From NCBI GenBank assembly GCA_041906785.1, contig JAYRIM010000017.1, positions 210-64,209 on the forward strand: DNA of 64,000 nt, written 5' to 3'. The notes below the pieces were generated by a model. It was not told where the DNA came from and did no database searches. It worked only from the letters and a program-made list of their open reading frames with translations. The DNA comes from Candidatus Levyibacteriota bacterium (GTDB lineage: Bacteria; Patescibacteriota; Microgenomatia; Levybacterales; UBA12049). A program made the position numbers and the translations under genes. Positions 1-64,000 of the stretch are shown here, piece by piece (the first letter of the stretch is position 1; each line of letters starts with the position of its first letter).

Positions 1-478
1 GAATCAGAACTATTCGGCCTATTATCTCCCATCACGAAATATGTATCTTTTTCCACAAGTATTTCTTTATGATCTGGTAAAAATGGACCTCCATATGTCA
101 TAACTGTTTTTTCTAGATATTTCTCTTCGTTAAGCTTTTCTCCATTTAAGAAAACACCTCCGTTCTCAAGTTTTATTTGATCCCCTTCCACACCAATAAT
201 TCTTTTTACATATAATTTGTCTTCTTCTACTGGAGATTGAAAAACGATGACATCACCATGCTTAAGAGAATGAAAACGGACATCCAGAAGCGAGCTTAGA
301 AGAATTTCATGATTTTTATATGTTGGGAACATCGAATTTCCGCTTACTTCGTGAGGACGAAAAACGAACATGTAAAGAAGAAGAAAAAAAGAAATAATAA
401 ATAGAAACGATTGAGCATTATCAAGAATTTTCAAATAAACACGACGTAAAAACTCTTTCGTTTCTTCAGAATTATTCA
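1..478 (-). CDS. lepB: Signal peptidase I (S26 family), partial; the C-terminus runs off the window start
   Basis: The minus-strand translation from the ATG near 478 gives MNNSEETKEFLRRVYLKIL..., a TM segment, then a GNSMFPT motif (catalytic Ser box) and a GDNR motif. This ORF is not in the ORF track because it is truncated by the window edge. Confidence 0.7.
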
Positions 479-535
479 TAGTCTTTCTATATCTATTCTT
501 TCGAAACTCTTGAAGCTTGTCAATGAAGGAATGTG

Positions 536-916
536 TTAATGAAGCGTGTGTTTTTTATTACAGCTTGAATCTACAATATGCAATAACTCTTCAATATCGA
601 AAGGTTTAGGCAAAAAAGCATCCGCACCGCATTCTTTAATAGTTCTCTCAGCATTCGGATGTGCAGAAATCATAATAATTGGAATATTCTTCGTTTTTTC
701 CTGAGATTTTAAACGTTTGGCAATTTCCCGACCATCCTCTCCAGATAAAAGGACATCCAAGACAATAACATCAGGAAGGTCTCCATTTAACTGTAGTAAA
801 GCTGTACCACGGGATGCAGTACGAACATCATACCCCTCTTCCTGAAGCATAAATTCGAGTGCTTCTAATATACTTCGCTCGTCATCTACAACAAACACCT
901 TCTTCATATGTTCCAA
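536..916 (-). CDS. Stand-alone response-regulator receiver (CheY-like) protein
   Basis: 126 aa. VFVVDDE acidic pocket, phospho-acceptor Asp in VIVLDVLL, conserved downstream Lys (FLPKPF). No output domain. The true start is probably MKKVF at about 907. Confidence 0.8.
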   Translation of the reverse strand: MEHMKKVFVVDDERSILEALEFMLQEEGYDVRTASRGTALLQLNGDLPDVIVLDVLLSGEDGREIAKRLKSQEKTKNIPIIMISAHPNAERTIKECGADAFLPKPFDIEELLHIVDSSCNKKHTLH

Positions 917-1146
917 CTAACAACTATTAAAATATCACTATACAAGTTTTTAACCGCAAAGACCCATATGTTGTACTTTACCCTGCATCATTATATGTGG
1001 TCTAGCGAAGCCTGAATTAAATAAAGAAGTTACCCTATTAATCACTATACGAGTCCAATGTTAAAAAAAAGTAAGAGTTTTCACGCGCGTTATTTCACAT
1101 CTCTTACACATCCCATATTTTCTCATTACACCTAGCGAGTATCATA

Positions 1147-1914
1147 TTGCTGAGTCTCTCGGATATGTCAGAACCACTTCTTGGAAAGAAAAAAGAACAA
1201 GCAGAAAAGTTTTACGATAAATTAATTGCAATTCTTATCAAAGAAAATCTCCCATTTATGATCGGGGGAACATTTGCGTTTAATGAATATACTGGCCTAG
1301 ATCGTCCAACAGGAGATATTGATATTAAAACAACATATGAAGATCATCCTGCCGTTTTAAAAACATTAAATAAATCAGGTTATAAAACAGAACTTGTGGA
1401 AGACAAATTTAACTGGCTTGCGAAAGTGTACGATGAAAATGGATTTTATACAGATATCATTTATGCCGAAGGAAATGGCTTACATAAAGTGGAAAGACAG
1501 TGGTTTACCTATGCCCGGGAAGGTACAGTTCTAGGTCATAAAATAAAACTAGAGCCTGTCGAAGAATTGATGCGATCGAAAATGTACGTAAAAGCTCGAG
1601 GCAGAAATGACTCAGGAGATGTAGTAAATTTAATACTCCGTCAAGGAAAAACGATGGATTGGAAACTTTTGATGAAGAAAATGGAACCCCATTGGGAGTT
1701 GTTAATGGCAACCTTACTACTTTTTTTATTTATTTATCCATCAGAACGCGCTTGTATACCAGCTTGGGTCATGAAGGAACTTGTAGAAAAATTAGAAAAG
1801 AAATTAATAGAAGAGCCACCAAAAGAGAAAATAACCCGAGGAATGTTATTATCACAAGAATATAAAGTTGGTGTATCAAATTGGGGTTTTAAACCGATAA
1901 CTGAACTAAAATGA
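1147..1914 (+). CDS. Nucleotidyltransferase-fold protein (ANT(2'')/DUF2204-like minimal NTase)
   Basis: NLPFMIGGTFAFNEYTGLDRPTGDIDI matches the GG-x-(A/F)-x(7-10)-R-x-T-x-D-(I/L)-D-(I/L) signature of aminoglycoside-2''-adenylyltransferase-like NTases (compare the AadB N-terminus NLPLWIGGGWAIDARLGRVTRKHDDIDL). Confidence 0.55.
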   Translation: MLSLSDMSEPLLGKKKEQAEKFYDKLIAILIKENLPFMIGGTFAFNEYTGLDRPTGDIDIKTTYEDHPAVLKTLNKSGYKTELVEDKFNWLAKVYDENGFYTDIIYAEGNGLHKVERQWFTYAREGTVLGHKIKLEPVEELMRSKMYVKARGRNDSGDVVNLILRQGKTMDWKLLMKKMEPHWELLMATLLLFLFIYPSERACIPAWVMKELVEKLEKKLIEEPPKEKITRGMLLSQEYKVGVSNWGFKPITELK

Positions 1915-1984
1915 CAAATATGTCATCCTGAACTTGATTCAGGATCTCCTACGATACTGTTGGGGATGCCGAAACAAGTTCGGC

Positions 1985-2743
1985 ATGACATCCACTCAAC
2001 CAACATCAAAACTACGAATAGCTGCTCTTGGTGATATCCATGTAAAAGATACGTCTCGAGGAGAGCTAACTTCCTTGTTTGAAGAAATCTCCCAAACGGC
2101 AGACGTATTAGTTCTTTGCGGAGATCTAACGAATTGGGGACTTCCCTCTGAAGCAGAAATATTAGTAAAAGAATTAGCCGCCTGTACTTTACCTATAGTT
2201 GCTGTATTAGGGAACCATGATTTTGAAAGCGATAAGCAGGATGAGGTTACTCATATGTTACAAGGTAATAAAGTACACATGCTCTATGGTACAGAGTTTA
2301 TCTTCGAAAAGGATGGAAAAAAGTATGGATTCACTGGCGTAAAGGGATTTGGAGGAGGATTCCGCCCAAGCATGTGGGGACGATTTGGTGAACCCGAACA
2401 AAAAGCGTTTTATGACGCAATCGCAGGAGAAGTTCAACATCTAGAAAATGGTTTAAATGTACTCATGAGAACTGCAGATCTTTATAAAATGATCGTTCTT
2501 CTCCATTTCTCACCTATCCGTGAAACGTTACATGGAGAGTTGCAAGAGTTGTACCCTTTTTTAGGATCAACACGTCTAGAAGAAGTAATTGACCGTTATC
2601 CTGTCTCAGCTGTTTTTCATGGACATGCACATTTCGGATATGTAAAAGGAAAAACAGAAAAGTCAATTCCTGTTTATAATGTCGCCTATCCGTTAATGCA
2701 AAAAATATATCCACAACAGCCATATGGCCTTGTAGAAATTTAA
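1985..2743 (+). CDS. Metallophosphoesterase (calcineurin-like phosphoesterase)
   Basis: Motifs GDIHV, GDLTNWG, GNHD and GHAHFG appear in canonical order. The ORF track starts at 1934, but Met at 1985 (MTSTQ...) is the more likely start. Confidence 0.8.
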   Translation: MTSTQPTSKLRIAALGDIHVKDTSRGELTSLFEEISQTADVLVLCGDLTNWGLPSEAEILVKELAACTLPIVAVLGNHDFESDKQDEVTHMLQGNKVHMLYGTEFIFEKDGKKYGFTGVKGFGGGFRPSMWGRFGEPEQKAFYDAIAGEVQHLENGLNVLMRTADLYKMIVLLHFSPIRETLHGELQELYPFLGSTRLEEVIDRYPVSAVFHGHAHFGYVKGKTEKSIPVYNVAYPLMQKIYPQQPYGLVEI

Positions 2744-2776
2744 TAATTTTCTATTCTTTGTGTATAATGCTGAGGT

Positions 2777-3208
2777 ATGTCAAAAGAAAATGGATATATT
2801 GCTCAGCATATTACCACCGACGGAATAATTATCCCTGAAGATCTCGACCATTTCCCTATTGTTCACCTTCACCGTGCTGGTACGCATCATGAAGAATGGT
2901 TAGCAGCACGTGAGCGAGGTAGGATGTTGGATACCAACGACGGGCAGGAATTTATACAACTTGAAGACGGAACAATAGCTCGTTTACTACGAGTAGAACC
3001 AGCAGTAACTTTTAATGGTGAACACGAAAATCTAAATAATTTTAGAACAACGGCTGAACTGAATGATCCATCCATAATCGAGGGAACAGATCGAGTTCCT
3101 CCAGAAGGAGAAATTTTTCTACCAACATCAGAACTATCACAACCTATAGAGCTTGATTCAAATCGATTTGCAGAAAATTGGGTTATTCAGTATATTAATA
3201 AACCGTAG
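2777..3208 (+). CDS. Hypothetical protein (143 aa)
   Basis: Clean ORF immediately downstream of the NTase and phosphoesterase genes. No recognisable motif. Confidence 0.4.
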   Translation: MSKENGYIAQHITTDGIIIPEDLDHFPIVHLHRAGTHHEEWLAARERGRMLDTNDGQEFIQLEDGTIARLLRVEPAVTFNGEHENLNNFRTTAELNDPSIIEGTDRVPPEGEIFLPTSELSQPIELDSNRFAENWVIQYINKP

Positions 3209-3922
3209 CTACTCTATCTCTTTATACGCCTTCCCACTCAAAAATTGGTATGCTATACCTGAAAAACTCCCCCAGGAAAAATACCATAAGAACTCAGTGA
3301 GTGGTATACCTAAAATGTCTCCTCCTGTGATTAACCAATATTTCTCTGCATAGTGTGGACTTATAAAATCAAATAAAAAAATATAAATTGGGGAAATATA
3401 TAACATCAGAAATAAGCCCGAAAGCAGAGAGGGACTAAGCAGGTCTTTACGCATGAATACCATAATAAAAGTAATAGCGACCATTGTGAATGAAGAAACA
3501 AAAATAGAATTTATATGAAGATAATTTGTAAAATAAATTAGCGAGAAAAAACCTACTAGAAAAAAGAATAAAAATGTTTTATCTCTTGTAGGATACAATA
3601 CTTTTCCAATCTTTTTTCTTAAAATGACGAGATAGAGAGTCGAACCTAAACCGACAACACCAGCCCCAAATAAAACATCTTCCAAAGAAACCACAGCTCT
3701 ACCAAAGAGAGATTGTGGGCGCCAATAATCTTGAAAGTACCATAGTTCTGAAAGTGGACCGAGTATACTTCCTAAAAAGAACATCTTTAAAAGTAAACTA
3801 CGTAAATCAGTTCGTCTCCAAAAAATATACATTGCGGTTAAAAACACAGATAAACTTAGTAGAAGATATATATATTTTTCCATATTACTTTCCAAATCGA
3901 CGGTTTCTATTGGCAAATTCAT
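3209..3922 (-). CDS. Integral membrane protein (about 7 TM), function unknown
   Basis: Multiple hydrophobic helices (YIYLLLSLSVFLTAMYIFW, FFFLVGFFSLIYF, and others). Overlaps uppS by 38 nt, so the real start is probably MEKYIYLL at about 3883. Confidence 0.5.
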   Translation of the reverse strand: MNLPIETVDLESNMEKYIYLLLSLSVFLTAMYIFWRRTDLRSLLLKMFFLGSILGPLSELWYFQDYWRPQSLFGRAVVSLEDVLFGAGVVGLGSTLYLVILRKKIGKVLYPTRDKTFLFFFLVGFFSLIYFTNYLHINSIFVSSFTMVAITFIMVFMRKDLLSPSLLSGLFLMLYISPIYIFLFDFISPHYAEKYWLITGGDILGIPLTEFLWYFSWGSFSGIAYQFLSGKAYKEIE

Positions 3923-4571
3923 TCAATGCCATATCAAATGCTTTTGAATCAAAGTCTGGCCAATACGTTTTCGTAAAGTATAATTCAGAATACACAGATT
4001 GCCACGGCAATAACCCACTTAATCGTTGTTCGCCACCGGTTCGGATAATGAAATCGGGGTCTGGTTGTCCTTTTGTGTATAAATATGATGAAAATAATTC
4101 TTCAGTTACTTCTTTTTTTTCTTCTTGGATTAATTGGTTTACAGCATGCAGGATTTCAGCACGGCCTCCATAACTAAGACCGAAATTTACGGTAATTGCA
4201 GTATTATTCTTTGTCTGTTCTATAGCAGATTTTGATTGCTCAACAATTTCATGAGGAAATCGTTCTAATTCGCCTATTACTTGAATTTTAACCCCTTTTT
4301 TATGTAACGAATCAACATCTTCTTTTAATAATGTACGAAATAAACCTAAAAGATATGACACTTCTTCTTTTTCACGATTCCAATTTTCAGTAGAAAATGC
4401 CCAAAAGGTCAGATATGATATACCCAAAGCAATCGCATGATCGACAATTGGTTCGATGGCTTTATATCCGTTTTTATGGCCGACGAGAGTTGGCAACCCT
4501 TTTTCCCGTGCCCATCGTCTATTCCCATCTAAAATAAAAGCTACGTGACGGGGTAGAATACGTGAATTCAT
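3885..4571 (-). CDS. uppS: Undecaprenyl-diphosphate synthase (cis-prenyltransferase)
   Basis: HVAFILDGNRRWA, then FSTENWNR, and the RTGGEQRLSGLLPWQ C-terminal motif. Confidence 0.9.
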   Translation of the reverse strand: MNSRILPRHVAFILDGNRRWAREKGLPTLVGHKNGYKAIEPIVDHAIALGISYLTFWAFSTENWNREKEEVSYLLGLFRTLLKEDVDSLHKKGVKIQVIGELERFPHEIVEQSKSAIEQTKNNTAITVNFGLSYGGRAEILHAVNQLIQEEKKEVTEELFSSYLYTKGQPDPDFIIRTGGEQRLSGLLPWQSVYSELYFTKTYWPDFDSKAFDMALNEFANRNRRFGK

Positions 4572-4609
4572 GTGTGCTTATTATACTGTTGAGGATGGTA
4601 CTTCGCAAA

Positions 4610-6004
4610 TCAGGCTATCTTTTTAATTCGTGTCCCTTCATCAGTATCGATTACGTCATATCCCATTTTTTTAATAGTATTTCGAAGGTGGTCTGATTTC
4701 GTGAACTGTTTATTTCTTCGAAGCATATCACGCTCTTTTATAAGTTCCTGGATATCCTGGGGAACCAGATGTAAGTCAATATATTGGTTTTTCTTTTTCC
4801 ATTCTTGTAATCCTAGTCCCAATATTTCATCCATCTTAAAAAGACTATTTGATTTCGCAGCAGTTGGGACATCAGCTTTTACTAAATTCCATACAGCAGC
4901 CAATGCTTCAGATGTATTGAGATCATTATTAATCGCTTGCAAAAATCCTTGTTCATGATCAATACTTCTTCCTTGCGGTTCATCCAACCCCAATACAGCT
5001 TCACGCAAGTGATTCAATGCATTCTGTGCTGCATCAAGAGCGGCAAATGTAAAGTTCATTTCTTGTCGATAATGTGTTTGCAAATATAAATATCGAAGTG
5101 CCATTGGATCAAAACCTTCTTTTTCTAGATCATATATTCGATACGTATTTCCTTTACTCTTACTCATCTTTTCACCATTTACGAGCATATGATTTGTGTG
5201 TATCCAATAATTAACAAACTTTTCCCCTGTCGCCCCTTCAGATTGAGCTATTTCATCTGGATGATGAATTGGAAGATGGTCCACGCCGCCAGTATGTATA
5301 TCAAAATGATTTCCTAAATATTTCATACTCATCGCGCTACACTCTATATGCCATCCAGGAAATCCTTTTCCCCAAGGACTATCCCATTCCATGTCTCTCT
5401 TCTGACCTAAGTTTGTAGAAGGACTAAATTTCCAAAGAGCAAAATCGCGAGGGTTTCTTTTCTCTAGATTTACCTCAACTCGAGCACCTTCTTTAATTTC
5501 ATCAAGAGTTGAGAGTTTTCCATAATCTTTTAGTTTCGCTGTATCAAAATAAACGCCATCTGTAATCACATACGTAAATCCTTTTTTTTCCAACCGTTTA
5601 ATAAGATCAATTTGTTCTGAGATATGATCAGTCGCTTTCGCGAGAGTTGTTGGCAGCGTAAAATGCAGTACTTCATAATCCTTTAAAAATGCCTCTGTAT
5701 AAAATTCTGCGACTTCCCAGGCAGTTTTTCCTTCTTTCTTCGCAGACTTCTCCAATTTATCTTCCCCAGTATCTGCATCACTGACTAAATGTCCCACATC
5801 AGTGATATTCATGACGAAGTTTACATCGTATTTGTTATAGCGCAACGTTCTTACTAGAAGATCTGCTGTCATATATGAACGGAAATTTCCGATATGTGCA
5901 AATTGATAAACTGTCGGTCCGCAGGTATACATGCCAACGTGGGGCGAATGAAGAGGTGTAAAATCTTCGATTTGACGGGAAAGAGAATTATAAAGTTTTA
6001 ACAT
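4610..6004 (-). CDS. cysS: Cysteinyl-tRNA synthetase
   Basis: Class I HIGH box (HIGNFRSY) and KMSKS box (KMSKSKGN). Zn-binding Cys near the N-terminus (TCGPT). Confidence 0.95.
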   Translation of the reverse strand: MLKLYNSLSRQIEDFTPLHSPHVGMYTCGPTVYQFAHIGNFRSYMTADLLVRTLRYNKYDVNFVMNITDVGHLVSDADTGEDKLEKSAKKEGKTAWEVAEFYTEAFLKDYEVLHFTLPTTLAKATDHISEQIDLIKRLEKKGFTYVITDGVYFDTAKLKDYGKLSTLDEIKEGARVEVNLEKRNPRDFALWKFSPSTNLGQKRDMEWDSPWGKGFPGWHIECSAMSMKYLGNHFDIHTGGVDHLPIHHPDEIAQSEGATGEKFVNYWIHTNHMLVNGEKMSKSKGNTYRIYDLEKEGFDPMALRYLYLQTHYRQEMNFTFAALDAAQNALNHLREAVLGLDEPQGRSIDHEQGFLQAINNDLNTSEALAAVWNLVKADVPTAAKSNSLFKMDEILGLGLQEWKKKNQYIDLHLVPQDIQELIKERDMLRRNKQFTKSDHLRNTIKKMGYDVIDTDEGTRIKKIA

Positions 6005-6082
6005 AAAGGTGTTATGAGGCTAATTATACTAAATACATAATACTAAATACTAGATACAGTAAGGATTTTTTTCTAGGGATAG

Positions 6083-6108
6083 GCGCGGGGTCGTGAGACC
6101 CCGCGCCC
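6083..6108 (-). terminator. GC-rich perfect hairpin (11-bp stem, GGCGCGGGGTC-GTGA-GACCCCGCGCC) downstream of the GC-rich secreted-protein gene
   Basis: Perfect inverted repeat in an AT-rich context. No U-tract, so it may be a protective stem or processing site rather than an intrinsic terminator. Confidence 0.45.
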
Positions 6109-6146
6109 GATGTGCTCCCCAGGCTTAAACCGAAAAAGCTAAACCT

Positions 6147-6644
6147 TTAGTCCGAAATCCACCACCACGCGTAAAACCGCTCAGGGTAGACTCGAAGACG
6201 GATCGTGGGCCAAATTTGGATAATACTGTTAGTCCAGCCCATGGAGACCAACAGCTCTGTTCTCGTCAACTGGTAGAGTCGGGGATCAATACGCGGCCGC
6301 CAATCACCACGCTGTACGCGGTACCACCCACCATAAGCCACATTGTATGTGTATGGGTGATCCCAATGGATGGAACCCTGCTTGACGTTGTAGAATCCGA
6401 CGGAGTAGTGATACTCCCCGTCGTATTCTTCGTAGATATAGTTCCCGGGCATCCATGACCACGCCCCCTGTTGATCTCTCGCTGCAGCACCAGGCGGATC
6501 CTTTGGAGGTGTGGGTGGTTCTTGCAGCAACACATGGTCCTTGGTGTCGCGAGGCCCGTCAGCCAGAGTTGTCTGCGGGACAAGCAGAAATGCCAGCCCA
6601 CAAACCACAAGCACGAGTAGCGCAAAATTGCGCAGTGTCTTCAT
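6147..6644 (-). CDS. Secreted Trp/Tyr-rich protein on a GC-rich islet (signal peptide plus 140-aa domain)
   Basis: The N-terminal signal peptide is MKTLRNFALLVLVVCGLAFLLVP. The DNA is about 55% GC against roughly 36% in the flanks. YNVAYGGWYRVQRGDWRPR-type aromatic motifs are present. Confidence 0.6.
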   Translation of the reverse strand: MKTLRNFALLVLVVCGLAFLLVPQTTLADGPRDTKDHVLLQEPPTPPKDPPGAAARDQQGAWSWMPGNYIYEEYDGEYHYSVGFYNVKQGSIHWDHPYTYNVAYGGWYRVQRGDWRPRIDPRLYQLTRTELLVSMGWTNSIIQIWPTIRLRVYPERFYAWWWISD

Positions 6645-6891
6645 CTCTTATCTCCTTGTGATCATCTGCGGCTGCTAATAGCCGCAAGTCGGTAAATAGT
6701 TTTTCGGCTTTCCTGGGGCACAGACAAAAAATAACAGTATTTACTTTCTCTCTGTACCACAGGAAATATGTAAAAGTGCCAAGAAGGTGTATATTATAGG
6801 ATAAACTCATCAATAAAACAAATAAGTGGTTAAGAAGTATAAATATACTTTCTGTGTTATCCTTTTATATTTTTCATTTTTTATATTGTTT

Positions 6892-7371
6892 TTATCCTGC
6901 TACTCCTCTATTCGTTTCTGCTTTCGTCTGAGCTCGACCTACTGCAATAGGTTGCTTTTTCTCTGCTTCTTGTAACTCCTCCATTTTCATAGCTTCTTTT
7001 TCCTGTTCTTCACGTTCAAGCCTATCGGATACATTCTCCTCTGGTTTCGGACGGTTAAATGTAGGGTCATAATAAGTCTTTTTATGTTGTTCTACATGCA
7101 GTTTTTCTCTAATTGCCTTTAACTGCTGATCTTCTGCTGCTTTTTTCTGTTCAGGAGGTAGGTTATCTGTCGCTTGAGCAATTGCATCTTTATCAAGTGG
7201 TTTGTTTGGATCCATGTTCTGTACACCATATAACCCTTTTGTAATATCTTCCGTAGTTACACCCTGTGTATCAGTAGGTTTAATAACTTGTTGGGTTTGA
7301 GAAGCAGTTTGTTGCTTTGTCACAACTCCTTGTTCTACTAACGCTTCCTCTGATGTGAAATTTTTATTCAT
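6892..7371 (-). CDS. Hypothetical low-complexity (Q/E/K/T-rich) protein
   Basis: 159-aa ORF with no TM segment and a charged coiled-coil-like C-terminal half. Confidence 0.4.
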   Translation of the reverse strand: MNKNFTSEEALVEQGVVTKQQTASQTQQVIKPTDTQGVTTEDITKGLYGVQNMDPNKPLDKDAIAQATDNLPPEQKKAAEDQQLKAIREKLHVEQHKKTYYDPTFNRPKPEENVSDRLEREEQEKEAMKMEELQEAEKKQPIAVGRAQTKAETNRGVAG

Positions 7372-7381
7372 ATACGAATTA

Positions 7382-7801
7382 CTACGAATGTAATCCTAAT
7401 CTATCCGAATCAGGCAGATTAAGAATCCTCTTATATTCTAGGCTACTTCCATAGAAATTAACAAGAATACCTAGCTCGAGACTGGTTGCATGCAAATATG
7501 CCTTTATCTGCTTATAATCATTTTTTGTAAATATGGGTTTTACTTTTAATTCAACAACTATTTTTTCATATAAAAGAAAATCTAAATAATATTTTCCAAT
7601 CCCCTCACCATCAATTTTTAGATCCACCATAATTTCCCTCTTGAAAGGAATTCTATATTTACGCAGTTTTACCTCGACGGCACGTTGATAATATTTCTCT
7701 TGGTACCTATTACCTAATTCATTATGAACTTCAAAAAAGATTCCTGTTATTATGTAACTCAACTCGGGATAAAGCACTTTTTTATCAATATTTGGATTCA
7801 T
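7382..7801 (-). CDS. GxxExxY family protein (PD-(D/E)XK-like 'IVS-type' protein)
   Basis: 139 aa. The family hallmark GxxExxY is present as YPELSYIITGIFFEVHNELG, followed by DFLLYEKIVVELK and GILVNF motifs. The gene is bounded by ATTCGGAT/ATCCGAAT inverted motifs. Confidence 0.8.
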   Translation of the reverse strand: MNPNIDKKVLYPELSYIITGIFFEVHNELGNRYQEKYYQRAVEVKLRKYRIPFKREIMVDLKIDGEGIGKYYLDFLLYEKIVVELKVKPIFTKNDYKQIKAYLHATSLELGILVNFYGSSLEYKRILNLPDSDRLGLHS

Positions 7802-7829
7802 TCGGATGTAATTTGTAGGAATTCGGATA

Positions 7830-8441
7830 TCAATAAACTGACCTTCCTTCTAAAGCTCTCGTTAATGTACTACTATCAGCATATTCTAAATCAGCACCAA
7901 TAGGCAAACCACGCCCAATTCTCGTAATTTTGAGATTTGAGTTTTGAGATTTGAGATTTTTTGCAATATACATAGCAGTTGCTTCACCTTCCATTGTCGG
8001 ATTCGTCGCCAATATAACTTCATTGACTCTTTGACTCCCTGTCTCTCTGACTCTCTGTATTAACTGTCCAATATAAATCTCATCAGGACCAATATTATTT
8101 AATGGATCGATTTTCCCATGCAGCACATGATATACTCCCTTATAATGACCGCTTTTTTCTAGAGCGAGCACATCTAACGGCTGTTCTACGACACAAATAG
8201 TAGTTTTATCTCGTTGTGAATCACTGCAAATTGAACACGGATCCATTTCATCTACTGAATAACAAGTAGAACATATAACGGTATTTTGTTTTAACTTTTG
8301 AACTGCAGAAGCAAATGAATCGAGCTCATGCTGTGGCACATGCAATAGGTAAAAAGTCAACCGTTGTGCAGATTTCGGTCCGATACCAGGCAATCTTTCA
8401 AATGATTCAATTGTGTTTTGTATTGCTTTAGGAATTTTCAT
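7830..8441 (-). CDS. recR: Recombination protein RecR
   Basis: HhH (LPGIGPKSAQRL), C4 zinc finger (CSTCYSVDEMDPCSIC) and Toprim (ILATNPTMEGEATAMY). Confidence 0.95.
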   Translation of the reverse strand: MKIPKAIQNTIESFERLPGIGPKSAQRLTFYLLHVPQHELDSFASAVQKLKQNTVICSTCYSVDEMDPCSICSDSQRDKTTICVVEQPLDVLALEKSGHYKGVYHVLHGKIDPLNNIGPDEIYIGQLIQRVRETGSQRVNEVILATNPTMEGEATAMYIAKNLKSQNSNLKITRIGRGLPIGADLEYADSSTLTRALEGRSVY

Positions 8442-8507
8442 AAAAATAAGCGTCTAGTAAAGTAGCGTTTAGCGTAAAGTCAAATTGTAAAAACTAAACG
8501 CTAATCT

Positions 8508-9464
8508 TTAAACGCTAGACGCTTTCAATTCTTCTGCTATCTTATCAGCTATAGATAAAATCTCAAACTTAGCAAATCGCCTCTCCGGTGGAACAACCAC
8601 AGCATCAGTTGCAAAAATATTTGTCACTTCTGACTCCTGTAAAATACTCACTGCTTTTTCAGAAAAAAGTGGGTGGGTTATGAAAATATATTGTTCTTCT
8701 ACTCCTAATTTTTTAATAAACTTTACAGTTTCGATAATCGAACCCCCGGAAATCATATCATCAACGATAAGTGCACGTTTCCCTTTCAGATTGGTTTGCG
8801 TTGGCCCAATCTCTCCTGATTCTTGTGGTCCTTCAAGATGATCGATTACTACCTTTCCTGTATCAAGGTTTCGATGTTTCAGTGTCGCAACCCATGGCAT
8901 GTTATTAAGCAGTTCTGATATCTTTTGAATTCTTCGTAACCCTCCCATGTCGGGAGAGATAAGAATCGAATTGGAATCATTCCATCCTCTTTTTTTAATT
9001 TCTTCTGCAAAAACTGGTAACCCAGACAGATGACTAACTGGAATAGAAAATAATTCTGGAACTTTTATTGTATGGAAATCAAAACTAATAAATCTATCAA
9101 CTCTCAATGTTTCTAAAATTTTTATAATTACTTCGAGAGATACAGCTTCTCCATCCCGAAATACATGATCTTGACGCATGTAACCCATATACGGCATAAC
9201 AACAGTTATACTGGTCGCGCCACTTCGTTTTAACGCATCAAGAATTAAGAATAACTCGACATAATGCTGATCAACGGGGGTATTTGTGCTTTGGATGACC
9301 ACAACATGCTCATCTACTACACGTTCTTGGATCTGAATTCGTCTCTCACCATCAGGAAAAATAAAAATTTCCATTGGAGAAATTTGTAAATCTAACGCCG
9401 CTACAACTTTTTCTGCGAGTGGTTTATTCGAACTCCCGCTAAAAATTTTCATGTTATAAGTCAA
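8508..9464 (-). CDS. prs: Ribose-phosphate pyrophosphokinase
   Basis: MKIFSGSSNKPLAEKV N-terminus, PYMGYMRQD, and the PRPP-binding loop LIVDDMISGGSI. Confidence 0.9.
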   Translation of the reverse strand: MTYNMKIFSGSSNKPLAEKVVAALDLQISPMEIFIFPDGERRIQIQERVVDEHVVVIQSTNTPVDQHYVELFLILDALKRSGATSITVVMPYMGYMRQDHVFRDGEAVSLEVIIKILETLRVDRFISFDFHTIKVPELFSIPVSHLSGLPVFAEEIKKRGWNDSNSILISPDMGGLRRIQKISELLNNMPWVATLKHRNLDTGKVVIDHLEGPQESGEIGPTQTNLKGKRALIVDDMISGGSIIETVKFIKKLGVEEQYIFITHPLFSEKAVSILQESEVTNIFATDAVVVPPERRFAKFEILSIADKIAEELKASSV

Positions 9465-10015
9465 TTAATTTTTTTAAACATCCAGATTTCATCCAAAAAT
9501 CCTTCTTGATAACGCACAGCTTGAGGCATCCTTCCTGCTTCTACAAATCCAAGTTTTTCATAAACATGATATGCTCTATCATTCGTACTATATACCTTCA
9601 AATCGACCATAGTAAAGCCTAACTTTTCTGCTTCCTTGAGTAAAAGACTTAATAATTCAGTACCAATACCCTGTCCTCTAAATTCCTTTGCAACTGAAAT
9701 GCCTATTCGTCCAATATGTTCATTTCTTTTTCCTCTTCGAGAAATTCCACAGTTTCCTATTAAAACACCATTAACAAATGCATATAAATGACAACCATTT
9801 CTCAGTTCCATCTCTTCAAGAACATGCGCTAAATATTCTGCTTCTTGTTGCTTCGTCATTACTTCACCACCTAATCGTAAAAATGTGTCTTCAGCACTCA
9901 GCAAATTGATATACCGCAAAATCTCATCAAGATCTTCCCACCTTGGGTAACGGACAATAACGTGATTATCCATTTTAGAGATGAAGGTATGTATAATTTT
10001 TCCAGTTTCAAGCAT
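9461..10015 (-). CDS. GNAT family N-acetyltransferase
   Basis: Acetyl-CoA motif A (RGQGIGTELL) and a GNAT beta-strand pattern. Confidence 0.8.
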   Translation of the reverse strand: MLETGKIIHTFISKMDNHVIVRYPRWEDLDEILRYINLLSAEDTFLRLGGEVMTKQQEAEYLAHVLEEMELRNGCHLYAFVNGVLIGNCGISRRGKRNEHIGRIGISVAKEFRGQGIGTELLSLLLKEAEKLGFTMVDLKVYSTNDRAYHVYEKLGFVEAGRMPQAVRYQEGFLDEIWMFKKIN

Positions 10016-10018
10016 GAC

Positions 10019-10303
10019 TTATTTCATCCCTCCGAGTAAGCCTCCGAGACCTCCGCTCATAGATGCCAGTTCTTTCGCTGCTACTTCTTGAGACTTTTTA
10101 ATAGCTTCATTTACTGCGTCTTTAATATCGTTATCAGATGCATTACTTGTTTCTAATGTTTTAATTTTTGAATCACCTGTTATCTCAATATGCACATTTT
10201 TTTTATCAACAGCGATAATTTTCGCTTGTAAAAGTCGTTGAATTTGCATCGCTTGATCCCGCATCTTTTTTAATTCACCAAGTTGTCCAAATGGATTCAT
10301 CAT
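10019..10303 (-). CDS. ybaB: Nucleoid-associated protein YbaB/EbfC
   Basis: 94 aa. Family-typical N-terminus (MMNPFGQLGELKKMRDQAMQIQ) and C-terminal GGLGGLLGGM tail. Sits in the conserved dnaX-ybaB-recR neighbourhood. Confidence 0.85.
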   Translation of the reverse strand: MMNPFGQLGELKKMRDQAMQIQRLLQAKIIAVDKKNVHIEITGDSKIKTLETSNASDNDIKDAVNEAIKKSQEVAAKELASMSGGLGGLLGGMK

Positions 10304-10359
10304 AATCTACACCTCCTCCCATATAATTCTATTTTAGCATGTTCTACAAAAATAATGTC

Positions 10360-10470
10360 TATTCTCACGAATCTTGCGAAATGTTTACGAAATATGCGAA
10401 AAGAACAATAGTTATTTCGCGATATTCGCAAATAGATTCGTGATTTTCGTGAAAGATATGATACTAAAAT
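10360..10470. promoter_or_regulatory. Dyad-symmetric array of (A/G)CGAAAT / ATTTCG(C/T) motifs between dnaX and ybaB
   Basis: Three direct GCGAAAT-like words are followed by four inverted ATTTCGNGA-like words (ttgcgaaat...acgaaat...gcgaaaag // atttcgcgat attcgcaaa gattcgtga ttttcgtga). Confidence 0.35.
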
Positions 10471-10498
10471 CAGTTATTTATAACACGCTAAAAAAACC

Positions 10499-12118
10499 TT
10501 ACGACTTCAGTACTACTTCAACCTTTATAGTATTTCCAGTAAGAACTTTACATGCTTCTTCGAGAATAGCACGTGTTTTTGCTTGATCTAACCGTTCTTT
10601 GTGAAACGTATAAGCAGTTTCAATAACTAATGTTTTTTTATCAAATTGTTTTATCATACATCCACGTAAAACCCCCGCAATAGTATGATTGTGCTTTTTC
10701 ATTTCTCCGATAAGCGCTTGCCAGAAGCTCCCCAACCATTCTGCTGTAATCTCTGTATTTGAAGTTTGTAATAAATCGATTGATGGTTTCACATCTCCTG
10801 CTTTTTGTTCATCTGTTGCTATTTTTTCTTCACCATATAACGCCTTTACCCGCGCCAAATCCCCAAGTTGTTTTCTCATGCTCGCCACTGTAACTCCGTT
10901 ACTAGAAGGTTTGCTAATAGTTACCTTCGTAGTCTCTGTAACTTCGACCTTTTCCGTTTCATGTAAAGTTGTATAATCAATAATTGCTAATTCTAAAGGC
11001 AGCTGCGGCACAACTGCATACTTCATCTCCTGTATCACTCTACCCAATAAATCAAGCAAAACTTTTATTTGTTCAATAGGTAATTCTGCATTCTGAATTC
11101 TAGATTCTGAACTCTGTAAGACTCCAACTTTTACTAATAACAGGCTATGCAACGTGTCGAACAACTGTTCTGTAAAAGTTTTTATGTCTACACCCTCAGC
11201 CACGACTTGTTCGATACGTTTTATTCCTTCTTTAGTATCCTTTTTCTGCAAACTTTCAATAATACTTAATACTTGATATTTGATACTTGATACCTTATAT
11301 CGTTTTTCTAGAAGATCAAGCGTTATATGTTTCTCTCCCATCGAGACTAATTCTTCGAGAATCTTATGAGCATCACGAAATCCTCCATCTGCCAAATGGA
11401 CAATTGATTCAATAGCAGCTTCATCAATATCCAATTTCTCATTCTCTGCAATTCGTTTGAAAGAGCGGGCAATCTCTTCTTTTGTGGCAGGAGAAAACTG
11501 TACTTGAAAACATCGAGAGATAATCGTTGCAGGTACCTTTTGCAATTCTGTCGTACAAAGAATAAACATCGCATGAGCTGGAGGCTCTTCTAGGGTTTTT
11601 AAAAGTGCATTAAATGCCTCAGTAGTAAGCATGTGAACTTCATCTATGATATATATTTTTTTTCGAGCTGAGAGTGGAGAGAGTTTTATTTTTTCCCGTA
11701 AATCCCGAATCTCATCAATCCCTCGATTCGATGCTGCATCTATTTCAAGAACATCCAAATTCGCACCGTTTGTTATAGAAATACATTGCTCACATGCATT
11801 ACACGGCTCCAATCGGTTGTCAGTTGTGGGTTGTGAGTTATCAGTTAACTCTTCAGAAGACTTTTTATTTTTGAGTTTTAATTTTGAGTTTTGACTTTTG
11901 AATTTTGAATTGTTTTCACAATTCACAACCTTCGCAACAATTCTCGCCGTAGATGTTTTTCCTAAACCTTTCGGACCAGTGAAGAGAAAAGCATGGGGTG
12001 GTTCCGGTAAAGATAAAACAGCTGTTAATGTCTTTCTAATATATTCACTATCTAAGTCATCTATTTTTTGTGGACGATATTTTCTGTAATAAACCATACT
12101 ATGAAAATTAAAAATCAA
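10499..12118 (-). CDS. dnaX: DNA polymerase III subunit gamma/tau
   Basis: Walker A (GPKGLGKTS), zinc module (C...PCNACEQC), IYIIDEVHML, SRC motif (SRCFQ). A roughly 33-aa low-complexity insert (NSKFKSQNSKLKLKNKKSSEE...) splits the Zn module. Confidence 0.9.
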   Translation of the reverse strand: MIFNFHSMVYYRKYRPQKIDDLDSEYIRKTLTAVLSLPEPPHAFLFTGPKGLGKTSTARIVAKVVNCENNSKFKSQNSKLKLKNKKSSEELTDNSQPTTDNRLEPCNACEQCISITNGANLDVLEIDAASNRGIDEIRDLREKIKLSPLSARKKIYIIDEVHMLTTEAFNALLKTLEEPPAHAMFILCTTELQKVPATIISRCFQVQFSPATKEEIARSFKRIAENEKLDIDEAAIESIVHLADGGFRDAHKILEELVSMGEKHITLDLLEKRYKVSSIKYQVLSIIESLQKKDTKEGIKRIEQVVAEGVDIKTFTEQLFDTLHSLLLVKVGVLQSSESRIQNAELPIEQIKVLLDLLGRVIQEMKYAVVPQLPLELAIIDYTTLHETEKVEVTETTKVTISKPSSNGVTVASMRKQLGDLARVKALYGEEKIATDEQKAGDVKPSIDLLQTSNTEITAEWLGSFWQALIGEMKKHNHTIAGVLRGCMIKQFDKKTLVIETAYTFHKERLDQAKTRAILEEACKVLTGNTIKVEVVLKS

Positions 12119-12198
12119 AATTCAAAAGCGTTTGAGGAAAAGAAGAGTCTTTAACTTTTTACTTGAAATTTTGACTTTTGACTTTTAACTTTTGACTT

Positions 12199-12591
12199 TT
12201 ATTCATGGTGTATTCCTAGTAAGTGCATCATTGAATGCCTTATTAACTCATCTATTTTTTCATCTACTAATACTTCATCCCTCGCTGCTTCTACAAGAAC
12301 TTGAGGATAAGAAATAATAATATCTCCAAGCCGGGTAATTGTAGTATCCTGGGGCATAACTGTTGCCTCACCTTCGCCTAAGGGAAATGATAAGACATTG
12401 GTTGTTTTATCGAGATTACGATATTTTTTATTTAAAGCCTTCATTTTCCGATCCCCGACCACAGCTAAAGAAACTTCAACAGCTGTTGAAACACTATTCT
12501 CACTCAGCACAGAAAGTACTGTTTTCTTCATCCTTTTCCTGTTTACTTTATATCTGCTCTCAACAAAAATGAGAACTTTAGAAGAATTCAT
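12199..12591 (-). CDS. ybeY: rRNA maturation endoribonuclease YbeY
   Basis: C-terminal metal-binding H-x-x-x-H-x-x-x-x-x-H motif (HSMMHLLGIHHE). About 130 aa. Confidence 0.8.
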   Translation of the reverse strand: MNSSKVLIFVESRYKVNRKRMKKTVLSVLSENSVSTAVEVSLAVVGDRKMKALNKKYRNLDKTTNVLSFPLGEGEATVMPQDTTITRLGDIIISYPQVLVEAARDEVLVDEKIDELIRHSMMHLLGIHHE

Positions 12592-12691
12592 ATACGAATT
12601 TCTACAAACTAGATCCGAATTGTTCCGAATTATGAAATATTATTCGTAGCAATTAGGATTAAAAACATTTTTATTCGGATTTATTCGTAGC

Positions 12692-12874
12692 TTAGTGTGT
12701 TCGACGTTTTAAACGACGTAAATGCTGTTCTGCAAGCTTCTTTTTCTCTTGCTTGTTTAAATGAAAACGTCTATCTTTCACTTCTTGAATGATATTCGAC
12801 TCAACAACTTTACGAGTAAAGTTTTTAATAAGTTGGTCATCACTTTGGCCTGGTACTTTTTTAACAAAAACCAT
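12692..12874 (-). CDS. rpsU: 30S ribosomal protein bS21
   Basis: 60 aa, very basic, with the RRLKRR C-terminus. Strong SD (AAAGGAGGTG) 8 nt upstream. Confidence 0.85.
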   Translation of the reverse strand: MVFVKKVPGQSDDQLIKNFTRKVVESNIIQEVKDRRFHLNKQEKKKLAEQHLRRLKRRTH

Positions 12875-12894
12875 ATATTAATACACCTCCTTTA

Positions 12895-12978
12895 GGAAAG
12901 AACCAAAAGAGACAAAAGAGCCATAAGAGCCAGAGGTAATCACATTTGTCTCATTTGGCTCCTTGGTCTCCTCTGGAA
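12895..12978 (-). repeat. Imperfect hairpin made of 9-nt periodic CTC(N)T(N)TGG / CCA(N)A(N)GAG words in the rpsU 5' leader (copy 1 of 2)
   Basis: Left arm ccaaaagag-acaaaagag-ccataagag-ccagagg. Right arm catttgtct-catttggct-ccttggtct-cctctgg. The same word family recurs at 31741-31850 in the glyA leader. Confidence 0.5.
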
Positions 12979-13104
12979 CCTTTAACTTCCTATTTTACTC
13001 CAAATGCCCTATAGGTGCAAACTGAAGAACTACAAAAGACGCAAAGTTGCATAGTTACAAAGTTTCACAGTAAAAACTCTGCATCTATGAATCTTTGCAA
13101 CTCT

Positions 13105-13506
13105 TCAAGCACTCTGGAGCTTCTCTTTAATCTTCTCCAAGGATTCACGTAGCGGATGTTTAACAACACCTTGTAACGCATGACCTCCATCTGTCTCCCA
13201 GCGTGGAATAAGATGAATATGGAGATGAGGAACTCCTCGTTTTTCTTTATGATTAATACCTATTGTGATAGAATCACATTCTAAAGCTTTTTCTAACTTC
13301 TGTACGACGATTTGCGCAGTAGCCATCGCTTTTCCTAATTCTTCTTGTGTATACTCTAAAATATTATTTCCGTGCTTTTTAAGAATTACAAGAGTATGAC
13401 CTGGCGCTGAGGGTGTAACATCAAGAAATGCCATTGTCTCCTCTGTTTCATAAATCGAACTAACTGGTATTTCTTTTTTGACTATTTTACAAAATATATC
13501 ATCCAT
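13105..13506 (-). CDS. HIT family hydrolase (Hint-like)
   Basis: Histidine-triad motif HLHIHLIP. Confidence 0.85.
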   Translation of the reverse strand: MDDIFCKIVKKEIPVSSIYETEETMAFLDVTPSAPGHTLVILKKHGNNILEYTQEELGKAMATAQIVVQKLEKALECDSITIGINHKEKRGVPHLHIHLIPRWETDGGHALQGVVKHPLRESLEKIKEKLQSA

Positions 13507-13615
13507 AATATAAAATTGTTATATTGCTATAGTGTTTTATTGTTAAGTTAAATTCCTTCCCCCAAGAGAGAAGGTCAGGATGAGGAAACAATAGAGCAAT
13601 AAAACAATATAACAA
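13507..13615. repeat. Inverted-repeat pair of about 28 nt (TTGTTATATTGCTATAGTGTTTTATTG // CAATAGAGCAATAAAACAATATAACAA) enclosing a 45-nt spacer
   Basis: Visible by reverse-complement reading. Sits between the DHH phosphoesterase stop and the HIT start. Same architecture as the IR pairs that bound the four-helix-bundle cassettes, but with no cargo. Confidence 0.5.
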
Positions 13616-14635
13616 TTACTGATAGAGTTTTTCAAGCACTTTTATTATTTGATCTAAAGATAAAGTCGTGGGTACCATTTTCGGATTTTTAACACTTCCA
13701 TTTAATAGCATTTTTTTACTGACATGAAGAAACCAAGTCGCCCCAGCATCCATCTTTTTTAATTGCTCATACGCAAGAGTCAAATCAATTCCTTGTGAGA
13801 TTTCCGCCTTTGACCCCTTTGGCTCTTCTGTCTCATATATCCCCTCTGCTCTATTTGGAAGTGTTTTAATCGATACATGACCTCTTCTCGGATCTTTTCT
13901 AATAACTAATACATATCCTTTCTTCTGTGCTAACTTTACGACCGACTCATTCGCACTTAACAAACCTATTGCTTTTCCATACTTTGTCTTAAATTCAATA
14001 GCATTTCCTGCTTCTTCTCCGTCAATTTTTGATTTTTGCTCTCGGCCTGAGCTCGAGCCGAAGGCATTTTTAATTTTTAATTCTCTTTCTGCCCATACTT
14101 TATTTTCAAAGTATGATAATAAATAATCTAAATTCGTACAGCCGAATTCTACATAATAGTCATCCTCCCCAGGTTTTTTATACTGTAACCCTTCGTTAAT
14201 ACCGAAAAGTGAAAAATCATGGTAATCAGCATCTGCTTGGGGACGAAAAACTTCTTGGAAATGGTCATACGCTACGACAAGGGATACAATTCGTGAAATT
14301 GCTTCTACTGCTTGCTCTTTTAATGGCTGTTCTGATACCTGACGCTGGCTTTGGACGAAATCCCAAGCACGCTTAGCACCGCAAGTGTTTTGATCAGGTG
14401 TTTGATGATGATCCAATGGTCCTAGACCAGTGTCTACATGGATAATCTCTGTATTCCCAATAGTAAGTACAGGCTCGGATTCAAATTCGGGATGATTTTT
14501 AACTCTATCGCTTCGCAGACCAGCAGGTACAAATTCTATATCTGCCTTTTCCCAGCCAGGTAAGAAACGTTTTAATACCCAAACTGATGTAATCGCATCA
14601 AGGTCTGGCGACATATGAGTGACAATAATTTTCAT
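13616..14635 (-). CDS. DHH-family phosphoesterase (NrnA-like)
   Basis: N-terminal HMSPDLDAITS (DHH motif I/II) and GLGPLDHHQ (DHH motif III). Confidence 0.75.
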   Translation of the reverse strand: MKIIVTHMSPDLDAITSVWVLKRFLPGWEKADIEFVPAGLRSDRVKNHPEFESEPVLTIGNTEIIHVDTGLGPLDHHQTPDQNTCGAKRAWDFVQSQRQVSEQPLKEQAVEAISRIVSLVVAYDHFQEVFRPQADADYHDFSLFGINEGLQYKKPGEDDYYVEFGCTNLDYLLSYFENKVWAERELKIKNAFGSSSGREQKSKIDGEEAGNAIEFKTKYGKAIGLLSANESVVKLAQKKGYVLVIRKDPRRGHVSIKTLPNRAEGIYETEEPKGSKAEISQGIDLTLAYEQLKKMDAGATWFLHVSKKMLLNGSVKNPKMVPTTLSLDQIIKVLEKLYQ

Positions 14636-14861
14636 AATGGCTTTAAGTATACCATACCATTATTTTTAGTTTAAACTCCTATTTCTAAAGCATCAAAATT
14701 AAAAATGAAAAGATAAAAGTTAAAAATTGGATTTTATATTTTTTAATTTTGAATTGTAACTTTTCATTTTTCACTTTTAACTTTTAATTCCTTCCTAGAA
14801 CTATTTTTACTTGACAAATGATTAATGATACGGGATCATAAATATATACCAAAGTTTTTTT

Positions 14862-15314
14862 ATGGACCAAAATCAGCTTAACAATCTCGATCCAAAACTT
14901 CGTGAGGCTTATGAACGTGTCATGGGCACAACTACACCTCCAGGAAATCAAACAACTTCGGAATTAACTGTTGAAGATAAGCCAGCTGAACCGCAAACGC
15001 AGACGTTCACTCCTGAACCGTCAACATCACAAACTGACCATCCTGTTTCTACCGAAGAAAAACCCGTAGAGATGCGAGCTCCAGTCATGCCGCAGCCGGC
15101 ACCACAGACACAAGAACCAACCACCACCAATATGTTTACGGGTAATCCCCAAGTAGCTGCAGCCGGAACACAAACATTTCTCGCAGAAGAAGTAGCAGGA
15201 GCGAAACAAAGCTTAAAAATGATTCAACTATTATATATTGCAGGTGGAATTATTTTCTTCGTGGTGTATGCGTTATTCTGGATGAAGTTCTTCCAAGTCA
15301 CCCCTTCATTCTAG
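14862..15314 (+). CDS. Pro/Thr/Gln-rich protein with a C-terminal TM anchor
   Basis: Low-complexity PQT-rich region followed by IQLLYIAGGIIFFVVYALFWM. Confidence 0.4.
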   Translation: MDQNQLNNLDPKLREAYERVMGTTTPPGNQTTSELTVEDKPAEPQTQTFTPEPSTSQTDHPVSTEEKPVEMRAPVMPQPAPQTQEPTTTNMFTGNPQVAAAGTQTFLAEEVAGAKQSLKMIQLLYIAGGIIFFVVYALFWMKFFQVTPSF

Positions 15315-15362
15315 AATTTGTTGTTTTATTTCTTTAAATCTCTGAAGCTTTGACTCTCTTCT

Positions 15363-17702
15363 TTATCCTCGTTGATTAAATGCAGCTCCTATACTATCTG
15401 CGTTTGCAGCTCCAAATGCTCCAAGCGCTCCAGCCCCAAGAGCATATGGCATTCCACCAGTCTGGAATGCCGTGTATAAGCCAAGCGCAGCCAGCAATCC
15501 CCAAAGGAATTTCGTCTTAACATCCAGAAGTACGCCTGCTTGTTCTAATGCAGCGATTCGGCCTTTGATAGCTTTATTATTCTCAACGGCACCCATCACC
15601 ATAGTGCTATACTTATCAGCTATTAACTTCCATTCATGATCTTTCAGAGTTAGTGGTCCACTTCCCATCATAAGGAATCCACCCAGCTTATCTCTCATTG
15701 TTCTTTCAGACACAAATGACATAAATAATTTATTTCGATATTGTTCTTGCATACCTGTTAGAACCTCACGAAGTCTTTGTTGCGTCTTTTCATCGTATTG
15801 AGTTAATTGAACATTTCTCCACCAATCCGCATCAGCAGTCGTATCAACTCCCTGTGGAGCCACACCTAAATCACGTAACATGAGACGCTGTAAAGCTAAA
15901 TCACCATCTTTAGAACTTGGATCACCATTATATGCAAGATATAGAATATCAGTTCGAATGTTATCATAACGAACTGTTTTACTTCTCGTTTCATCATTAA
16001 GAAGAACCCATCTATCGCGAATAACCTCTCCTAATGTCTCCATATTTTTCGCTTTTTCCTCTTCACCTTTCTTTCTCGCTTCTTCTGCCTGGTCTTTTAT
16101 ATATGCATCTTGGATTTTATTCATGTCATCAATTCTGGCATCTAAAACATCCAAGACAGATTCAGAAAGAACATTATCAAGTCCATCAATTAAATCTGTT
16201 TCTTGCTCAAGCCTTCTTGCCCTACTTGATTTTAAGTTTTTCTCTGCTTCATCCTTTCTCGCTTTTATCGTCTCATCTGCTGCCTTCTTCGTCTGAGCAG
16301 CTTCAACAGCTTTTGCTGTATCTCCTGCAAATGAACTTACATATGCACCTCTTTGATCTTTTGTGGTATTTGTCGCAGCCATGATCGTATCGTAATCTTG
16401 GGCTTTACCAGTAAATTCCTGTTCTGCAGCATTTTTCGCATCATCATCTGCTCCTTTTCGGATTTCCTCGTTCTTTATTTTATCTCTTGCAGCTTTCTTG
16501 TCATCAATTAACTTTTTTAAACGAACTTCCTCTAATTGTGTAGCTCTTCTATCACCTCTCTGTATTTCCTCAAGCCTTTTTTCTAAATCTGTAACCTCTT
16601 TCTCTGCATTTCTATATTTTGTAATAAGCTTTATATCCTCATCCTTTAAACCTTTATTCTCAAATGCTTGAGCGCGGAGACCATGAACGACATCTTCAAA
16701 TGTCGCACCTTCTTCTAATTTCTTCTTAATACTAGCTGTAAAATTCTCTACAGTAAGATCTACTTCATTTCCGGTAGCTGGATCTATTCCTTTCACTTCA
16801 ACAGGTTTCACTCCGAAAGTCATCGCTGCTTTCGCTATAGCAGCAGCTTTTTCATCTAATGTCTTATCTGCTTCTTTTTTATCTTCCTCTGCTTTTATAC
16901 TAGCTTCATCTTTCTTTTCTGCAGTGAGACGTCCAGCTGCTGTTTTCATCTCTGCCATTTTTTCAAGAAGTTTCTGTCTCACTGCCGGATCACTCATTAA
17001 ATATACGTCCACAAAAGTACGTTGAGCATTTTGGTCTCTTACCTCGTTTAGCTGCTTACCATACAATTGTTGAATTGCTGGAGTGTTAATGAGAAGATCT
17101 AAACTTTGATCACGAAGCTCATAAAACTCATCTTCTGTCATCTTACCATCTTTTGTTGGAGTTTCTAATGCAGTTTCTAATAAAACAACTAGATAATCCC
17201 GTCCTGTTTTTTCAGCTTCAGCTTGTGCCCTCTGGACGATATCTGTATATGTGAGAACTTTATTCAGATTTTCTACTTGCTTCTCTCCTGCTTTAATTTT
17301 ATCCTTTAACTCTTTCACCTCATCGGGTGTTAACCCCTCCTCATCGATAACTGGTTCATCATTAACTTTTTTAACTGTCCCATCCGCTTCGGTTTTCACT
17401 CTACCCCCACCGAAAGACGCCTTCATCTCTTTCTGGGCTTTATCATCAAATGTGGCTTCTTTATCTGCCTTTTCCTTTCTATTCTTCGCTCGAGCTGCTT
17501 CAATCTCCGCTTTTCCATCTCGAGGAGCATCTGGCTTTCTCCGTGATCTGATGCGCTCTGCTGCTTCGAGGCTCTCCTGAATCTGGCGGTCTCGCTGTAA
17601 TCTTTGGAGCAATGGACGATCTGCCTGTCTATCTGTATGATAAACAGCTTCTGCATGAGTAATTCTCGCTGAATCGGGTGACGCTGGTGCTGCTGCTGCC
17701 AT
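15363..17702 (-). CDS. Large K/E-rich coiled-coil protein (779 aa) with a C-terminal membrane anchor
   Basis: Hundreds of residues of heptad-like charged sequence. The C-terminus FLWGLLAALGLYTAFQTGGMPYALGAGALGAFGAA is hydrophobic and Gly-zipper-like. Confidence 0.5.
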   Translation of the reverse strand: MAAAAPASPDSARITHAEAVYHTDRQADRPLLQRLQRDRQIQESLEAAERIRSRRKPDAPRDGKAEIEAARAKNRKEKADKEATFDDKAQKEMKASFGGGRVKTEADGTVKKVNDEPVIDEEGLTPDEVKELKDKIKAGEKQVENLNKVLTYTDIVQRAQAEAEKTGRDYLVVLLETALETPTKDGKMTEDEFYELRDQSLDLLINTPAIQQLYGKQLNEVRDQNAQRTFVDVYLMSDPAVRQKLLEKMAEMKTAAGRLTAEKKDEASIKAEEDKKEADKTLDEKAAAIAKAAMTFGVKPVEVKGIDPATGNEVDLTVENFTASIKKKLEEGATFEDVVHGLRAQAFENKGLKDEDIKLITKYRNAEKEVTDLEKRLEEIQRGDRRATQLEEVRLKKLIDDKKAARDKIKNEEIRKGADDDAKNAAEQEFTGKAQDYDTIMAATNTTKDQRGAYVSSFAGDTAKAVEAAQTKKAADETIKARKDEAEKNLKSSRARRLEQETDLIDGLDNVLSESVLDVLDARIDDMNKIQDAYIKDQAEEARKKGEEEKAKNMETLGEVIRDRWVLLNDETRSKTVRYDNIRTDILYLAYNGDPSSKDGDLALQRLMLRDLGVAPQGVDTTADADWWRNVQLTQYDEKTQQRLREVLTGMQEQYRNKLFMSFVSERTMRDKLGGFLMMGSGPLTLKDHEWKLIADKYSTMVMGAVENNKAIKGRIAALEQAGVLLDVKTKFLWGLLAALGLYTAFQTGGMPYALGAGALGAFGAANADSIGAAFNQRG

Positions 17703-17706
17703 AGTA

Positions 17707-18015
17707 TTATTTTTGCAATTTTTGTAACTCTTCCTGCACTTTTTTCATTAACTCATCTTTTTCAAACTCTAAATAAACCGGTCGATATACTTCCCATTGA
17801 TCTGCAAGTTGCTTAAGAAATAAAAGTAATTCACTTTTTGTTTTTAATATATCCAGTTTTGTTGCGATGAGTTCGGCTGAATCTTCAGAATCTTGCGCGT
17901 TGAAAAATTCTGGATTCTTCATTTCTAAACCTTTTATCATCGCATCAGCCAGTAATTCATATACACGTGACCGTAATTCTTCACTTATTGGCTGATTCTG
18001 ATTATCATCTGACAT
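17707..18015 (-). CDS. Small conserved protein, paralog A (102 aa)
   Basis: Shares an 80-aa core with the next gene (SEELR..VYE(L/M)LADAMI.GLEM.NP..FN..DSE.SAELIAT.LD..KTK.ELLLFLK.L.D.WEVYRPVYLEF). Confidence 0.5.
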   Translation of the reverse strand: MSDDNQNQPISEELRSRVYELLADAMIKGLEMKNPEFFNAQDSEDSAELIATKLDILKTKSELLLFLKQLADQWEVYRPVYLEFEKDELMKKVQEELQKLQK

Positions 18016-18067
18016 ATACTATATGGTACCATGATTCAATAGAAATTTCTTACAATCCTTTTTCGTC

Positions 18068-18529
18068 TTATTTAGAATCTGAACTCATTTCTTTTAAGCG
18101 TTTCATTGCTTCTTCTATAGAGATATGTTCCATTGATTCACCCTTATTGCTTTTCCATTCAACAATAATACCAGCATGCCTCAACACATCATGATCTCCT
18201 CGAGCAAACGCTCTTTGTAAGTCATCTGAGTCTAAAGCCATATGAACAGGAACGAATTCGAGATAGACTGGTCTATATACTTCCCATCTGTCAGAGAGTT
18301 TTTTAAGAAAGAGGAGTAATTCATGTTTTGTCTTTATCTGATCAAGTGTTGTTGCTATAAGTTCAGCAGATACTTCCGAATCTTTAACATTAAAAATGTC
18401 TGGATTTAGCATCTCTAGACCTGTAATCATTGCATCTGCAAGCATTTCATATACTTTTTTTCGAAGCTCTTCACTAACAGAGTCATCAGGATTTATGGAA
18501 TGGTGAGCATGAATATGCGGATGCGCCAT
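18068..18529 (-). CDS. Small conserved protein, paralog B (153 aa) with a His-rich N-terminus and a C-terminal extension
   Basis: MAHPHIHAHHSINPDD N-terminus. Same core as 17707..18015, plus a 50-aa tail. Confidence 0.5.
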   Translation of the reverse strand: MAHPHIHAHHSINPDDSVSEELRKKVYEMLADAMITGLEMLNPDIFNVKDSEVSAELIATTLDQIKTKHELLLFLKKLSDRWEVYRPVYLEFVPVHMALDSDDLQRAFARGDHDVLRHAGIIVEWKSNKGESMEHISIEEAMKRLKEMSSDSK

Positions 18530-18565
18530 AGCTTTTTTAATAGTATAAGGTAGTACTATCTACTG

Positions 18566-20323
18566 TCAAGAGCTCATCTTCTTTAATTCTTCAATTGCTT
18601 CAGAGAGTGTAAGAAGTTTCGTATTGCTTTCCCTTCTTACTTTCCATTCAACTTTATCTTGCGTTTTAGTACTGATCACCAATCTAACAGGAATACCTAT
18701 CAAATCAGCATCTGCAAATTTTTCTCCAGCGCCGACATTCTCTCTATCATCATACAAAACCTCAATCCCAGCAGCTTGTAACTTTTCATAAATATCTTCT
18801 GTTTCAGATTTGAGATTTGAATATTGAGTTTTGAGATTTATCAAATGAACCTGGTATGGCGCAACTGTTTCCGGCCAGATTATTCCTCGATCATCATGGA
18901 ATTTCTCTACAATAACGCCCATTAAACGTGAAGGTCCTATTCCATATGAACCCATATATACTTCTTTTTTCTCTCCATTTTCGTCTGTATAGTAATAATT
19001 AATTGCTTTTGTAAATTTCGTATTTAAAGGGAAAATATTACCAACTTCTGCCGCACGGAAAACCTCATACCTTTCACCTGTTTCAGGATATATGTCGCCA
19101 TCTTTTGCAATTTTAAAATCATAAAATTTTTCAGGAAGCTGGATATCTCGACCCCAATTTACGTTAACCGTATGATAATCTGTTTTGTTTGCACCACATT
19201 CGAAATTTTTACGGTTCGCTGTAGACTCATCAAAAAATACTTTAACATCTGAAGAAAGATTTAAAACGCCTGCATACCCTACTTCAGCACCTGTTACTTT
19301 TTTAACAACATCTGCAGAAGCCAATTTGATCGCTTTACATCCAATAATTTTAATTAATTTTTCTTCATTAATATCGTATCCTCCTCGAACAGCAGCCGCG
19401 ACAACATTACCCGTATCTGTCTCAAACAGTAACGTCTTAGTAGTTTTTTCAACAGGGATTTTTAGAAAAGCTGCAAGTTCTTCAACACCCACAATCCCTA
19501 CGCCTAACACATCTTCTCTATCCTTCATTTCTTCATCAGTATCATTAAGAGCCGGTGCCTGAGAAGGAGCAATCTCTCTATTAAAAGCTATGTTTTTTGA
19601 TTTTACATAGAAAACAGTATCTTCACCCGTTTCACAACGAGTTTGAAATTCATGTGAGAAGTTTTTCGTAAAATCTCCTCCGGATGCTAACGTTATAAAT
19701 GTATCCTTACCTATACCAACACGACGGAATACGTTCATATACACTTCTTTCGCTTTTTCATAATAATCTAATAAATCTTCCTCAGACGTATGGAAACTAT
19801 ATAAATCTTTCATACGGAACTCTCGACCGCGCATTAAACCTGATTTAGCGCGTGCTTCATTTCGGAATTTAGTCTGGATTTGATAAAAAGCGAACGGAAA
19901 ATCTTTATAACTTGTATTAAACTCTTTTGCCAAAGGAGTTACCATGTCTTCATGTGTACAACTCAGAATATATTCATTTGTGTTTTTCGATTGGGAAAGT
20001 TTATTCGCACCTGATGTTTTCATTAAAACGTCAACAGTTTCCAACCGTCCTGTTTGCTCCCATATTTCCTTAGGCGCAAGTGACGTCATGAGAATTTCAG
20101 TACCGATCTTATCCATTTCTTCACGAACGATTTGTTCAATTTTATTTAAAACGCGCAATCCCAGATGAAGAAATGTATAAACACCAGCCATTTCTTGGTG
20201 AATAAATCCAGACTTCTGCAATAATGTAGCATTTATAGACTCGAATTCTTTTGCGTTTTTTCTCGTTTTTATATACAGTTTCGAATATCTCATATGAATA
20301 ATTTCTTGTGTTAAGTATAGCAA
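18566..20323 (-). CDS. proS: Prolyl-tRNA synthetase (bacterial type with INS editing domain)
   Basis: Class II motifs. Editing-domain signatures (KTLLFETD, GAEVGYAGV). C-terminal anticodon-binding domain. The true start is probably MRYSK at about 20293. Confidence 0.95.
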   Translation of the reverse strand: MLYLTQEIIHMRYSKLYIKTRKNAKEFESINATLLQKSGFIHQEMAGVYTFLHLGLRVLNKIEQIVREEMDKIGTEILMTSLAPKEIWEQTGRLETVDVLMKTSGANKLSQSKNTNEYILSCTHEDMVTPLAKEFNTSYKDFPFAFYQIQTKFRNEARAKSGLMRGREFRMKDLYSFHTSEEDLLDYYEKAKEVYMNVFRRVGIGKDTFITLASGGDFTKNFSHEFQTRCETGEDTVFYVKSKNIAFNREIAPSQAPALNDTDEEMKDREDVLGVGIVGVEELAAFLKIPVEKTTKTLLFETDTGNVVAAAVRGGYDINEEKLIKIIGCKAIKLASADVVKKVTGAEVGYAGVLNLSSDVKVFFDESTANRKNFECGANKTDYHTVNVNWGRDIQLPEKFYDFKIAKDGDIYPETGERYEVFRAAEVGNIFPLNTKFTKAINYYYTDENGEKKEVYMGSYGIGPSRLMGVIVEKFHDDRGIIWPETVAPYQVHLINLKTQYSNLKSETEDIYEKLQAAGIEVLYDDRENVGAGEKFADADLIGIPVRLVISTKTQDKVEWKVRRESNTKLLTLSEAIEELKKMSS

Positions 20324-20766
20324 GGCTCTTCTGCAATAACAATTGGTTCTTCTCTTCGTTGAAATTGATGGATAACAGCATCAGTAAAAATAACAATCTC
20401 TACTCCATCACGAATTTGCTGCTTTCCCATTTTTCGTTCTTGTCCTTCTTCTGTTACGAAAGCCGTGACAGGAATTCTTCGATTATTTCTATGCTGTCTC
20501 CCTCCTAATACTCTCTGTAAGATAGTATTTTGACCAAAATCTATCCTTACTTCCTGACCAGTTCCATCAGAATTCGCAGGTGCAAAGGCTAAATTGATAA
20601 AACCATTTCCTGTTTCATGTTTTCCTGCTACGTCAGGAAGTTTTGCAATTGTATATATTCCTTCTGTAGTACCATTCTTTGAGAAGGTATGAATATCCAA
20701 ACCTTTTTTTGCAAGGAGATCTTCAGCTTTTATTCCAGTAATCTTTATTTCAGTCGTCATATGCAC
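20311..20766 (-). CDS. Hypothetical 151-aa protein immediately upstream of and overlapping proS
   Basis: Protein-like composition. There is a weak N-terminal resemblance (LLAKKGLDIHTF) to YbaK/ProX deacylases, but the GGxSPxG motif is absent. Left unassigned. Confidence 0.4.
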   Translation of the reverse strand: MHMTTEIKITGIKAEDLLAKKGLDIHTFSKNGTTEGIYTIAKLPDVAGKHETGNGFINLAFAPANSDGTGQEVRIDFGQNTILQRVLGGRQHRNNRRIPVTAFVTEEGQERKMGKQQIRDGVEIVIFTDAVIHQFQRREEPIVIAEEPCYT

Positions 20767-20810
20767 AAAAAAACCGCCCTTAATCCCGATCTCATCGGAA
20801 CAAGGACGGA
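20767..20810 (-). terminator. Intrinsic-terminator-like hairpin plus U7 tract abutting the start codon of the 20311..20766 ORF
   Basis: On the minus strand, ccgtcctt-[gttccgatgagatcgggatt]-aagggcgg is followed by ttttttt, then gtgcat-ATG. Confidence 0.5.
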
Positions 20811-21112
20811 AATAATTCTGTAACTCAAATTTTTGACTTTTAACTTTTGAGCTTTGAATTAATTCGTGGTACCACCTTGCTTTCGCTTGCTACAAAAAAT
20901 CCACCTTTCGGTGGAACAACAGAACTATAGCAATTGCTTATTTCTGCGCTCCGTTGCCGACACGCTTTATCGTATTTCTTGTCCTCCGTAGTTTTAACGA
21001 AGGACGGATACGGTTGACTTCCGTATTGCTCATCGCAATCAGCTCATTTGGCGGGAAACCAAACTTCTTGTCCTCCAAAGCTTTAGCGAAGGAGGAATAA
21101 CGCTTTATTAAT

Positions 21113-21148
21113 GAATATAATAAAACAACTAGCTAGCCTTGTCAATAA
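21113..21148 (-). promoter_or_regulatory. Near-consensus sigma70-type promoter (TTGACA-N17-TATTAT) firing into the structured leader
   Basis: The minus-strand sequence is cttatTGACAaggctagctagttgtttTATTATattc, located just after the gnd stop. Confidence 0.5.
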
Positions 21149-21154
21149 GTTTTT

Positions 21155-22126
21155 CTACTTAGTCTTTACTGCATGTCCTCCGAATTCTCTTCGCAATGCA
21201 GCAACCATCCTTGCGGCAAATGATGAGGAAATTGTAGTATCAGTACTTGACCTTCTCCGGAAATCCAGTGATTGTTCGATATTTTCTACTGGTACATGTT
21301 CCTCTCTTCCCTGTTTCACTGTCCATTCAGCTTCACCCGTAGCACTAATTACACCATCCAAACCTTCTAATCGAGGATCTTTCTCCAACGCTTCTTTTGC
21401 ACAATCAAGCAGGAAACTGGAAACTATAGTTCCTTTTTGCCAAAGTTTTGCAACATCAACCAAACTGAAATTATATGGCGCTTTCTCTAATACACCGAAA
21501 CCTTCACCAATCGCTTGCATCATGCCATATTCAATACCATTATGAACCATTTTTACGAAGTGCCCAGCTCCATCTATGCCGAAATACGCATGCCCTCCAT
21601 TTGGCTTTTTAAGAGTCTCCAAAATTGGCTCAATGTGAAAATATGCTGTTCTGTCTCCACCGACCATTAACGGATACCCATTTTCTGCAGCTTTAATACC
21701 TCCACTAACTCCTATTCCTAAATATCTTACACCTTTATCTCCAGCAATCTTACTTCTCCGTTCAGTATCTTTATAAAAAGAGTTTCCACCGTCTATTATT
21801 ATGTCTCCCTTTTCAACAAACTTAAGGATCTCTTGGAAAAGAGTTTCTGTCGCTTCTCCAGCTGGAACCATCATCCATAAAACGCGAGGTATTGTAAGAC
21901 TCTTCACAAGTGCTTGAATATCTACTGGAGCGATAAACCGTTCCTCCAAATGTTTTTCGCCTAGAACCAAACGAAATTGCTCAGTTACCTCTCTGCTTCT
22001 ATTCCACGCGACTACTACATGACCGTCGAGCAATAATTTCTCAACCATTCTCGTTCCCATTTTTCCAAGCCCCATAAATCCTACTTGCATAATCTCATTA
22101 TAAATTTCTCCATTCTCATTTCTCAA
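21155..22126 (-). CDS. gnd: 6-phosphogluconate dehydrogenase (decarboxylating), short NAD-binding form
   Basis: MQVGFMGLGKMGTRMVEKLL Rossmann N-terminus. 6PGDH C-terminal domain motifs (GHFVKMVHNGIEYG). Confidence 0.85.
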   Translation of the reverse strand: MRNENGEIYNEIMQVGFMGLGKMGTRMVEKLLLDGHVVVAWNRSREVTEQFRLVLGEKHLEERFIAPVDIQALVKSLTIPRVLWMMVPAGEATETLFQEILKFVEKGDIIIDGGNSFYKDTERRSKIAGDKGVRYLGIGVSGGIKAAENGYPLMVGGDRTAYFHIEPILETLKKPNGGHAYFGIDGAGHFVKMVHNGIEYGMMQAIGEGFGVLEKAPYNFSLVDVAKLWQKGTIVSSFLLDCAKEALEKDPRLEGLDGVISATGEAEWTVKQGREEHVPVENIEQSLDFRRRSSTDTTISSSFAARMVAALRREFGGHAVKTK

Positions 22127-22136
22127 CTCTCAATCT

Positions 22137-23585
22137 TTACTCTATCCACTTCCTACCATCTTTCTCAATAAGTTCTACTGCTTCTATCGGACCACTCGAT
22201 CCATCTTCATAAAAAGGAATATTAAATCTCTTTTTTTTATTTTCCTTACCCCACCCTTCTAAAATCGTTGTAATAAACTCCCAGGAACTTGAAAGTTCGT
22301 CTGAACGATTAAAAAGCATCTGATCGCCTGAAAAAATATCCAGTAATATTTTTTCATAAGCGTCAAATTTGCTATTTCCAAATTCTGTTTCGTAAGTAAA
22401 TTTCATAGTAACAGTACTAAAAGCAAGTTCATTTCCAGGTTTCTTTATGAGCAATCGTAAATTAATTCCTTCATTTGGCTGAATATAAATCGTAAGAATA
22501 TTTGGTCGTTCCCGCGAACCAAATTCTTTAAAAAGCCTATGGTTTGTTTGTTTAAAAACAAGAGAAATTTGTACTGCATTATTTCGCAATCTCTTGCCAG
22601 CACGGATAAAAAAGGGAACATCCGAAAATCTACCAGTATCTACAGCTAATTTCATAGCAACAAACGTTTCAGTTTTACTGTTTTCATGCACATCCTTTTC
22701 CTGTAAATAACTTTTATATTGACCGCGAACAACTGAAGAAATAACGTCTTCATTAAAACATCGTAGTGATTTAATTGCTTGCGCTCTAGCATCACGAACT
22801 GCTTCTCTCGAAAAACTCCTCGGCTGTTCCATGACAACAGTCGCTATAAGTTGCATGAGATGATTCTGTGCAACATCCCGAAGCATGCCTACCCCTTCAA
22901 AGAACTTTCCCCGTGTTCCAATTCCTTTTGTTTCCGCCCATGTTATCTGCACATGGTCGATATAGTTTCTATGCCAAACTGGCTCGAAAATACTATTTGC
23001 GAAACGAAATGCAAGCATGTTCTGTACTGTCTCTTTACCCAGATAATGGTCAACACGAAATATTTGTTCCTCATCGAAAATACTCGCTAGTTTCTCATCT
23101 AAATGTTGTGCTGTGATAAGATCTTTACCGAATGGTTTTTCAATAGCTATCCTTGTCCACCTTCCAGATTCACGTTTTCTTCCTTCTGATAAACCTGTAT
23201 TCTCAAGAAAATTTAAAATATTTTCGTAGTTGTCTGGAGGTGTGGCTAAATAGAATATACGCATAAGACTCGCTTTAAACGTAGCATCGAGTGCGTTTAA
23301 TCTTTCAATAAGAGCTTTATATCCTGCTTCTTCATCAAAAAATCCTTGCTGGTATGAAACATGTTCCAAAAATTCTTTACAGTCTTTTTTATCAATCACC
23401 ATATCTTTACAAATAGCATCTCGATAGGCATCATCTGACAAGTCACGTCGAGAAAAACCAATGATAAAAAACTGTTTTGGTAACATGTTCTGTTTAAATA
23501 GCGAAAAGAGAGAAGGAAGTAATTTATTACGTGCGAGGTCGCCAGTTGCGCCAAAAATGACGATAATAAATGGCGTTTGAATCAT
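22137..23585 (-). CDS. zwf: Glucose-6-phosphate 1-dehydrogenase
   Basis: FGATGDLA NADP motif. RIAIEKPFGKDL and DHYLGKE active-site signatures. Confidence 0.9.
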   Translation of the reverse strand: MIQTPFIIVIFGATGDLARNKLLPSLFSLFKQNMLPKQFFIIGFSRRDLSDDAYRDAICKDMVIDKKDCKEFLEHVSYQQGFFDEEAGYKALIERLNALDATFKASLMRIFYLATPPDNYENILNFLENTGLSEGRKRESGRWTRIAIEKPFGKDLITAQHLDEKLASIFDEEQIFRVDHYLGKETVQNMLAFRFANSIFEPVWHRNYIDHVQITWAETKGIGTRGKFFEGVGMLRDVAQNHLMQLIATVVMEQPRSFSREAVRDARAQAIKSLRCFNEDVISSVVRGQYKSYLQEKDVHENSKTETFVAMKLAVDTGRFSDVPFFIRAGKRLRNNAVQISLVFKQTNHRLFKEFGSRERPNILTIYIQPNEGINLRLLIKKPGNELAFSTVTMKFTYETEFGNSKFDAYEKILLDIFSGDQMLFNRSDELSSSWEFITTILEGWGKENKKKRFNIPFYEDGSSGPIEAVELIEKDGRKWIE

Positions 23586-23657
23586 TTTCTAGTATACTAC
23601 TTCATCAATTCTAAACATGCAATAAGGAAATTGAAGACTATTTAAAGAATACGATTT

Positions 23658-24452
23658 CTATAAAATGTACTGCTCCAAGAATACAACTACTTCCTGATTT
23701 ACTCTTTTCATCTGTTCAGCATCTGTTCGATATTTATGCCTAATCGGAAGTTCTACGAAACTTTTTGGATTAGCTGCTTGATCGTATATTGTTCGTACAT
23801 GGCCAAGAGATATCATCCTATCAAATGTCCCTGCGATGAAGAGTTTAGGAGCAGCGATTTTCCTTGCTGCTTCTATAGTGTTATATTCTGGATCTTGTCC
23901 ATCATCATAAAAAGTCACTGGCACCGAAAATTCTTCCTGTTTTCCATCTATAGTCGGATGATCTACATGGAACATTAAAGCATTTTCTCTCCACTGAGTC
24001 TGTCTATCTTGTAAGCGTTGAGCTACTCGTTGCGATGGCATAATTGCACAAATTCCTGATATTGGATGTCTTGCTCCATCAACAAGTGCGAGAAAAGCAC
24101 CCAGACTATGGCCAACATTAATTGTTTTAGAACCTATACCAAATTGTTTATCTGACCATTGGTAAAGTTCCTTAATATCGGCAAGCATTCGGCTAATTGT
24201 ATACTGCGTCATATCTGCTTCCTTATACTTTTCTCTTCCCTTCCATGTACCATATGGTACAAAACCAATTGTCGTTAATCCCAATTCATTTAGTTCTTTT
24301 GCCAATAGGTCTATGTGAGCATGCCAAGGAGATTCTAAAAATCCAGGAAACATATATGCCCTACCTCTTGAAGTAAAGTCTGGATCATTAATGACAGCTG
24401 AAAAAGAAGTATTGTCTCCTGCACTTGAAGGAATTTCAACTTCTGCTTTCAT
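23658..24452 (-). CDS. Alpha/beta-hydrolase fold protein
   Basis: Nucleophile elbow GHSLGA. Lies inside the pentose-phosphate operon. Confidence 0.7.
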   Translation of the reverse strand: MKAEVEIPSSAGDNTSFSAVINDPDFTSRGRAYMFPGFLESPWHAHIDLLAKELNELGLTTIGFVPYGTWKGREKYKEADMTQYTISRMLADIKELYQWSDKQFGIGSKTINVGHSLGAFLALVDGARHPISGICAIMPSQRVAQRLQDRQTQWRENALMFHVDHPTIDGKQEEFSVPVTFYDDGQDPEYNTIEAARKIAAPKLFIAGTFDRMISLGHVRTIYDQAANPKSFVELPIRHKYRTDAEQMKRVNQEVVVFLEQYIL

Positions 24453-24553
24453 GGCTGGATTGTATCACATGAAAAGAACCATCGTTAGATAAGTGAAAGA
24501 ATTGTTTGTAATTGTATAGTAGAACGCACTATGCATATAGCAATATATCCAAC

Positions 24554-25318
24554 TTAATAGAGCGTCTGATCAGTAATTACAACAGTCTTTTTTGCTATTT
24601 CCGGCCTCAAAAAAAACCGTGCAGGTACTTCTTCTTCTTTTCCTTGCTCAAACATAGATCGTAATGCTTGAACTTTTTCTTTTCCAAAAACGAGAAGAAT
24701 ATATACGTCAAGCATTGATAATCCAAGAAACGTCATAGTAACTCTTTTTTTAAAGGTACCATTAGAATCATCAAACCAATCTACCATTGAACATGCGTGA
24801 CTTTTTTCAAACAATGGATTTTCAAAATCTGAACGATTTGGAGCGATTCCTGCTGTATGTCCATCAGCTCCAATTCCTAAAATTCCAACAGTCTTGGAAT
24901 ACACAGTTAATAATGAACGGACGAGCTGATCATATCGCTCTGCAGTTTCTTCAATGCTTAATCCATGTAAGATTGAGTAGTAAGGAAAATTGAGGAGTTT
25001 AAGATATCGAAGTAACCCTGTCTGAAAAATCATTTTTTCATTACTATGTTCATGCATTACCTCTCCATATCGTTCGTCAATTAATCCGATAGCACCTGGG
25101 GAAAATTTCTCTTCTTTTGCTAGTTGTTCATATAAAGGTTTAGGGGTTGATCCACCTGATAGATATACCATTGTCTTCATATCAACAATGGCATAGAGAA
25201 TTTCTTTTGCTATTGTAATTCCTTGATCTTTATCAGCAACTGCGCAGAACAAAATATTTGAATATTCATGGGGATATAAACCATATGTGGCCAGGGTGGA
25301 TATAACACTTTTTCGCAC
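24554..25318 (-). CDS. pgl: 6-phosphogluconolactonase
   Basis: YLSGGSTP, IDERY, and GIGADGHTAGIAP motifs of the NagB/Pgl family. Confidence 0.8.
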   Translation of the reverse strand: MRKSVISTLATYGLYPHEYSNILFCAVADKDQGITIAKEILYAIVDMKTMVYLSGGSTPKPLYEQLAKEEKFSPGAIGLIDERYGEVMHEHSNEKMIFQTGLLRYLKLLNFPYYSILHGLSIEETAERYDQLVRSLLTVYSKTVGILGIGADGHTAGIAPNRSDFENPLFEKSHACSMVDWFDDSNGTFKKRVTMTFLGLSMLDVYILLVFGKEKVQALRSMFEQGKEEEVPARFFLRPEIAKKTVVITDQTLY

Positions 25319-25425
25319 ATGTATATTGTAACAAATCTATTAGCTTAAAACATAACCGTTCATGATGGATTAATCGTCTGCCAGATACCAAACATACCTG
25401 ACTTTGACGAACACGGTTATATTTT

Positions 25426-25941
25426 TTATAACGGTGCTACCGGCGCTACTACTGCTGCCGTTAAACCTGCCTCTACAGCTGCTGCAGGCGCTATTCCTGC
25501 TACTGCCGGCTCAACAACTGCTGACTCAACCCCAATTCCAGCTACTTGAGGAGCTATACCAGCTACTTCAATTCCTGGAGTAATACTTGCTGTCTGTACA
25601 TTAAATACTTCTACTCCAGTTCCAACTCCAGAAACAGGATTTACAACCTCTCCTCCTACTCCTGGGATTTGGCCTCCTGTTTCTAATCCTGTAGGATTCC
25701 CAGCAATCTGAGTTGCGGGTGTATTATCTAATGTATGTCTGGCAATTATCCTTCTCGTTACTTCGCTAGTGGCTCCCTGAATTACTCCCCGTGCAATTGC
25801 ACCCGAGACATCATGCCCTTCTCTTTGAGCATTCTTAATTGCCATCTGTCTTGCTGCCGCTTCTTGTACCTCTATAGGAACTTGTGAATATTCTCCCATA
25901 TTTCTCACCTCCTTCGAGTGCCATAGTCTTGACGAAGGCAC
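25426..25941 (-). CDS. Gly/Ala/Val-rich hypothetical protein
   Basis: Low-complexity GVG/AGI repeats. The likely start is MGEYSQ at about 25896. Confidence 0.35.
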   Translation of the reverse strand: MPSSRLWHSKEVRNMGEYSQVPIEVQEAAARQMAIKNAQREGHDVSGAIARGVIQGATSEVTRRIIARHTLDNTPATQIAGNPTGLETGGQIPGVGGEVVNPVSGVGTGVEVFNVQTASITPGIEVAGIAPQVAGIGVESAVVEPAVAGIAPAAAVEAGLTAAVVAPVAPL

Positions 25942-25995
25942 TCTTCGGTCGCCTTAATTTTGATGTTGGCGGCCCTTCGTCCGCCGAAGCTTTAA
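25921..25995. repeat. Cluster of GC-rich small hairpins with a CCTTCG/CGAAGG and GAAGCTTTA core
   Basis: cgaaggcactcttcg, ggcggcccttcgtccgcc and ccgccgaagctttaagcgaaggcgga. The last one is about 80% identical to cctccaaagctttagcgaaggagga at 21075-21100. Confidence 0.45.
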
Positions 25996-26168
25996 GCGAA
26001 GGCGGATTTCGCTGTAGATCAATTACAGTCGTAGAATAACAAAAAGAGGCCAGCACCTTCTTGACGCTATAATGACAGCTAGCTAACAAGATGCTTACAA
26101 AACATTGTGCTTGTAACTTGTAATGCAAGAGATTTTACGTAATACGTTATACGCTACACGTTTCACGA

Positions 26169-27377
26169 CTATTTGAACAACTGTGTGAGGTCTTTAAATG
26201 TAATAAGAAGAATGAGGATCATCAGGACTGTCATTCCCACAGTATGAATCATTCCTTCAATGCGAGGAGATACTTTTTTCCCTGTTATTCCTTCAAAAAG
26301 TATAAAGAATAACCGTCCCCCATCAAGAGCAGGAATAGGCAAAACATTAAAGAACGCTAATGAAATCGAAAGAATTCCAGCCAAGTTTAGAAACTGTAGA
26401 AATTGCTCTCTTACATCTGGAATCTGGCTTATCATCCCGCCCAAAGATACGACACCTACTGGCCCTGAAACACTTTGGCTTAATGGCTCAACCGACTGTC
26501 TCTTAAATGCTTCAGAGATAAATGACCCAAGAACTGAAAAATTATATGACATAAGATTTATTGGGTGGGTTATTCCAGAAAACGTTTTTTGTAATGGTGT
26601 CTCATAAAATAAGTACGCAACTGGAAAAAAGGCAATACCTGTCGGTCCTTCGTAGTTTGAATGTTTGGCTCGGGGTGTAATAGTTATAGTATGTTCTTCC
26701 CCCGTAATAATTTTTGCATGTTCAATTCGTACAGGTGCCCAAGTCATCGGAAGAGGTTTCCCTTTATATGCATTTACAGTTTTAATAATTTCCTCTACAT
26801 CACGTAACTGTTTATTATTAATAGAAAGAATTTTTGCAGGTGCTTTTATACCGGCTTTATCTGCTGGTGAGCCAGGAGTAACGTAAGAGATTATAGGTTC
26901 AGTATTCCCTTTTACATCGTTTACATTTATTTGTGTTACACCAAAAAACGTATGGTCTGCCAATAATGGAAGTTCAACTTTAAATCCGCTCATTCCGAGA
27001 AAAATATAGTAAATAAGAAATGCGAGTAACGCATTCATTACTACACCAGCGACAACGACACTTGCCCGTTGCCAAACTGGACGGGCGAAAAAAGCACGCT
27101 GCAAATCTTCCCCTGAAATATTTTCTGATGGATCTTTTGTCGATAGTTTTCCACCACCCGCTTCATCTTCACCAAACAATTTTACAAATCCGCCGATTGG
27201 TAGCCAGTTAATCGAATACACAGTTTCACCAACTTTTTTAGCCCATGCTTTCGGAGGAAAACCAAATCCAAATTCCTCAACTTTTATACCAAGTTTTTTT
27301 GCTACGAGAAAATGACCAAGTTCGTGGATTAAAACCAGAACACTTAATATAAATAATGTAATCAGAATACCAACCAT
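26169..27377 (-). CDS. rseP: RIP zinc metalloprotease (site-2 protease) RseP
   Basis: HELGHFLVAKK HExxH in TM1, a PDZ domain, and the C-terminal LDGG motif. Confidence 0.9.
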   Translation of the reverse strand: MVGILITLFILSVLVLIHELGHFLVAKKLGIKVEEFGFGFPPKAWAKKVGETVYSINWLPIGGFVKLFGEDEAGGGKLSTKDPSENISGEDLQRAFFARPVWQRASVVVAGVVMNALLAFLIYYIFLGMSGFKVELPLLADHTFFGVTQINVNDVKGNTEPIISYVTPGSPADKAGIKAPAKILSINNKQLRDVEEIIKTVNAYKGKPLPMTWAPVRIEHAKIITGEEHTITITPRAKHSNYEGPTGIAFFPVAYLFYETPLQKTFSGITHPINLMSYNFSVLGSFISEAFKRQSVEPLSQSVSGPVGVVSLGGMISQIPDVREQFLQFLNLAGILSISLAFFNVLPIPALDGGRLFFILFEGITGKKVSPRIEGMIHTVGMTVLMILILLITFKDLTQLFK

Positions 27378-27397
27378 AATTTTATTTTACCATGTCT

Positions 27398-27428
27398 ATA
27401 GCTTAGAGCATAGAGCATAGAGCTTAGG
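27398..27428. repeat. Left inverted repeat of four-helix-bundle cassette 1 (tagcttagagcatagagcatagagcttaggg)
   Basis: Reverse-complement partner at 27794-27824 (ccctatgccctaagctctctgctcttagcta). Confidence 0.7.
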
Positions 27429-27783
27429 GTTTTAAAATGGATGCTTTAAAAGCTCTTATTTTTTTAGATAATATTTCTGCCTTGTTATATAAATCTTTAT
27501 ATGTCTGATGAGAGATATAGTGTAACTCTTTTGCAACAAATAAATGTGATACTGCTTCATATAAAGACTTAACTGAAACATCAAGAAAATATGCAAATTC
27601 TTTCTTTGAAGAGCTCCCACTTCCTTCCGAAATATTTGCAGCAATAGAAGTTGCTGCCCTTCTTAATTGATCAACTAATGAGAAGAATTCCTCACGGGGA
27701 AATGTTTTTGTAATTATATAAATATCTTTAATGAACAATACAGAATCTTTCCAAATATCCAAAGTTTCAAATCTAAATGCCAT
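27424..27783 (-). CDS. Four-helix-bundle protein (TIGR02436, '23S rRNA intervening-sequence protein' family)
   Basis: DQLRRAATSIAANISEG hallmark. About 120 aa. Confidence 0.85.
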   Translation of the reverse strand: MAFRFETLDIWKDSVLFIKDIYIITKTFPREEFFSLVDQLRRAATSIAANISEGSGSSSKKEFAYFLDVSVKSLYEAVSHLFVAKELHYISHQTYKDLYNKAEILSKKIRAFKASILKP

Positions 27784-27793
27784 ATATAATCTA

Positions 27794-27824
27794 CCCTATG
27801 CCCTAAGCTCTCTGCTCTTAGCTA
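27794..27824. repeat. Right inverted repeat of four-helix-bundle cassette 1; overlaps the frr stop codon
   Basis: See the left arm at 27398-27428. Confidence 0.7.
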
Positions 27825-28373
27825 AATTTGTAGTAATTCTTCTTCCTTTTGTTTCCCCATACCATCAATCTCTGCCATAGCTTCATCGATAAGTTTCTGT
27901 ACTTCTTTTTCCAATCGTTTCTCGTCATCTTCAGGTAATTCCATTTTCTTTACGTCTTCAAGACTTTTATGACGCGCTTGACGAACCATTACTTTTCCAT
28001 TCTCCAGCTTATGTTGCATTAATTTTATAAGTTCTTGACGTCGTTCCTGAGATAACGGTGGAATACTTATACGAATAACATGCCCATCAACAGTAGGATT
28101 CATGCCAGTATTCGCTTCCTGAATCCCCTTTCTCATTTCTTCTATGATTGATTGATCAAAAGGAGTAATTACCAGAGTCTGAGGATCACTCGCTCCGACT
28201 GTCGCTAATTCCATTATTTTTAATCTTGTAGAACCGCCATACACACTAACAACAATATTTTCTACTAAAGCTGGGGTCGCGCGTCCTGTACGAATTGTTC
28301 CTAAATCGCCTTTTAAAAGATCGAGGATTTTCTGAACTTGCTGTTTTACTTCATGTTGTACTTTCTGGTCCAT
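27822..28373 (-). CDS. frr: Ribosome recycling factor
   Basis: Full-length RRF (183 aa) with conserved arginines (RTGRATPAL). Confidence 0.95.
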   Translation of the reverse strand: MDQKVQHEVKQQVQKILDLLKGDLGTIRTGRATPALVENIVVSVYGGSTRLKIMELATVGASDPQTLVITPFDQSIIEEMRKGIQEANTGMNPTVDGHVIRISIPPLSQERRQELIKLMQHKLENGKVMVRQARHKSLEDVKKMELPEDDEKRLEKEVQKLIDEAMAEIDGMGKQKEEELLQI

Positions 28374-28406
28374 AACTTTATATTAACACAAGAAACGTAA
28401 TAAAGG

Positions 28407-28507
28407 TTGCGGGTGACGCGAAGTGAAGTTATACAGGAGCGCAGCTCGTTGAAGCTTTGCTTCCCTAGAACGAGCACTGTATAACGAACGAGCGGCAGGA
28501 CCCGCAA
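28407..28507. repeat. Roughly 100-nt perfectly nested multi-stem hairpin in the tsf-frr spacer, where pyrH normally sits
   Basis: Nested pairs are ttgcgggt/acccgcaa, gttatacag/ctgtataac, gctcgtt/aacgagc and gaagc-ttt-gcttc. The central GAAGCTTT core is shared with the 21075 and 25966 elements. Confidence 0.55.
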
Positions 28508-28515
28508 TCAAATAT

Positions 28516-29007
28516 TTACTCTCCAATCGCAAATCTCTGGAAACGTTTAACAGCAATATTCTCTCCTAATTTCCCAATAACACCTTTAATAACATCTTGA
28601 ATCGTTTGAGAAGGCTCTCGAATATATTCTTGTTTTAACAATGCTTCGACATTCTCAGGATTCATTGCAGCAATCTGCATACCTATTTCTTTCGCCAAAT
28701 GTTTAAATTCATCTGTTCGAGCGACGAAGTCCGTTTCACAAGAAATCTCTACGAGAACGCCAACTTTTCCTCCACCATGTATATATGATTCAATCAATCC
28801 TTGACCGGTCGTTCTATCTGCTTTCTTCTCTGCAATAGCAGCAGCTCGTTTTTTAAGCCATTCTAAAGCTTTTTTATAATCTCCTTCTGATTCTTCTAAT
28901 GCGCGTCTACAATCAGCGATAGAAGCAGATGTTTCTTCACGAAGTTTTTTTAATGTCTGTAAATCGTAGTTTGCCATACTTTGTATATAGAAAATGGCGA
29001 ATGGCAA
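28516..29007 (-). CDS. tsf: Elongation factor Ts (short form)
   Basis: N-terminal UBA-like LKKLREETSASIADCRRAL, then TDFVARTDEF. Confidence 0.9.
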   Translation of the reverse strand: MPFAIFYIQSMANYDLQTLKKLREETSASIADCRRALEESEGDYKKALEWLKKRAAAIAEKKADRTTGQGLIESYIHGGGKVGVLVEISCETDFVARTDEFKHLAKEIGMQIAAMNPENVEALLKQEYIREPSQTIQDVIKGVIGKLGENIAVKRFQRFAIGE

Positions 29008-29031
29008 ATAGAAACTATTCGCTATTATCTA

Positions 29032-29892
29032 TTAGCTATTCGCTTTTTTTGTGGTTGTCTTTTCTGCCTTTTTCTCTTCAGTCTTTTCTGTCTCCTTTTT
29101 CGCTTTTCCCTTTGATACTTTTGATACCTCTGATACTTTTCCCTCTTCTTCTTTCTTCGCCTCTGGCTCCTCCGTCCCTTTCGCTGCCTTCTTCTTTCCT
29201 TCAATCCATGCATCGACAATATATGATGTAATCAATTTAATACTCCCAGCCGCATCGTCATTTGCTGGAATTGGATATGTAATAGGATCTGGATCTGCAT
29301 TTGTATCAACCATTCCAACAACTGGAATGCTCATTGCATTCGCTTCTCTAACAGCTAAATCCTCCATATGAGTATCAATGATAAAAAGAACATCTGGCAT
29401 CTTCGCCATATCTTGCGTACCGCCATAATAGATATTCAATTTTTGTTTTTCTTTCTCCCATAGTGAAACTTCTTTTTTCGTATATTTCGCTTTTTCAGTG
29501 TCATTTTGCAAACGTTGTGTTAAATCTTTTAATTTTTTATAGTTTTTAAGCACTTCGCCAGCATTTGTTAATGTACCGCCTATCCATCGTGCGGTAACTG
29601 TATATATATTATTTACTCCTTCATCTTGTGCACGTTTCAATTCCTCTTTCACAACAATTGCAGCTTGGCGTTTCGTTCCTAAAAGAAGAATCGTACTTTC
29701 TGGTTTTTCAGCAATTTCCTTAATAAAAGCAGCAGCCTTCTCTAAGCCTTCTTTTGTTTTCTCAAGGTCAATAATGTGGATATTATCACGGGCCTCAAAT
29801 ACGAAATCACGAGATTTCGGATTCTGTCGTGTTACTTGGTGACCAAAATGGCAACCAGCTTCAAGAAGTTCTTCAAGTGTTATTGTTCTCAT
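29032..29892 (-). CDS. rpsB: 30S ribosomal protein uS2 with a K/E-rich C-terminal tail
   Basis: GCHFGHQ, and LLLGTKRQA. The tail is encoded by tandem gatacttttgatac repeats. Confidence 0.95.
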   Translation of the reverse strand: MRTITLEELLEAGCHFGHQVTRQNPKSRDFVFEARDNIHIIDLEKTKEGLEKAAAFIKEIAEKPESTILLLGTKRQAAIVVKEELKRAQDEGVNNIYTVTARWIGGTLTNAGEVLKNYKKLKDLTQRLQNDTEKAKYTKKEVSLWEKEKQKLNIYYGGTQDMAKMPDVLFIIDTHMEDLAVREANAMSIPVVGMVDTNADPDPITYPIPANDDAAGSIKLITSYIVDAWIEGKKKAAKGTEEPEAKKEEEGKVSEVSKVSKGKAKKETEKTEEKKAEKTTTKKANS

Positions 29893-30041
29893 ATGTTCCT
29901 TCTTCGGCTCGCCGTATCCCGACTCAATCAGGAGTAGGCGGCTCCCTCCATCTGAAAATCCAACTTTAATAAGTCAGGAACAAGTATCAGATGTGTGTGA
30001 TTCGAGCATTATACACTACTCAGAAGCTTCCATGCAATAGT

Positions 30042-30428
30042 TTATGCAGCTTTTCGGTCTTCCGTCTCTGATTCCACGTCTTCTGTAATCCATGGATCAA
30101 CTCGTTCGATATAACCACCTTGTGGCCCATTGTTTTTAAAGCGAATGAGCTTCACTTTCGCCCCTGCTTCTATTTGCTCTTTCCATCGCTCTATAGCAAA
30201 ATCACTAAATCCTTGTGCGCGTAATGCAGCTTCTGACTGGGGTTTGAATTTCTGAACAGTAGCTTGTGTTTGTTCACGGATTGATTCAGCTTTTTTTGCT
30301 CCTCTATGAGGGAATTGTTTTTCAACAGCCTTTGTCTCTTTTATTGTTAAAGGTTTTCTCTCAGACTTAGTAGTAACTACTTTAGATGAATGCTCTGTTA
30401 TTATTTCTCCTTCACCCATGAAAGTCAC
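30042..30428 (-). CDS. Hypothetical protein (128 aa)
   Basis: Sits between glyA and rpsB. No recognisable motif. Confidence 0.4.
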   Translation of the reverse strand: MTFMGEGEIITEHSSKVVTTKSERKPLTIKETKAVEKQFPHRGAKKAESIREQTQATVQKFKPQSEAALRAQGFSDFAIERWKEQIEAGAKVKLIRFKNNGPQGGYIERVDPWITEDVESETEDRKAA

Positions 30429-30453
30429 CTCCTTTCGATTAATTAAAAGATTT

Positions 30454-31716
30454 CTATTTAATTCCTGGTACTGGAAACTGAAGAGAAAACGTCTTTACTT
30501 CTTTCGCAACTTTTTTTAATTCTTTCTCACTATCTTTACTCATGAGTGCTTTATCGATTAATGCAGCAACCGTTTCCATATCCCTTACTTTCATGCCACG
30601 TGTCGTAATAGCTGGGGTACCTAAGCGAATCCCTGAAGGATCAAGAGGTTTTCTCGGATCAAAAGGAATCATATTTTTATTAATCGATATACCAACTTGC
30701 TCTAAAACATGTTCTCCTTGTTTACCAGTAATTTCCTTACTGCCATAAAGATCAACCAGCATTAAGTGATTATCTGTCCCACCTGAAATGATTCTATATC
30801 CTCTTTTTTCTAATGCCTGTGCCAATGCTTGTGCATTCTTTATTACCTGAGCAGCATATTTCTTAAAAGATGGTTTTAATGCCTCACCAAAAGAGACAGC
30901 TTTCGCAGCATTAATATGGTCATGAGGTCCCCCTTGCACTCCTGGAAAAACAGCTTTCGCTATAGCAGGACCGAACTGTTCTTTCGCCATGATCATCGCA
31001 CCACGTGGACCACGTAGTGTCTTATGAGTTGTAGTTGAAACAACATCAAAATACGGAACTGGACTTTCTAATTGTCCTCCAGCTATTAAGCCAGCAATAT
31101 GAGCAATGTCTGCAAAAGTATATGCACCTATCTTATCCGCTATCTTTTTAAAGCGCTTCCAATCCATATTCCTACTGTATGCAGAAAACCCTGCAAGAAT
31201 CATTTTCGGTTTTTCTTTTAATGCGATTTTTTCAACTTCATCCATGTCGATAATCTCAGTTTTCTTATCAGCAAAATATGGAATTATTGTGTAAAGAATT
31301 CCTGAGAAGTTAAGTGGATGACCATGTGATAAATGTCCTCCTTGATCGAGAGAAAAACCTAACACTTTATCACCAGGTTTTAAAAGGGCCATATAAACCG
31401 CTAGATTCGCTGGGCTTCCTGACAGAGGCTGAACATTTACGTATTCAGCGCCAAAAAGTTTTTTCGCCCGTTCAATAGCGAGAGACTCTGCTTCATCTAT
31501 TACTTGATTTCCACCATAATATCGTTTTCCGGGATAACCTTCTGAATATTTGTTTGTTAAAACAGTACCCATTGCTTCTAAAACTGCTGGAGATACATAA
31601 TTTTCTGAAGCGATGAGTTCAATTCCTTCTTTTTGTCGTTTTTCTTCTGCTTTTACAATCGCGTATAACCGAGGATCTTCTTTTTTGAGGTACATCATTG
31701 TAGAGTACAATAGCAA
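30454..31716 (-). CDS. glyA: Serine hydroxymethyltransferase
   Basis: PLP lysine motif TTHKTLRGPRG, and ELIASEN. Confidence 0.95.
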   Translation of the reverse strand: MLLYSTMMYLKKEDPRLYAIVKAEEKRQKEGIELIASENYVSPAVLEAMGTVLTNKYSEGYPGKRYYGGNQVIDEAESLAIERAKKLFGAEYVNVQPLSGSPANLAVYMALLKPGDKVLGFSLDQGGHLSHGHPLNFSGILYTIIPYFADKKTEIIDMDEVEKIALKEKPKMILAGFSAYSRNMDWKRFKKIADKIGAYTFADIAHIAGLIAGGQLESPVPYFDVVSTTTHKTLRGPRGAMIMAKEQFGPAIAKAVFPGVQGGPHDHINAAKAVSFGEALKPSFKKYAAQVIKNAQALAQALEKRGYRIISGGTDNHLMLVDLYGSKEITGKQGEHVLEQVGISINKNMIPFDPRKPLDPSGIRLGTPAITTRGMKVRDMETVAALIDKALMSKDSEKELKKVAKEVKTFSLQFPVPGIK

Positions 31717-31740
31717 ATGTATTTTAAGAATTCAATAGGG

Positions 31741-31850
31741 TAACCCAGGGAAGGGAAAGAAGAGACAGATGAGCCAAATGGGTCAAAGGTCATATTATAG
31801 TTTGCTTATCACCTTTGTCTCCTCTGGCTCCTTGGTTCCTTTTGACTCTT
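31741..31850 (-). repeat. Second copy of the 9-nt-periodic hairpin element, in the glyA 5' leader
   Basis: gagacagatgagccaaatgg ... cacctttgtctcctctggctccttggttcc. Shares the tggctccttggt and tctcctctgg words with 12940-12975. Confidence 0.5.
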
Positions 31851-31854
31851 CGAT

Positions 31855-32910
31855 TTATCTATACCTCATGTGCGGAGTACCTTCGAGGTGTGCTGCTTGC
31901 GAAACATGATTGAAAATAGCTTTTCCCTGGAATTCCTTAATCGTTCTCGCACCTGCATAACTCATGCTGCTTCGTAGTCCACCGGATAATTCTGCTAGCA
32001 CTTCTGATACAGGACCTTTCTCTTTAATTGGAACTTCTACTCCTTCAGCAGCACGAAATTCATTTACTTGGGTTTTATTGTCTTTCATGTAGCTTGCACT
32101 AGCTTGTCCACGATAAACCAAGTTTCCTTTTTCGTCTCTTATCTTTGGAGCTTCAGCAGTCCCTGCGAAGAGAGACCCAATCATGACTAAATCTGCTCCA
32201 GCAGCGATTGCTTTCGCTACATCTTTCGGACCTTTTATTCCTCCATCTGCGATGACAAACAAGCCGCTGGCAACTGTATCGAACACTGCAGCTAACTGAG
32301 GCACTCCTACTCCAGCTACTTCACGAGTTATACAAACAGCGCCACCGCCAACACCGACTCGAGCGAAGCGTAATCCGAGTGACTTATATGACATTGCTTG
32401 TGTATATGTCGCGATATTTCCTGTAATCACATATAAATCGAGTTTCTCCTTAATTTCTACTGCAGTTTGTTTTACTTTCTCCATTCCTCCATGAGCCACA
32501 TCAAGAAGAATCATTTTCGCACCTTTCTTTTTCAACATCTCTGCATCATGTAGTGCATTTTTCATTCCGATTGCATAAAGACAAGGAACATCGTCTGCTG
32601 ATAAACGCGCACAAATTTCTAGTGAAGTATCCATTTCGCCCGCACGTGCACGAGGTAAACAGCCTATCCCACCCTCTTTTGCTAAAGCTCGAATGAGCTC
32701 TTCACTACCGACGGTATCCATGGGTGCGTTAATAATTGGAAGTGTTAATTTGTATGGACCAAATTGTACTGAAGTATCTATTTCTTTACGGGAACTGACA
32801 TCACTATCTTGAGTGATCAATGTTACGTCATCGTAGGTAATAGAAGAAGCAGTTGGCAGTTTTTCCCACGGTATTGTTTTTCCTAATCCTTGATAAAATA
32901 AACGAGACAT
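31855..32910 (-). CDS. guaB: IMP dehydrogenase / GMP reductase family protein (no CBS pair)
   Basis: TIM-barrel motifs ([10 protein letters not shown]), catalytic Cys loop ([11 protein letters not shown]), and GQASASYM. 351 aa, which is GuaC/IMPDH-delta-CBS-like. Confidence 0.75.
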
Positions 32911-32981
32911 AGAGAAGTCCCGTAATTTAGTATAGAGAATTCATTAAGCAAAAAGCAAGAGTGAATGTGATTTTGCTCACA

Positions 32982-33569
32982 TTACTGAAAAGCTAGATAC
33001 TTCTTCATCTTTTTCTCAAAATCTTCAAACGAATAGTAATATTCTGCCTTAATGCCAAACTTTCTTGCTGCTTTTACATTCTCTTTAAAATCATCCCAAA
33101 AAATCACTTCATCTTTATCTAATTTCTGATCATCAATGATATACTGAAAAAACTTGTGATCTGGTTTCAAATGGCCTATATGTCCTGAACCATAAAATTT
33201 ATGAACGACTTTCCCAAGCCCCACCACATCCCGAAGATATTCTGTTCTATATTTCTCATTATTTGTACCCACATAAATGGTAATTCCTTTTTTTCTAAGT
33301 TTTTCTATATATGAAAGTAATTCCTGATTTAATTCTCGTTCTCCTTCAAACCATTCTTTTAAAAGTTCATCAACACTACCTTCCCAACCCCATTCATGCA
33401 TATATTTTGGAAGCTCTTCTTTCAAATCAGCTTTTCCGACCAAACATTCTTGAAATACCCCCTCAAAAAACTTCTTCATCACATCTTCAGACAAACCGAG
33501 CCGTTTACTGAAATATTCCTTCCGAAAAACTAACACTCCATCTGCATCAAAAATAATTGTTTTTATCAT
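32982..33569 (-). CDS. HAD-superfamily hydrolase
   Basis: Motif I IIFDADGVLV. Motif IV at about WDDF. Confidence 0.8.
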   Translation of the reverse strand: MIKTIIFDADGVLVFRKEYFSKRLGLSEDVMKKFFEGVFQECLVGKADLKEELPKYMHEWGWEGSVDELLKEWFEGERELNQELLSYIEKLRKKGITIYVGTNNEKYRTEYLRDVVGLGKVVHKFYGSGHIGHLKPDHKFFQYIIDDQKLDKDEVIFWDDFKENVKAARKFGIKAEYYYSFEDFEKKMKKYLAFQ

Positions 33570-33582
33570 AAATAAGTATTAT

Positions 33583-33604
33583 GTAGTAAGTAGTATGTAT
33601 TATG
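33583..33604. repeat. Left inverted repeat of four-helix-bundle cassette 2 (gtagtaagtagtatgtattatg), built from 7-nt AGTAKTW words
   Basis: Near-perfect 22-nt reverse complement of 33973-33994 (cataatacatactacttactac). Confidence 0.75.
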
Positions 33605-33968
33605 AATTATTTTTTAAACTTTTTAGTAATCCATTAATAAGTTTACTTACTAAAATAGTTCTCTCAGCCAATTCCTGGAATTTTTCATTTGAGATATACT
33701 CTAAATCTCGAGCAATTAAGAGCTGGTTCTGTAGTTCTGTTAATGATCCTAAAGCCATATAAAGAAACTGCGCTTTTTCTTTTTTCGTTTGTCGTGAAAA
33801 CCCTTCTGCGATATTACTTGTTATAGAAATAACACAGCGACGCATTTGGTCTACTAAGCCGAACTTCTCATAATTTGGAAAAGTAAATAATATCTTATGA
33901 ACTTCAAGCACTATTTTGTGTCCTTCCTTCCAAGCATTCAGATCTGTAAACGATCTTATTTTATTCAT
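33600..33968 (-). CDS. Four-helix-bundle protein (TIGR02436 family), copy 2
   Basis: DQMRRCVISITSNIAEG hallmark. Confidence 0.85.
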   Translation of the reverse strand: MNKIRSFTDLNAWKEGHKIVLEVHKILFTFPNYEKFGLVDQMRRCVISITSNIAEGFSRQTKKEKAQFLYMALGSLTELQNQLLIARDLEYISNEKFQELAERTILVSKLINGLLKSLKNNS

Positions 33969-33972
33969 ACTA

Positions 33973-33994
33973 CATAATACATACTACTTACTAC
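33973..33994. repeat. Right inverted repeat of four-helix-bundle cassette 2; overlaps the last codons and stop of the downstream HIT gene
   Basis: See 33583-33604. Confidence 0.75.
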
Positions 33995-34445
33995 TAAAGT
34001 ATTTCTTCAATCTATCAGCATACACTTTCCTCTCCTCTGGTGTCGTGGAGATTTTATGCAATATATTTCCGTACAAATCGTCATTTTCATACCGTGGAAA
34101 GACATGCATATGATAATGAAATGCATGTTGATTACCTGCGGGTTCGTTATGCTGCGCTGTAGATATTCCATCACACATATATGCCTCTTTCAAAGCAAAA
34201 GCAACTTTTTTCACTGCATCATAAATATGATGACCAATCTCGTTTGGCAGATCATAGATGTTTTCGAAGTGCTGATTCGGAACGATAATGACATGTCCAA
34301 GATTATTTTTAATGAAAAAAGATGAGATAAACGCGGTAACCCACTGATTGGCGTAAACAATATCAGATCGTTTAATCAATGTTTGTGGAATTTCTAAACC
34401 TGCAACAGCAGGACAAATCGGACATTTGTATCCTTGTTCATTCAT
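33984..34445 (-). CDS. HIT family protein (second paralog, Cys-containing N-terminus)
   Basis: HYHMHVFPR histidine triad. CPICPA N-terminus. Confidence 0.8.
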   Translation of the reverse strand: MNEQGYKCPICPAVAGLEIPQTLIKRSDIVYANQWVTAFISSFFIKNNLGHVIIVPNQHFENIYDLPNEIGHHIYDAVKKVAFALKEAYMCDGISTAQHNEPAGNQHAFHYHMHVFPRYENDDLYGNILHKISTTPEERKVYADRLKKYFSSK

Positions 34446-34860
34446 GGATTTTCTTTTTCAACATTTTTTGAGCTTTTTCTTTTAATAGTCCATGCACTTC
34501 CGCAATATTAGTATATTGATAAAAACTAAAGTCTTTACCTGTCATACCTTTTACCATATTTGAAACTTTTGCATCCTTTTGAGCAATTGCTAATATAGGT
34601 TTCCTTAAAGCGAAAGCGACACCTAGTTCTACCCCTAACCCAGTTGAAGGATATGTACATTCTGCTAAAAATAAATCACATTTCTTAACGCAGTTTATAT
34701 CGAAATTAAAAACTTCCTGTGGGTCCATCGTTAAACCAGCTAAACCAACAAAATCGAGGATTTTATACTCATTTCTGAGAGAATTTTTAAAAGATTCAAC
34801 ATTATCACGAAATTCTTGTGTAGCATGGAGTAATGAACAGCCAACGTATATTTTAATCAT
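34438..34860 (-). CDS. Nucleoside 2-deoxyribosyltransferase-like Rossmann protein
   Basis: IYVGCSL...FLAEC...GVELGVAF pattern typical of the NDT/YtoQ flavodoxin-like family. Low confidence. Confidence 0.4.
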   Translation of the reverse strand: MIKIYVGCSLLHATQEFRDNVESFKNSLRNEYKILDFVGLAGLTMDPQEVFNFDINCVKKCDLFLAECTYPSTGLGVELGVAFALRKPILAIAQKDAKVSNMVKGMTGKDFSFYQYTNIAEVHGLLKEKAQKMLKKKIHE

Positions 34861-36662
34861 TTTGATTCAAGGGCTCGCAATTTTTTATCTATTTTCTTTT
34901 CAGATTCCCGACGGGAAAGAGAATAATCGTTCCAATCTGTCATTAATACTTGGAATAATGCAGGCGTTGCCTCTGTTGCTGCGTGAGCAATATGCTGGCA
35001 AACTTCACGATAATGCGGTCGTCCTTGCGGTCCAGTTCGTAATTCAACCATCCAATAAATTTCTCTCGCCGTCATAGTGATATACCAATGCTGTAAGTAC
35101 GCATTCGCTACTGCGTACTGGGCGATATATGGAGAAATTTTTGCCAATTTTTTAAAGACTTTTTCCGACTGTTCAAATGCTTTTTCTATATCGCGGAGAA
35201 ATGGAGATTTTCTCACTTCTTTTTCTAAATCATAACCCCAAACGACAGTAAATGGTTGTCTTTCTTGTGTAAGCTGTCTATGTCGATGCAGATCTCTATA
35301 ATCTCCTCCCCTCGCCCATAGTTCAAAGGTATAATGCGAGTTTTCAAATGCTCGTGGCACTTTTCTGAATCGGACTTCTTGGCGAGGAGCATCTTCGTTA
35401 CCAAATTTCCTTTCTTTTAGAAGATCATGCAGTAATTCTTTACGCTTACGAACTCCAAGTTTCTTTACATATTTTTTAATCTCTACAAGGGATGCGCCTT
35501 CAATACCTGAAAATATATAAGATGATAAAACATCAATGTCTGCATCTGGATTATAGGAAACCAATTTTACCCATTTTGACGACTTAGAAACAGTTTTAAC
35601 AGGATACACTTTTTTTACAAGTTCCTCTCGGAAAGCTTGAATATTTCTTCGATATAATTGCATTTGTGCACCACGTGGAGTCTTCGGGCGTCGGACGAAT
35701 GATGGCACAACTTTTTCAAGTTCATTTGCCATGAGTTGTCCCCACCATCGAATTTCACCTAACGGATGACATAATAATCTATTGATAAGATCTTCAAACG
35801 CTCTTCCATTTCCGAAAAGTGCGAAACTTGTTTGCGTAGACATCGGTAAAAGATCTCGAATATCATCAAAACGCTTTGCACTTCTTGAATTCTCGAACGA
35901 ACGATCGGTCTCATCATTACCTTTCGGATACAATTCTTTAATATAATCTACATATGGACCTGAGATAGATGAGTACATCTGGAATAATGTATCCATTGCT
36001 TTTTTATATTCTATTTCGACTGGTGTTCCTTTTATTTCACCTGGAATAAGATACTGAAATTCTCCATCTGGTCGTTTATCCCAGAACTGGACATAACGCG
36101 TCGATTTTTCTAGAGGTGAGATTCCTACTCTTTTATCTTCTATCTCTTTTGTTAATACCAACGATCCACCTTCGATACATAAATGAATACCCCCCATTTC
36201 AGCTATCGAATCATCACCATATTGAGCTAGCCAGGTATCGAAAAATTTCCTACCACGTTGGAGGTTCACTACTGCATCGATACCCTCCCCTTTATTCAAT
36301 CGATCAATAACGCTATTAAATAAATCTCGTGTCTTTATAGCTTCCTTTCGTTCACGTTCTGATAAATCTGACCAATTTTTTTGTAGTTCTGGTTTTACAA
36401 TTGGATCAATGTATTCTTTTAAAAACAACCGTCTCAGACTTTGTGTAGCCCGACTATATCGAGATGAAAGAGCACCAATGACCTCTTCAGGAAGATGCTG
36501 GGCGACGAACAGAGGTTTATCAACATTACTAAAAAAAGGTTTTAAATAGTTAACTTCTTCTTTTGTAAATTTTTCTGGCGTGTAAGGAATCGCAAATCGG
36601 GAAAGATTTTCTTCAGAAGGAAGTGTCTCGAAAGTATACTGACGTTTTAATTTACTTGCCAT
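34857..36662 (-). CDS. thyX: Flavin-dependent thymidylate synthase ThyX, long two-domain form (601 aa)
   Basis: ThyX RHRxxxxxxxS/Q signature (LHRHRQLTQERQ) in the C-terminal domain. A degenerate copy (SSRYSRATQS) sits in the N-terminal domain. Confidence 0.75.
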   Translation of the reverse strand: MASKLKRQYTFETLPSEENLSRFAIPYTPEKFTKEEVNYLKPFFSNVDKPLFVAQHLPEEVIGALSSRYSRATQSLRRLFLKEYIDPIVKPELQKNWSDLSERERKEAIKTRDLFNSVIDRLNKGEGIDAVVNLQRGRKFFDTWLAQYGDDSIAEMGGIHLCIEGGSLVLTKEIEDKRVGISPLEKSTRYVQFWDKRPDGEFQYLIPGEIKGTPVEIEYKKAMDTLFQMYSSISGPYVDYIKELYPKGNDETDRSFENSRSAKRFDDIRDLLPMSTQTSFALFGNGRAFEDLINRLLCHPLGEIRWWGQLMANELEKVVPSFVRRPKTPRGAQMQLYRRNIQAFREELVKKVYPVKTVSKSSKWVKLVSYNPDADIDVLSSYIFSGIEGASLVEIKKYVKKLGVRKRKELLHDLLKERKFGNEDAPRQEVRFRKVPRAFENSHYTFELWARGGDYRDLHRHRQLTQERQPFTVVWGYDLEKEVRKSPFLRDIEKAFEQSEKVFKKLAKISPYIAQYAVANAYLQHWYITMTAREIYWMVELRTGPQGRPHYREVCQHIAHAATEATPALFQVLMTDWNDYSLSRRESEKKIDKKLRALESK

Positions 36663-36715
36663 GATAATCTGTTCTATATTACCAAAATTATTACGAACGT
36701 CAATAGAGATTCATA

Positions 36716-37408
36716 TTGATTCTTATAGTTCAGTATGTTATAAAGCCAACAAGATATATGTTTAAGATCGAAAAACTAGATTTTCTCATCGCATTCTATA
36801 TTTTTTGTATTGTAACTTCAGAACTGATGGGAGGAAAAACATTTCCATTATTAAACATTGGTAATTTTAAATTAAATGCAAATGTTGCTATTTTCCTTTT
36901 TCCATTTATTTTTACTATCAATGACATAATCACAGAGGTATATGGAAAAGAACGAACAAGAAGTCTTATACGATCAGGATTAGTGATAGTCACATTCCTT
37001 TTTCTTTTTACTATTCTTGCAACAAATCTACCAGCTTCAGGAAGGTTTGTAAAAACAGAAGGTGCATATGATGCTGTTTTTGGACTTTCTACACGTATCG
37101 CAGCTGCAAGTCTTACGGCATTTGCCTTAGCCGAATTTTTTGATGTTTTTATTTTTATTAAACTTCGTCAAAAATTTGGTAAAAAAGCATTATGGTTCAG
37201 AAATAATATATCTAATTTTATTTCACAGTTTTTAGATACTACAATATTTATGACTCTGGCATTCTATGCTCTTGATAAATCTTTCTCAAACAATATATCC
37301 TTTCTTAGTAGCCTTATCCTTCCATATTGGTTATTAAAATGTTTTATGTCTGTTATAGAAACTCCTTTCGTGTATATTGGAGTTAAATGGCTGAGAAGTA
37401 ACAAGTGA
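36716..37408 (+). CDS. yhhQ: YhhQ/DUF165 family queuosine-precursor transporter
   Basis: TINDIITEVYG motif. 6 TM segments. Confidence 0.7.
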   Translation: MILIVQYVIKPTRYMFKIEKLDFLIAFYIFCIVTSELMGGKTFPLLNIGNFKLNANVAIFLFPFIFTINDIITEVYGKERTRSLIRSGLVIVTFLFLFTILATNLPASGRFVKTEGAYDAVFGLSTRIAAASLTAFALAEFFDVFIFIKLRQKFGKKALWFRNNISNFISQFLDTTIFMTLAFYALDKSFSNNISFLSSLILPYWLLKCFMSVIETPFVYIGVKWLRSNK

Positions 37409-37485
37409 TTTAAGATAATAAGAATTACGATTTAAGAATAAACGCTAATTTCTTTCATAAATCTTAAATCATAAATCGTAAATCT

Positions 37486-38019
37486 ATGTTTATAAACCTC
37501 GCAATGGTCAGTTCGGTAGATGGAAAGATAACGAAAGGATCTATGTCTGATATCGCCGACTGGACTTCTGAAGAAGATAAAGAACATTTCGCTAGTTTAA
37601 TTAAAAAAAATGATCTTATCATTATGGGTAAAAACACGTATATTGCAGCAAAACCAATCATGAAGTTAACACCAAAAAAACTTCGCATAGTTATAACCAG
37701 TAAGCCTGAACAATACGCGAAAGAAACTATTCCGAACCAATTAGAGTTTACATCAGATTCACCTAACAAATTGATTAAAAAACTCGAAAAAAGAGGCTAC
37801 AAAAAAGCTCTTCTTGTCGGTGGAAGCCACACAAATGCAGCATTCTTGAAAAAAAATCTCGTCGATAAATTACTTCTCACAGTGGAACCGAAACTTTTTG
37901 CTGCTGGAAAACCGCTTATCGCAGAAGAAAATCTCAATATTAATCTTCAACTGAAACAAGGAAAAAAGTTAAATGCTAGAGGAACGCTACTGCTCACTTA
38001 CGATATCGTCAAGTCGTAA
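37486..38019 (+). CDS. Dihydrofolate reductase-like protein (RibD C-terminal domain family)
   Basis: MVSSVDGKITKGS, then IMGKNTY, then LLVGGSHTNAAF. Confidence 0.75.
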   Translation: MFINLAMVSSVDGKITKGSMSDIADWTSEEDKEHFASLIKKNDLIIMGKNTYIAAKPIMKLTPKKLRIVITSKPEQYAKETIPNQLEFTSDSPNKLIKKLEKRGYKKALLVGGSHTNAAFLKKNLVDKLLLTVEPKLFAAGKPLIAEENLNINLQLKQGKKLNARGTLLLTYDIVKS

Positions 38020-38710
38020 CTAAAATTCCTTTTTTATATAAAACGTTTTTTACTTCGTCATGAATAGCTTCTCTACTTTTCATATTCCCGTTTTTATCAA
38101 TACAATTAATCATTACCCAATGAGGAAATTTCTTTACCAACCATTTATATGTCTCTACGGCATTTTTAAGATATGCCACATCTTTTTCCACAATATCTTT
38201 ATTTCTTCCTTTAGTATATGCTCTTCCATGCCTATCTTTATTTTGCATTAACTTTATAGACGTTTGATATGGTACGTAAAAATAAAGCACAATATCTTCT
38301 TGGGGAATTTTATTATATGTATATTCCAATTCTGTATCCCATTTTAAAAATTTCAATCTCTGGCGTTTCGGTAATCTTCCACATTGGTGGGCCAAATTAG
38401 AAGGAACATATCTATCAAGTACAATATATTCCCCATTGTTTAACCATTTGTCCATTTTCTCTTTTTCTCCAGCGCGGTCCATAGCATAGAGAACAGATAC
38501 TAAATATGGATTTACATCTGACAATGGCCCAAACTCACCTCTAAGAAATTGGTCAACCATTTTACCGAAAAAAGATATTCCATGTTGAGGGAATTTCAAT
38601 GTATTAACTGGAATATCTATTTTTTTGAAATATTCCAATAGCAAATTCATTTGTGTAGATTTACCAGCGCCGTCAGAACCTTCAATAACAATTAATTTCC
38701 CTTTTTTCAT
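38009..38710 (-). CDS. tmk: Thymidylate kinase-like dNMP kinase (paralog 1)
   Basis: P-loop IVIEGSDGAGKST (compare E. coli Tmk IVIEGLEGAGKTT). DRY-like LDRY motif. Confidence 0.75.
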   Translation of the reverse strand: MKKGKLIVIEGSDGAGKSTQMNLLLEYFKKIDIPVNTLKFPQHGISFFGKMVDQFLRGEFGPLSDVNPYLVSVLYAMDRAGEKEKMDKWLNNGEYIVLDRYVPSNLAHQCGRLPKRQRLKFLKWDTELEYTYNKIPQEDIVLYFYVPYQTSIKLMQNKDRHGRAYTKGRNKDIVEKDVAYLKNAVETYKWLVKKFPHWVMINCIDKNGNMKSREAIHDEVKNVLYKKGILVTT

Positions 38711-38758
38711 ACTTTGTGATTTATACTCAATACCAAATACTAAATACTTTATACTACT
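38711..38758. repeat. AGTAT heptad-repeat block (ATACTAAATACT family) between dut and tmk
   Basis: aatactaaatactttatac. Related copies at 6021-6060 and 39975-40030. Related also to the IR of cassette 2. Confidence 0.45.
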
Positions 38759-39202
38759 TTATCCCGTCGATCCATATCCTCCTCTGCTTTTTTCGCTTAT
38801 TTTTTCAACCTCAATAAAATCCGCTTTTTCTATAGGAATTAAGCATCCTTGTGCTAACCGTTCACCTTTTTCGACCACAACTTCCTCATCAGAGAAATTT
38901 AAAACTTGTAATAATATTTCATCTTCTGGTCCGTTATAATCTTGGTCAATAATACCAATCCCATGTGGAATCAGTAAACTTTTTTTTCTAGGTGTACTGG
39001 ACCGAGGAACAACAATAAACATATATCCGGTAGGTACTTCAATAATAATATTCAGTGGAATAAGACCTAGCTGTCTAGATCGAATAGCAATTTTCTTTCT
39101 ACTTTGGAGATCGAAACAGCACGCCCCTGTTGTCGCATAACTCGGCAAAGGTAGTGTTTTATCAATTCTTTTAATCTTTATTTGCATTTTTTCACTTTTC
39201 AT
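38759..39202 (-). CDS. dut: dUTP diphosphatase
   Basis: GIGIIDQDYNGP (dUTPase motif III). C-terminal RGGYGSTG motif V. Confidence 0.9.
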   Translation of the reverse strand: MKSEKMQIKIKRIDKTLPLPSYATTGACCFDLQSRKKIAIRSRQLGLIPLNIIIEVPTGYMFIVVPRSSTPRKKSLLIPHGIGIIDQDYNGPEDEILLQVLNFSDEEVVVEKGERLAQGCLIPIEKADFIEVEKISEKSRGGYGSTG

Positions 39203-39246
39203 ACATTAGGCTCTGCTCAGTATGACCTTGAGTCTTATCGAATGGG

Positions 39247-39993
39247 TCATTTTTCATTTTTATTTTTTAATTTCCCTAGAATATCATCTGTCACTTGTTC
39301 TACAGGTTTTTCCCCATCTATTAGAACAAACTCCTTCTTAAATTCTTTTATTAACCAACGATATCCAGCCACAACTTTCTCGAGTTTTTCTTTTTTTTCG
39401 TAGACATCATTTTCTGCTTTTCTGTCTTTCTTTTTTAATGACCTCCGTAAACCTTCTTCAGGACTAATATCTATATAAAAAACAATATCAGGAATAATAA
39501 ATTGGTGGTAGTGGGATAATAAACCCTGTGTTATAAGCATTCGATCAGCTCCTTCACGCGTAAAATTAACACCTTTATCCATTAATCCATAGGGAATCGC
39601 TGACCAAAAACATCGGTCTGAAATCACGACATGTCCTTTTTTTAATGCAGGGATTACTATTTCATCCTGGTTTATCGCACGATTCGCAGACATCCAGTAT
39701 TGAAATGCTTGACCAGAGATTGCAATCTCTCCTCGAAAAAATTGCATAATCTGCTCTCCGCCTGGAAGAGTTACACGAGGCTCGCTTGTCATAGTCACTT
39801 TTTTTCTCTTTTTTATGAAATATGTTTCTAAAGCTTTTGCTTGAGTCGTTTTTCCCGAACCATCTATGCCTTCAAGGGCTATATAGAAACCCTTAAATGG
39901 GTTCTTTTTTAATGAGATATCTAATTCGATATGGTATTCCATGTTTCGTATCGAGTATAGAGTATTTTGTATTTTGTATATCATTATTATCAC
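39247..39993 (-). CDS. Thymidylate kinase-like dNMP kinase (paralog 2)
   Basis: P-loop IALEGIDGSGKTTQ. SDRC motif (for DRY) further on. Confidence 0.7.
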   Translation of the reverse strand: MIIMIYKIQNTLYSIRNMEYHIELDISLKKNPFKGFYIALEGIDGSGKTTQAKALETYFIKKRKKVTMTSEPRVTLPGGEQIMQFFRGEIAISGQAFQYWMSANRAINQDEIVIPALKKGHVVISDRCFWSAIPYGLMDKGVNFTREGADRMLITQGLLSHYHQFIIPDIVFYIDISPEEGLRRSLKKKDRKAENDVYEKKEKLEKVVAGYRWLIKEFKKEFVLIDGEKPVEQVTDDILGKLKNKNEK

Positions 39994-40028
39994 TTCATAC
40001 TAAATACTTAATACTAGATACTTTATAC

Positions 40029-40616
40029 TTATTTTGAGAGGTTTTTCCAGTATTGGCTTGCAATTGGTTTAGGATTTTTACTAAATGGATTTTTATATTT
40101 TTTAGTTCCAAGAACTGCCTCACCATATGTATGTTCTGCTGGAGATGACAATAATGAGAATCGTATTTGCCCAATCGGCATATAAGGATAAATGATCATT
40201 GGTTGTTCTGTTAAATTTGTTATTTCCAATGTTATATGTCCAGCCCACCCGGGATCGACAAATCCAGCCGTCGCATGGATTACTAACCCCAGCCGTCCAA
40301 GCGACGATTTTCCTTCTACATTTGCTAACAGTTGATTACTAAGAGCAAACCATTCCGACGTAACACCTAAGATAAACTCCCGCGGATGAATGACAGTCCC
40401 TTGCTTTTCATCCATCACTTCGTATTCCATATATTCATCCACAGGTTTTTTTAAATCGATTACTGCGTTCTTTATTCTTCTTCTAGCGAAGGTAAGAATT
40501 GTAGGGGCGATATGAACATCAAGCGATGATGGTTGAAATGTTAATTTGTATGGGGATTGTATCTCAAGTTTTTTTTCTTTTAAGGCTTTTTTAATATCTC
40601 TATCAGATAGAACCAT
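40029..40616 (-). CDS. dcd: dCTP deaminase
   Basis: MVLSDRDIKKAL N-terminus, then GLVIHATAGFVDPGW and the conserved E-containing strand. Confidence 0.9.
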   Translation of the reverse strand: MVLSDRDIKKALKEKKLEIQSPYKLTFQPSSLDVHIAPTILTFARRRIKNAVIDLKKPVDEYMEYEVMDEKQGTVIHPREFILGVTSEWFALSNQLLANVEGKSSLGRLGLVIHATAGFVDPGWAGHITLEITNLTEQPMIIYPYMPIGQIRFSLLSSPAEHTYGEAVLGTKKYKNPFSKNPKPIASQYWKNLSK

Positions 40617-40797
40617 ATCTCAGGAGTATAGCAAAAAATGTTTGAAAGTACATCATGGATTTACGCTCTAAAAATATATTAAGTGAACATTTGCATTTAC
40701 CTTCTTTTTTTGTAAACTCCTTATATTCAGATTTACAAATAATGTTTGATACCCGAGCTTCAGATTTGCTTACTATTCGTTGCAAATCTGAAGTGGA

Positions 40798-41442
40798 GTG
40801 GTATATGATGAAAGTATGATCTATATCCCAAAAAAATTACTTCTTCTGTTTACCATTATTTTTATTCTCATAGGTGTTAATGTTTATCTATATTTGAAAA
40901 CTCCAAAGCTTCAACCAGAACCACAAGCAATTCCTAAACCGTTTACAATTAAAGTTACCCCTTCTGCATCTTCTTATAAAACTATCTATGGGAAAGGAAC
41001 AAATATTATTTATACCTCAAAGACTCCATATGCTTTAAGTGGAAGTGGTTTAATCGAAACTGTAGCTCAGGATGGAAAAACATATATTGGATATATAGTT
41101 GGACTTTTCCAGGGTTTTGAATCGATCGCAAACAGCACAGATAAATATGCGCTCATTAGTGAATATGATACAAATAAAGTATATAAAGTCCGCACATTTT
41201 GGGGAACAGAAAATACTCTATTAACAAAAGTCCTTCTGGAAGATTTAAATCAAATTGGTGATGATGTAGTCGGAAGAGGTTATTTAAAAAAAATTGGGAC
41301 TATTGTTGATCAATCCTCAAGATTTACACATGGTAAAGTCATTATTACAATGCTTATGCCTGCCAAAAACAATGGTATAGATATAGGACCTTTAAAAGAT
41401 ATAAATGCAAATTACCAATCAGAATGGATTGTCATGCGCTAA
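40798..41442 (+). CDS. Secreted/membrane-anchored hypothetical protein
   Basis: N-terminal TM segment LLLLFTIIFILIGVNVYLYL. Confidence 0.4.
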   Translation: MVYDESMIYIPKKLLLLFTIIFILIGVNVYLYLKTPKLQPEPQAIPKPFTIKVTPSASSYKTIYGKGTNIIYTSKTPYALSGSGLIETVAQDGKTYIGYIVGLFQGFESIANSTDKYALISEYDTNKVYKVRTFWGTENTLLTKVLLEDLNQIGDDVVGRGYLKKIGTIVDQSSRFTHGKVIITMLMPAKNNGIDIGPLKDINANYQSEWIVMR

Positions 41443-43684
41443 TACTATGAATAAATCTATATTGCATATTAGTATTATCTTTATTTTTTCAGTAATAGCT
41501 TTTTTTATAGTAACCTCAAATAATGAAACAGTATTTGCACAAATGACATGTTGTAATGATTGTTTAGGAGGTGTTTGCCAACCAGACGCCAATTGTGTAC
41601 CTCCAGGTGTAATATGTACAAATACATGCAGTAATCCCTTTGGGAGTTGTAGTGCAGGCCAAGGATGTTCATACGACACAAACTGTCCTGGATATCCAAA
41701 TGAAACATGTGTAAATGGGCAATGCGTGCAAGTGCCGCCAACCAATACTCCAGCACCTACGAGTACCCCAGAGCCAACAATTGGCGGAGGTAGCACTCCT
41801 GTACCAACCTCTTCAGGCTTACTCGCAGATGGTGCATCGTGCACTGGGAGCCCTCAATGTCAATCGGGTTATTGTTCTAGTACCACCCGTACTTGTGCTC
41901 CATTACTATCTTCAGGTAGCTGCACAACAGATCAACAATGTACATCTGGTTTTTGTAATAACAGCACACGTCTATGTGAGCAACCGCGAGCGAATGGAGC
42001 TATTTGTAATGAAGGGAACGAATGCCAATCTGGATACTGTAATGATTTTAATAGATGTGCTACTCCCTCTTCAGGATCTGCTTGTTTCGATGGTGGCGGT
42101 TGTGGACCTAACTATTACTGCACATCAGAGTTAAGTGCAAATCCGAATGGTCTTTGTCAACCAAAATTAAATAACGGACAAACATGTTCTGTAAACGTCC
42201 AGTGTACTTCTGGGTATTGCAACGGAATATGTCAAAATGACCCAGGAAATGCAGTACGACAACCTAACGGGTTTGCTTGCTCTGTAAATGAGAACTGCGC
42301 ATCAGATTACTGCTTAAATGGTTTTTGCCGTACAAATCCTAATCCTCCAACAAATACACCGACTCCACTTCCGACTAACACACCATTACCGACGAATACA
42401 CCTACACCGTTGCCAACAAACACACCAACTCCTTTACCGACGAATACACCTACAGCTACACCTCTACCACGATATACTGTCTCAGGAAACGTTTTTGTTG
42501 ACTTAAATAAAAATGCGAGAAAAGATGCAGGTGAATCAAACTATGGTGGAACTATAACAATCGACTCCTCCCAACGACCTGATCAGACTATTTACGGCGG
42601 CGGCACGTATTCACTACTAGGAATTTTAGATGAATCCAGAAATTTTACTGTTTCACTGACAAGTGCAATCCCGGTCGGGTATCAATTGGTATATCCTCTC
42701 GGTACTCCTCCATCATTTAATATCGGCATAGGTGCATCATGTAATGTACCTGATACAACAACTGGAGGAAGATGTGACGGGACCGGAAACGTATTAGATC
42801 TTAATTTCGCTATTACGAATTCAATTACCTGGTATCAAGTAAGAGGATCTGATATCCGTATTGATTCTGGCTTTACAAATAATGTACCTTCTTCACCTGC
42901 CTGTTCAGGCCCATATGCATCTATTGCAGGATCAAACCCGGCAAATTCACAAGGTATAATTTTTGCTGGAGATCAAACAAGCACATTTGGAGCTGGCCAG
43001 TCTTCAGCCAATGGATGGCTTGCAGGAGGTACAGCATACCCTGAAGTTTTTCGAGCAAATAGGACAACTTTTTCTACATCGTATGCGTCTGTACTTTCCG
43101 CTGCACAACAAGGCGGGCTTACGATACATGATTTAGCAACAGATCCTCTCACTTCAAGTGGATGCAATAATCTTAACTTCTGCGCTCTCCCTTCAAATCT
43201 GCCGAGCGGTGTTTATCAAGCTAACGCAAATATGACTATCTCGAATGCATTTACTGTGGGAGCGAGTACAAATATTATTATTCTCGTGAATGGTACATCA
43301 GCCATACGCGCAGGCATAACAGTCCCAACCGGATCAACCCTTACATATATCACAAAAGATGATCTCCTTATCGATAGGACTGTGGGACAAGTTCCAGCAT
43401 GTAACGGAGCGAATAATGTCGAGGGTGTTTTCGTTGCAGGAAGAAATGTTCTTGTTGAAGGAAATAATAACTGCAGCGTAGGAGCAGATATACAACTCCG
43501 ACTTGGTGGAACTCTTATTGCAAATGCAAACCGCCAGGGAGGATCTTTTACCAATAACCGCGATCTTTGTGCGCAGAATCCCAGTTACCCATCAATTCTT
43601 TTTTCAGAAAGGCCAGATTTTATATTAAACGCCCCGAATATTCTAAAAAGAAAAAATCTTATTTATCAGGAAGTAGCCCCATAA
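41405..43684 (+). CDS. Large Cys-rich surface protein: signal anchor, 8 or more C-x-SG-(Y/F)-C modules, PT-linker, SdrD/CnaB-like domain, C-terminal beta-rich domain
   Basis: Repeated CQSGYC/CTSGFC/CTSGYC modules. (PTNTPTPL)n linker. GNVFVDLNKNARKDAGE, a Ca-binding B-type repeat. Confidence 0.5.
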   Translation: MQITNQNGLSCANTMNKSILHISIIFIFSVIAFFIVTSNNETVFAQMTCCNDCLGGVCQPDANCVPPGVICTNTCSNPFGSCSAGQGCSYDTNCPGYPNETCVNGQCVQVPPTNTPAPTSTPEPTIGGGSTPVPTSSGLLADGASCTGSPQCQSGYCSSTTRTCAPLLSSGSCTTDQQCTSGFCNNSTRLCEQPRANGAICNEGNECQSGYCNDFNRCATPSSGSACFDGGGCGPNYYCTSELSANPNGLCQPKLNNGQTCSVNVQCTSGYCNGICQNDPGNAVRQPNGFACSVNENCASDYCLNGFCRTNPNPPTNTPTPLPTNTPLPTNTPTPLPTNTPTPLPTNTPTATPLPRYTVSGNVFVDLNKNARKDAGESNYGGTITIDSSQRPDQTIYGGGTYSLLGILDESRNFTVSLTSAIPVGYQLVYPLGTPPSFNIGIGASCNVPDTTTGGRCDGTGNVLDLNFAITNSITWYQVRGSDIRIDSGFTNNVPSSPACSGPYASIAGSNPANSQGIIFAGDQTSTFGAGQSSANGWLAGGTAYPEVFRANRTTFSTSYASVLSAAQQGGLTIHDLATDPLTSSGCNNLNFCALPSNLPSGVYQANANMTISNAFTVGASTNIIILVNGTSAIRAGITVPTGSTLTYITKDDLLIDRTVGQVPACNGANNVEGVFVAGRNVLVEGNNNCSVGADIQLRLGGTLIANANRQGGSFTNNRDLCAQNPSYPSILFSERPDFILNAPNILKRKNLIYQEVAP

Positions 43685-43702
43685 CCCACAACTCACAACT
43701 AA

Positions 43703-43760
43703 ATTCGATCATGTGTGATCGAATTTACATTCTTGACAGTACATCTTTAAAATGTACATA
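43703..43760 (+). promoter_or_regulatory. Operator-like palindrome (ATTCGATCA-TGTG-TGATCGAAT) followed by a TTGACA-N17-(T)ACATAAT promoter and a second GTACA...TGTAC dyad
   Basis: Read directly from sequence, immediately upstream of the cohesin-like gene. Confidence 0.5.
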
Positions 43761-44351
43761 ATGGTTACAAGAGCTATGTCGAAAAATGTATTGCTTCTGT
43801 TACTTGGACTCTTTCTTATTACTGTTGTTCTCCTTATCGTGACATTACAACGAGGAACGCCTGAACCATCATTAAAGCCACAATTGACAAAAAAGCCAAG
43901 CGGGACAATAGTGCCAGCAAATGCAAAATCAATATTAACATTACAACCAAATCCAGTTACTCTGAATGCAAACGGTAGTGGCTCAATAAATGTGGAATTG
44001 AATACAAATGAAAATGCAGTAACAGCTGTACAGTTAGAGTTAGCATACGATCCAGCTGTGTTATCAAACGTTACTATCGCTGCAGGCCCATTTCTAGGAA
44101 AACCAATAGAACTTTTAAAAAACATAGATAAATCAAAAGGCACAGTCACACTCATGTTAGGAATTACACCTGCACAGGATCCGGTCCAAGGTAAAGGAAT
44201 CGTCGCAACCATTGAATTTATGAGACTCGGAGCGACTACAGAAAAAACGACTGAATTCCAATTACTCAATTCTAGTCTTGTAACTGCATCTGGAATAGAT
44301 AATAGTGTCCTCCGCTCAGCTAAAGGAACCACAGTCGTCCTCGAACAATAA
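43752..44351 (+). CDS. Cohesin-like domain protein (membrane-anchored)
   Basis: N-terminal TM. VQLELAYDPAVLSNVTIAAGPFL resembles the type-I cohesin strand pattern (V-x-hydrophobic-x-YDP-x-hydrophobic-L). Confidence 0.5.
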   Translation: MYIMVTRAMSKNVLLLLLGLFLITVVLLIVTLQRGTPEPSLKPQLTKKPSGTIVPANAKSILTLQPNPVTLNANGSGSINVELNTNENAVTAVQLELAYDPAVLSNVTIAAGPFLGKPIELLKNIDKSKGTVTLMLGITPAQDPVQGKGIVATIEFMRLGATTEKTTEFQLLNSSLVTASGIDNSVLRSAKGTTVVLEQ

Positions 44352-44413
44352 CTAAAATAACTATTTTCCTCTTCTGTCTCCTCTGTCCCATCTGGCTTTT
44401 TGGACCCTTTAAG

Positions 44414-47200
44414 TTGAGATTCTCTACGTACTTGACGAAATACAGTAAATGCCTCTACTATAGTGGTATGTCACCTTTTTTAGAAAAGTTACGCCATCAT
44501 AAAAGCCTAACGGTAAGTCTCTTTCTATTTTTATTTTTAACATTACCTCTTCTTATATATGTGTTACAACAGCGTCAAGACATCCGCCAAAGAGCTTCCG
44601 AACAAACAAGTGTAATAAATATTCAAGCTAAAGGTACACCTTGTGAGAATACCTATCCTACGTTAATACTTAAAACAGACGGTACTGAGATTAAAAGATG
44701 GGAAAATGTTGGAAATGTTTTACAAACGTACTCCTACAGCGGAAGTTTGCCAAGTAATATAAACAATATTGTTATAGAGTTTCCAAATGATTGTTATCAA
44801 GATACCAATGAGGATCGCAATCTTTATATAGAGTCTATAGAATTTAACAGTAAAAAAATCTCTGGCAACACAGCAGGTGTCATTAACACTGCCTCAGGGA
44901 CCGGTGAAAATAAAAAATGGCTTTTTACGAATGGAGCTTTGATTTTCCCCACACAATTATTTGCTGAATCTGAAGCTCCAGTACCAGTAGGTATATCATG
45001 CACTGCAACTCCTGCATCAGATACAATTCTTTCCATGAATATGACATCTCCATCCACTGATGATTCTAGACTTACTCCTGTTAAAAATGCTGGTAAAGCC
45101 TATGTCGATTATCTTGCCACTAATACCCAAAACTATGTAGGCCTAGTAAACTATTCAAGTGGACTTCTTACTCTTACTACTAATTATACAGAAGTGAAAC
45201 AAAGTATTGATTGGACACCAGCACGTACATATACGAATAATAAACTTGCAGATGCACTTGATTTAGCATTTCGTGTATTGATTACAAGCACCCGAACAAA
45301 TGTACCTAAAAAAGTAATACTATTTACTGCTGATAAACAAGATCCTGCTGATAATTCGAGATTAATTACAACAGCTGGCTATTTCCAAAATGGACGCGAT
45401 TGGCAAATTTATACAATCGGTCTTGGATCGAATATTGACGAAAACATTTTACAAACAATTGCTTCTACCACAAAAGGGAAATATTATCATGTAGACCAGA
45501 TTGATCAGCTACAGGATGCATACTTATCTATAGAAAAAGGTACTATAAGTGGATCGGTATTTAATGACCTAAATACCAATGGAATTCGCGACCAAGGTGA
45601 ACCTGGAGAGTTCAATTGGCCAGTACACGTTTACTCAACATCATCTCCAAATCAAGTCCTAGAAATTCTTAAAACTGATACCAATGGAAACTATTCATTT
45701 AAAAAGTTTTGCGCAGGTCAAACATATACCTTAAAACCTGTTCAGAAACCAGGTTGGCAACAAACCTTACCTGCAAATAATGAAGGGTATACAGTCGCAG
45801 TGACGAAAGATAGTGTGAATGCAGATAAGAATTTTGGATTTAAAGTTCTCCCTAGCCCTACACCATCGCCGACTATAACTCCAACACAAACTCCACAAAC
45901 AGGGTCTGTTGATGTTGATGTGAATATTATTGGCGGTACAATTCCCTCAGGAAAATATCTTAAACTTCTCGCATGTGATAAAGGTCCTAATGGACCGGAA
46001 TGCGGCACGGCAACGAGAGATATGAAAACTATCAATACTTCAGGAACCGTAATTCTTAGTAACATTCCAGCAGGACAGACTATAACTGATATGCGTATAG
46101 CATATTATAACCAGGCTGGAGACCAAAATTTGGGAACCTTACCGAATTGGGAGCAAGTATTCAGTGTTAGCAATTGTCCAAACGCCGGACAACTTACCTG
46201 TACTGTTGATGTACCTGCTGGGGGAAAATCTTTAACCAAACCACGGTATACAATTGATCTGTCAAAAACGCAAGTCTTTTCGAAAATTGAACCGATCAAT
46301 ACTGCTACAGTTACCTATGGTTCAACAAAGTTTTCCTGGACACAACATCAAAACACAATGTATCAGTTCTATATCATTGAATATTATAACGCAGCAGGTG
46401 TAAGAGTATACCAAACATCTACACCATCATTAACCCAAACAGAAACTACGATTGACCTTTCTACTGTTGTAAACCCTGAAACAAGTCAACGGGCGTTTGA
46501 AGCTGGTAAGGATTATTACTGGCAAGTGTTTGCTAATAATGGTGGCTCTTCACAGGATGTAGCAAATAATAATGAAAAATGGAAATTTACTATTCTTAAT
46601 GGAGAACCAACGAGAACTCCTACTGTAGATCCTTCACATAGTGTTACATTAAATATTAATCTTTATCTTCATGGTCTTGGTAATAGTGGAGATAATGTAA
46701 GTACCCAAAGTGCCTTAAGTAATAAAAATCCTAACCGTAAAGTTAGGCCTGCATTTGTCGAATTATTAAACAATCAGGGACAGGTAGTAACTGGAAACCA
46801 AGGGACGATAACATATGCTAGTGAAAGCGGAAGTTTCGCTGGTTCAGTCGTTGTAGGTATCCCTTCGACTACACAAACTGTAAATGGACCATATACAGTC
46901 AGAGTTAAGAGCGACCAATATGTCACAAATAGAGTTGCTGGTATATTCAGTTTTGATTCTGGACAATCATATACACTTCCAGATACCACGCTTACTACCG
47001 GTGATGTTATAAATGATAATAAATTAAATATTCTTGACTATAACGTGCTATATGGCTGCTATACAGGTAGTATTTTAACAGTCGCTCGAAATTGTAATGA
47101 AACGAAAAAAGCTGCTGCAGATCTTACTGATGAAGGTACTGTTAATCAATATGATTTAAATCTCTTCATACGAGAACTCTCCGTCCAATCCGGTTTCTAA
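44414..47200 (+). CDS. 928-aa surface protein: TM anchor, vWA-like, CnaB/SdrD-B-like, FN3-like, conserved C-terminal module and dockerin-like tail
   Basis: vWA-like ILFTADKQDPADNS...IYTIGLGSNID. GSVFNDLNTNGIRDQGEPGE. C-terminal LYLHGLGNSGDN...NKNP module. GDVINDNKLNILDYNVL...ADLTDEGTVNQYDLNLFIREL resembles two dockerin Ca-binding segments. Confidence 0.6.
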   Translation: MRFSTYLTKYSKCLYYSGMSPFLEKLRHHKSLTVSLFLFLFLTLPLLIYVLQQRQDIRQRASEQTSVINIQAKGTPCENTYPTLILKTDGTEIKRWENVGNVLQTYSYSGSLPSNINNIVIEFPNDCYQDTNEDRNLYIESIEFNSKKISGNTAGVINTASGTGENKKWLFTNGALIFPTQLFAESEAPVPVGISCTATPASDTILSMNMTSPSTDDSRLTPVKNAGKAYVDYLATNTQNYVGLVNYSSGLLTLTTNYTEVKQSIDWTPARTYTNNKLADALDLAFRVLITSTRTNVPKKVILFTADKQDPADNSRLITTAGYFQNGRDWQIYTIGLGSNIDENILQTIASTTKGKYYHVDQIDQLQDAYLSIEKGTISGSVFNDLNTNGIRDQGEPGEFNWPVHVYSTSSPNQVLEILKTDTNGNYSFKKFCAGQTYTLKPVQKPGWQQTLPANNEGYTVAVTKDSVNADKNFGFKVLPSPTPSPTITPTQTPQTGSVDVDVNIIGGTIPSGKYLKLLACDKGPNGPECGTATRDMKTINTSGTVILSNIPAGQTITDMRIAYYNQAGDQNLGTLPNWEQVFSVSNCPNAGQLTCTVDVPAGGKSLTKPRYTIDLSKTQVFSKIEPINTATVTYGSTKFSWTQHQNTMYQFYIIEYYNAAGVRVYQTSTPSLTQTETTIDLSTVVNPETSQRAFEAGKDYYWQVFANNGGSSQDVANNNEKWKFTILNGEPTRTPTVDPSHSVTLNINLYLHGLGNSGDNVSTQSALSNKNPNRKVRPAFVELLNNQGQVVTGNQGTITYASESGSFAGSVVVGIPSTTQTVNGPYTVRVKSDQYVTNRVAGIFSFDSGQSYTLPDTTLTTGDVINDNKLNILDYNVLYGCYTGSILTVARNCNETKKAAADLTDEGTVNQYDLNLFIRELSVQSGF

Positions 47201-47320
47201 TCTAAGATTGTTAGCTAGAGTTGCCAGATAAAAGTTACCACGTAAATGATATTCATACAAGGTAATAAACGATGGATGAAAAGCAAAAGTTGTTATCAGA
47301 CAATACTAAAAGTTTTGTAA

Positions 47321-47386
47321 CTTACTGACAACTGACCCGCTTCGACCTGTCGAAGACGAGGCGAGCAACCGACAACTGATAACTGC
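47321..47386. repeat. Solo copies of the cassette-3 IR word (ACCGACAACTGATAACT; GACAACTGA x2) plus a cttcg-acctgt-cgaag hairpin
   Basis: 17/18 match to accgactactgataact at 58303-58320. Confidence 0.5.
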
Positions 47387-47453
47387 TTCTTCTTGACACT
47401 CACCTCCGAACTCTCTACTATAAAAATAGAGCCTAGATAGGCGAAAATACTAT

Positions 47454-48071
47454 ATGAGAAAAACAGTTTTACTTATTGTGTTTTTAATGGTCGTTGCAAT
47501 GATACTATTATTCGTTGCATTAACTGCACCACGCCAGCAAAAAAAAACTACGGCAGAAAATACACCACCGACTCCAACTCCTATCGCTAGTACTGTTCTT
47601 ACATTTAATCCCAGAACAGTTACAGTAGACGAAAATGGCATTGGCTCTGTCTCTATTGAAATAGATACCGGCTATAACCAAGTCACAGGCGTTCAACTAG
47701 AATTAGGTTTTGATCAAAATACGTTAATAAATGTTAAAGCTACTCCAGGAACTTTTCTCCCCAAAGCGGTTGTTCTTTTAGAGAATACGTCTGTAGCTGG
47801 AAGATATTCATATATGCTTGGTTTGCCGCTTGCAGGTAACCCAGTTAACGGAAAAGGTACAGTAGCCACGGTTCAATTCCAGGCAAATCCTCTGAGAACG
47901 CCACAAGCACAAACGATATTAACTATTATGCCAAAAAGTCTTATTACCTCCCTTGGAGTTGAAGGTTCTGTTTTAAAAAAAGCTGATACATTGACTATAC
48001 TATTACCTCAACCTACCACAACCGTTCAGACACCTACCGGTACACTGGTCAATCCAACGACTCAACAATAA
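47454..48071 (+). CDS. Cohesin-like domain protein, paralog of 43752..44351
   Basis: VQLELGFDQNTLINVKATPGTFL, and GKGTVATVQFQ against GKGIVATIEFM in the paralog. Confidence 0.5.
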   Translation: MRKTVLLIVFLMVVAMILLFVALTAPRQQKKTTAENTPPTPTPIASTVLTFNPRTVTVDENGIGSVSIEIDTGYNQVTGVQLELGFDQNTLINVKATPGTFLPKAVVLLENTSVAGRYSYMLGLPLAGNPVNGKGTVATVQFQANPLRTPQAQTILTIMPKSLITSLGVEGSVLKKADTLTILLPQPTTTVQTPTGTLVNPTTQQ

Positions 48072-48075
48072 AGGT

Positions 48076-50109
48076 ATGAAATTACAATCATATGTAAACA
48101 GAAAGTTGATCTATGCTTCTCTATTGCTCCTTCCTCTGTTTCTTATTGTCTTTCAGTTAGTTACATTTCGCCAAGATCCACGAAGCCGCGCTACTGGTTC
48201 TGTCCGGTTATTTGTGAATCCTGAGTCTTCTTCATCAAATCCTATTAGAAAAAATTTGAATGAAACTGTCGAATTGAAGTTAATGCTCGATCCGGCACAA
48301 GCAAGCGTATCTGTTGTGAAGGTCGAACTTATATATAACACGACAAATTTGCAGCTAGCAGAGACAAACGGTGTACAGTTTAATACAAATGCTTTTCCCT
48401 CTATGATAGATGGACCAGTAGTCAGAGATGGAAAAGTAGCTTTTACCGTCAGTATCGGTGCTGATGCTACAAAAGCGATCACTTCACAAACAGAAGTCGC
48501 TACAGTGCGTCTAAAGACTCTCGCCACTACTACAAGTCCTTTAGAAATAAAGTATGGAGATAATAGTGTTGTTGTTTCAGTCGGACCAAGTGAAACATTA
48601 GATGATAATGTACTTGGCACAAAAGATTCTGCGTATATCGAAGTTGGAACAAATTTCCCGACAGGCGCTACCACACCAATTCCCCCACCTATTGGAGGTT
48701 GTCCTTATGACATCCCTGATGCTTCGGTTCCAATAAGTTTAGTTAATACAGGTTCTCAAGTCTGGGTAACAAATTATGACAATAATACTATTTCCAGAAT
48801 CGCATTGGATGGGTCAAAAGCAGGTGAAAGCCTTACTGAAAATGGTTTGAATGGACCTACAGGAATCGCTCTGATAGGAAACGAAGTATGGGTCGCAAAT
48901 TATGATAATAATACGATCTCTTTCTTTAATCTTGACGGTACGTCAGCAGCTTCTCCTTTGACACTTCCAAATAACTCAGATTCCCCTGAACAACGCGGTA
49001 TTTTAGGTTTCGCCAAAACAGATAATGAAGTTTGGTTAAGTGATCAAAAAAACAATGTCATTTTTAGACTCAAAACAGATAAACAGTTAGCTGGTGATCC
49101 TATTAAGATTCCAGGAATTGTAGGCATGAGATTTATTACAACAGTAGGCCAAGAAGTTTGGGTAGTCAGTAACCCGACATTAAACCCTTCAAGCGCTGAT
49201 GGAAAAATTTATCGATTAAAATTTGATGGGACAAGTGCTGGGTCACCAATTGTTAACAGCAAATTGATTAATCCAACACATATTCTCGCAGTAGGAAATG
49301 AGATTTGGGTAACAGATGAATTAGAAACCAATTTCGTTCGCTTTAAACAAAACGGTGATTTTATAGGGATCATAGATATGTATGAACTGGCATATGTAAA
49401 TAGTGGCATGGCTGTCGTAAATGGAAAAGTATGGATTATTGAAGGATTTGAAAATCTTATTAATATTCTTGATTCTCAGGGAAGAAACCTTTGCGGTAAT
49501 ATCGAACCGACAGTCTCCGTACGACCTACTCAGAATCCTGACAGAACAACACTTGAATTAAAACTCTTACTCCATGGCATTGGTAAAGCTGGAGATAATA
49601 CGAATCCCACCGGTAATTCATTTAGTAATAAGAATCCTGTTACACAAGAACGTACGATAAGTATTCAACTCGTAAATGAGGATAATGAAATTATTGCTAC
49701 GAAAATTGCACCAGCTTTTTATAGTAAAGACCAAGGGCTTTATTTTAGCAATGTGATTATAAATGATACTATTCCTACCGGTGACTATGTTGTAAAAGTA
49801 AAATCTGATGGATATTTACGGCAACTAATGCCTGGATTCTTTTCACTGCAGCCTGGTAAAAAGTTTGCTATGCCAGTTACACAACTTACAGCCGGAGATA
49901 TTAACGGAGATAATACGCTGAATGTGCTTGATTATAATGTACTCTATGATTGTGGGTACGGTAAAATTAATCCAAAACCGATGATTGATCCTGGATCAGC
50001 TTTTAAATCACCAGCTTGTCAATCACACGCCCAAAAAGAACTAGCAGATTTAACAGATAATGGTACGGTCGATAATAAAGATTATAATCTCTTCATCCGC
50101 GAGTTCTAG
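48076..50109 (+). CDS. 677-aa surface protein: TM anchor, cohesin-like domain, 6-bladed beta-propeller (YVTN/NHL-like), conserved C-terminal module and dockerin-like tail
   Basis: Six (V/I)W(V/L)(T/A/S)... blades (VWVTNYDNNTISR, VWVANYDNNTISF, VWLSDQKNNVIFR, VWVVSNP, IWVTDELETNFVR, VWIIEGFENLINI). LLLHGIGKAGDN...NKNP module. GDINGDNTLNVLDYNVL...ADLTDNGTVDNKDYNLFIREF. Confidence 0.6.
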   Translation: MKLQSYVNRKLIYASLLLLPLFLIVFQLVTFRQDPRSRATGSVRLFVNPESSSSNPIRKNLNETVELKLMLDPAQASVSVVKVELIYNTTNLQLAETNGVQFNTNAFPSMIDGPVVRDGKVAFTVSIGADATKAITSQTEVATVRLKTLATTTSPLEIKYGDNSVVVSVGPSETLDDNVLGTKDSAYIEVGTNFPTGATTPIPPPIGGCPYDIPDASVPISLVNTGSQVWVTNYDNNTISRIALDGSKAGESLTENGLNGPTGIALIGNEVWVANYDNNTISFFNLDGTSAASPLTLPNNSDSPEQRGILGFAKTDNEVWLSDQKNNVIFRLKTDKQLAGDPIKIPGIVGMRFITTVGQEVWVVSNPTLNPSSADGKIYRLKFDGTSAGSPIVNSKLINPTHILAVGNEIWVTDELETNFVRFKQNGDFIGIIDMYELAYVNSGMAVVNGKVWIIEGFENLINILDSQGRNLCGNIEPTVSVRPTQNPDRTTLELKLLLHGIGKAGDNTNPTGNSFSNKNPVTQERTISIQLVNEDNEIIATKIAPAFYSKDQGLYFSNVIINDTIPTGDYVVKVKSDGYLRQLMPGFFSLQPGKKFAMPVTQLTAGDINGDNTLNVLDYNVLYDCGYGKINPKPMIDPGSAFKSPACQSHAQKELADLTDNGTVDNKDYNLFIREF

Positions 50110-50112
50110 GAG

Positions 50113-51759
50113 TCAGCTGAGTCGTTCATCTGTATGGAGTTTATATGTCTGACGTGTTGCCCATGCTTGATCGGCATACTGAAAAGGCAATAATTGTAAT
50201 TGACTAGGTACAACTCTACTCCCAACTAAAACGTCTTTAGGAACAGTTAATCCAGCAAATATCCGATCTGCTTTTCTTCCCGCCATATCTTGATACCAAC
50301 TATCTAAAATCTCTTCAATATTACCATCTCTGGCTACTACATGAGGCTGCTGTTTTTCTAGAAAAACTTCTCTTCTCCCTCCATTTCTAGGATAAAAAGC
50401 TGCCTCACGTAAAATATACGCTTTTGGATCAGCCATTATATTATTTTCTCTAACAAAATCATTTAATAAACCTCTATCGAAATAGGCACGCACTCTATAG
50501 ATATCTTGAGCTGTTTTTACTCTATCTCTGACTAGCCCAAAAAAGTTTTCAATCTCACCTTCATCTGCTCCATTAAAATGTAAAAGTAATAAATGACTTA
50601 ATGCATGTAGACGTTCTCGAATAGCAACATAGTACAAATCATGATCTAACAATGAGAGAGATTCATCAATAGCTTCTCCTTCAGACTGTCCCACGTTTCT
50701 CAGGGTAAATCCGCCTCGGAACGAATCGCGATAAGTAGCTATTAAATTCATTAAAGCTGCATCAACATCTTTTTGTCGTAAGACTTTCTCTAAAACTCCG
50801 CGTACACTTTTAGGAACTGCCTCCTGGGCTGCGATAGCGGTTTGGGCATCTGGAAAAAAATTCCCAGCTCGTAAAGCAGTACCCTGCCTAAAACGCTTAT
50901 TATAGTCAGACTCTCTTGTAACTTCCCCTAAAATGTTGTTACCAAATAAAAAAACAGGTGACGAAACATCACGAAGAAAAAAATCCTGGCTCATCGTCAC
51001 CATTTTCGCCCAGTATTCTCTATATCGAATATCCTCTGGGGTTAATACTCTATTCGGAGGGAATTCAGCATATGTTGCTTGTACGACAAGACGCTCTAAC
51101 TCACCAATCATAAATGGCGAAGCCATAGCACCTTGCGCACGAACTGTATGGTTCACAGCTCTATATGCTGTATTTTTCGCAATTGTATATATAGGTAATC
51201 CCAATGGTGTATATGGATGATATTCTGTAAACGCTCGGAGATCTCTTCTGTTATATATAGTCACACGCGAATTATGAATATCTTCTAGAAATGTTTCAAA
51301 AGATACTTCACTTTCATCCATTCTCAAAGCACCCTTTACACGATTGACAAGCCCAATCATATCTGCAGCTTGTGCATGGAAGCTTCGGAATTGGCGTTCC
51401 GTCGGTACATCTGCAATATTCTCGTCCAAAATATTTGCAGATACTGCTTCAGCAAGCCCATATGCAAAAGCAGCTTTTCCAACTGTATATCCATCGTTCC
51501 CATTAGTAGTTATTTCGTTCAGGCGAAAACAGAATGAAGCAAGTGAGTCCAAGTATCTCCTTTCTGATTCAGAAAAAGCTAATCGAGCAATTGAACCTTC
51601 GAGAGCATCAACAGTTGCCATTGCATCTTGTTTAAAACTAACCTGTGCTGCTTCAATATCAGCATTCTCTGGGGGTTTAAATAATGACGCGTCTCTTTGT
51701 AATAAATCATGCGGTAATGCTGATTCATCACCTTGTTGTATTCTTTCACTGATACTCAT
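50113..51759 (-). CDS. Hypothetical 548-aa protein (ORFan island gene A)
   Basis: Long clean ORF with slightly elevated GC. No recognisable motif. Confidence 0.4.
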   Translation of the reverse strand: MSISERIQQGDESALPHDLLQRDASLFKPPENADIEAAQVSFKQDAMATVDALEGSIARLAFSESERRYLDSLASFCFRLNEITTNGNDGYTVGKAAFAYGLAEAVSANILDENIADVPTERQFRSFHAQAADMIGLVNRVKGALRMDESEVSFETFLEDIHNSRVTIYNRRDLRAFTEYHPYTPLGLPIYTIAKNTAYRAVNHTVRAQGAMASPFMIGELERLVVQATYAEFPPNRVLTPEDIRYREYWAKMVTMSQDFFLRDVSSPVFLFGNNILGEVTRESDYNKRFRQGTALRAGNFFPDAQTAIAAQEAVPKSVRGVLEKVLRQKDVDAALMNLIATYRDSFRGGFTLRNVGQSEGEAIDESLSLLDHDLYYVAIRERLHALSHLLLLHFNGADEGEIENFFGLVRDRVKTAQDIYRVRAYFDRGLLNDFVRENNIMADPKAYILREAAFYPRNGGRREVFLEKQQPHVVARDGNIEEILDSWYQDMAGRKADRIFAGLTVPKDVLVGSRVVPSQLQLLPFQYADQAWATRQTYKLHTDERLS

Positions 51760-51791
51760 GAGTTTATTGTATAATAAACCACAAAGAAGAT

Positions 51792-52877
51792 ATGGAAGAA
51801 AACATAGTACTTACACCCTCTGTACCGATTCTTTGTATGAACCGAGATAAGGAAGCAATAAGGTTTGCTCTCGAACGTTTACGCTCAAGTGAACCTTCTT
51901 CAATTATTGGATTAGCTGGTTCAGGAAAGGATATTATTTTCTCTTCTTTAGTTGAAACTTTACAAAATCAACCATCGCATTACAAACTTATTGCAAAACA
52001 CTGTACATCAGTAGAAGACCTTCATGCACTTCTTAATGAAATAGAACAAGTAACTGCCTTTATAATTTGTATCATCAATTTTTCTCTGCAAGAAGATGCA
52101 TCCTGGTTTATTGAAAAATTGAATGAAATCCGTGAAAAAAGAGAGACACAATTTGTGAGTATCATTATCTCGTATATAAAACCAGTGCTCATATCTCTTC
52201 AACAAAAATCAAAAATCCTACTACGGTCTACGTACATCCTCACACCGATAACACAAGAAGATGCTGATTTTTTATTACGCGATTTCCAGCGTCGTTTTAC
52301 TTACAAACCTTCAGAAGAAGAAAAAAAAGAAATCTATTTTTGGAGTACCGGTTATGTGGGGTTATTTAAATCACTCTACCTTACAGCAAAGGACAATAAT
52401 TTTAAAAAATTTGATGAAGAATTTCTTATAAAGCAAGAACCTGTCTTAGTAAGGCTACAAAATATTTTTGATGATGTCTCTGAAGAACAATTTAGAAACG
52501 TTTTACAAAAACGTCTTTCAGAACAAGATGGATTCTTTCTTCAAAAGATAGGATTGATAGATGAATCATGTGAAATATATAATAAATTATTGAGACATTT
52601 CATTCTAGATAAAGTTCATTTGTCTCATAATGATCTTTCTTTATTACTAACTGAGAAGGAGTCACAAATATTTGCTTATTTTAAGCAACACGAAAATATT
52701 TTGGTAAAAAGAAGTAGTATTGCTGAAGTTATATGGAACGACTCTATTGAAGAGCATTACTCGGATTGGGCTATTGATCAATTTATTCATAAAATAAGAG
52801 AAAAAATGGTAAAAACAGCAAATCCATTTAAAATTATTACTAAAAAAGGCCAGGGTTTTATTTTTGTAGCTACATAG
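51792..52877 (+). CDS. Putative regulator: degenerate P-loop NTPase N-domain plus C-terminal OmpR/PhoB-type winged helix (island gene B)
   Basis: Walker-A-like IIGLAGSGKD. The C-terminal segment AEVIWNDSIEEHYSDWAIDQFIHKIREKM...IITKKGQGFIFV matches the trans_reg_C pattern (...VW....R.VD.HI..LR.K......I.TVRG.GY.F). Confidence 0.55.
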   Translation: MEENIVLTPSVPILCMNRDKEAIRFALERLRSSEPSSIIGLAGSGKDIIFSSLVETLQNQPSHYKLIAKHCTSVEDLHALLNEIEQVTAFIICIINFSLQEDASWFIEKLNEIREKRETQFVSIIISYIKPVLISLQQKSKILLRSTYILTPITQEDADFLLRDFQRRFTYKPSEEEKKEIYFWSTGYVGLFKSLYLTAKDNNFKKFDEEFLIKQEPVLVRLQNIFDDVSEEQFRNVLQKRLSEQDGFFLQKIGLIDESCEIYNKLLRHFILDKVHLSHNDLSLLLTEKESQIFAYFKQHENILVKRSSIAEVIWNDSIEEHYSDWAIDQFIHKIREKMVKTANPFKIITKKGQGFIFVAT

Positions 52878-52883
52878 TGACAA

Positions 52884-54602
52884 TTATTTAAGGGGTTCGG
52901 AGCCGTAACCAAGTTTAACAAATGGTATAACACACCAATTTCTTCTCAATTTATCAGCTAGTACAGGTAAAGCGACTGAGTACTGTTCTATCAATCGAGA
53001 CGAAATAGAATAATAGGGATAATATAATATCGCCATCCGTTTCCGAAGGTTATTAATACCTATACCTACGCTAAAATTTTCTACACCTTTTGATCGTAAG
53101 TATTGAAAAAACTCATCATCCGTTAATAATCCCCATTTTATGGGTAAATCATCCCACTCGATTTTAGCAATTTCTCTCCACTCTTCTTCAGAAAGAGGAT
53201 CACGAACGATTTCTTGAACGATAATTGGTAATGCTGCACCTGTAAATTGTTGTGGATCAGTAAAATTACCAGAAGAATCTACCACTCTACCTTCTTTTCT
53301 ATTTTTCCGTATCAAGCTAGCAGAGAGTTCTATGCTCCCAGGAAGATTTGCTTCTTCATATGAAAAAACAGTAAATGTTGGGATTTTATAGGGAGGATAC
53401 CCACCTTCTGAAACACGAATACATTCTTCGTCATGCTCACCATATGGATAGGTATGAACTGGGTTGTCAGATTCTAGCTTACCAGTTTTCTGTTTTTCTG
53501 TTTGCTCAACTGATTGACTGATGACTGACTCACTGCTTGCTGACAGCTGAGAACTGAAAACTGATGACTGATCAGGATGCATATTATTTAAGAACCCACT
53601 AAATGTACTTGTTAATAACAACATAAATCGAGTTTCCAACTCCTCTTCTGCTTGTTTGTTTCGTTCTTCCAAATATGGATAAACATTTTTAATTCTGCGT
53701 GCTATAGATGGATGCAGTTGCTCTTTCATGTCAGCAATTGCTTTCCAGAACGCTTTCGCAGAGTTTATATAATTTCTTCTCCAATCAAGTATAAATGCAC
53801 GTTTTTCAAATAGTTCCTTCACTTTTTCATCTCGTGCAATCTCTTCTGTTGAAATAATTTTTCCTTCTTTGACAAATCGTTCGATCGTATCAGATAAAAA
53901 TTCCTTCCCATTCTTCATTACATAATCGAAGACCCTATCGGTTTCTAAACCCATATACATATATCCAGTATGCGGATCAAAACTTATTTGGATTGCATGA
54001 ATTCGTTTTTCTTTTCCATATGTATTCTCCACAAAAAGCTTTGTCGCTTTTGCCATCTGCAACTTATGTGATACATCTGCAAATAATCCGGCATCTTGAG
54101 GATCACGGCCTTTTAATTGTTCTTCCTGGAAACGAGCTGCACAGCCGAGATGACTGTCAAATACTTCAACAATAGAATCGAGGTTAAAATCTGTATATGC
54201 GCGTTGAATATACCGAGCGAAGTCTGACTCTTCTTTTAGTTTCAATTGTCCATCTGTTCCTCGAACAAATTCCCGCAGAATACCGCCAGGAACCTTAATA
54301 CTACTTCCTATACCTGCTGATGCACCATGCATCAATACACGTAGTACACGGCCATCAATACAGAGATTCCAAAATATTTTAACCGGTAATAAACTATTTG
54401 CGAATTTCTTAATTTTTATATAGTCTTCAGAAGAAACTTCTTCCGCTCTTGCATTATTATCTTTTATAAAATCTTTGAAAAAATGACGGAGATAATCATA
54501 ATTCTCCTTAGCACGTGGATTTGGAAGAAGTTTATTATATGCCTCAAGCCGATCTATAAGCTGATCTATTTGTTTAAATAATGTTGACCCACCAGTAAGC
54601 AT
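52884..54602 (-). CDS. Hypothetical 572-aa protein (island gene C) with a beta-carbonic-anhydrase-like CxDxR...HxxC signature
   Basis: Cys81-Ile-Asp-Gly-Arg85 (NLCIDGRV), then about 70 aa on, IVEVFDSH151LGC154AA. The spacing and flanking beta-strand are consistent with the beta-CA zinc site. The rest of the protein is unassignable. Confidence 0.4.
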   Translation of the reverse strand: MLTGGSTLFKQIDQLIDRLEAYNKLLPNPRAKENYDYLRHFFKDFIKDNNARAEEVSSEDYIKIKKFANSLLPVKIFWNLCIDGRVLRVLMHGASAGIGSSIKVPGGILREFVRGTDGQLKLKEESDFARYIQRAYTDFNLDSIVEVFDSHLGCAARFQEEQLKGRDPQDAGLFADVSHKLQMAKATKLFVENTYGKEKRIHAIQISFDPHTGYMYMGLETDRVFDYVMKNGKEFLSDTIERFVKEGKIISTEEIARDEKVKELFEKRAFILDWRRNYINSAKAFWKAIADMKEQLHPSIARRIKNVYPYLEERNKQAEEELETRFMLLLTSTFSGFLNNMHPDQSSVFSSQLSASSESVISQSVEQTEKQKTGKLESDNPVHTYPYGEHDEECIRVSEGGYPPYKIPTFTVFSYEEANLPGSIELSASLIRKNRKEGRVVDSSGNFTDPQQFTGAALPIIVQEIVRDPLSEEEWREIAKIEWDDLPIKWGLLTDDEFFQYLRSKGVENFSVGIGINNLRKRMAILYYPYYSISSRLIEQYSVALPVLADKLRRNWCVIPFVKLGYGSEPLK

Positions 54603-54786
54603 AACTCTACCAATTGTTTATTATAGCAGCTTTTGTCTAAAACAGATAGACAAATCGGTCAGAATTAATTCAGAATCTGCTCAAGCTAATAGCTCAACTA
54701 TAGGTTATAGTACTCAAAAATAAAGATACTATTCTTACCATCCTGACATTTAAAGGGAAATTTAGTATACTTTACGTTTGTGAAAT

Positions 54787-56478
54787 ATGGCGCTACCAGA
54801 TCTAGAACGAATAATTCTTAGAAGAACTCAAGCTGAACATTTAAGAATTCACCAAAATGGTAAAGCTCGACTTGAAATCTCTGAGATTGGAGAAGCTACT
54901 CCTACAGGACACGAATTCCATGTGGCATTAGCGCAAGCTCTTGGTGAAGCTGTTCGTACAGATATAACAGCTGAGAATAGATATGAAGAGCAAATTATTG
55001 ATGGGCGGATGCAAAAACGACCCGGAGGGTTAGCTGCTTCATATTATCAAGAAGACAAAGTATTCGCTGAATCACTACCTGTACAACCCGATGGTAAACC
55101 CGCAGAATTTGCCGTAGCAGCACATTCAGATCTTCGAGGACCTGAAGTTGATGCTCTTATTGGTCTTGACTTCACTGTTAACGCAGGTAATGTACTGCTT
55201 GAGGCTCAACGTCACCGAATAAATATAGCTAGTATTGTCGGTGATGACTTCTATGATGTTGATGATGCTACACGCCAGAAGAAACTCGACGCTGTTCGAA
55301 CAGCAGTTATTACCCGAAAAGCGGAAGTGTTTACACAAAGGACCATTGACCATAGCCCAAGTGGAAATAGTAGGCTTGCAGAAGTTCGTGCACATGCAGG
55401 TCATTTGGAATGTGGCCGGTCGGATGGAGATAGAGCTCGTACACTCGCAGAATATATTGATTATGCAAATAGAGTTGTTGAGGATGGCGTTCAGAATATC
55501 TCTCCCTTTATAGATGCACGTGGCGGAAACGTTCTTGGCCTTGATCCAATCTACCGTGAACAAGGTAGAGCAGTTTTTAGAAGATACCCTTCAACCCAAG
55601 CTTATTATGAGGCTCATTGTGTCGATGATAATATGCCTAACGAAGCAGCAAGAGTAACAGGACAGTCAAAAAAAGCTAGACGGTTTAATGTAGACCATGA
55701 TTTCCCAAAGGATCCATCACTCCATGAAGGAACTGAAAACCGAACAATCTCTCATGAACATCATGTAGCAGTAATGGTCATCGCAGATAAAGATAGTGAG
55801 GCAGACCGAAAATTAGCTGCTGCAGCCGCAGCGAGAACAAATATGAGAACTAGCAGGGTAAATGATGGCTCGCAAGAAGAACAAGAAGCAGGATCAGCTG
55901 CTCTAGTCTTCCTTGACAGTGTAAAAAACCTGGAAGGGTATATGGCTGGCCTGCCAGGTTTAGCTCATGCAGTAGGTGCTGGCGGTGATACAAATAGACT
56001 AGGTCTATTAGCTTGGGGGGGTTCAGATATTTATGCCGCGCAAACAAAAGGAAAATGGAATACAGTTAGATGGCCACATATGACAGGTGTTGTCATCCAA
56101 GATAGGACTGAAGAAAAAGTGATATCTGTCGAGAGTAAAGAAGAACAACCAAAAATGCCTCTTGTCCTTGTCACAAGACAGGTTGTCGAAAAAATGGGTG
56201 GAAGAACAGCATTCCTCAATAGTATTGGCGTTGTTGACCCAGAACATCCTGAGGAAAATGAATACTTACAGACAGTTATGATAATTGATTCTGAAACAGG
56301 TGAAACACATAATTTATATACTGATCCACGAAAACCCACAAGAAATACAAACGAATTTCAACGGCAAACTGATCCAAATGTGACGGGAAGAGTATTTAGG
56401 GTATCACCTTATTTTCCTGATGAAATTGTAGTAGCTGATCCACGTAGGGCGCAACCTCGACAAATATTTGGAAGATAA
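54787..56478 (+). CDS. Hypothetical 563-aa protein (island gene D)
   Basis: Long clean ORF with higher GC than the flanks. No recognisable motif. Confidence 0.4.
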   Translation: MALPDLERIILRRTQAEHLRIHQNGKARLEISEIGEATPTGHEFHVALAQALGEAVRTDITAENRYEEQIIDGRMQKRPGGLAASYYQEDKVFAESLPVQPDGKPAEFAVAAHSDLRGPEVDALIGLDFTVNAGNVLLEAQRHRINIASIVGDDFYDVDDATRQKKLDAVRTAVITRKAEVFTQRTIDHSPSGNSRLAEVRAHAGHLECGRSDGDRARTLAEYIDYANRVVEDGVQNISPFIDARGGNVLGLDPIYREQGRAVFRRYPSTQAYYEAHCVDDNMPNEAARVTGQSKKARRFNVDHDFPKDPSLHEGTENRTISHEHHVAVMVIADKDSEADRKLAAAAAARTNMRTSRVNDGSQEEQEAGSAALVFLDSVKNLEGYMAGLPGLAHAVGAGGDTNRLGLLAWGGSDIYAAQTKGKWNTVRWPHMTGVVIQDRTEEKVISVESKEEQPKMPLVLVTRQVVEKMGGRTAFLNSIGVVDPEHPEENEYLQTVMIIDSETGETHNLYTDPRKPTRNTNEFQRQTDPNVTGRVFRVSPYFPDEIVVADPRRAQPRQIFGR

Positions 56479-56540
56479 GTACTTTATAATTCTCTCCACG
56501 TAAAAAGTAATTAAAAATTGCTATAATACTTCTACATGGC

Positions 56541-57941
56541 ATGAAAGAATATCTCGTAACGCTTATTGTTCTCTATCTTCGTTTCTTTGCAGTTAAAACA
56601 CTAAAAAATCACCGACCTACAATCATCGGTATTACTGGTACAGCAGGAAAATCTTCAGCCCGCGATATGATCAACGGGATATTAAAAGACCACTATGCGA
56701 CAAAAGTCGTGCATGGAAACTCTGAGACAGGCATTCCTCTCGGAATCATGGGTATTAAACCGAAGAGTCTGGGATTTGAAACATTTACAAAGAGTGTTTT
56801 TGATTGGCTAACTATTATTTTTCGCGCACCCTTCTCTACGCACCACCTGAAAGGTGTCAAATATCTGATCGTAGAAATGGGAATCGATGATCCTTTTCCA
56901 CCAAAAAATATGGAGTATCTCCTCTCAATAGTAAAACCCGATATCAGTATTTTTCTTAATGTGGGTGCGATGCATACCATGCAATTTGAAAAATTACTTC
57001 CAAATTCTTCAAAAGGAACAAGAAGTTGGTTTAATAATGATCAGGAAAAAACTGAATATCTTATCGGACGAATAGCTGATGAAAAAGCGAAAATCATTAC
57101 TGAATCTGGGTGTAAAATCGGTATTTATAATGCTGATAATTCCTACATCTTAGAAACTATCCGTCAATATGCAAATAAAGCTACAACCCTTCTAACGTTC
57201 GGCAGTAAACCCAACAATTCATTAACATATAAAAAATATGCAGTTGATCTACATGGTACAACCTTTACATTTGAGTACGCTAACGGCGAAATTATCATAC
57301 AAATTTTAGGCTATCTTCTACCAGAAACCTATAGAGAGACTATCGCTGCAGCTATTCTAGCCGGATTACAAACAGGATTAACTATAAAACAAATAATTGA
57401 GTCTCTCGAAAAGAATTTCTCATTACCGAAAGGGAGAGCGACATTACTAAAAGGCATACATGATAGTATACTTATCGATTCTTCATATAATGCCTCGCGG
57501 ATAGCAGTAGAAGGTATGTTAGGACTCGTCTCTGTGTTAAAAAAAGAAACGAAACGACCTACTGTATTCATTATGGGTGATATGCGGGAACTTGGTAGTG
57601 AGACACAATACGAACATGAAACAGTGGCAGAGAAAATTATTGGAACTGTAGATTATCTCTATTTGGTAGGACCTCAAACCAGAAGGTATGTGCTTCCGGT
57701 TATTCAACAACGTGAAGACACATTTAGAGAAATACGCTGGTTTGAATCATCAACACGCGCTGGAGATCATGTAAAAGAAACGCTTCCCGAACACGCTATT
57801 GTATTAATAAAAGGTTCCCAAAATACAATATTTCTCGAAGAAGCAGTGAAATTATTACTAAATGATAAAAGTGATGAATCTAAACTTTGTCGACAAGAAG
57901 ACTTTTGGATGAAGAGAAAAAAAGTGATCAGTAATCAGTAG
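56541..57941 (+). CDS. murF: Mur ligase family protein, probably UDP-MurNAc-tripeptide--D-Ala-D-Ala ligase
   Basis: IIGITGTAGKSS P-loop, DSSYNAS, and a Mur ligase C-terminal domain. Its stop codon lies inside the left IR of the adjacent cassette. Confidence 0.75.
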   Translation: MKEYLVTLIVLYLRFFAVKTLKNHRPTIIGITGTAGKSSARDMINGILKDHYATKVVHGNSETGIPLGIMGIKPKSLGFETFTKSVFDWLTIIFRAPFSTHHLKGVKYLIVEMGIDDPFPPKNMEYLLSIVKPDISIFLNVGAMHTMQFEKLLPNSSKGTRSWFNNDQEKTEYLIGRIADEKAKIITESGCKIGIYNADNSYILETIRQYANKATTLLTFGSKPNNSLTYKKYAVDLHGTTFTFEYANGEIIIQILGYLLPETYRETIAAAILAGLQTGLTIKQIIESLEKNFSLPKGRATLLKGIHDSILIDSSYNASRIAVEGMLGLVSVLKKETKRPTVFIMGDMRELGSETQYEHETVAEKIIGTVDYLYLVGPQTRRYVLPVIQQREDTFREIRWFESSTRAGDHVKETLPEHAIVLIKGSQNTIFLEEAVKLLLNDKSDESKLCRQEDFWMKRKKVISNQ

Positions 57942-57952
57942 TCAGTTATCAG
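57926..57952. repeat. Left inverted repeat of four-helix-bundle cassette 3 (gatcagtaatcagtagtcagttatcag); overlaps the murF stop
   Basis: Partner at 58290-58319 (ctgataactgattaccgactactgataact). Confidence 0.7.
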
Positions 57953-58280
57953 CTAAGGAACGCGAAAAAGCATTTATTTGCCTACCTAAAAATTTAAAAT
58001 CTTCTTGAAGGAGATCCGTATTAATTCCATATACAATTGCCACAACTTGAAGTAATGCAACCGTTTCATTTGCAGAACCTGAAGCAATTTGGAGATAATT
58101 TTGAAATTGCTTAGTTGACCTGCAGTACCCTTCAGTAATATTTGCAGCAACTGAAATTGCCGCTCGACGTATTTGATCAATCAGCGCAAAGTCTTTAAGT
58201 AACTGAGGATTGTTACGAGTTAAAATATATACTTCTGCGACTAACGCTAGAGCTTTCTTGTATATCTTCAACTTTTCCAT
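57942..58280 (-). CDS. Four-helix-bundle protein (TIGR02436 family), copy 3
   Basis: DQIRRAAISVAANITEG hallmark. Confidence 0.85.
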   Translation of the reverse strand: MEKLKIYKKALALVAEVYILTRNNPQLLKDFALIDQIRRAAISVAANITEGYCRSTKQFQNYLQIASGSANETVALLQVVAIVYGINTDLLQEDFKFLGRQINAFSRSLADN

Positions 58281-58289
58281 CTGTTTTCA

Positions 58290-58319
58290 CTGATAACTGA
58301 TTACCGACTACTGATAACT
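58290..58319. repeat. Right inverted repeat of four-helix-bundle cassette 3; reaches the stop codon of 58318..59424
   Basis: See 57926-57952. Confidence 0.7.
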
Positions 58320-59424
58320 ACCTTCCTCCCTGGACTGACAATTCACGAATAAAGAGATTATAATCATAGTGATTTACTGTTCCCTCATCTGTTAAATCAG
58401 CCATATTCTTCTGCTCTGTTGTACAAGCTCTTGCTCGTGTAATAATCGTTCCAGTGTAACATCCATAAAGAATATTATAATCGAGAATATTTAGTTGGTT
58501 ATCAGTCACTACGTCACCTGTTACAAGAGTCATCGCAGGTAAAGAAACTGTTTGACCTGGGGTGAGAAGTTGTATTCCTGGAAAAGCATTTCGTAAATAC
58601 TGATCAGACTTCAATGTCACGATATAGTTTCCTTGTGTAATATCTGTGCCCAAATCTGCACTTCCTGTAAACGAACCGCTTTCTGAAGCATATTGCATCC
58701 GAGATGTAGCTATAGCGATACGTCTGTTTGCACTATCTAATACTTCTATCGAAACAGCCCTATCTTTTCTTCGAGGATTTTTATTACTTAAACTATTGGC
58801 ATTAGGGTTCGCATTATCTCCACTGTTCCCTAATCCATGAAGAAATATATTGTAATTTATCTGCACTAGCGGGCGCGGTGTAGGCGTAGCAGTCGGTTGC
58901 GGTGTCGATGATGGGTTTGGTGTTACTGTCGCTGATGGCCGAGGTGTGGCTGTTGGAATAGCTGTTGGCTGTGGAATATCTCTATCGTTTACATATGGGG
59001 TAGGAGTTGCTGACGGTTCACAACGGGTTTGAGTACAATCACTTGGGCAACTGCATGCATCTTCATTAAAGTCACATGTTCTATCACCACAATACGGAGC
59101 ACATGCATTTGATGTGCATGTACATATTACATCCCAACATCTCCAATCATATCCGCCGCACGGTGTAAATGAACACTGTACACCATAACTAATATGCCCT
59201 AGGGTTGAACAAGAGTTACCAGTATTACCTGAATCACCATCAGTTGAAATGTTTGTCTCTGAACAACGAGGGTTATCACCACCTACACAGCTATAGTATT
59301 TTGTTCCGCACGCTTGAGCAAAAACTGAAGGAATATTTTGAAATACAAAAATAAACAGGATAATAAAAAAAACTACAAATCTCATGCTTTCTTCCACTGT
59401 AGCATTGAGGAAAAGAAGTGTCAA
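58318..59424 (-). CDS. Secreted Cys-rich protein with PT linker, conserved C-terminal module and dockerin-like tail
   Basis: Signal/TM at the N-terminus. A 30-Cys N-domain. The (TPxPSAT)n linker. IFLHGLGNSGDN...NKNP module. GDVVTDNQLNILDYNIL...ADLTDEGTVNHYDYNLFIREL. Confidence 0.55.
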   Translation of the reverse strand: MTLLFLNATVEESMRFVVFFIILFIFVFQNIPSVFAQACGTKYYSCVGGDNPRCSETNISTDGDSGNTGNSCSTLGHISYGVQCSFTPCGGYDWRCWDVICTCTSNACAPYCGDRTCDFNEDACSCPSDCTQTRCEPSATPTPYVNDRDIPQPTAIPTATPRPSATVTPNPSSTPQPTATPTPRPLVQINYNIFLHGLGNSGDNANPNANSLSNKNPRRKDRAVSIEVLDSANRRIAIATSRMQYASESGSFTGSADLGTDITQGNYIVTLKSDQYLRNAFPGIQLLTPGQTVSLPAMTLVTGDVVTDNQLNILDYNILYGCYTGTIITRARACTTEQKNMADLTDEGTVNHYDYNLFIRELSVQGGR

Positions 59425-59512
59425 ACAGCATCGCTAAACGTGTAACTTGTCGCGCAAATCATATAGTTAGAACTTTTCTTGCGTTATAAGTTATACGCTA
59501 CAGGTTTTACGT

Positions 59513-60325
59513 TTATAAGGTGGCAAAAATCATAGAGCAAGATTTTCCTGAACAGGCAATCCCGGCTTTTGTATAAGAAGCGTTTTGAATAATACCTCTA
59601 TGGATTGGTGAATTTAACCACCACTGCACTGCACCTTCTTCAGTATTGTAGTAGATAATAATTTCAGAAGAAGGATAAGAGAGGTTTTTGGCATAAAAAC
59701 CAGCATGCATATTACCATTTACGAAAATCTCATCGAAGAGCTCAGGAGCGCGTTCCTTGGCTATCTGCATGATAGATTCATTTCTCTCGACAGGTTGTAA
59801 TCCGATAGAAATTCTATGCTGATTCACAAGATTAAAAATGACATCTGAGTTAAGAGTATAATCTTCGGTATCTGGTGTAATAGTTGAGGCTGAAGCTACT
59901 TCCTGCATGGGTGTCACATATGCTATAGTTATAACCTCATTTGATACGGCCATCACGGTTTGGTCATCTGACATGTCCTCTCTCATATCTTCATTTGCTG
60001 CAGCAGCATATATACCTTTATCTTGGTTGAATATAAGAGAAGGTTCTTTTCGTATGGTATATACGAACTCGTTTCTTTCTTTAAACGAGGCTATCTTCAC
60101 TGTTCGCAAATAAGGTGGTATAAGTTGAGGCTGGTTATTTTTATTCACTGCTTCGCCAGATACCGTCTGGTGTCTGGCTTCGCTCTGCTTGTCCGCCGTA
60201 GCCTCGGCGGAGGCGGAACCGTCAACATCCGAATAAGAAGCACTAACCAACGAAGGCTGAATAAGGGGAAATATAGTATTTACTGCGAGAAACGCAGTAA
60301 GTACGTTTTTTCCTGCCTGAAACAT
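59513..60325 (-). CDS. Secreted CAP/SCP/PR-1-like domain protein
   Basis: Signal peptide. C-terminal VQWWLNSPIHRGIIQNASYTKAGIA resembles the CAP3/CAP4 motifs (W.NS..H..N.L....VGCA). Confidence 0.6.
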   Translation of the reverse strand: MFQAGKNVLTAFLAVNTIFPLIQPSLVSASYSDVDGSASAEATADKQSEARHQTVSGEAVNKNNQPQLIPPYLRTVKIASFKERNEFVYTIRKEPSLIFNQDKGIYAAAANEDMREDMSDDQTVMAVSNEVITIAYVTPMQEVASASTITPDTEDYTLNSDVIFNLVNQHRISIGLQPVERNESIMQIAKERAPELFDEIFVNGNMHAGFYAKNLSYPSSEIIIYYNTEEGAVQWWLNSPIHRGIIQNASYTKAGIACSGKSCSMIFATL

Positions 60326-60427
60326 AAATATCGTGGTATATTATCAAAAAACAGAGGAAATGTCAAATATTATAGGGCTGGGCCTTGAGGATAATACATA
60401 TTATTTAGTCATAAACTATAGGCTTAC

Positions 60428-61582
60428 TTAACTTCGAAGTACTGCACCAATTGCTGCACCCTGCGCACACGCGTATGGAACACTCTCTTTTGTAGTAAAA
60501 GAATTGATACGACGTCCTACATTCTTTTCTAATAAATCGTCTACCCTTTTTCTAAAACCCGGTACTTCACAAACAACTCCCCCGTGGTAGACTATTGTAC
60601 TTGGGTTATTTACTTCCCATATACCCATAATTTGTCCCGCAACTTTTGCACCAAATGCTACATTCTGAGCAGCTTGATCATATAAAGCTGCTGCAAGTGC
60701 ATCTCCACCTGCCATCCTCTTTGCGATTTCTCGTCCTGATAAATATTCACCTCTATGCTTCATCCATTGATGTTCTATCCCCTTACCTGCTCCTACCATT
60801 TCAATACATGTATCAGTATTTCCGAACATTCCACACTGTCCTTTTTCCCCATAATTATTCAATGCTTTAGGTACTGAAACATGTCCTGTTTCTGAAGCTA
60901 CTATATAAGACTCACCTTCTTTTCCATCGGGGACGTTATCAGTAAATCCAGCAATACCTAATCCAGTACCGACAATAATGTATTCTACCCGCTGATTTAC
61001 TCCTGTCTCTCGAGCTAAATGAACTAAACTAGCTCGCAATCCTGAAGCTGCATCATTTCCGAATGCTCTCAGTGTAGGAAAAAGTCTTAAAAAATCTCCT
61101 CCATACTCTGAAACTAAAGCCTCATATAGTGCTTTCATATTAGGAGCATCCTGAGGACGAGTTCCAATTGCGGGTCCGGCAAATGAAATTCCAACAGGGA
61201 TACCGTCTTGTACGGCTTCATTTGCAATTCTCTCTAAACGCGTCAAATATCCATGTCCTCCAGAACTTTTATATATTTCAACTGTTTTTTCATCGGGTTC
61301 TAAGACGCCCTCTTTATTTACTGTCCAACCTACTTTTGTAAAGTTTGTTCCTCCAAGGTCAATACTTACGGCCTGCACTCCTGAACGTTGTCTTAAAAGA
61401 TCTACCTCATTTACTGGGTCGAGTGCAGGGCCTTTCTGTGCGTGAATAGTTTCCCACGTATAGTGATCAGTAGGAGGCAGCTCAACTGCTCGCCGAAGAG
61501 TAAGTATATCTCCAGTATATGGAGGATCAAAATCTGGCTTTGCCATTTTTTTGGATTGTACCATATCTCTCTTCTGTGTCAA
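60428..61582 (-). CDS. ROK family sugar kinase (glucokinase-like)
   Basis: IDLGGTN, GNDAA, GTGLG. Zinc motif CGMFGNTDTCIE (C-x-C-G-x2-G-C-x-E). Confidence 0.8.
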   Translation of the reverse strand: MTQKRDMVQSKKMAKPDFDPPYTGDILTLRRAVELPPTDHYTWETIHAQKGPALDPVNEVDLLRQRSGVQAVSIDLGGTNFTKVGWTVNKEGVLEPDEKTVEIYKSSGGHGYLTRLERIANEAVQDGIPVGISFAGPAIGTRPQDAPNMKALYEALVSEYGGDFLRLFPTLRAFGNDAASGLRASLVHLARETGVNQRVEYIIVGTGLGIAGFTDNVPDGKEGESYIVASETGHVSVPKALNNYGEKGQCGMFGNTDTCIEMVGAGKGIEHQWMKHRGEYLSGREIAKRMAGGDALAAALYDQAAQNVAFGAKVAGQIMGIWEVNNPSTIVYHGGVVCEVPGFRKRVDDLLEKNVGRRINSFTTKESVPYACAQGAAIGAVLRS

Positions 61583-61635
61583 TTATAGAACACTAACAGA
61601 CAATAAGCTAAGTAGTTTTGATACAATAATTCTAT

Positions 61636-62346
61636 ATGGCGTCCCAACTTATGAAACCTTTAATAAATGATTTTATCATGGTCTTTCTTGCAATTGTTAG
61701 TATTGGACTTTTAATTTATGACTTTACAGCAACAAATGCAGTAAAAAACCAACAGCTTATCCATACTATTGACCTTATTATTGCATGTGTATTTTTAGTT
61801 GAATTCCTCTTCCATTTTACTAGGGCAAAAGATAAAAAAGTTTTTTTTCGAAAACGCTGGTGGGAGCTTTTAGCAGCCATCCCCATATCAACGACAACAA
61901 CCCAATTTTTAAGAACACTAAAAATCGTCAGAATAATTCCTCTACTAGAAAGTTTACGGTTTGTCCGTCTGGCTGTACGGCTTCGACTATTACTGGATGC
62001 ATCACAGTACTTCACTCATCATGCCTACCCAATTTATGCTGCAACGATAGCGTTTTCAGTCATTACACTCGGTGCACTGGGTTTCCATTATTTTGAGTAT
62101 GGAACAAATCCTCATGTTAAAACTTTTTTTGACAGCGTTTGGTGGGCTATCGTTACGACAACAACAATAGGATATGGTGATATTTATCCTATTACTGTAG
62201 GAGGAAGAGTTGTTGCTATTTTCCTTATCTTTACCGGAATCAGTGCGCTCGGAGCATTCATAGCTGCGGTAGATGCCTATTTCGTAAATAAAAATAAAAA
62301 AGAAATACTTGAGAAGATAACAGAAACGATTGAAGAAAAAGGGTAA
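61636..62346 (+). CDS. Potassium channel (S4-like helix plus pore domain)
   Basis: Selectivity filter TTTIGYGD. Preceding helix with Arg every third residue ([26 protein letters not shown]). Two TM segments flank the P-loop. Confidence 0.8.
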
Positions 62347-62564
62347 TTTTGTTATGCAACTCCAAGTGTGGGTTCGGATGGAATCGGACCATCTACTTCT
62401 TCATTATCAGTGAAGCGTTCTACCGGTGAACTACGAACCCATGATGAACACATAGTATTTTACCAAATTTGAGGACAAAGGCCAATGCGCTTTAAAAAGC
62501 TATCAGTTATCGGTCATTAGTCGTCAGAAACTCATAACCTACAACTTACAACTATAACTAGATA

Positions 62565-62786
62565 CTATTTACTTCCTGCAGCTTTTCTCCCTACCTCTCC
62601 TACACCAGCTCCCACTAATCCTACTTCGAACAATGTCTCTCCAATTGTTAATCCTGCTAACGCGCCAATAATGCCGACAAGGCCCACCACAGTACCTGCG
62701 TTTCTAATGAAAAGTCCTGTTTTTTCTGCAAAATTTTTTTGTTCTGGACCTGCCATATTACTGAAGAGGTACCTTTCCTCTTTCAA
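62565..62786 (-). CDS. Small Gly-zipper membrane protein (73 aa)
   Basis: VVGLVGIIGALAGLTIG. Confidence 0.3.
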   Translation of the reverse strand: MKEERYLFSNMAGPEQKNFAEKTGLFIRNAGTVVGLVGIIGALAGLTIGETLFEVGLVGAGVGEVGRKAAGSK

Positions 62787-63108
62787 AAATCACTTTTGCA
62801 ACACTTCTTCCTACTTTTTCCGCTCCTCTCAAAACTTTTCCAGTTTCCTGCTGAACAATATATTTACCGACTCCATTCCAAACTTCTGTAACCGTTGAAC
62901 CAATAACGAGATTTACTGCTTTTATGCCTACACCAAGTGCTTCAGCAGAAGATTTTACCATTGCATCAGCGATATCATAACCTTTTTGTTTTTCCATATT
63001 TCTGTTTTCATTATATGGAAATAGAGAAAAAATAACTTGATAAAAACTTAACAAAATACTTTCATTAAGCTGGTTGGGCAGCTGAACCCCTTCCTTGTAA
63101 TCGTTCAA
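62758..63108 (-). CDS. Small hypothetical protein (the start may be the internal Met at about 62998)
   Basis: ORF only. Confidence 0.3.
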   Translation of the reverse strand: MNDYKEGVQLPNQLNESILLSFYQVIFSLFPYNENRNMEKQKGYDIADAMVKSSAEALGVGIKAVNLVIGSTVTEVWNGVGKYIVQQETGKVLRGAEKVGRSVAKVIFERGKVPLQ

Positions 63109-63274
63109 TTATTTTTACTTGTGCATGATCAATAGCAGCCGCAACAGCTAATACACCTGCCCACCCCCACTGGCCGAATAAAGCAAGTACTCCAGCACCA
63201 ACAGCTTCAACATTTCTAAGCTTTGTATTTATATCTTTATACCATCCTGTAAATCCTTCTTTTCCTCTACTCAT
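63065..63274 (-). CDS. Small membrane protein (69 aa)
   Basis: AVGAGVLALFGQWGWAGVLAVAAAI hydrophobic segment. Confidence 0.3.
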   Translation of the reverse strand: MSRGKEGFTGWYKDINTKLRNVEAVGAGVLALFGQWGWAGVLAVAAAIDHAQVKIIERLQGRGSAAQPA

Positions 63275-63388
63275 AGATCTTTGAAAAGAATTATAACATA
63301 AATATTCACTATAGGCTCAGCTATTACTATTGTCTTATTGATGCCTAGATTCGTATATGGTAAGATTGACGAAGCTAATTTTCTCTTT

Positions 63389-63461
63389 GGCGCAGTGGCG
63401 AAGTAGCTAACGCAGCTGTCTGCAGAACAGCCATTCAGGGGTGCAACTCCCCTCTGCGCCT
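63389..63461 (+). tRNA. tRNA-Cys (anticodon GCA), 73 nt, no encoded CCA
   Basis: The cloverleaf folds by hand. The acceptor GGCGCAG/CTGCGCC is 7/7. The anticodon stem GCTGT/ACAGC is 5/5, with loop C-U-GCA-G-A. The variable loop is 5 nt. The T stem AGGGG/CCCCT is 5 bp. The discriminator U73 is the Cys identity element. T-loop TGCAACT (G55) and C19 are unusual. Confidence 0.7.
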
Positions 63462-63485
63462 CAAGCAAGTAGCAAGTAGCAAGTT
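63462..63485 (+). repeat. Tandem heptamer (AGCAAGT)x3 immediately 3' of tRNA-Cys
   Basis: caagcaagtagcaagtagcaagttgc. Confidence 0.6.
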
Positions 63486-63501
63486 GCAAAAGGATTAAAC
63501 G

Positions 63502-63927
63502 TTATCTGAAGAATCGTTTGCGGGTAACCAGAAGACCCAAACCGAGGGTTAAGAATAACGCTGATTGACTCATATCATTAATTTTTGCCTGTTCACGTGC
63601 CTCACGGACTCCATCCAGACAATTTTGTTTCATTATCTTTTCCTGTTCTTTTTCTTCTTTTGAAGGCGTACGAGATTTACCATCAGGTGTAAAGTATGGT
63701 TGAGGATATGTACAATCCTGCTCACGTGGACCATAAAATCCTGGCATCATGAAACTAAACGCATAAACACCAGTAGAAGGGTACTTTTCGAATGCCATCA
63801 TATTAATCGCCGTGCGTACTGCCCCAAAAATACCAAGTAAAAGCAGAACAATGGCGATAAAAGTAACCCAAGGATAAACGCGAGATTCACTTGTTTTCTT
63901 ATCCATAACTTTTAAAGAATACCACAT
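63502..63927 (-). CDS. Membrane protein, hypothetical (141 aa)
   Basis: Two TM segments flank a charged loop. Confidence 0.4.
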   Translation of the reverse strand: MWYSLKVMDKKTSESRVYPWVTFIAIVLLLLGIFGAVRTAINMMAFEKYPSTGVYAFSFMMPGFYGPREQDCTYPQPYFTPDGKSRTPSKEEKEQEKIMKQNCLDGVREAREQAKINDMSQSALFLTLGLGLLVTRKRFFR

Positions 63928-64000
63928 CAGCTTACAACTTACAACTAAAGATTATCTCCCTGGCTGCACTTTCAATTCTCGAAGGAATAAATTGTAATCA

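Follow-up and report, generated by a model that had tools for sequence, protein, structure and literature searches.

Organization of the locus

The window analyzed here, a stretch of 64,000 nucleotides from a Candidatus Levyibacteriota bacterium, contains four long open reading frames, designated A to D. Gene A (50113-51759, minus strand; 548 aa) is separated from gene B (51792-52877, plus strand; 361 aa) by a divergent spacer of 32 nt (51760-51791), and gene C (52884-54602, minus strand; 572 aa) from gene D (54787-56478, plus strand; 563 aa) by an AT-rich divergent spacer of 184 nt (54603-54786). Re-checking the open reading frames and re-measuring both spacers reproduced exactly the layout of the original prediction, as did the flanks, a dockerin/VWA/cohesin-type locus on one side and a Mur ligase on the other. 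That prediction regarded A-D as a candidate for a single, self-regulated and horizontally acquired island of three ORFans and a regulator, slightly elevated in GC. The region instead comprises three separate things: a backbone gene (C), a two-gene cassette (A-B) and an orphan (D).

The GC elevation is marginal, with values of 0.427 for D and 0.391 for A where the genes of the window average 0.378 (sd 0.041). It is confined to codon positions 1 and 2, while GC3 (0.229 in D and 0.234 in A) lies below the window mean of 0.266, and each of the four genes has a synonymous-codon distance smaller than the window mean. All four genes thus have native codon usage, and the GC excess reflects amino-acid composition rather than foreign DNA. 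No integrase or mobility genes, adjacent tRNA or flanking repeats bound the A-D region, which, together with the codon usage, speaks against recent acquisition.

Gene C, a two-lobed protein of the β-carbonic anhydrase fold

Far from being an ORFan, C is a member of a family conserved in CPR bacteria, with 95 homolog clusters and no Pfam or NCBIfam model. The sequence bears the motifs NLCIDGRV and FDSHLGCAA, which the original prediction likened to the zinc ligands and Asp-Arg dyad of β-carbonic anhydrases (β-CAs), and this reading is borne out by both conservation and structure. Cys81, Asp83, Arg85, His151 and Cys154 are invariant across 50 homologs with identities down to 27%, and the full canonical motif set is retained, including the GG loop and the HxxCGA-like context. 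The AlphaFold2 model (pLDDT 92.1, pTM 0.90) returned only β-CAs as significant Foldseek matches, headed by the two-lobed CsoSCA (8thm; E 1.6e-7), followed by 1ddz (3.9e-6), a second CsoSCA structure (2fgy; 6.5e-6) and then single-domain β-CAs; full-length matches were limited to CsoSCA (8thm, 2fgy, 9g4t) and the tandem-duplicated 1ddz. The sequence signal is faint, the best match of the C-family profile to the PDB being a β-CA aligned at the CxDxR..GG block (E 0.086). No curated Pro_CA, Pro_CA_2 or CsoSCA model matches C at E<=1, and one of the 50 family members matches Pro_CA_2 (E 0.0026).

In the model, the N-terminal domain (aa 4-71) is helical and is followed by the catalytic lobe with the five motif residues (about aa 72-270; nt 53793-54389, minus strand). 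A middle section, again helical, and a linker that is disordered (aa 347-378) connect it to the degenerate second lobe at the C terminus (about aa 383-572; nt 52887-53456, minus strand), in which H390, E392, R435 and W490 are invariant. The two lobes share no sequence similarity, and the C-terminal lobe is devoid of a conserved Cys/His zinc triad in the 50-homolog alignment, leaving one site per pseudo-dimer. As modeled, C is therefore a previously unannotated, CsoSCA-like pseudo-dimeric protein of the β-CA fold, a single polypeptide of two β-CA lobes in which the Cys2His zinc site and Asp-Arg dyad would be kept in the first only.

CsoSCA, the α-carboxysomal β-CA formerly assigned to the epsilon class (2FGY, 8THM, 9G4T; Pfam PF08936), is the best full-length structural match to C and shares its succession of N-terminal helical domain, catalytic lobe and degenerate second lobe. 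C also shares its single Cys2His site with an Asp-Arg dyad, and one site per pseudo-dimer has been described as a defining feature of CsoSCA (Pulsford et al. 2024, PMC11086599). C differs in having no sequence-model match to PF08936, in the canonical HxxC spacing of its zinc ligands, in a long helical insert and disordered linker (aa 271-378), and in its origin from CPR/Levybacteria, where none of about 20 C loci contains cso shell or Rubisco genes. A "non-cso" cluster of orphan CsoSCA proteins likewise lies outside any carboxysome operon, but is reported to neighbor hydrogenase or permease genes (Pulsford et al. 2024, PMC11086599), whereas C neighbors F420_ligase-like, murF and cohesin/dockerin genes. 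The canonical β-CAs (Pro_CA, PF00484; E. coli Can, H. influenzae HICA) share the CxDxR...HxxC motif, GG loop and α/β fold, but are homodimers or homotetramers of about 200-aa chains with one site per lobe, compared to one site in two lobes for C. The Porphyridium purpureum enzyme 1DDZ also has two β-CA lobes in one chain but keeps both zinc sites, and identity of C to this enzyme and the canonical β-CAs is at best 9-20%. Pro_CA_2 (PF20393, "putative carbonic anhydrase"), for which a literature search found no biochemical characterization, has the CIDxR, GG and HxxCGA signature in common with C and, like C, is partnered in the genome by A-B, but consists of one minimal lobe (about 120 aa) that the C-family profile misses even at maximum sensitivity (E about 0.09).

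About 20 C-family loci repeat the order murF / (fam4xx) / C / F420_ligase / cohesin / dockerin, with synteny that is strong even at 42-55% identity of C. Most of these loci are without A, B and D, and in 16 non-redundant loci C is the only one of the four; it is the slots on either side of C that vary, holding fam4xx or D on one side and F420lig or A-B on the other. C thus appears to be a backbone gene passed on vertically in CPR bacteria of the Levybacteria type, and its membership of an island is not supported.

Gene D, a lineage-specific orphan

Only D remains an ORFan. This soluble, acidic protein of native codon usage returned only its self-match among 5.8 billion proteins in a word-index search (less sensitive than HMMER), has no Pfam, NCBIfam, PADLOC, PHROG, PDB, phage or plasmid match, and has no relative in any comparison locus. 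Its slot between C and murF is filled in relatives by an unrelated gene of 403-425 aa or by nothing. D is accordingly a lineage-specific orphan in a variable slot, outside the conserved association of A-B with β-CA-fold genes, and a four-gene unit is not supported. For D, a single promoter-like sequence lies in the C/D spacer (CTGACA-17-TATACT, 54743-54771), but promoter-like matches in the region do not exceed chance; the spacer has no Rfam family.

Genes A and B, a divergent pair

A is a soluble protein with 14 remote homologs (exhaustive HMMER). Its N-terminal part (about aa 33-300) is helical and HD-like, and its C-terminal part (about aa 310-541), of α/β type, resembles the synthetase domain of RelA/SpoT homologs (RSH). 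Its top three Foldseek matches are Rel, RelP and SAS2 (best E 0.19), and its structural neighbors include small alarmone synthetases and the tRNA pyrophosphokinase CapRel. Alignment of the synthetase-like half with RelA/SpoT by hhalign gave P 0.007 at a probability of only 5.5%, pairing D419xxxxR424 with DVRAVR and ExQ with EIQIRT; K317, R422 and R536, invariant in the A family, and the near-invariant D419, R424 and Q522 all fall within the RelA/SpoT-aligned motifs. A departs in several respects from known RSH enzymes, whether the N-terminal halves of the long forms (Rel, RelA, SpoT) or the small alarmone synthetases (RelQ/YjbM, RelP, CapRel). No match, including to RelA_SpoT and HD, was found in Pfam/PDB sequence searches with 15 members, the HD dyad, GYQSxHT acceptor motif and TGS/ACT regulatory domains are absent, the Syn1-like and Syn2-like motifs are separated by an insertion of about 95 residues, and in the window's A Gln520 stands where the catalytic Glu is expected. 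A thus appears to be distantly related to RelA/SpoT-type enzymes, and in it a degenerate HD-like domain would precede a nucleotide-pyrophosphokinase-like domain.

B contains the predicted GLAGSGKD sequence, a GxGK[D/R] motif at aa 41-48 of a P-loop-like N-terminal domain, and its family has an invariant E101-D102-x-S-W. The predicted OmpR/PhoB winged helix (aa 272-358) is also present, matching Trans_reg_C above the Pfam cut-off (aa 284-358; E 5.7e-11) and, at the level of the family profile, winged-helix domains of the PDB (E 1e-6). The domain order had been considered unusual for a regulator, but the C-terminal position is the normal one for OmpR/PhoB factors; what is unusual in B is the P-loop-like domain of roughly 270 aa in place of the receiver domain. 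This domain is possibly related to STAND NTPases, with sub-threshold matches to nSTAND3 (E 0.039) and NB-ARC (E 0.081). No cognate histidine kinase is encoded nearby. B may therefore be a DNA-binding regulator with a nucleotide-binding domain for a receiver, probably controlling the promoters of both A and B.

The divergent A-B pair occurs in the window and in five other loci (L010, L011, L012, L024 and L026); GTDB representatives and JGI contigs yielded no relatives. Four of the other A-B loci, counted here as six, stem from one sequencing-run series. The homologs diverge fast (27-31% identity) and are patchily distributed, as would befit a rare, fast-evolving two-gene cassette inserted beside C. 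The A/B spacer measures 22-56 nt across these loci and carries in the window the core TATTGTATAATA (51765-51776), 6 nt from the start codon of A, within which lies an extended -10 box, TGTATAAT, on the B strand (51768-51775). With the form T(T)ATTATAC(A/T)ATA, the core is found in five of six loci (the window, L010, L011, L012 and L024). It is a candidate overlapping bidirectional promoter or operator, and A and B would be transcribed divergently from overlapping -10 boxes.

Association of A-B with carbonic anhydrase-fold genes

A β-CA-fold gene, either C or the 120-aa Pro_CA_2, lies next to A-B in all five loci with enough flank, although two of these five share their arrangement by descent. 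B adjoins C in the window and in the independent genome L024 (order C-B-A), so the predicted co-occurrence across genomes held for A, B and C but failed for D. In L010, L011 and L012 a Pro_CA_2 gene (120-131 aa), with the signature SCIDFR..AGG..HExCGAYG intact, lies within one gene of A-B in three different arrangements. The three Pro_CA_2 genes detected all fall within the 27.8 kb of A-B loci, and 247 kb of sequence from elsewhere contains none (P about 1e-3). The presence of A-B beside such a gene wherever flank suffices suggests a probable functional link between the pair and CO2/bicarbonate chemistry.

These genes might instead be neighbors by history only, A-B having landed once by C in an ancestral Levybacterium, at a permissive variable spot where the adjacency persisted among functionally unrelated genes. 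Given the strong synteny of the C backbone, C-B-A could have persisted in the window and in L024 without selection; the F420_ligase flank is common to L011, L024 and L026, both slots flanking C are variable, and most C loci are without A-B. This account is nonetheless rather unlikely, as in L010 and L012 the pair lies in other contexts (typA, enolase) and still adjoins a β-CA-fold gene, Pro_CA_2 is placed and oriented in three different ways with respect to A-B, in L011 it stands in for C as the neighbor of B on an unchanged backbone, and it is enriched near A-B.

Function of the C protein and of the cassette

COS and CS2 hydrolases of the β-CA superfamily use the same Cys2His/Asp-Arg site, and C might accordingly be such a hydrolase or a ligand-sensing protein rather than a CA. 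Invariant residues beyond the canonical site (R52 and D170, in addition to the four of the second lobe), the large helical additions of the model, the lack of any match to a CA sequence model and an apparent operon with the F420_ligase-like gene in about 10 loci would all accommodate such a role. With the canonical motif set fully conserved, true CAs as the nearest structures and sulfur-metabolism genes absent nearby, it is considered quite improbable. Little credence is likewise given to A-B as a conflict or defense module of variable regions, unrelated to carbon chemistry, in which a toxic RSH-like (toxSAS-type) effector is paired with a STAND-like NTPase/winged-helix sensor-regulator. The alarmone synthetase and CapRel neighbors of A, the nSTAND3/NB-ARC matches of B, the patchy distribution and fast divergence, and a slot polymorphic for presence or absence are in keeping with it, but there are no PADLOC matches, A has no phage or PHROG relatives and in the window lacks the catalytic Glu, a small antitoxin-like gene is not consistently present, codon usage is native, and the only consistent neighbor is the β-CA-fold gene. 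The single four-gene island is least credible of all. In its favor, A-D are contiguous and divergently arranged, the closest syntenic relative is without A, B and D, and C-B-A recurs in L024. Against it, about 20 loci have C as part of their backbone, D never accompanies the others elsewhere, GC3 and codon usage are native, and integrase, tRNA or repeat boundaries are missing.

On balance, we lean toward a composite of three layers, with backbone gene C, cassette A-B and orphan D. In this composite, the most likely role of C is to convert CO2 to bicarbonate and back, or else to hydrolyze a related small molecule, as a cytosolic protein with no carboxysome. Any coupling of A-B to C is not obligatory, since C is found without the pair in most genomes; where the two meet, a nucleotide signal that responds to inorganic carbon might be produced or perceived, or such a signal might act on the CA-fold protein itself.

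The four open reading frames and their flanks

Four long ORFs, A (50113-51759, minus strand, 548 aa), B (51792-52877, plus strand, 361 aa), C (52884-54602, minus strand, 572 aa) and D (54787-56478, plus strand, 563 aa), were recovered exactly as in the original prediction, with spacers of 32 nt between A and B and 184 nt between C and D. ORFs of this length cannot have arisen by chance in sequence of 38% GC, and the strands opposite them contain only short ORFs. All four products are predicted to be soluble and acidic. The region is flanked on one side by genes for a VWA/CBM/dockerin protein, a cohesin-like protein and a dockerin-type protein, and on the other by a Mur ligase gene.

The original prediction described the region as slightly GC-elevated and horizontally acquired. 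D and A do lie slightly above the mean (GC 0.427 and 0.391, respectively, against 0.378 with a standard deviation of 0.041 for the 52 long ORFs of the window), but the excess is confined to codon positions 1 and 2, GC3 is native (A 0.234, B 0.216, C 0.247 and D 0.229, against a window mean of 0.266 with a standard deviation of 0.058), and the synonymous-usage distance of each gene falls below the window mean. The elevation is therefore one of amino-acid composition, and comparison of A-D with the 52 long ORFs gave no trace of recent transfer in GC3 or synonymous usage. No tRNA gene lies within 5.8 kb, no mobility genes were found around the region, a search for flanking repeats or insertion scars gave only chance-level repeats, and the region junctions measure 3 and 6 nt. 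With native codon usage and without mobility genes, a tRNA or meaningful repeats, acquisition as an island is unsupported. Presence/absence polymorphism relative to syntenic relatives is seen for A-B and for D, and not for C. The spacers have no Rfam match to a riboswitch or structured RNA, and a promoter scan of the region gave matches no more frequent than the shuffled expectation. Phage or plasmid origin was rejected on nil results from tblastn (A and D in phages, D in plasmids) and from PHROGs (A, C and D), as was a paralogous relationship of A and D, between which BLASTP found no similarity.

Two further features of the window were observed. The strongest compositional outlier of the 52 long ORFs is a 165-aa ORF at 6147-6644 (minus strand; GC 0.545, GC3 0.606) with no Rfam match; foreign DNA, an RNA gene that has escaped recognition and a spurious ORF are all conceivable. 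At 57942-58280 (minus strand), a gene for a 23S rRNA-intervening-sequence protein (PF05635, E 2e-23) abuts the murF stop with no rRNA gene close by; a homolog also occurs near C in one other locus (L004).

Gene C and its predicted fold

C belongs to a family of 95 homolog clusters of similar length and 26-72% identity, all unnamed or "hypothetical", with the named sources being Levybacteria, Uhrbacteria or other Patescibacteria. No match to C was found in Pfam, NCBIfam, PADLOC or PDB sequences. The suggestion that a motif pair in C mirrors the active site of β-carbonic anhydrases (β-CAs) was nonetheless right: Cys81, Asp83, Arg85, His151 and Cys154 do not vary among 50 homologs with identities as low as 27%, giving the β-CA zinc-ligand pattern Cys...His-x-x-Cys with an Asp-x-Arg dyad directly after the first Cys, and the predicted fold matches β-CAs. 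Further residues invariant in these homologs are R52, A156, D170, G213, H390, E392, R435, W490 and P560.

The high-confidence AF2 model of C, built from the 50-homolog alignment (pLDDT 92.1, pTM 0.90), displays an N-terminal domain of three helices (aa 4-71) and a single disordered linker (aa 347-378). In a Foldseek search of the PDB, β-CAs account for every match at E<=1e-3 and for almost the whole of the top 50, the best being the two-lobed carboxysomal β-CA (CsoSCA) of Cyanobium (8thm; E 1.6e-7, TM 0.57 on target). The sole full-length matches are 8thm, the Halothiobacillus CsoSCA (2fgy, 9g4t) and the tandem-duplicated Porphyridium enzyme (1ddz), and the alignments with 8thm, 2fgy and 9g4t span 612-630 columns with TM 0.50-0.57 on target; single-domain β-CAs come next (E 5e-4 to 1e-2). 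In CsoSCA, hexamers form through an N-terminal "hook" motif bearing a structural-zinc His. As modelled, C comprises an N-terminal domain, a catalytic lobe and a degenerate C-terminal lobe with one set of zinc-site residues, as in CsoSCA; across the 50 homologs the only conserved Cys2His set is in the first lobe, and no internal duplication is apparent in the sequence, similarity between the lobes being undetectable. One zinc site per pseudo-dimer is a defining feature of CsoSCA, and a non-carboxysomal orphan cluster exists within its Pfam family, PF08936 (Pulsford et al., PMC11086599). C resembles CsoSCA in its three-part chain, its single predicted zinc site per pseudo-dimer and its lobes without detectable sequence similarity, but differs in that it is not part of a cso operon; neither cso shell nor Rubisco genes occur beside C in the window or around its homologs at about 20 loci.

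C itself has no match at E<=1 to Pro_CA (PF00484), Pro_CA_2 (PF20393) or CsoSCA (PF08936), one of 50 family members matches Pro_CA_2 (E 0.0026) and none matches another curated CA model, and the best PDB match of the family profile is a β-CA over the CxDxR...GG block, at a weak E of 0.086. The family lies outside all curated CA models. We conclude that C is a putative pseudo-dimeric β-CA of the CsoSCA type, in a new variant specific to CPR. Literature searches on CsoSCA or carbonic anhydrase in CPR, and on PF20393, found nothing relevant.

Genomic setting of genes C and D

Twenty other C-family loci were compared by clustering all neighbouring ORFs. With angle brackets giving the direction of transcription, the Levybacteria-type backbone reads <murF (<403-425-aa gene) C> F420_ligase-like> <cohesin <dockerin <dockerin, and the window, drawn with C rightwards, reads <murF <D C> <B A> <dockerin <cohesin <dockerin, the A-B pair occupying the usual place of the F420_ligase-like gene. 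In L015, murF directly adjoins C, and the locus of the closest relative (L001; C 71% identical) has the same flanks without A, B or D. Distant C homologs lie in other housekeeping settings, next to formyltransferase and TGT genes (L007, L008) or a flavokinase gene (L009). Given the shared backbone and these housekeeping contexts, C is a vertically inherited backbone gene and not a member of an island. The neighbours of C homologs were also searched for A, B or D, with none found even at E<=10.

Several features of these loci merit mention in their own right. Tandem C> C> duplicates, the upstream copy being much more divergent, occur in two Levybacteria-type genomes (L014, about 6058-9617; L017, about 1279-4615). 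A gene for a 248-aa PF01996 F420_ligase (CofE-like) directly follows C in about ten loci (L004, L006, L013-L015, L017-L020), in an apparent operon whose intergenic gap is 18 nt in L006. In loci with the A-B pair (L011, L024, L026) the gene comes after A, and it is lost from the window. For a carbonic anhydrase this is an unusual partner, in organisms for which F420 synthesis is not known. The conserved cohesin-like/dockerin-type/VWA/CBM cluster, parts of which lie at 44414-50109 and 58318-59424 of the window, flanks C in 12-14 loci (including L001, L006 and L013-L022); this cellulosome-like surface-protein locus seems to be characteristic of this CPR lineage. The GTDB representative contigs L013, L016 and L018-L023, which carry the Levybacteria-type backbone and the C family, are labelled "uncultured Gammaproteobacteria bacterium" (TPA binchicken assemblies), a label that looks like placeholder taxonomy.

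D, between C and murF, sits in the slot of the 403-425-aa gene and has native codon usage. It has no match in Pfam, NCBIfam, PADLOC, PHROGs, PDB, phages or plasmids, no relative in a word-index search of 5.8 billion proteins and none in any compared locus. Because the word-index search missed relatives of A at about 30% identity, D is provisionally regarded as an orphan at that sensitivity. The 403-425-aa family, which has no Pfam match, lies divergently upstream of C in L001 (1937-3205), L006 (4692-5903), L016 (3176-4459) and L018 (6650-7861); it is unrelated to D, whose placement as a diverged member was rejected (profile E 8.6).

Gene A, a remote RelA/SpoT-like candidate

A word-index homology search with A returned only A itself, whereas exhaustive HMMER against 1.84 billion cluster representatives recovered 14 relatives (26-31% identical, 467-600 aa). 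Residues D259, R289, K317, R422 and R536 are invariant in the family, and Y100, E232, W250, L323, D419, R424 and Q522 nearly so. The top three Foldseek matches of A are Rel catalytic domains, RelP and SAS2, at non-significant E values of 0.19-0.35. The synthetase domain of RelA/SpoT homologues (RSH) is marked by the motifs Syn1 (RxKxxxSxxxK), Syn2 (DxxGxR), Syn3 (GYQSxHT) and Syn4 (ExQxRT). With the E. coli RelA and SpoT sequences as reference, profile-profile comparison (hhalign) of the C-terminal half of A with this domain gave P 0.007 at a probability of only 5.5%. In one collinear alignment, D419-x4-R424 of A falls on DVRAVR/DIYAFR (Syn2), the family E-x-Q on EIQIRT (Syn4) and the helix that follows on the AAHWxYK helix, and an alternative alignment places PKSVxGxLxK on PKHIYSIWRK (Syn1). 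Putative Syn1-, Syn2- and Syn4-like motifs are retained in the A family in the order of E. coli RelA/SpoT (P 0.007). About 95 residues are inserted between Syn1 and Syn2, the GYQSxHT acceptor motif Syn3 was not found in the family, and at the Syn4 Glu position A of the window has Gln520, with Glu in 12 of the 15 homologs.

None of the 15 family members matches RelA_SpoT (PF04607) or HD (PF01966/PF13328) at E<=1, the family profile has no match in Pfam or among PDB sequences, and comparison of the HD-like half with the SpoT/RelA hydrolase domain was not significant. The family has no invariant His and hence no His-Asp hydrolase dyad, which is likewise missing from RelA. A is fairly probably RSH-like, though very remotely so, and would carry a pseudo-hydrolase domain resembling that of RelA. 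Literature searches on RSH in CPR found nothing relevant.

Gene B and the A/B spacer

The original assignment of a winged helix to B was borne out by a C-terminal match to Trans_reg_C (PF00486; 42.8 bits against a cut-off of 26.2) and by the family profile against PDB winged-helix domains (E 1e-6). The domain order, which the original prediction called unusual, is the ordinary one, the C-terminus being where an OmpR/PhoB winged helix normally sits. Where B departs from OmpR/PhoB regulators is in the receiver domain, for which no Response_reg match was found (NCBIfam matches are confined to the C-terminal ~85 residues, aa 270-360) and whose place is taken by a P-loop-like domain of roughly 270 aa. 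In this domain G43-x-G45-K46, followed by D or R, and E101-D102-x-S-W are invariant. P-loop NTPases carry a Walker A motif (GxxxxGK[S/T]) and a Walker B motif (hhhhD/E); B differs in having D or R, not S or T, after GK.

In every contig in which an A homolog can be read with its upstream sequence (L010, L011, L012, L024 and L026), a B homolog lies divergently upstream; the L010 copy aligns with B along its entire length at 35% identity (E 1e-79). The A/B spacers measure 22-56 nt, and five of six loci share the core T(T)ATTATAC(A/T)ATA, which on the B strand, as T(T/A)GTATAAT, corresponds to a -10 box of extended or consensus form; past the core, the start codon of A follows after 2-20 nt. From this layout we infer that the divergent promoters overlap, exclude one another and yield near-leaderless transcripts, an arrangement that would suit autoregulation by B. 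A pattern scan of the B-family alignment found no relatives in 185,579 GTDB species representatives or JGI metagenome contigs; the other A-B loci were obtained from six sequencing runs as assembled in Logan, and four of these runs form one accession series.

Association of the A-B pair with β-CA-fold genes

Five A-B loci are informative, L025 and L026 being too short. The window reads C> <B A>, with the C and B stops 6 nt apart, and L024, from a different study, reads C> <B A> F420lig> <cohesin (C 45%, B 38% and A 27% identical). L011 has the same backbone with a small CA-fold gene in place of C, <Pro_CA_2 (64-aa ORF) <B A> F420lig>, and the remaining two read <504-aa gene, Pro_CA_2> <95-aa ORF <B A> ... 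typA (L010) and <B A> Pro_CA_2> enolase (L012). The three small Pro_CA_2 (PF20393) proteins (120-131 aa) bear the complete signature SCIDFR...AGG...HExCGAYG, and the C-family profile matches none of them significantly. The unannotated 504-aa protein of L010 (2789-4303, minus strand), whose gene lies beside the Pro_CA_2 gene and the A-B pair, contains GCMDGR...LPGG...FAHAEC and HREE...SERGNPP. These motifs are collinear with both conserved blocks of C, as motif-level evidence with a score of only 9 bits, and the protein is probably related to C as a very distant long form.

A β-CA-fold gene thus lies at most one gene from A-B in all five informative loci, in at least four arrangements, and all three Pro_CA_2 genes fall in the 27.8 kb that make up the A-B loci, with none in 247 kb of other sequence (P about 1e-3), in a sample that is small and partly non-independent. 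The dependence is one-way: C is common without A-B, and each A-B pair of these five loci has a CA-fold neighbour. The predicted co-occurrence accordingly stands for A, B and the CA-fold gene and fails for D, which is not part of the recurring association. The explanation that A-B, C and D adjoin one another through history only could draw on the backbone shared by several loci, and we consider it unlikely; the varied arrangements favour a functional link over an explanation by inherited synteny alone. No description of the association was found in the literature searched.

Functional interpretation

The composite picture that we favour, with moderate confidence, is of C as a carbonic anhydrase and A-B as an accessory cassette tied to a CA-fold partner. 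C would be a cytosolic, single-site, CsoSCA-like β-CA interconverting CO2 and bicarbonate. A may act within the cassette as an RSH-like nucleotide-binding or pyrophosphokinase-like protein, B may be a P-loop/wHTH regulator controlling the shared A/B promoter, and the cassette would be functionally tied to its CA-fold partner. It is rather improbable that A-B is a conflict module of the toxSAS/STAND type; the N-terminal domain of B gave sub-threshold matches to nSTAND3 (E 0.039) and NB-ARC (E 0.081), and a defence system was rejected for lack of PADLOC matches. Equally improbable, and compatible with the composite picture, is that C is a non-CA member of its superfamily, a reading for which the silence of the curated models might speak and against which stand the invariant zinc ligands and Asp-x-Arg dyad. 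The single four-gene island of the original prediction is scarcely credible, with C a backbone gene and D outside the recurring association.

A bolder extension of the composite picture, offered by analogy and quite doubtful, is that in CPR bacteria A-B and the β-CA-fold protein constitute a module, hitherto undescribed, for inorganic-carbon/nucleotide signalling. A would then be a new, highly divergent RSH-type pyrophosphokinase whose nucleotide product might bind the defunct second lobe of C (invariant H390, E392, R432, R435 and W490) or, alternatively, the small Pro_CA_2 partner, and so switch the activity of the CA protein, while B, by means of its degenerate P-loop, might sense that nucleotide too and exert autoregulation at the divergent promoter. 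The proposed parallel is cyanobacterial CsoSCA, which is switched on by RuBP at its defunct second lobe (PMC11086599).

Significance

Put forward here as new are a CPR family of putative CsoSCA-type β-CAs, outside every curated model, and an RSH-like family that is very divergent and comes with its own dedicated regulator. The recovery of the A family by exhaustive HMMER, after a word-index search had called A an orphan, also shows that word-index orphan calls are provisional. "Hypothetical" proteins abound in CPR/Patescibacteria genomes, and how these bacteria handle inorganic carbon is poorly known. For C, a concrete and testable function is put forward for a conserved 550-aa family missed by curated models. 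The CsoSCA-type single-site pseudo-dimer is known mainly from carboxysomes; C would place it in non-autotrophic, ultra-small bacteria and bears on the evolution of this CA architecture before or outside carboxysomes. Stringent-response machinery has been little studied in the CPR lineage, and A-B would extend the RelA/SpoT superfamily by a strongly diverged branch; its repeated adjacency to β-CA-fold genes suggests a link from CO2/bicarbonate to nucleotide signalling.
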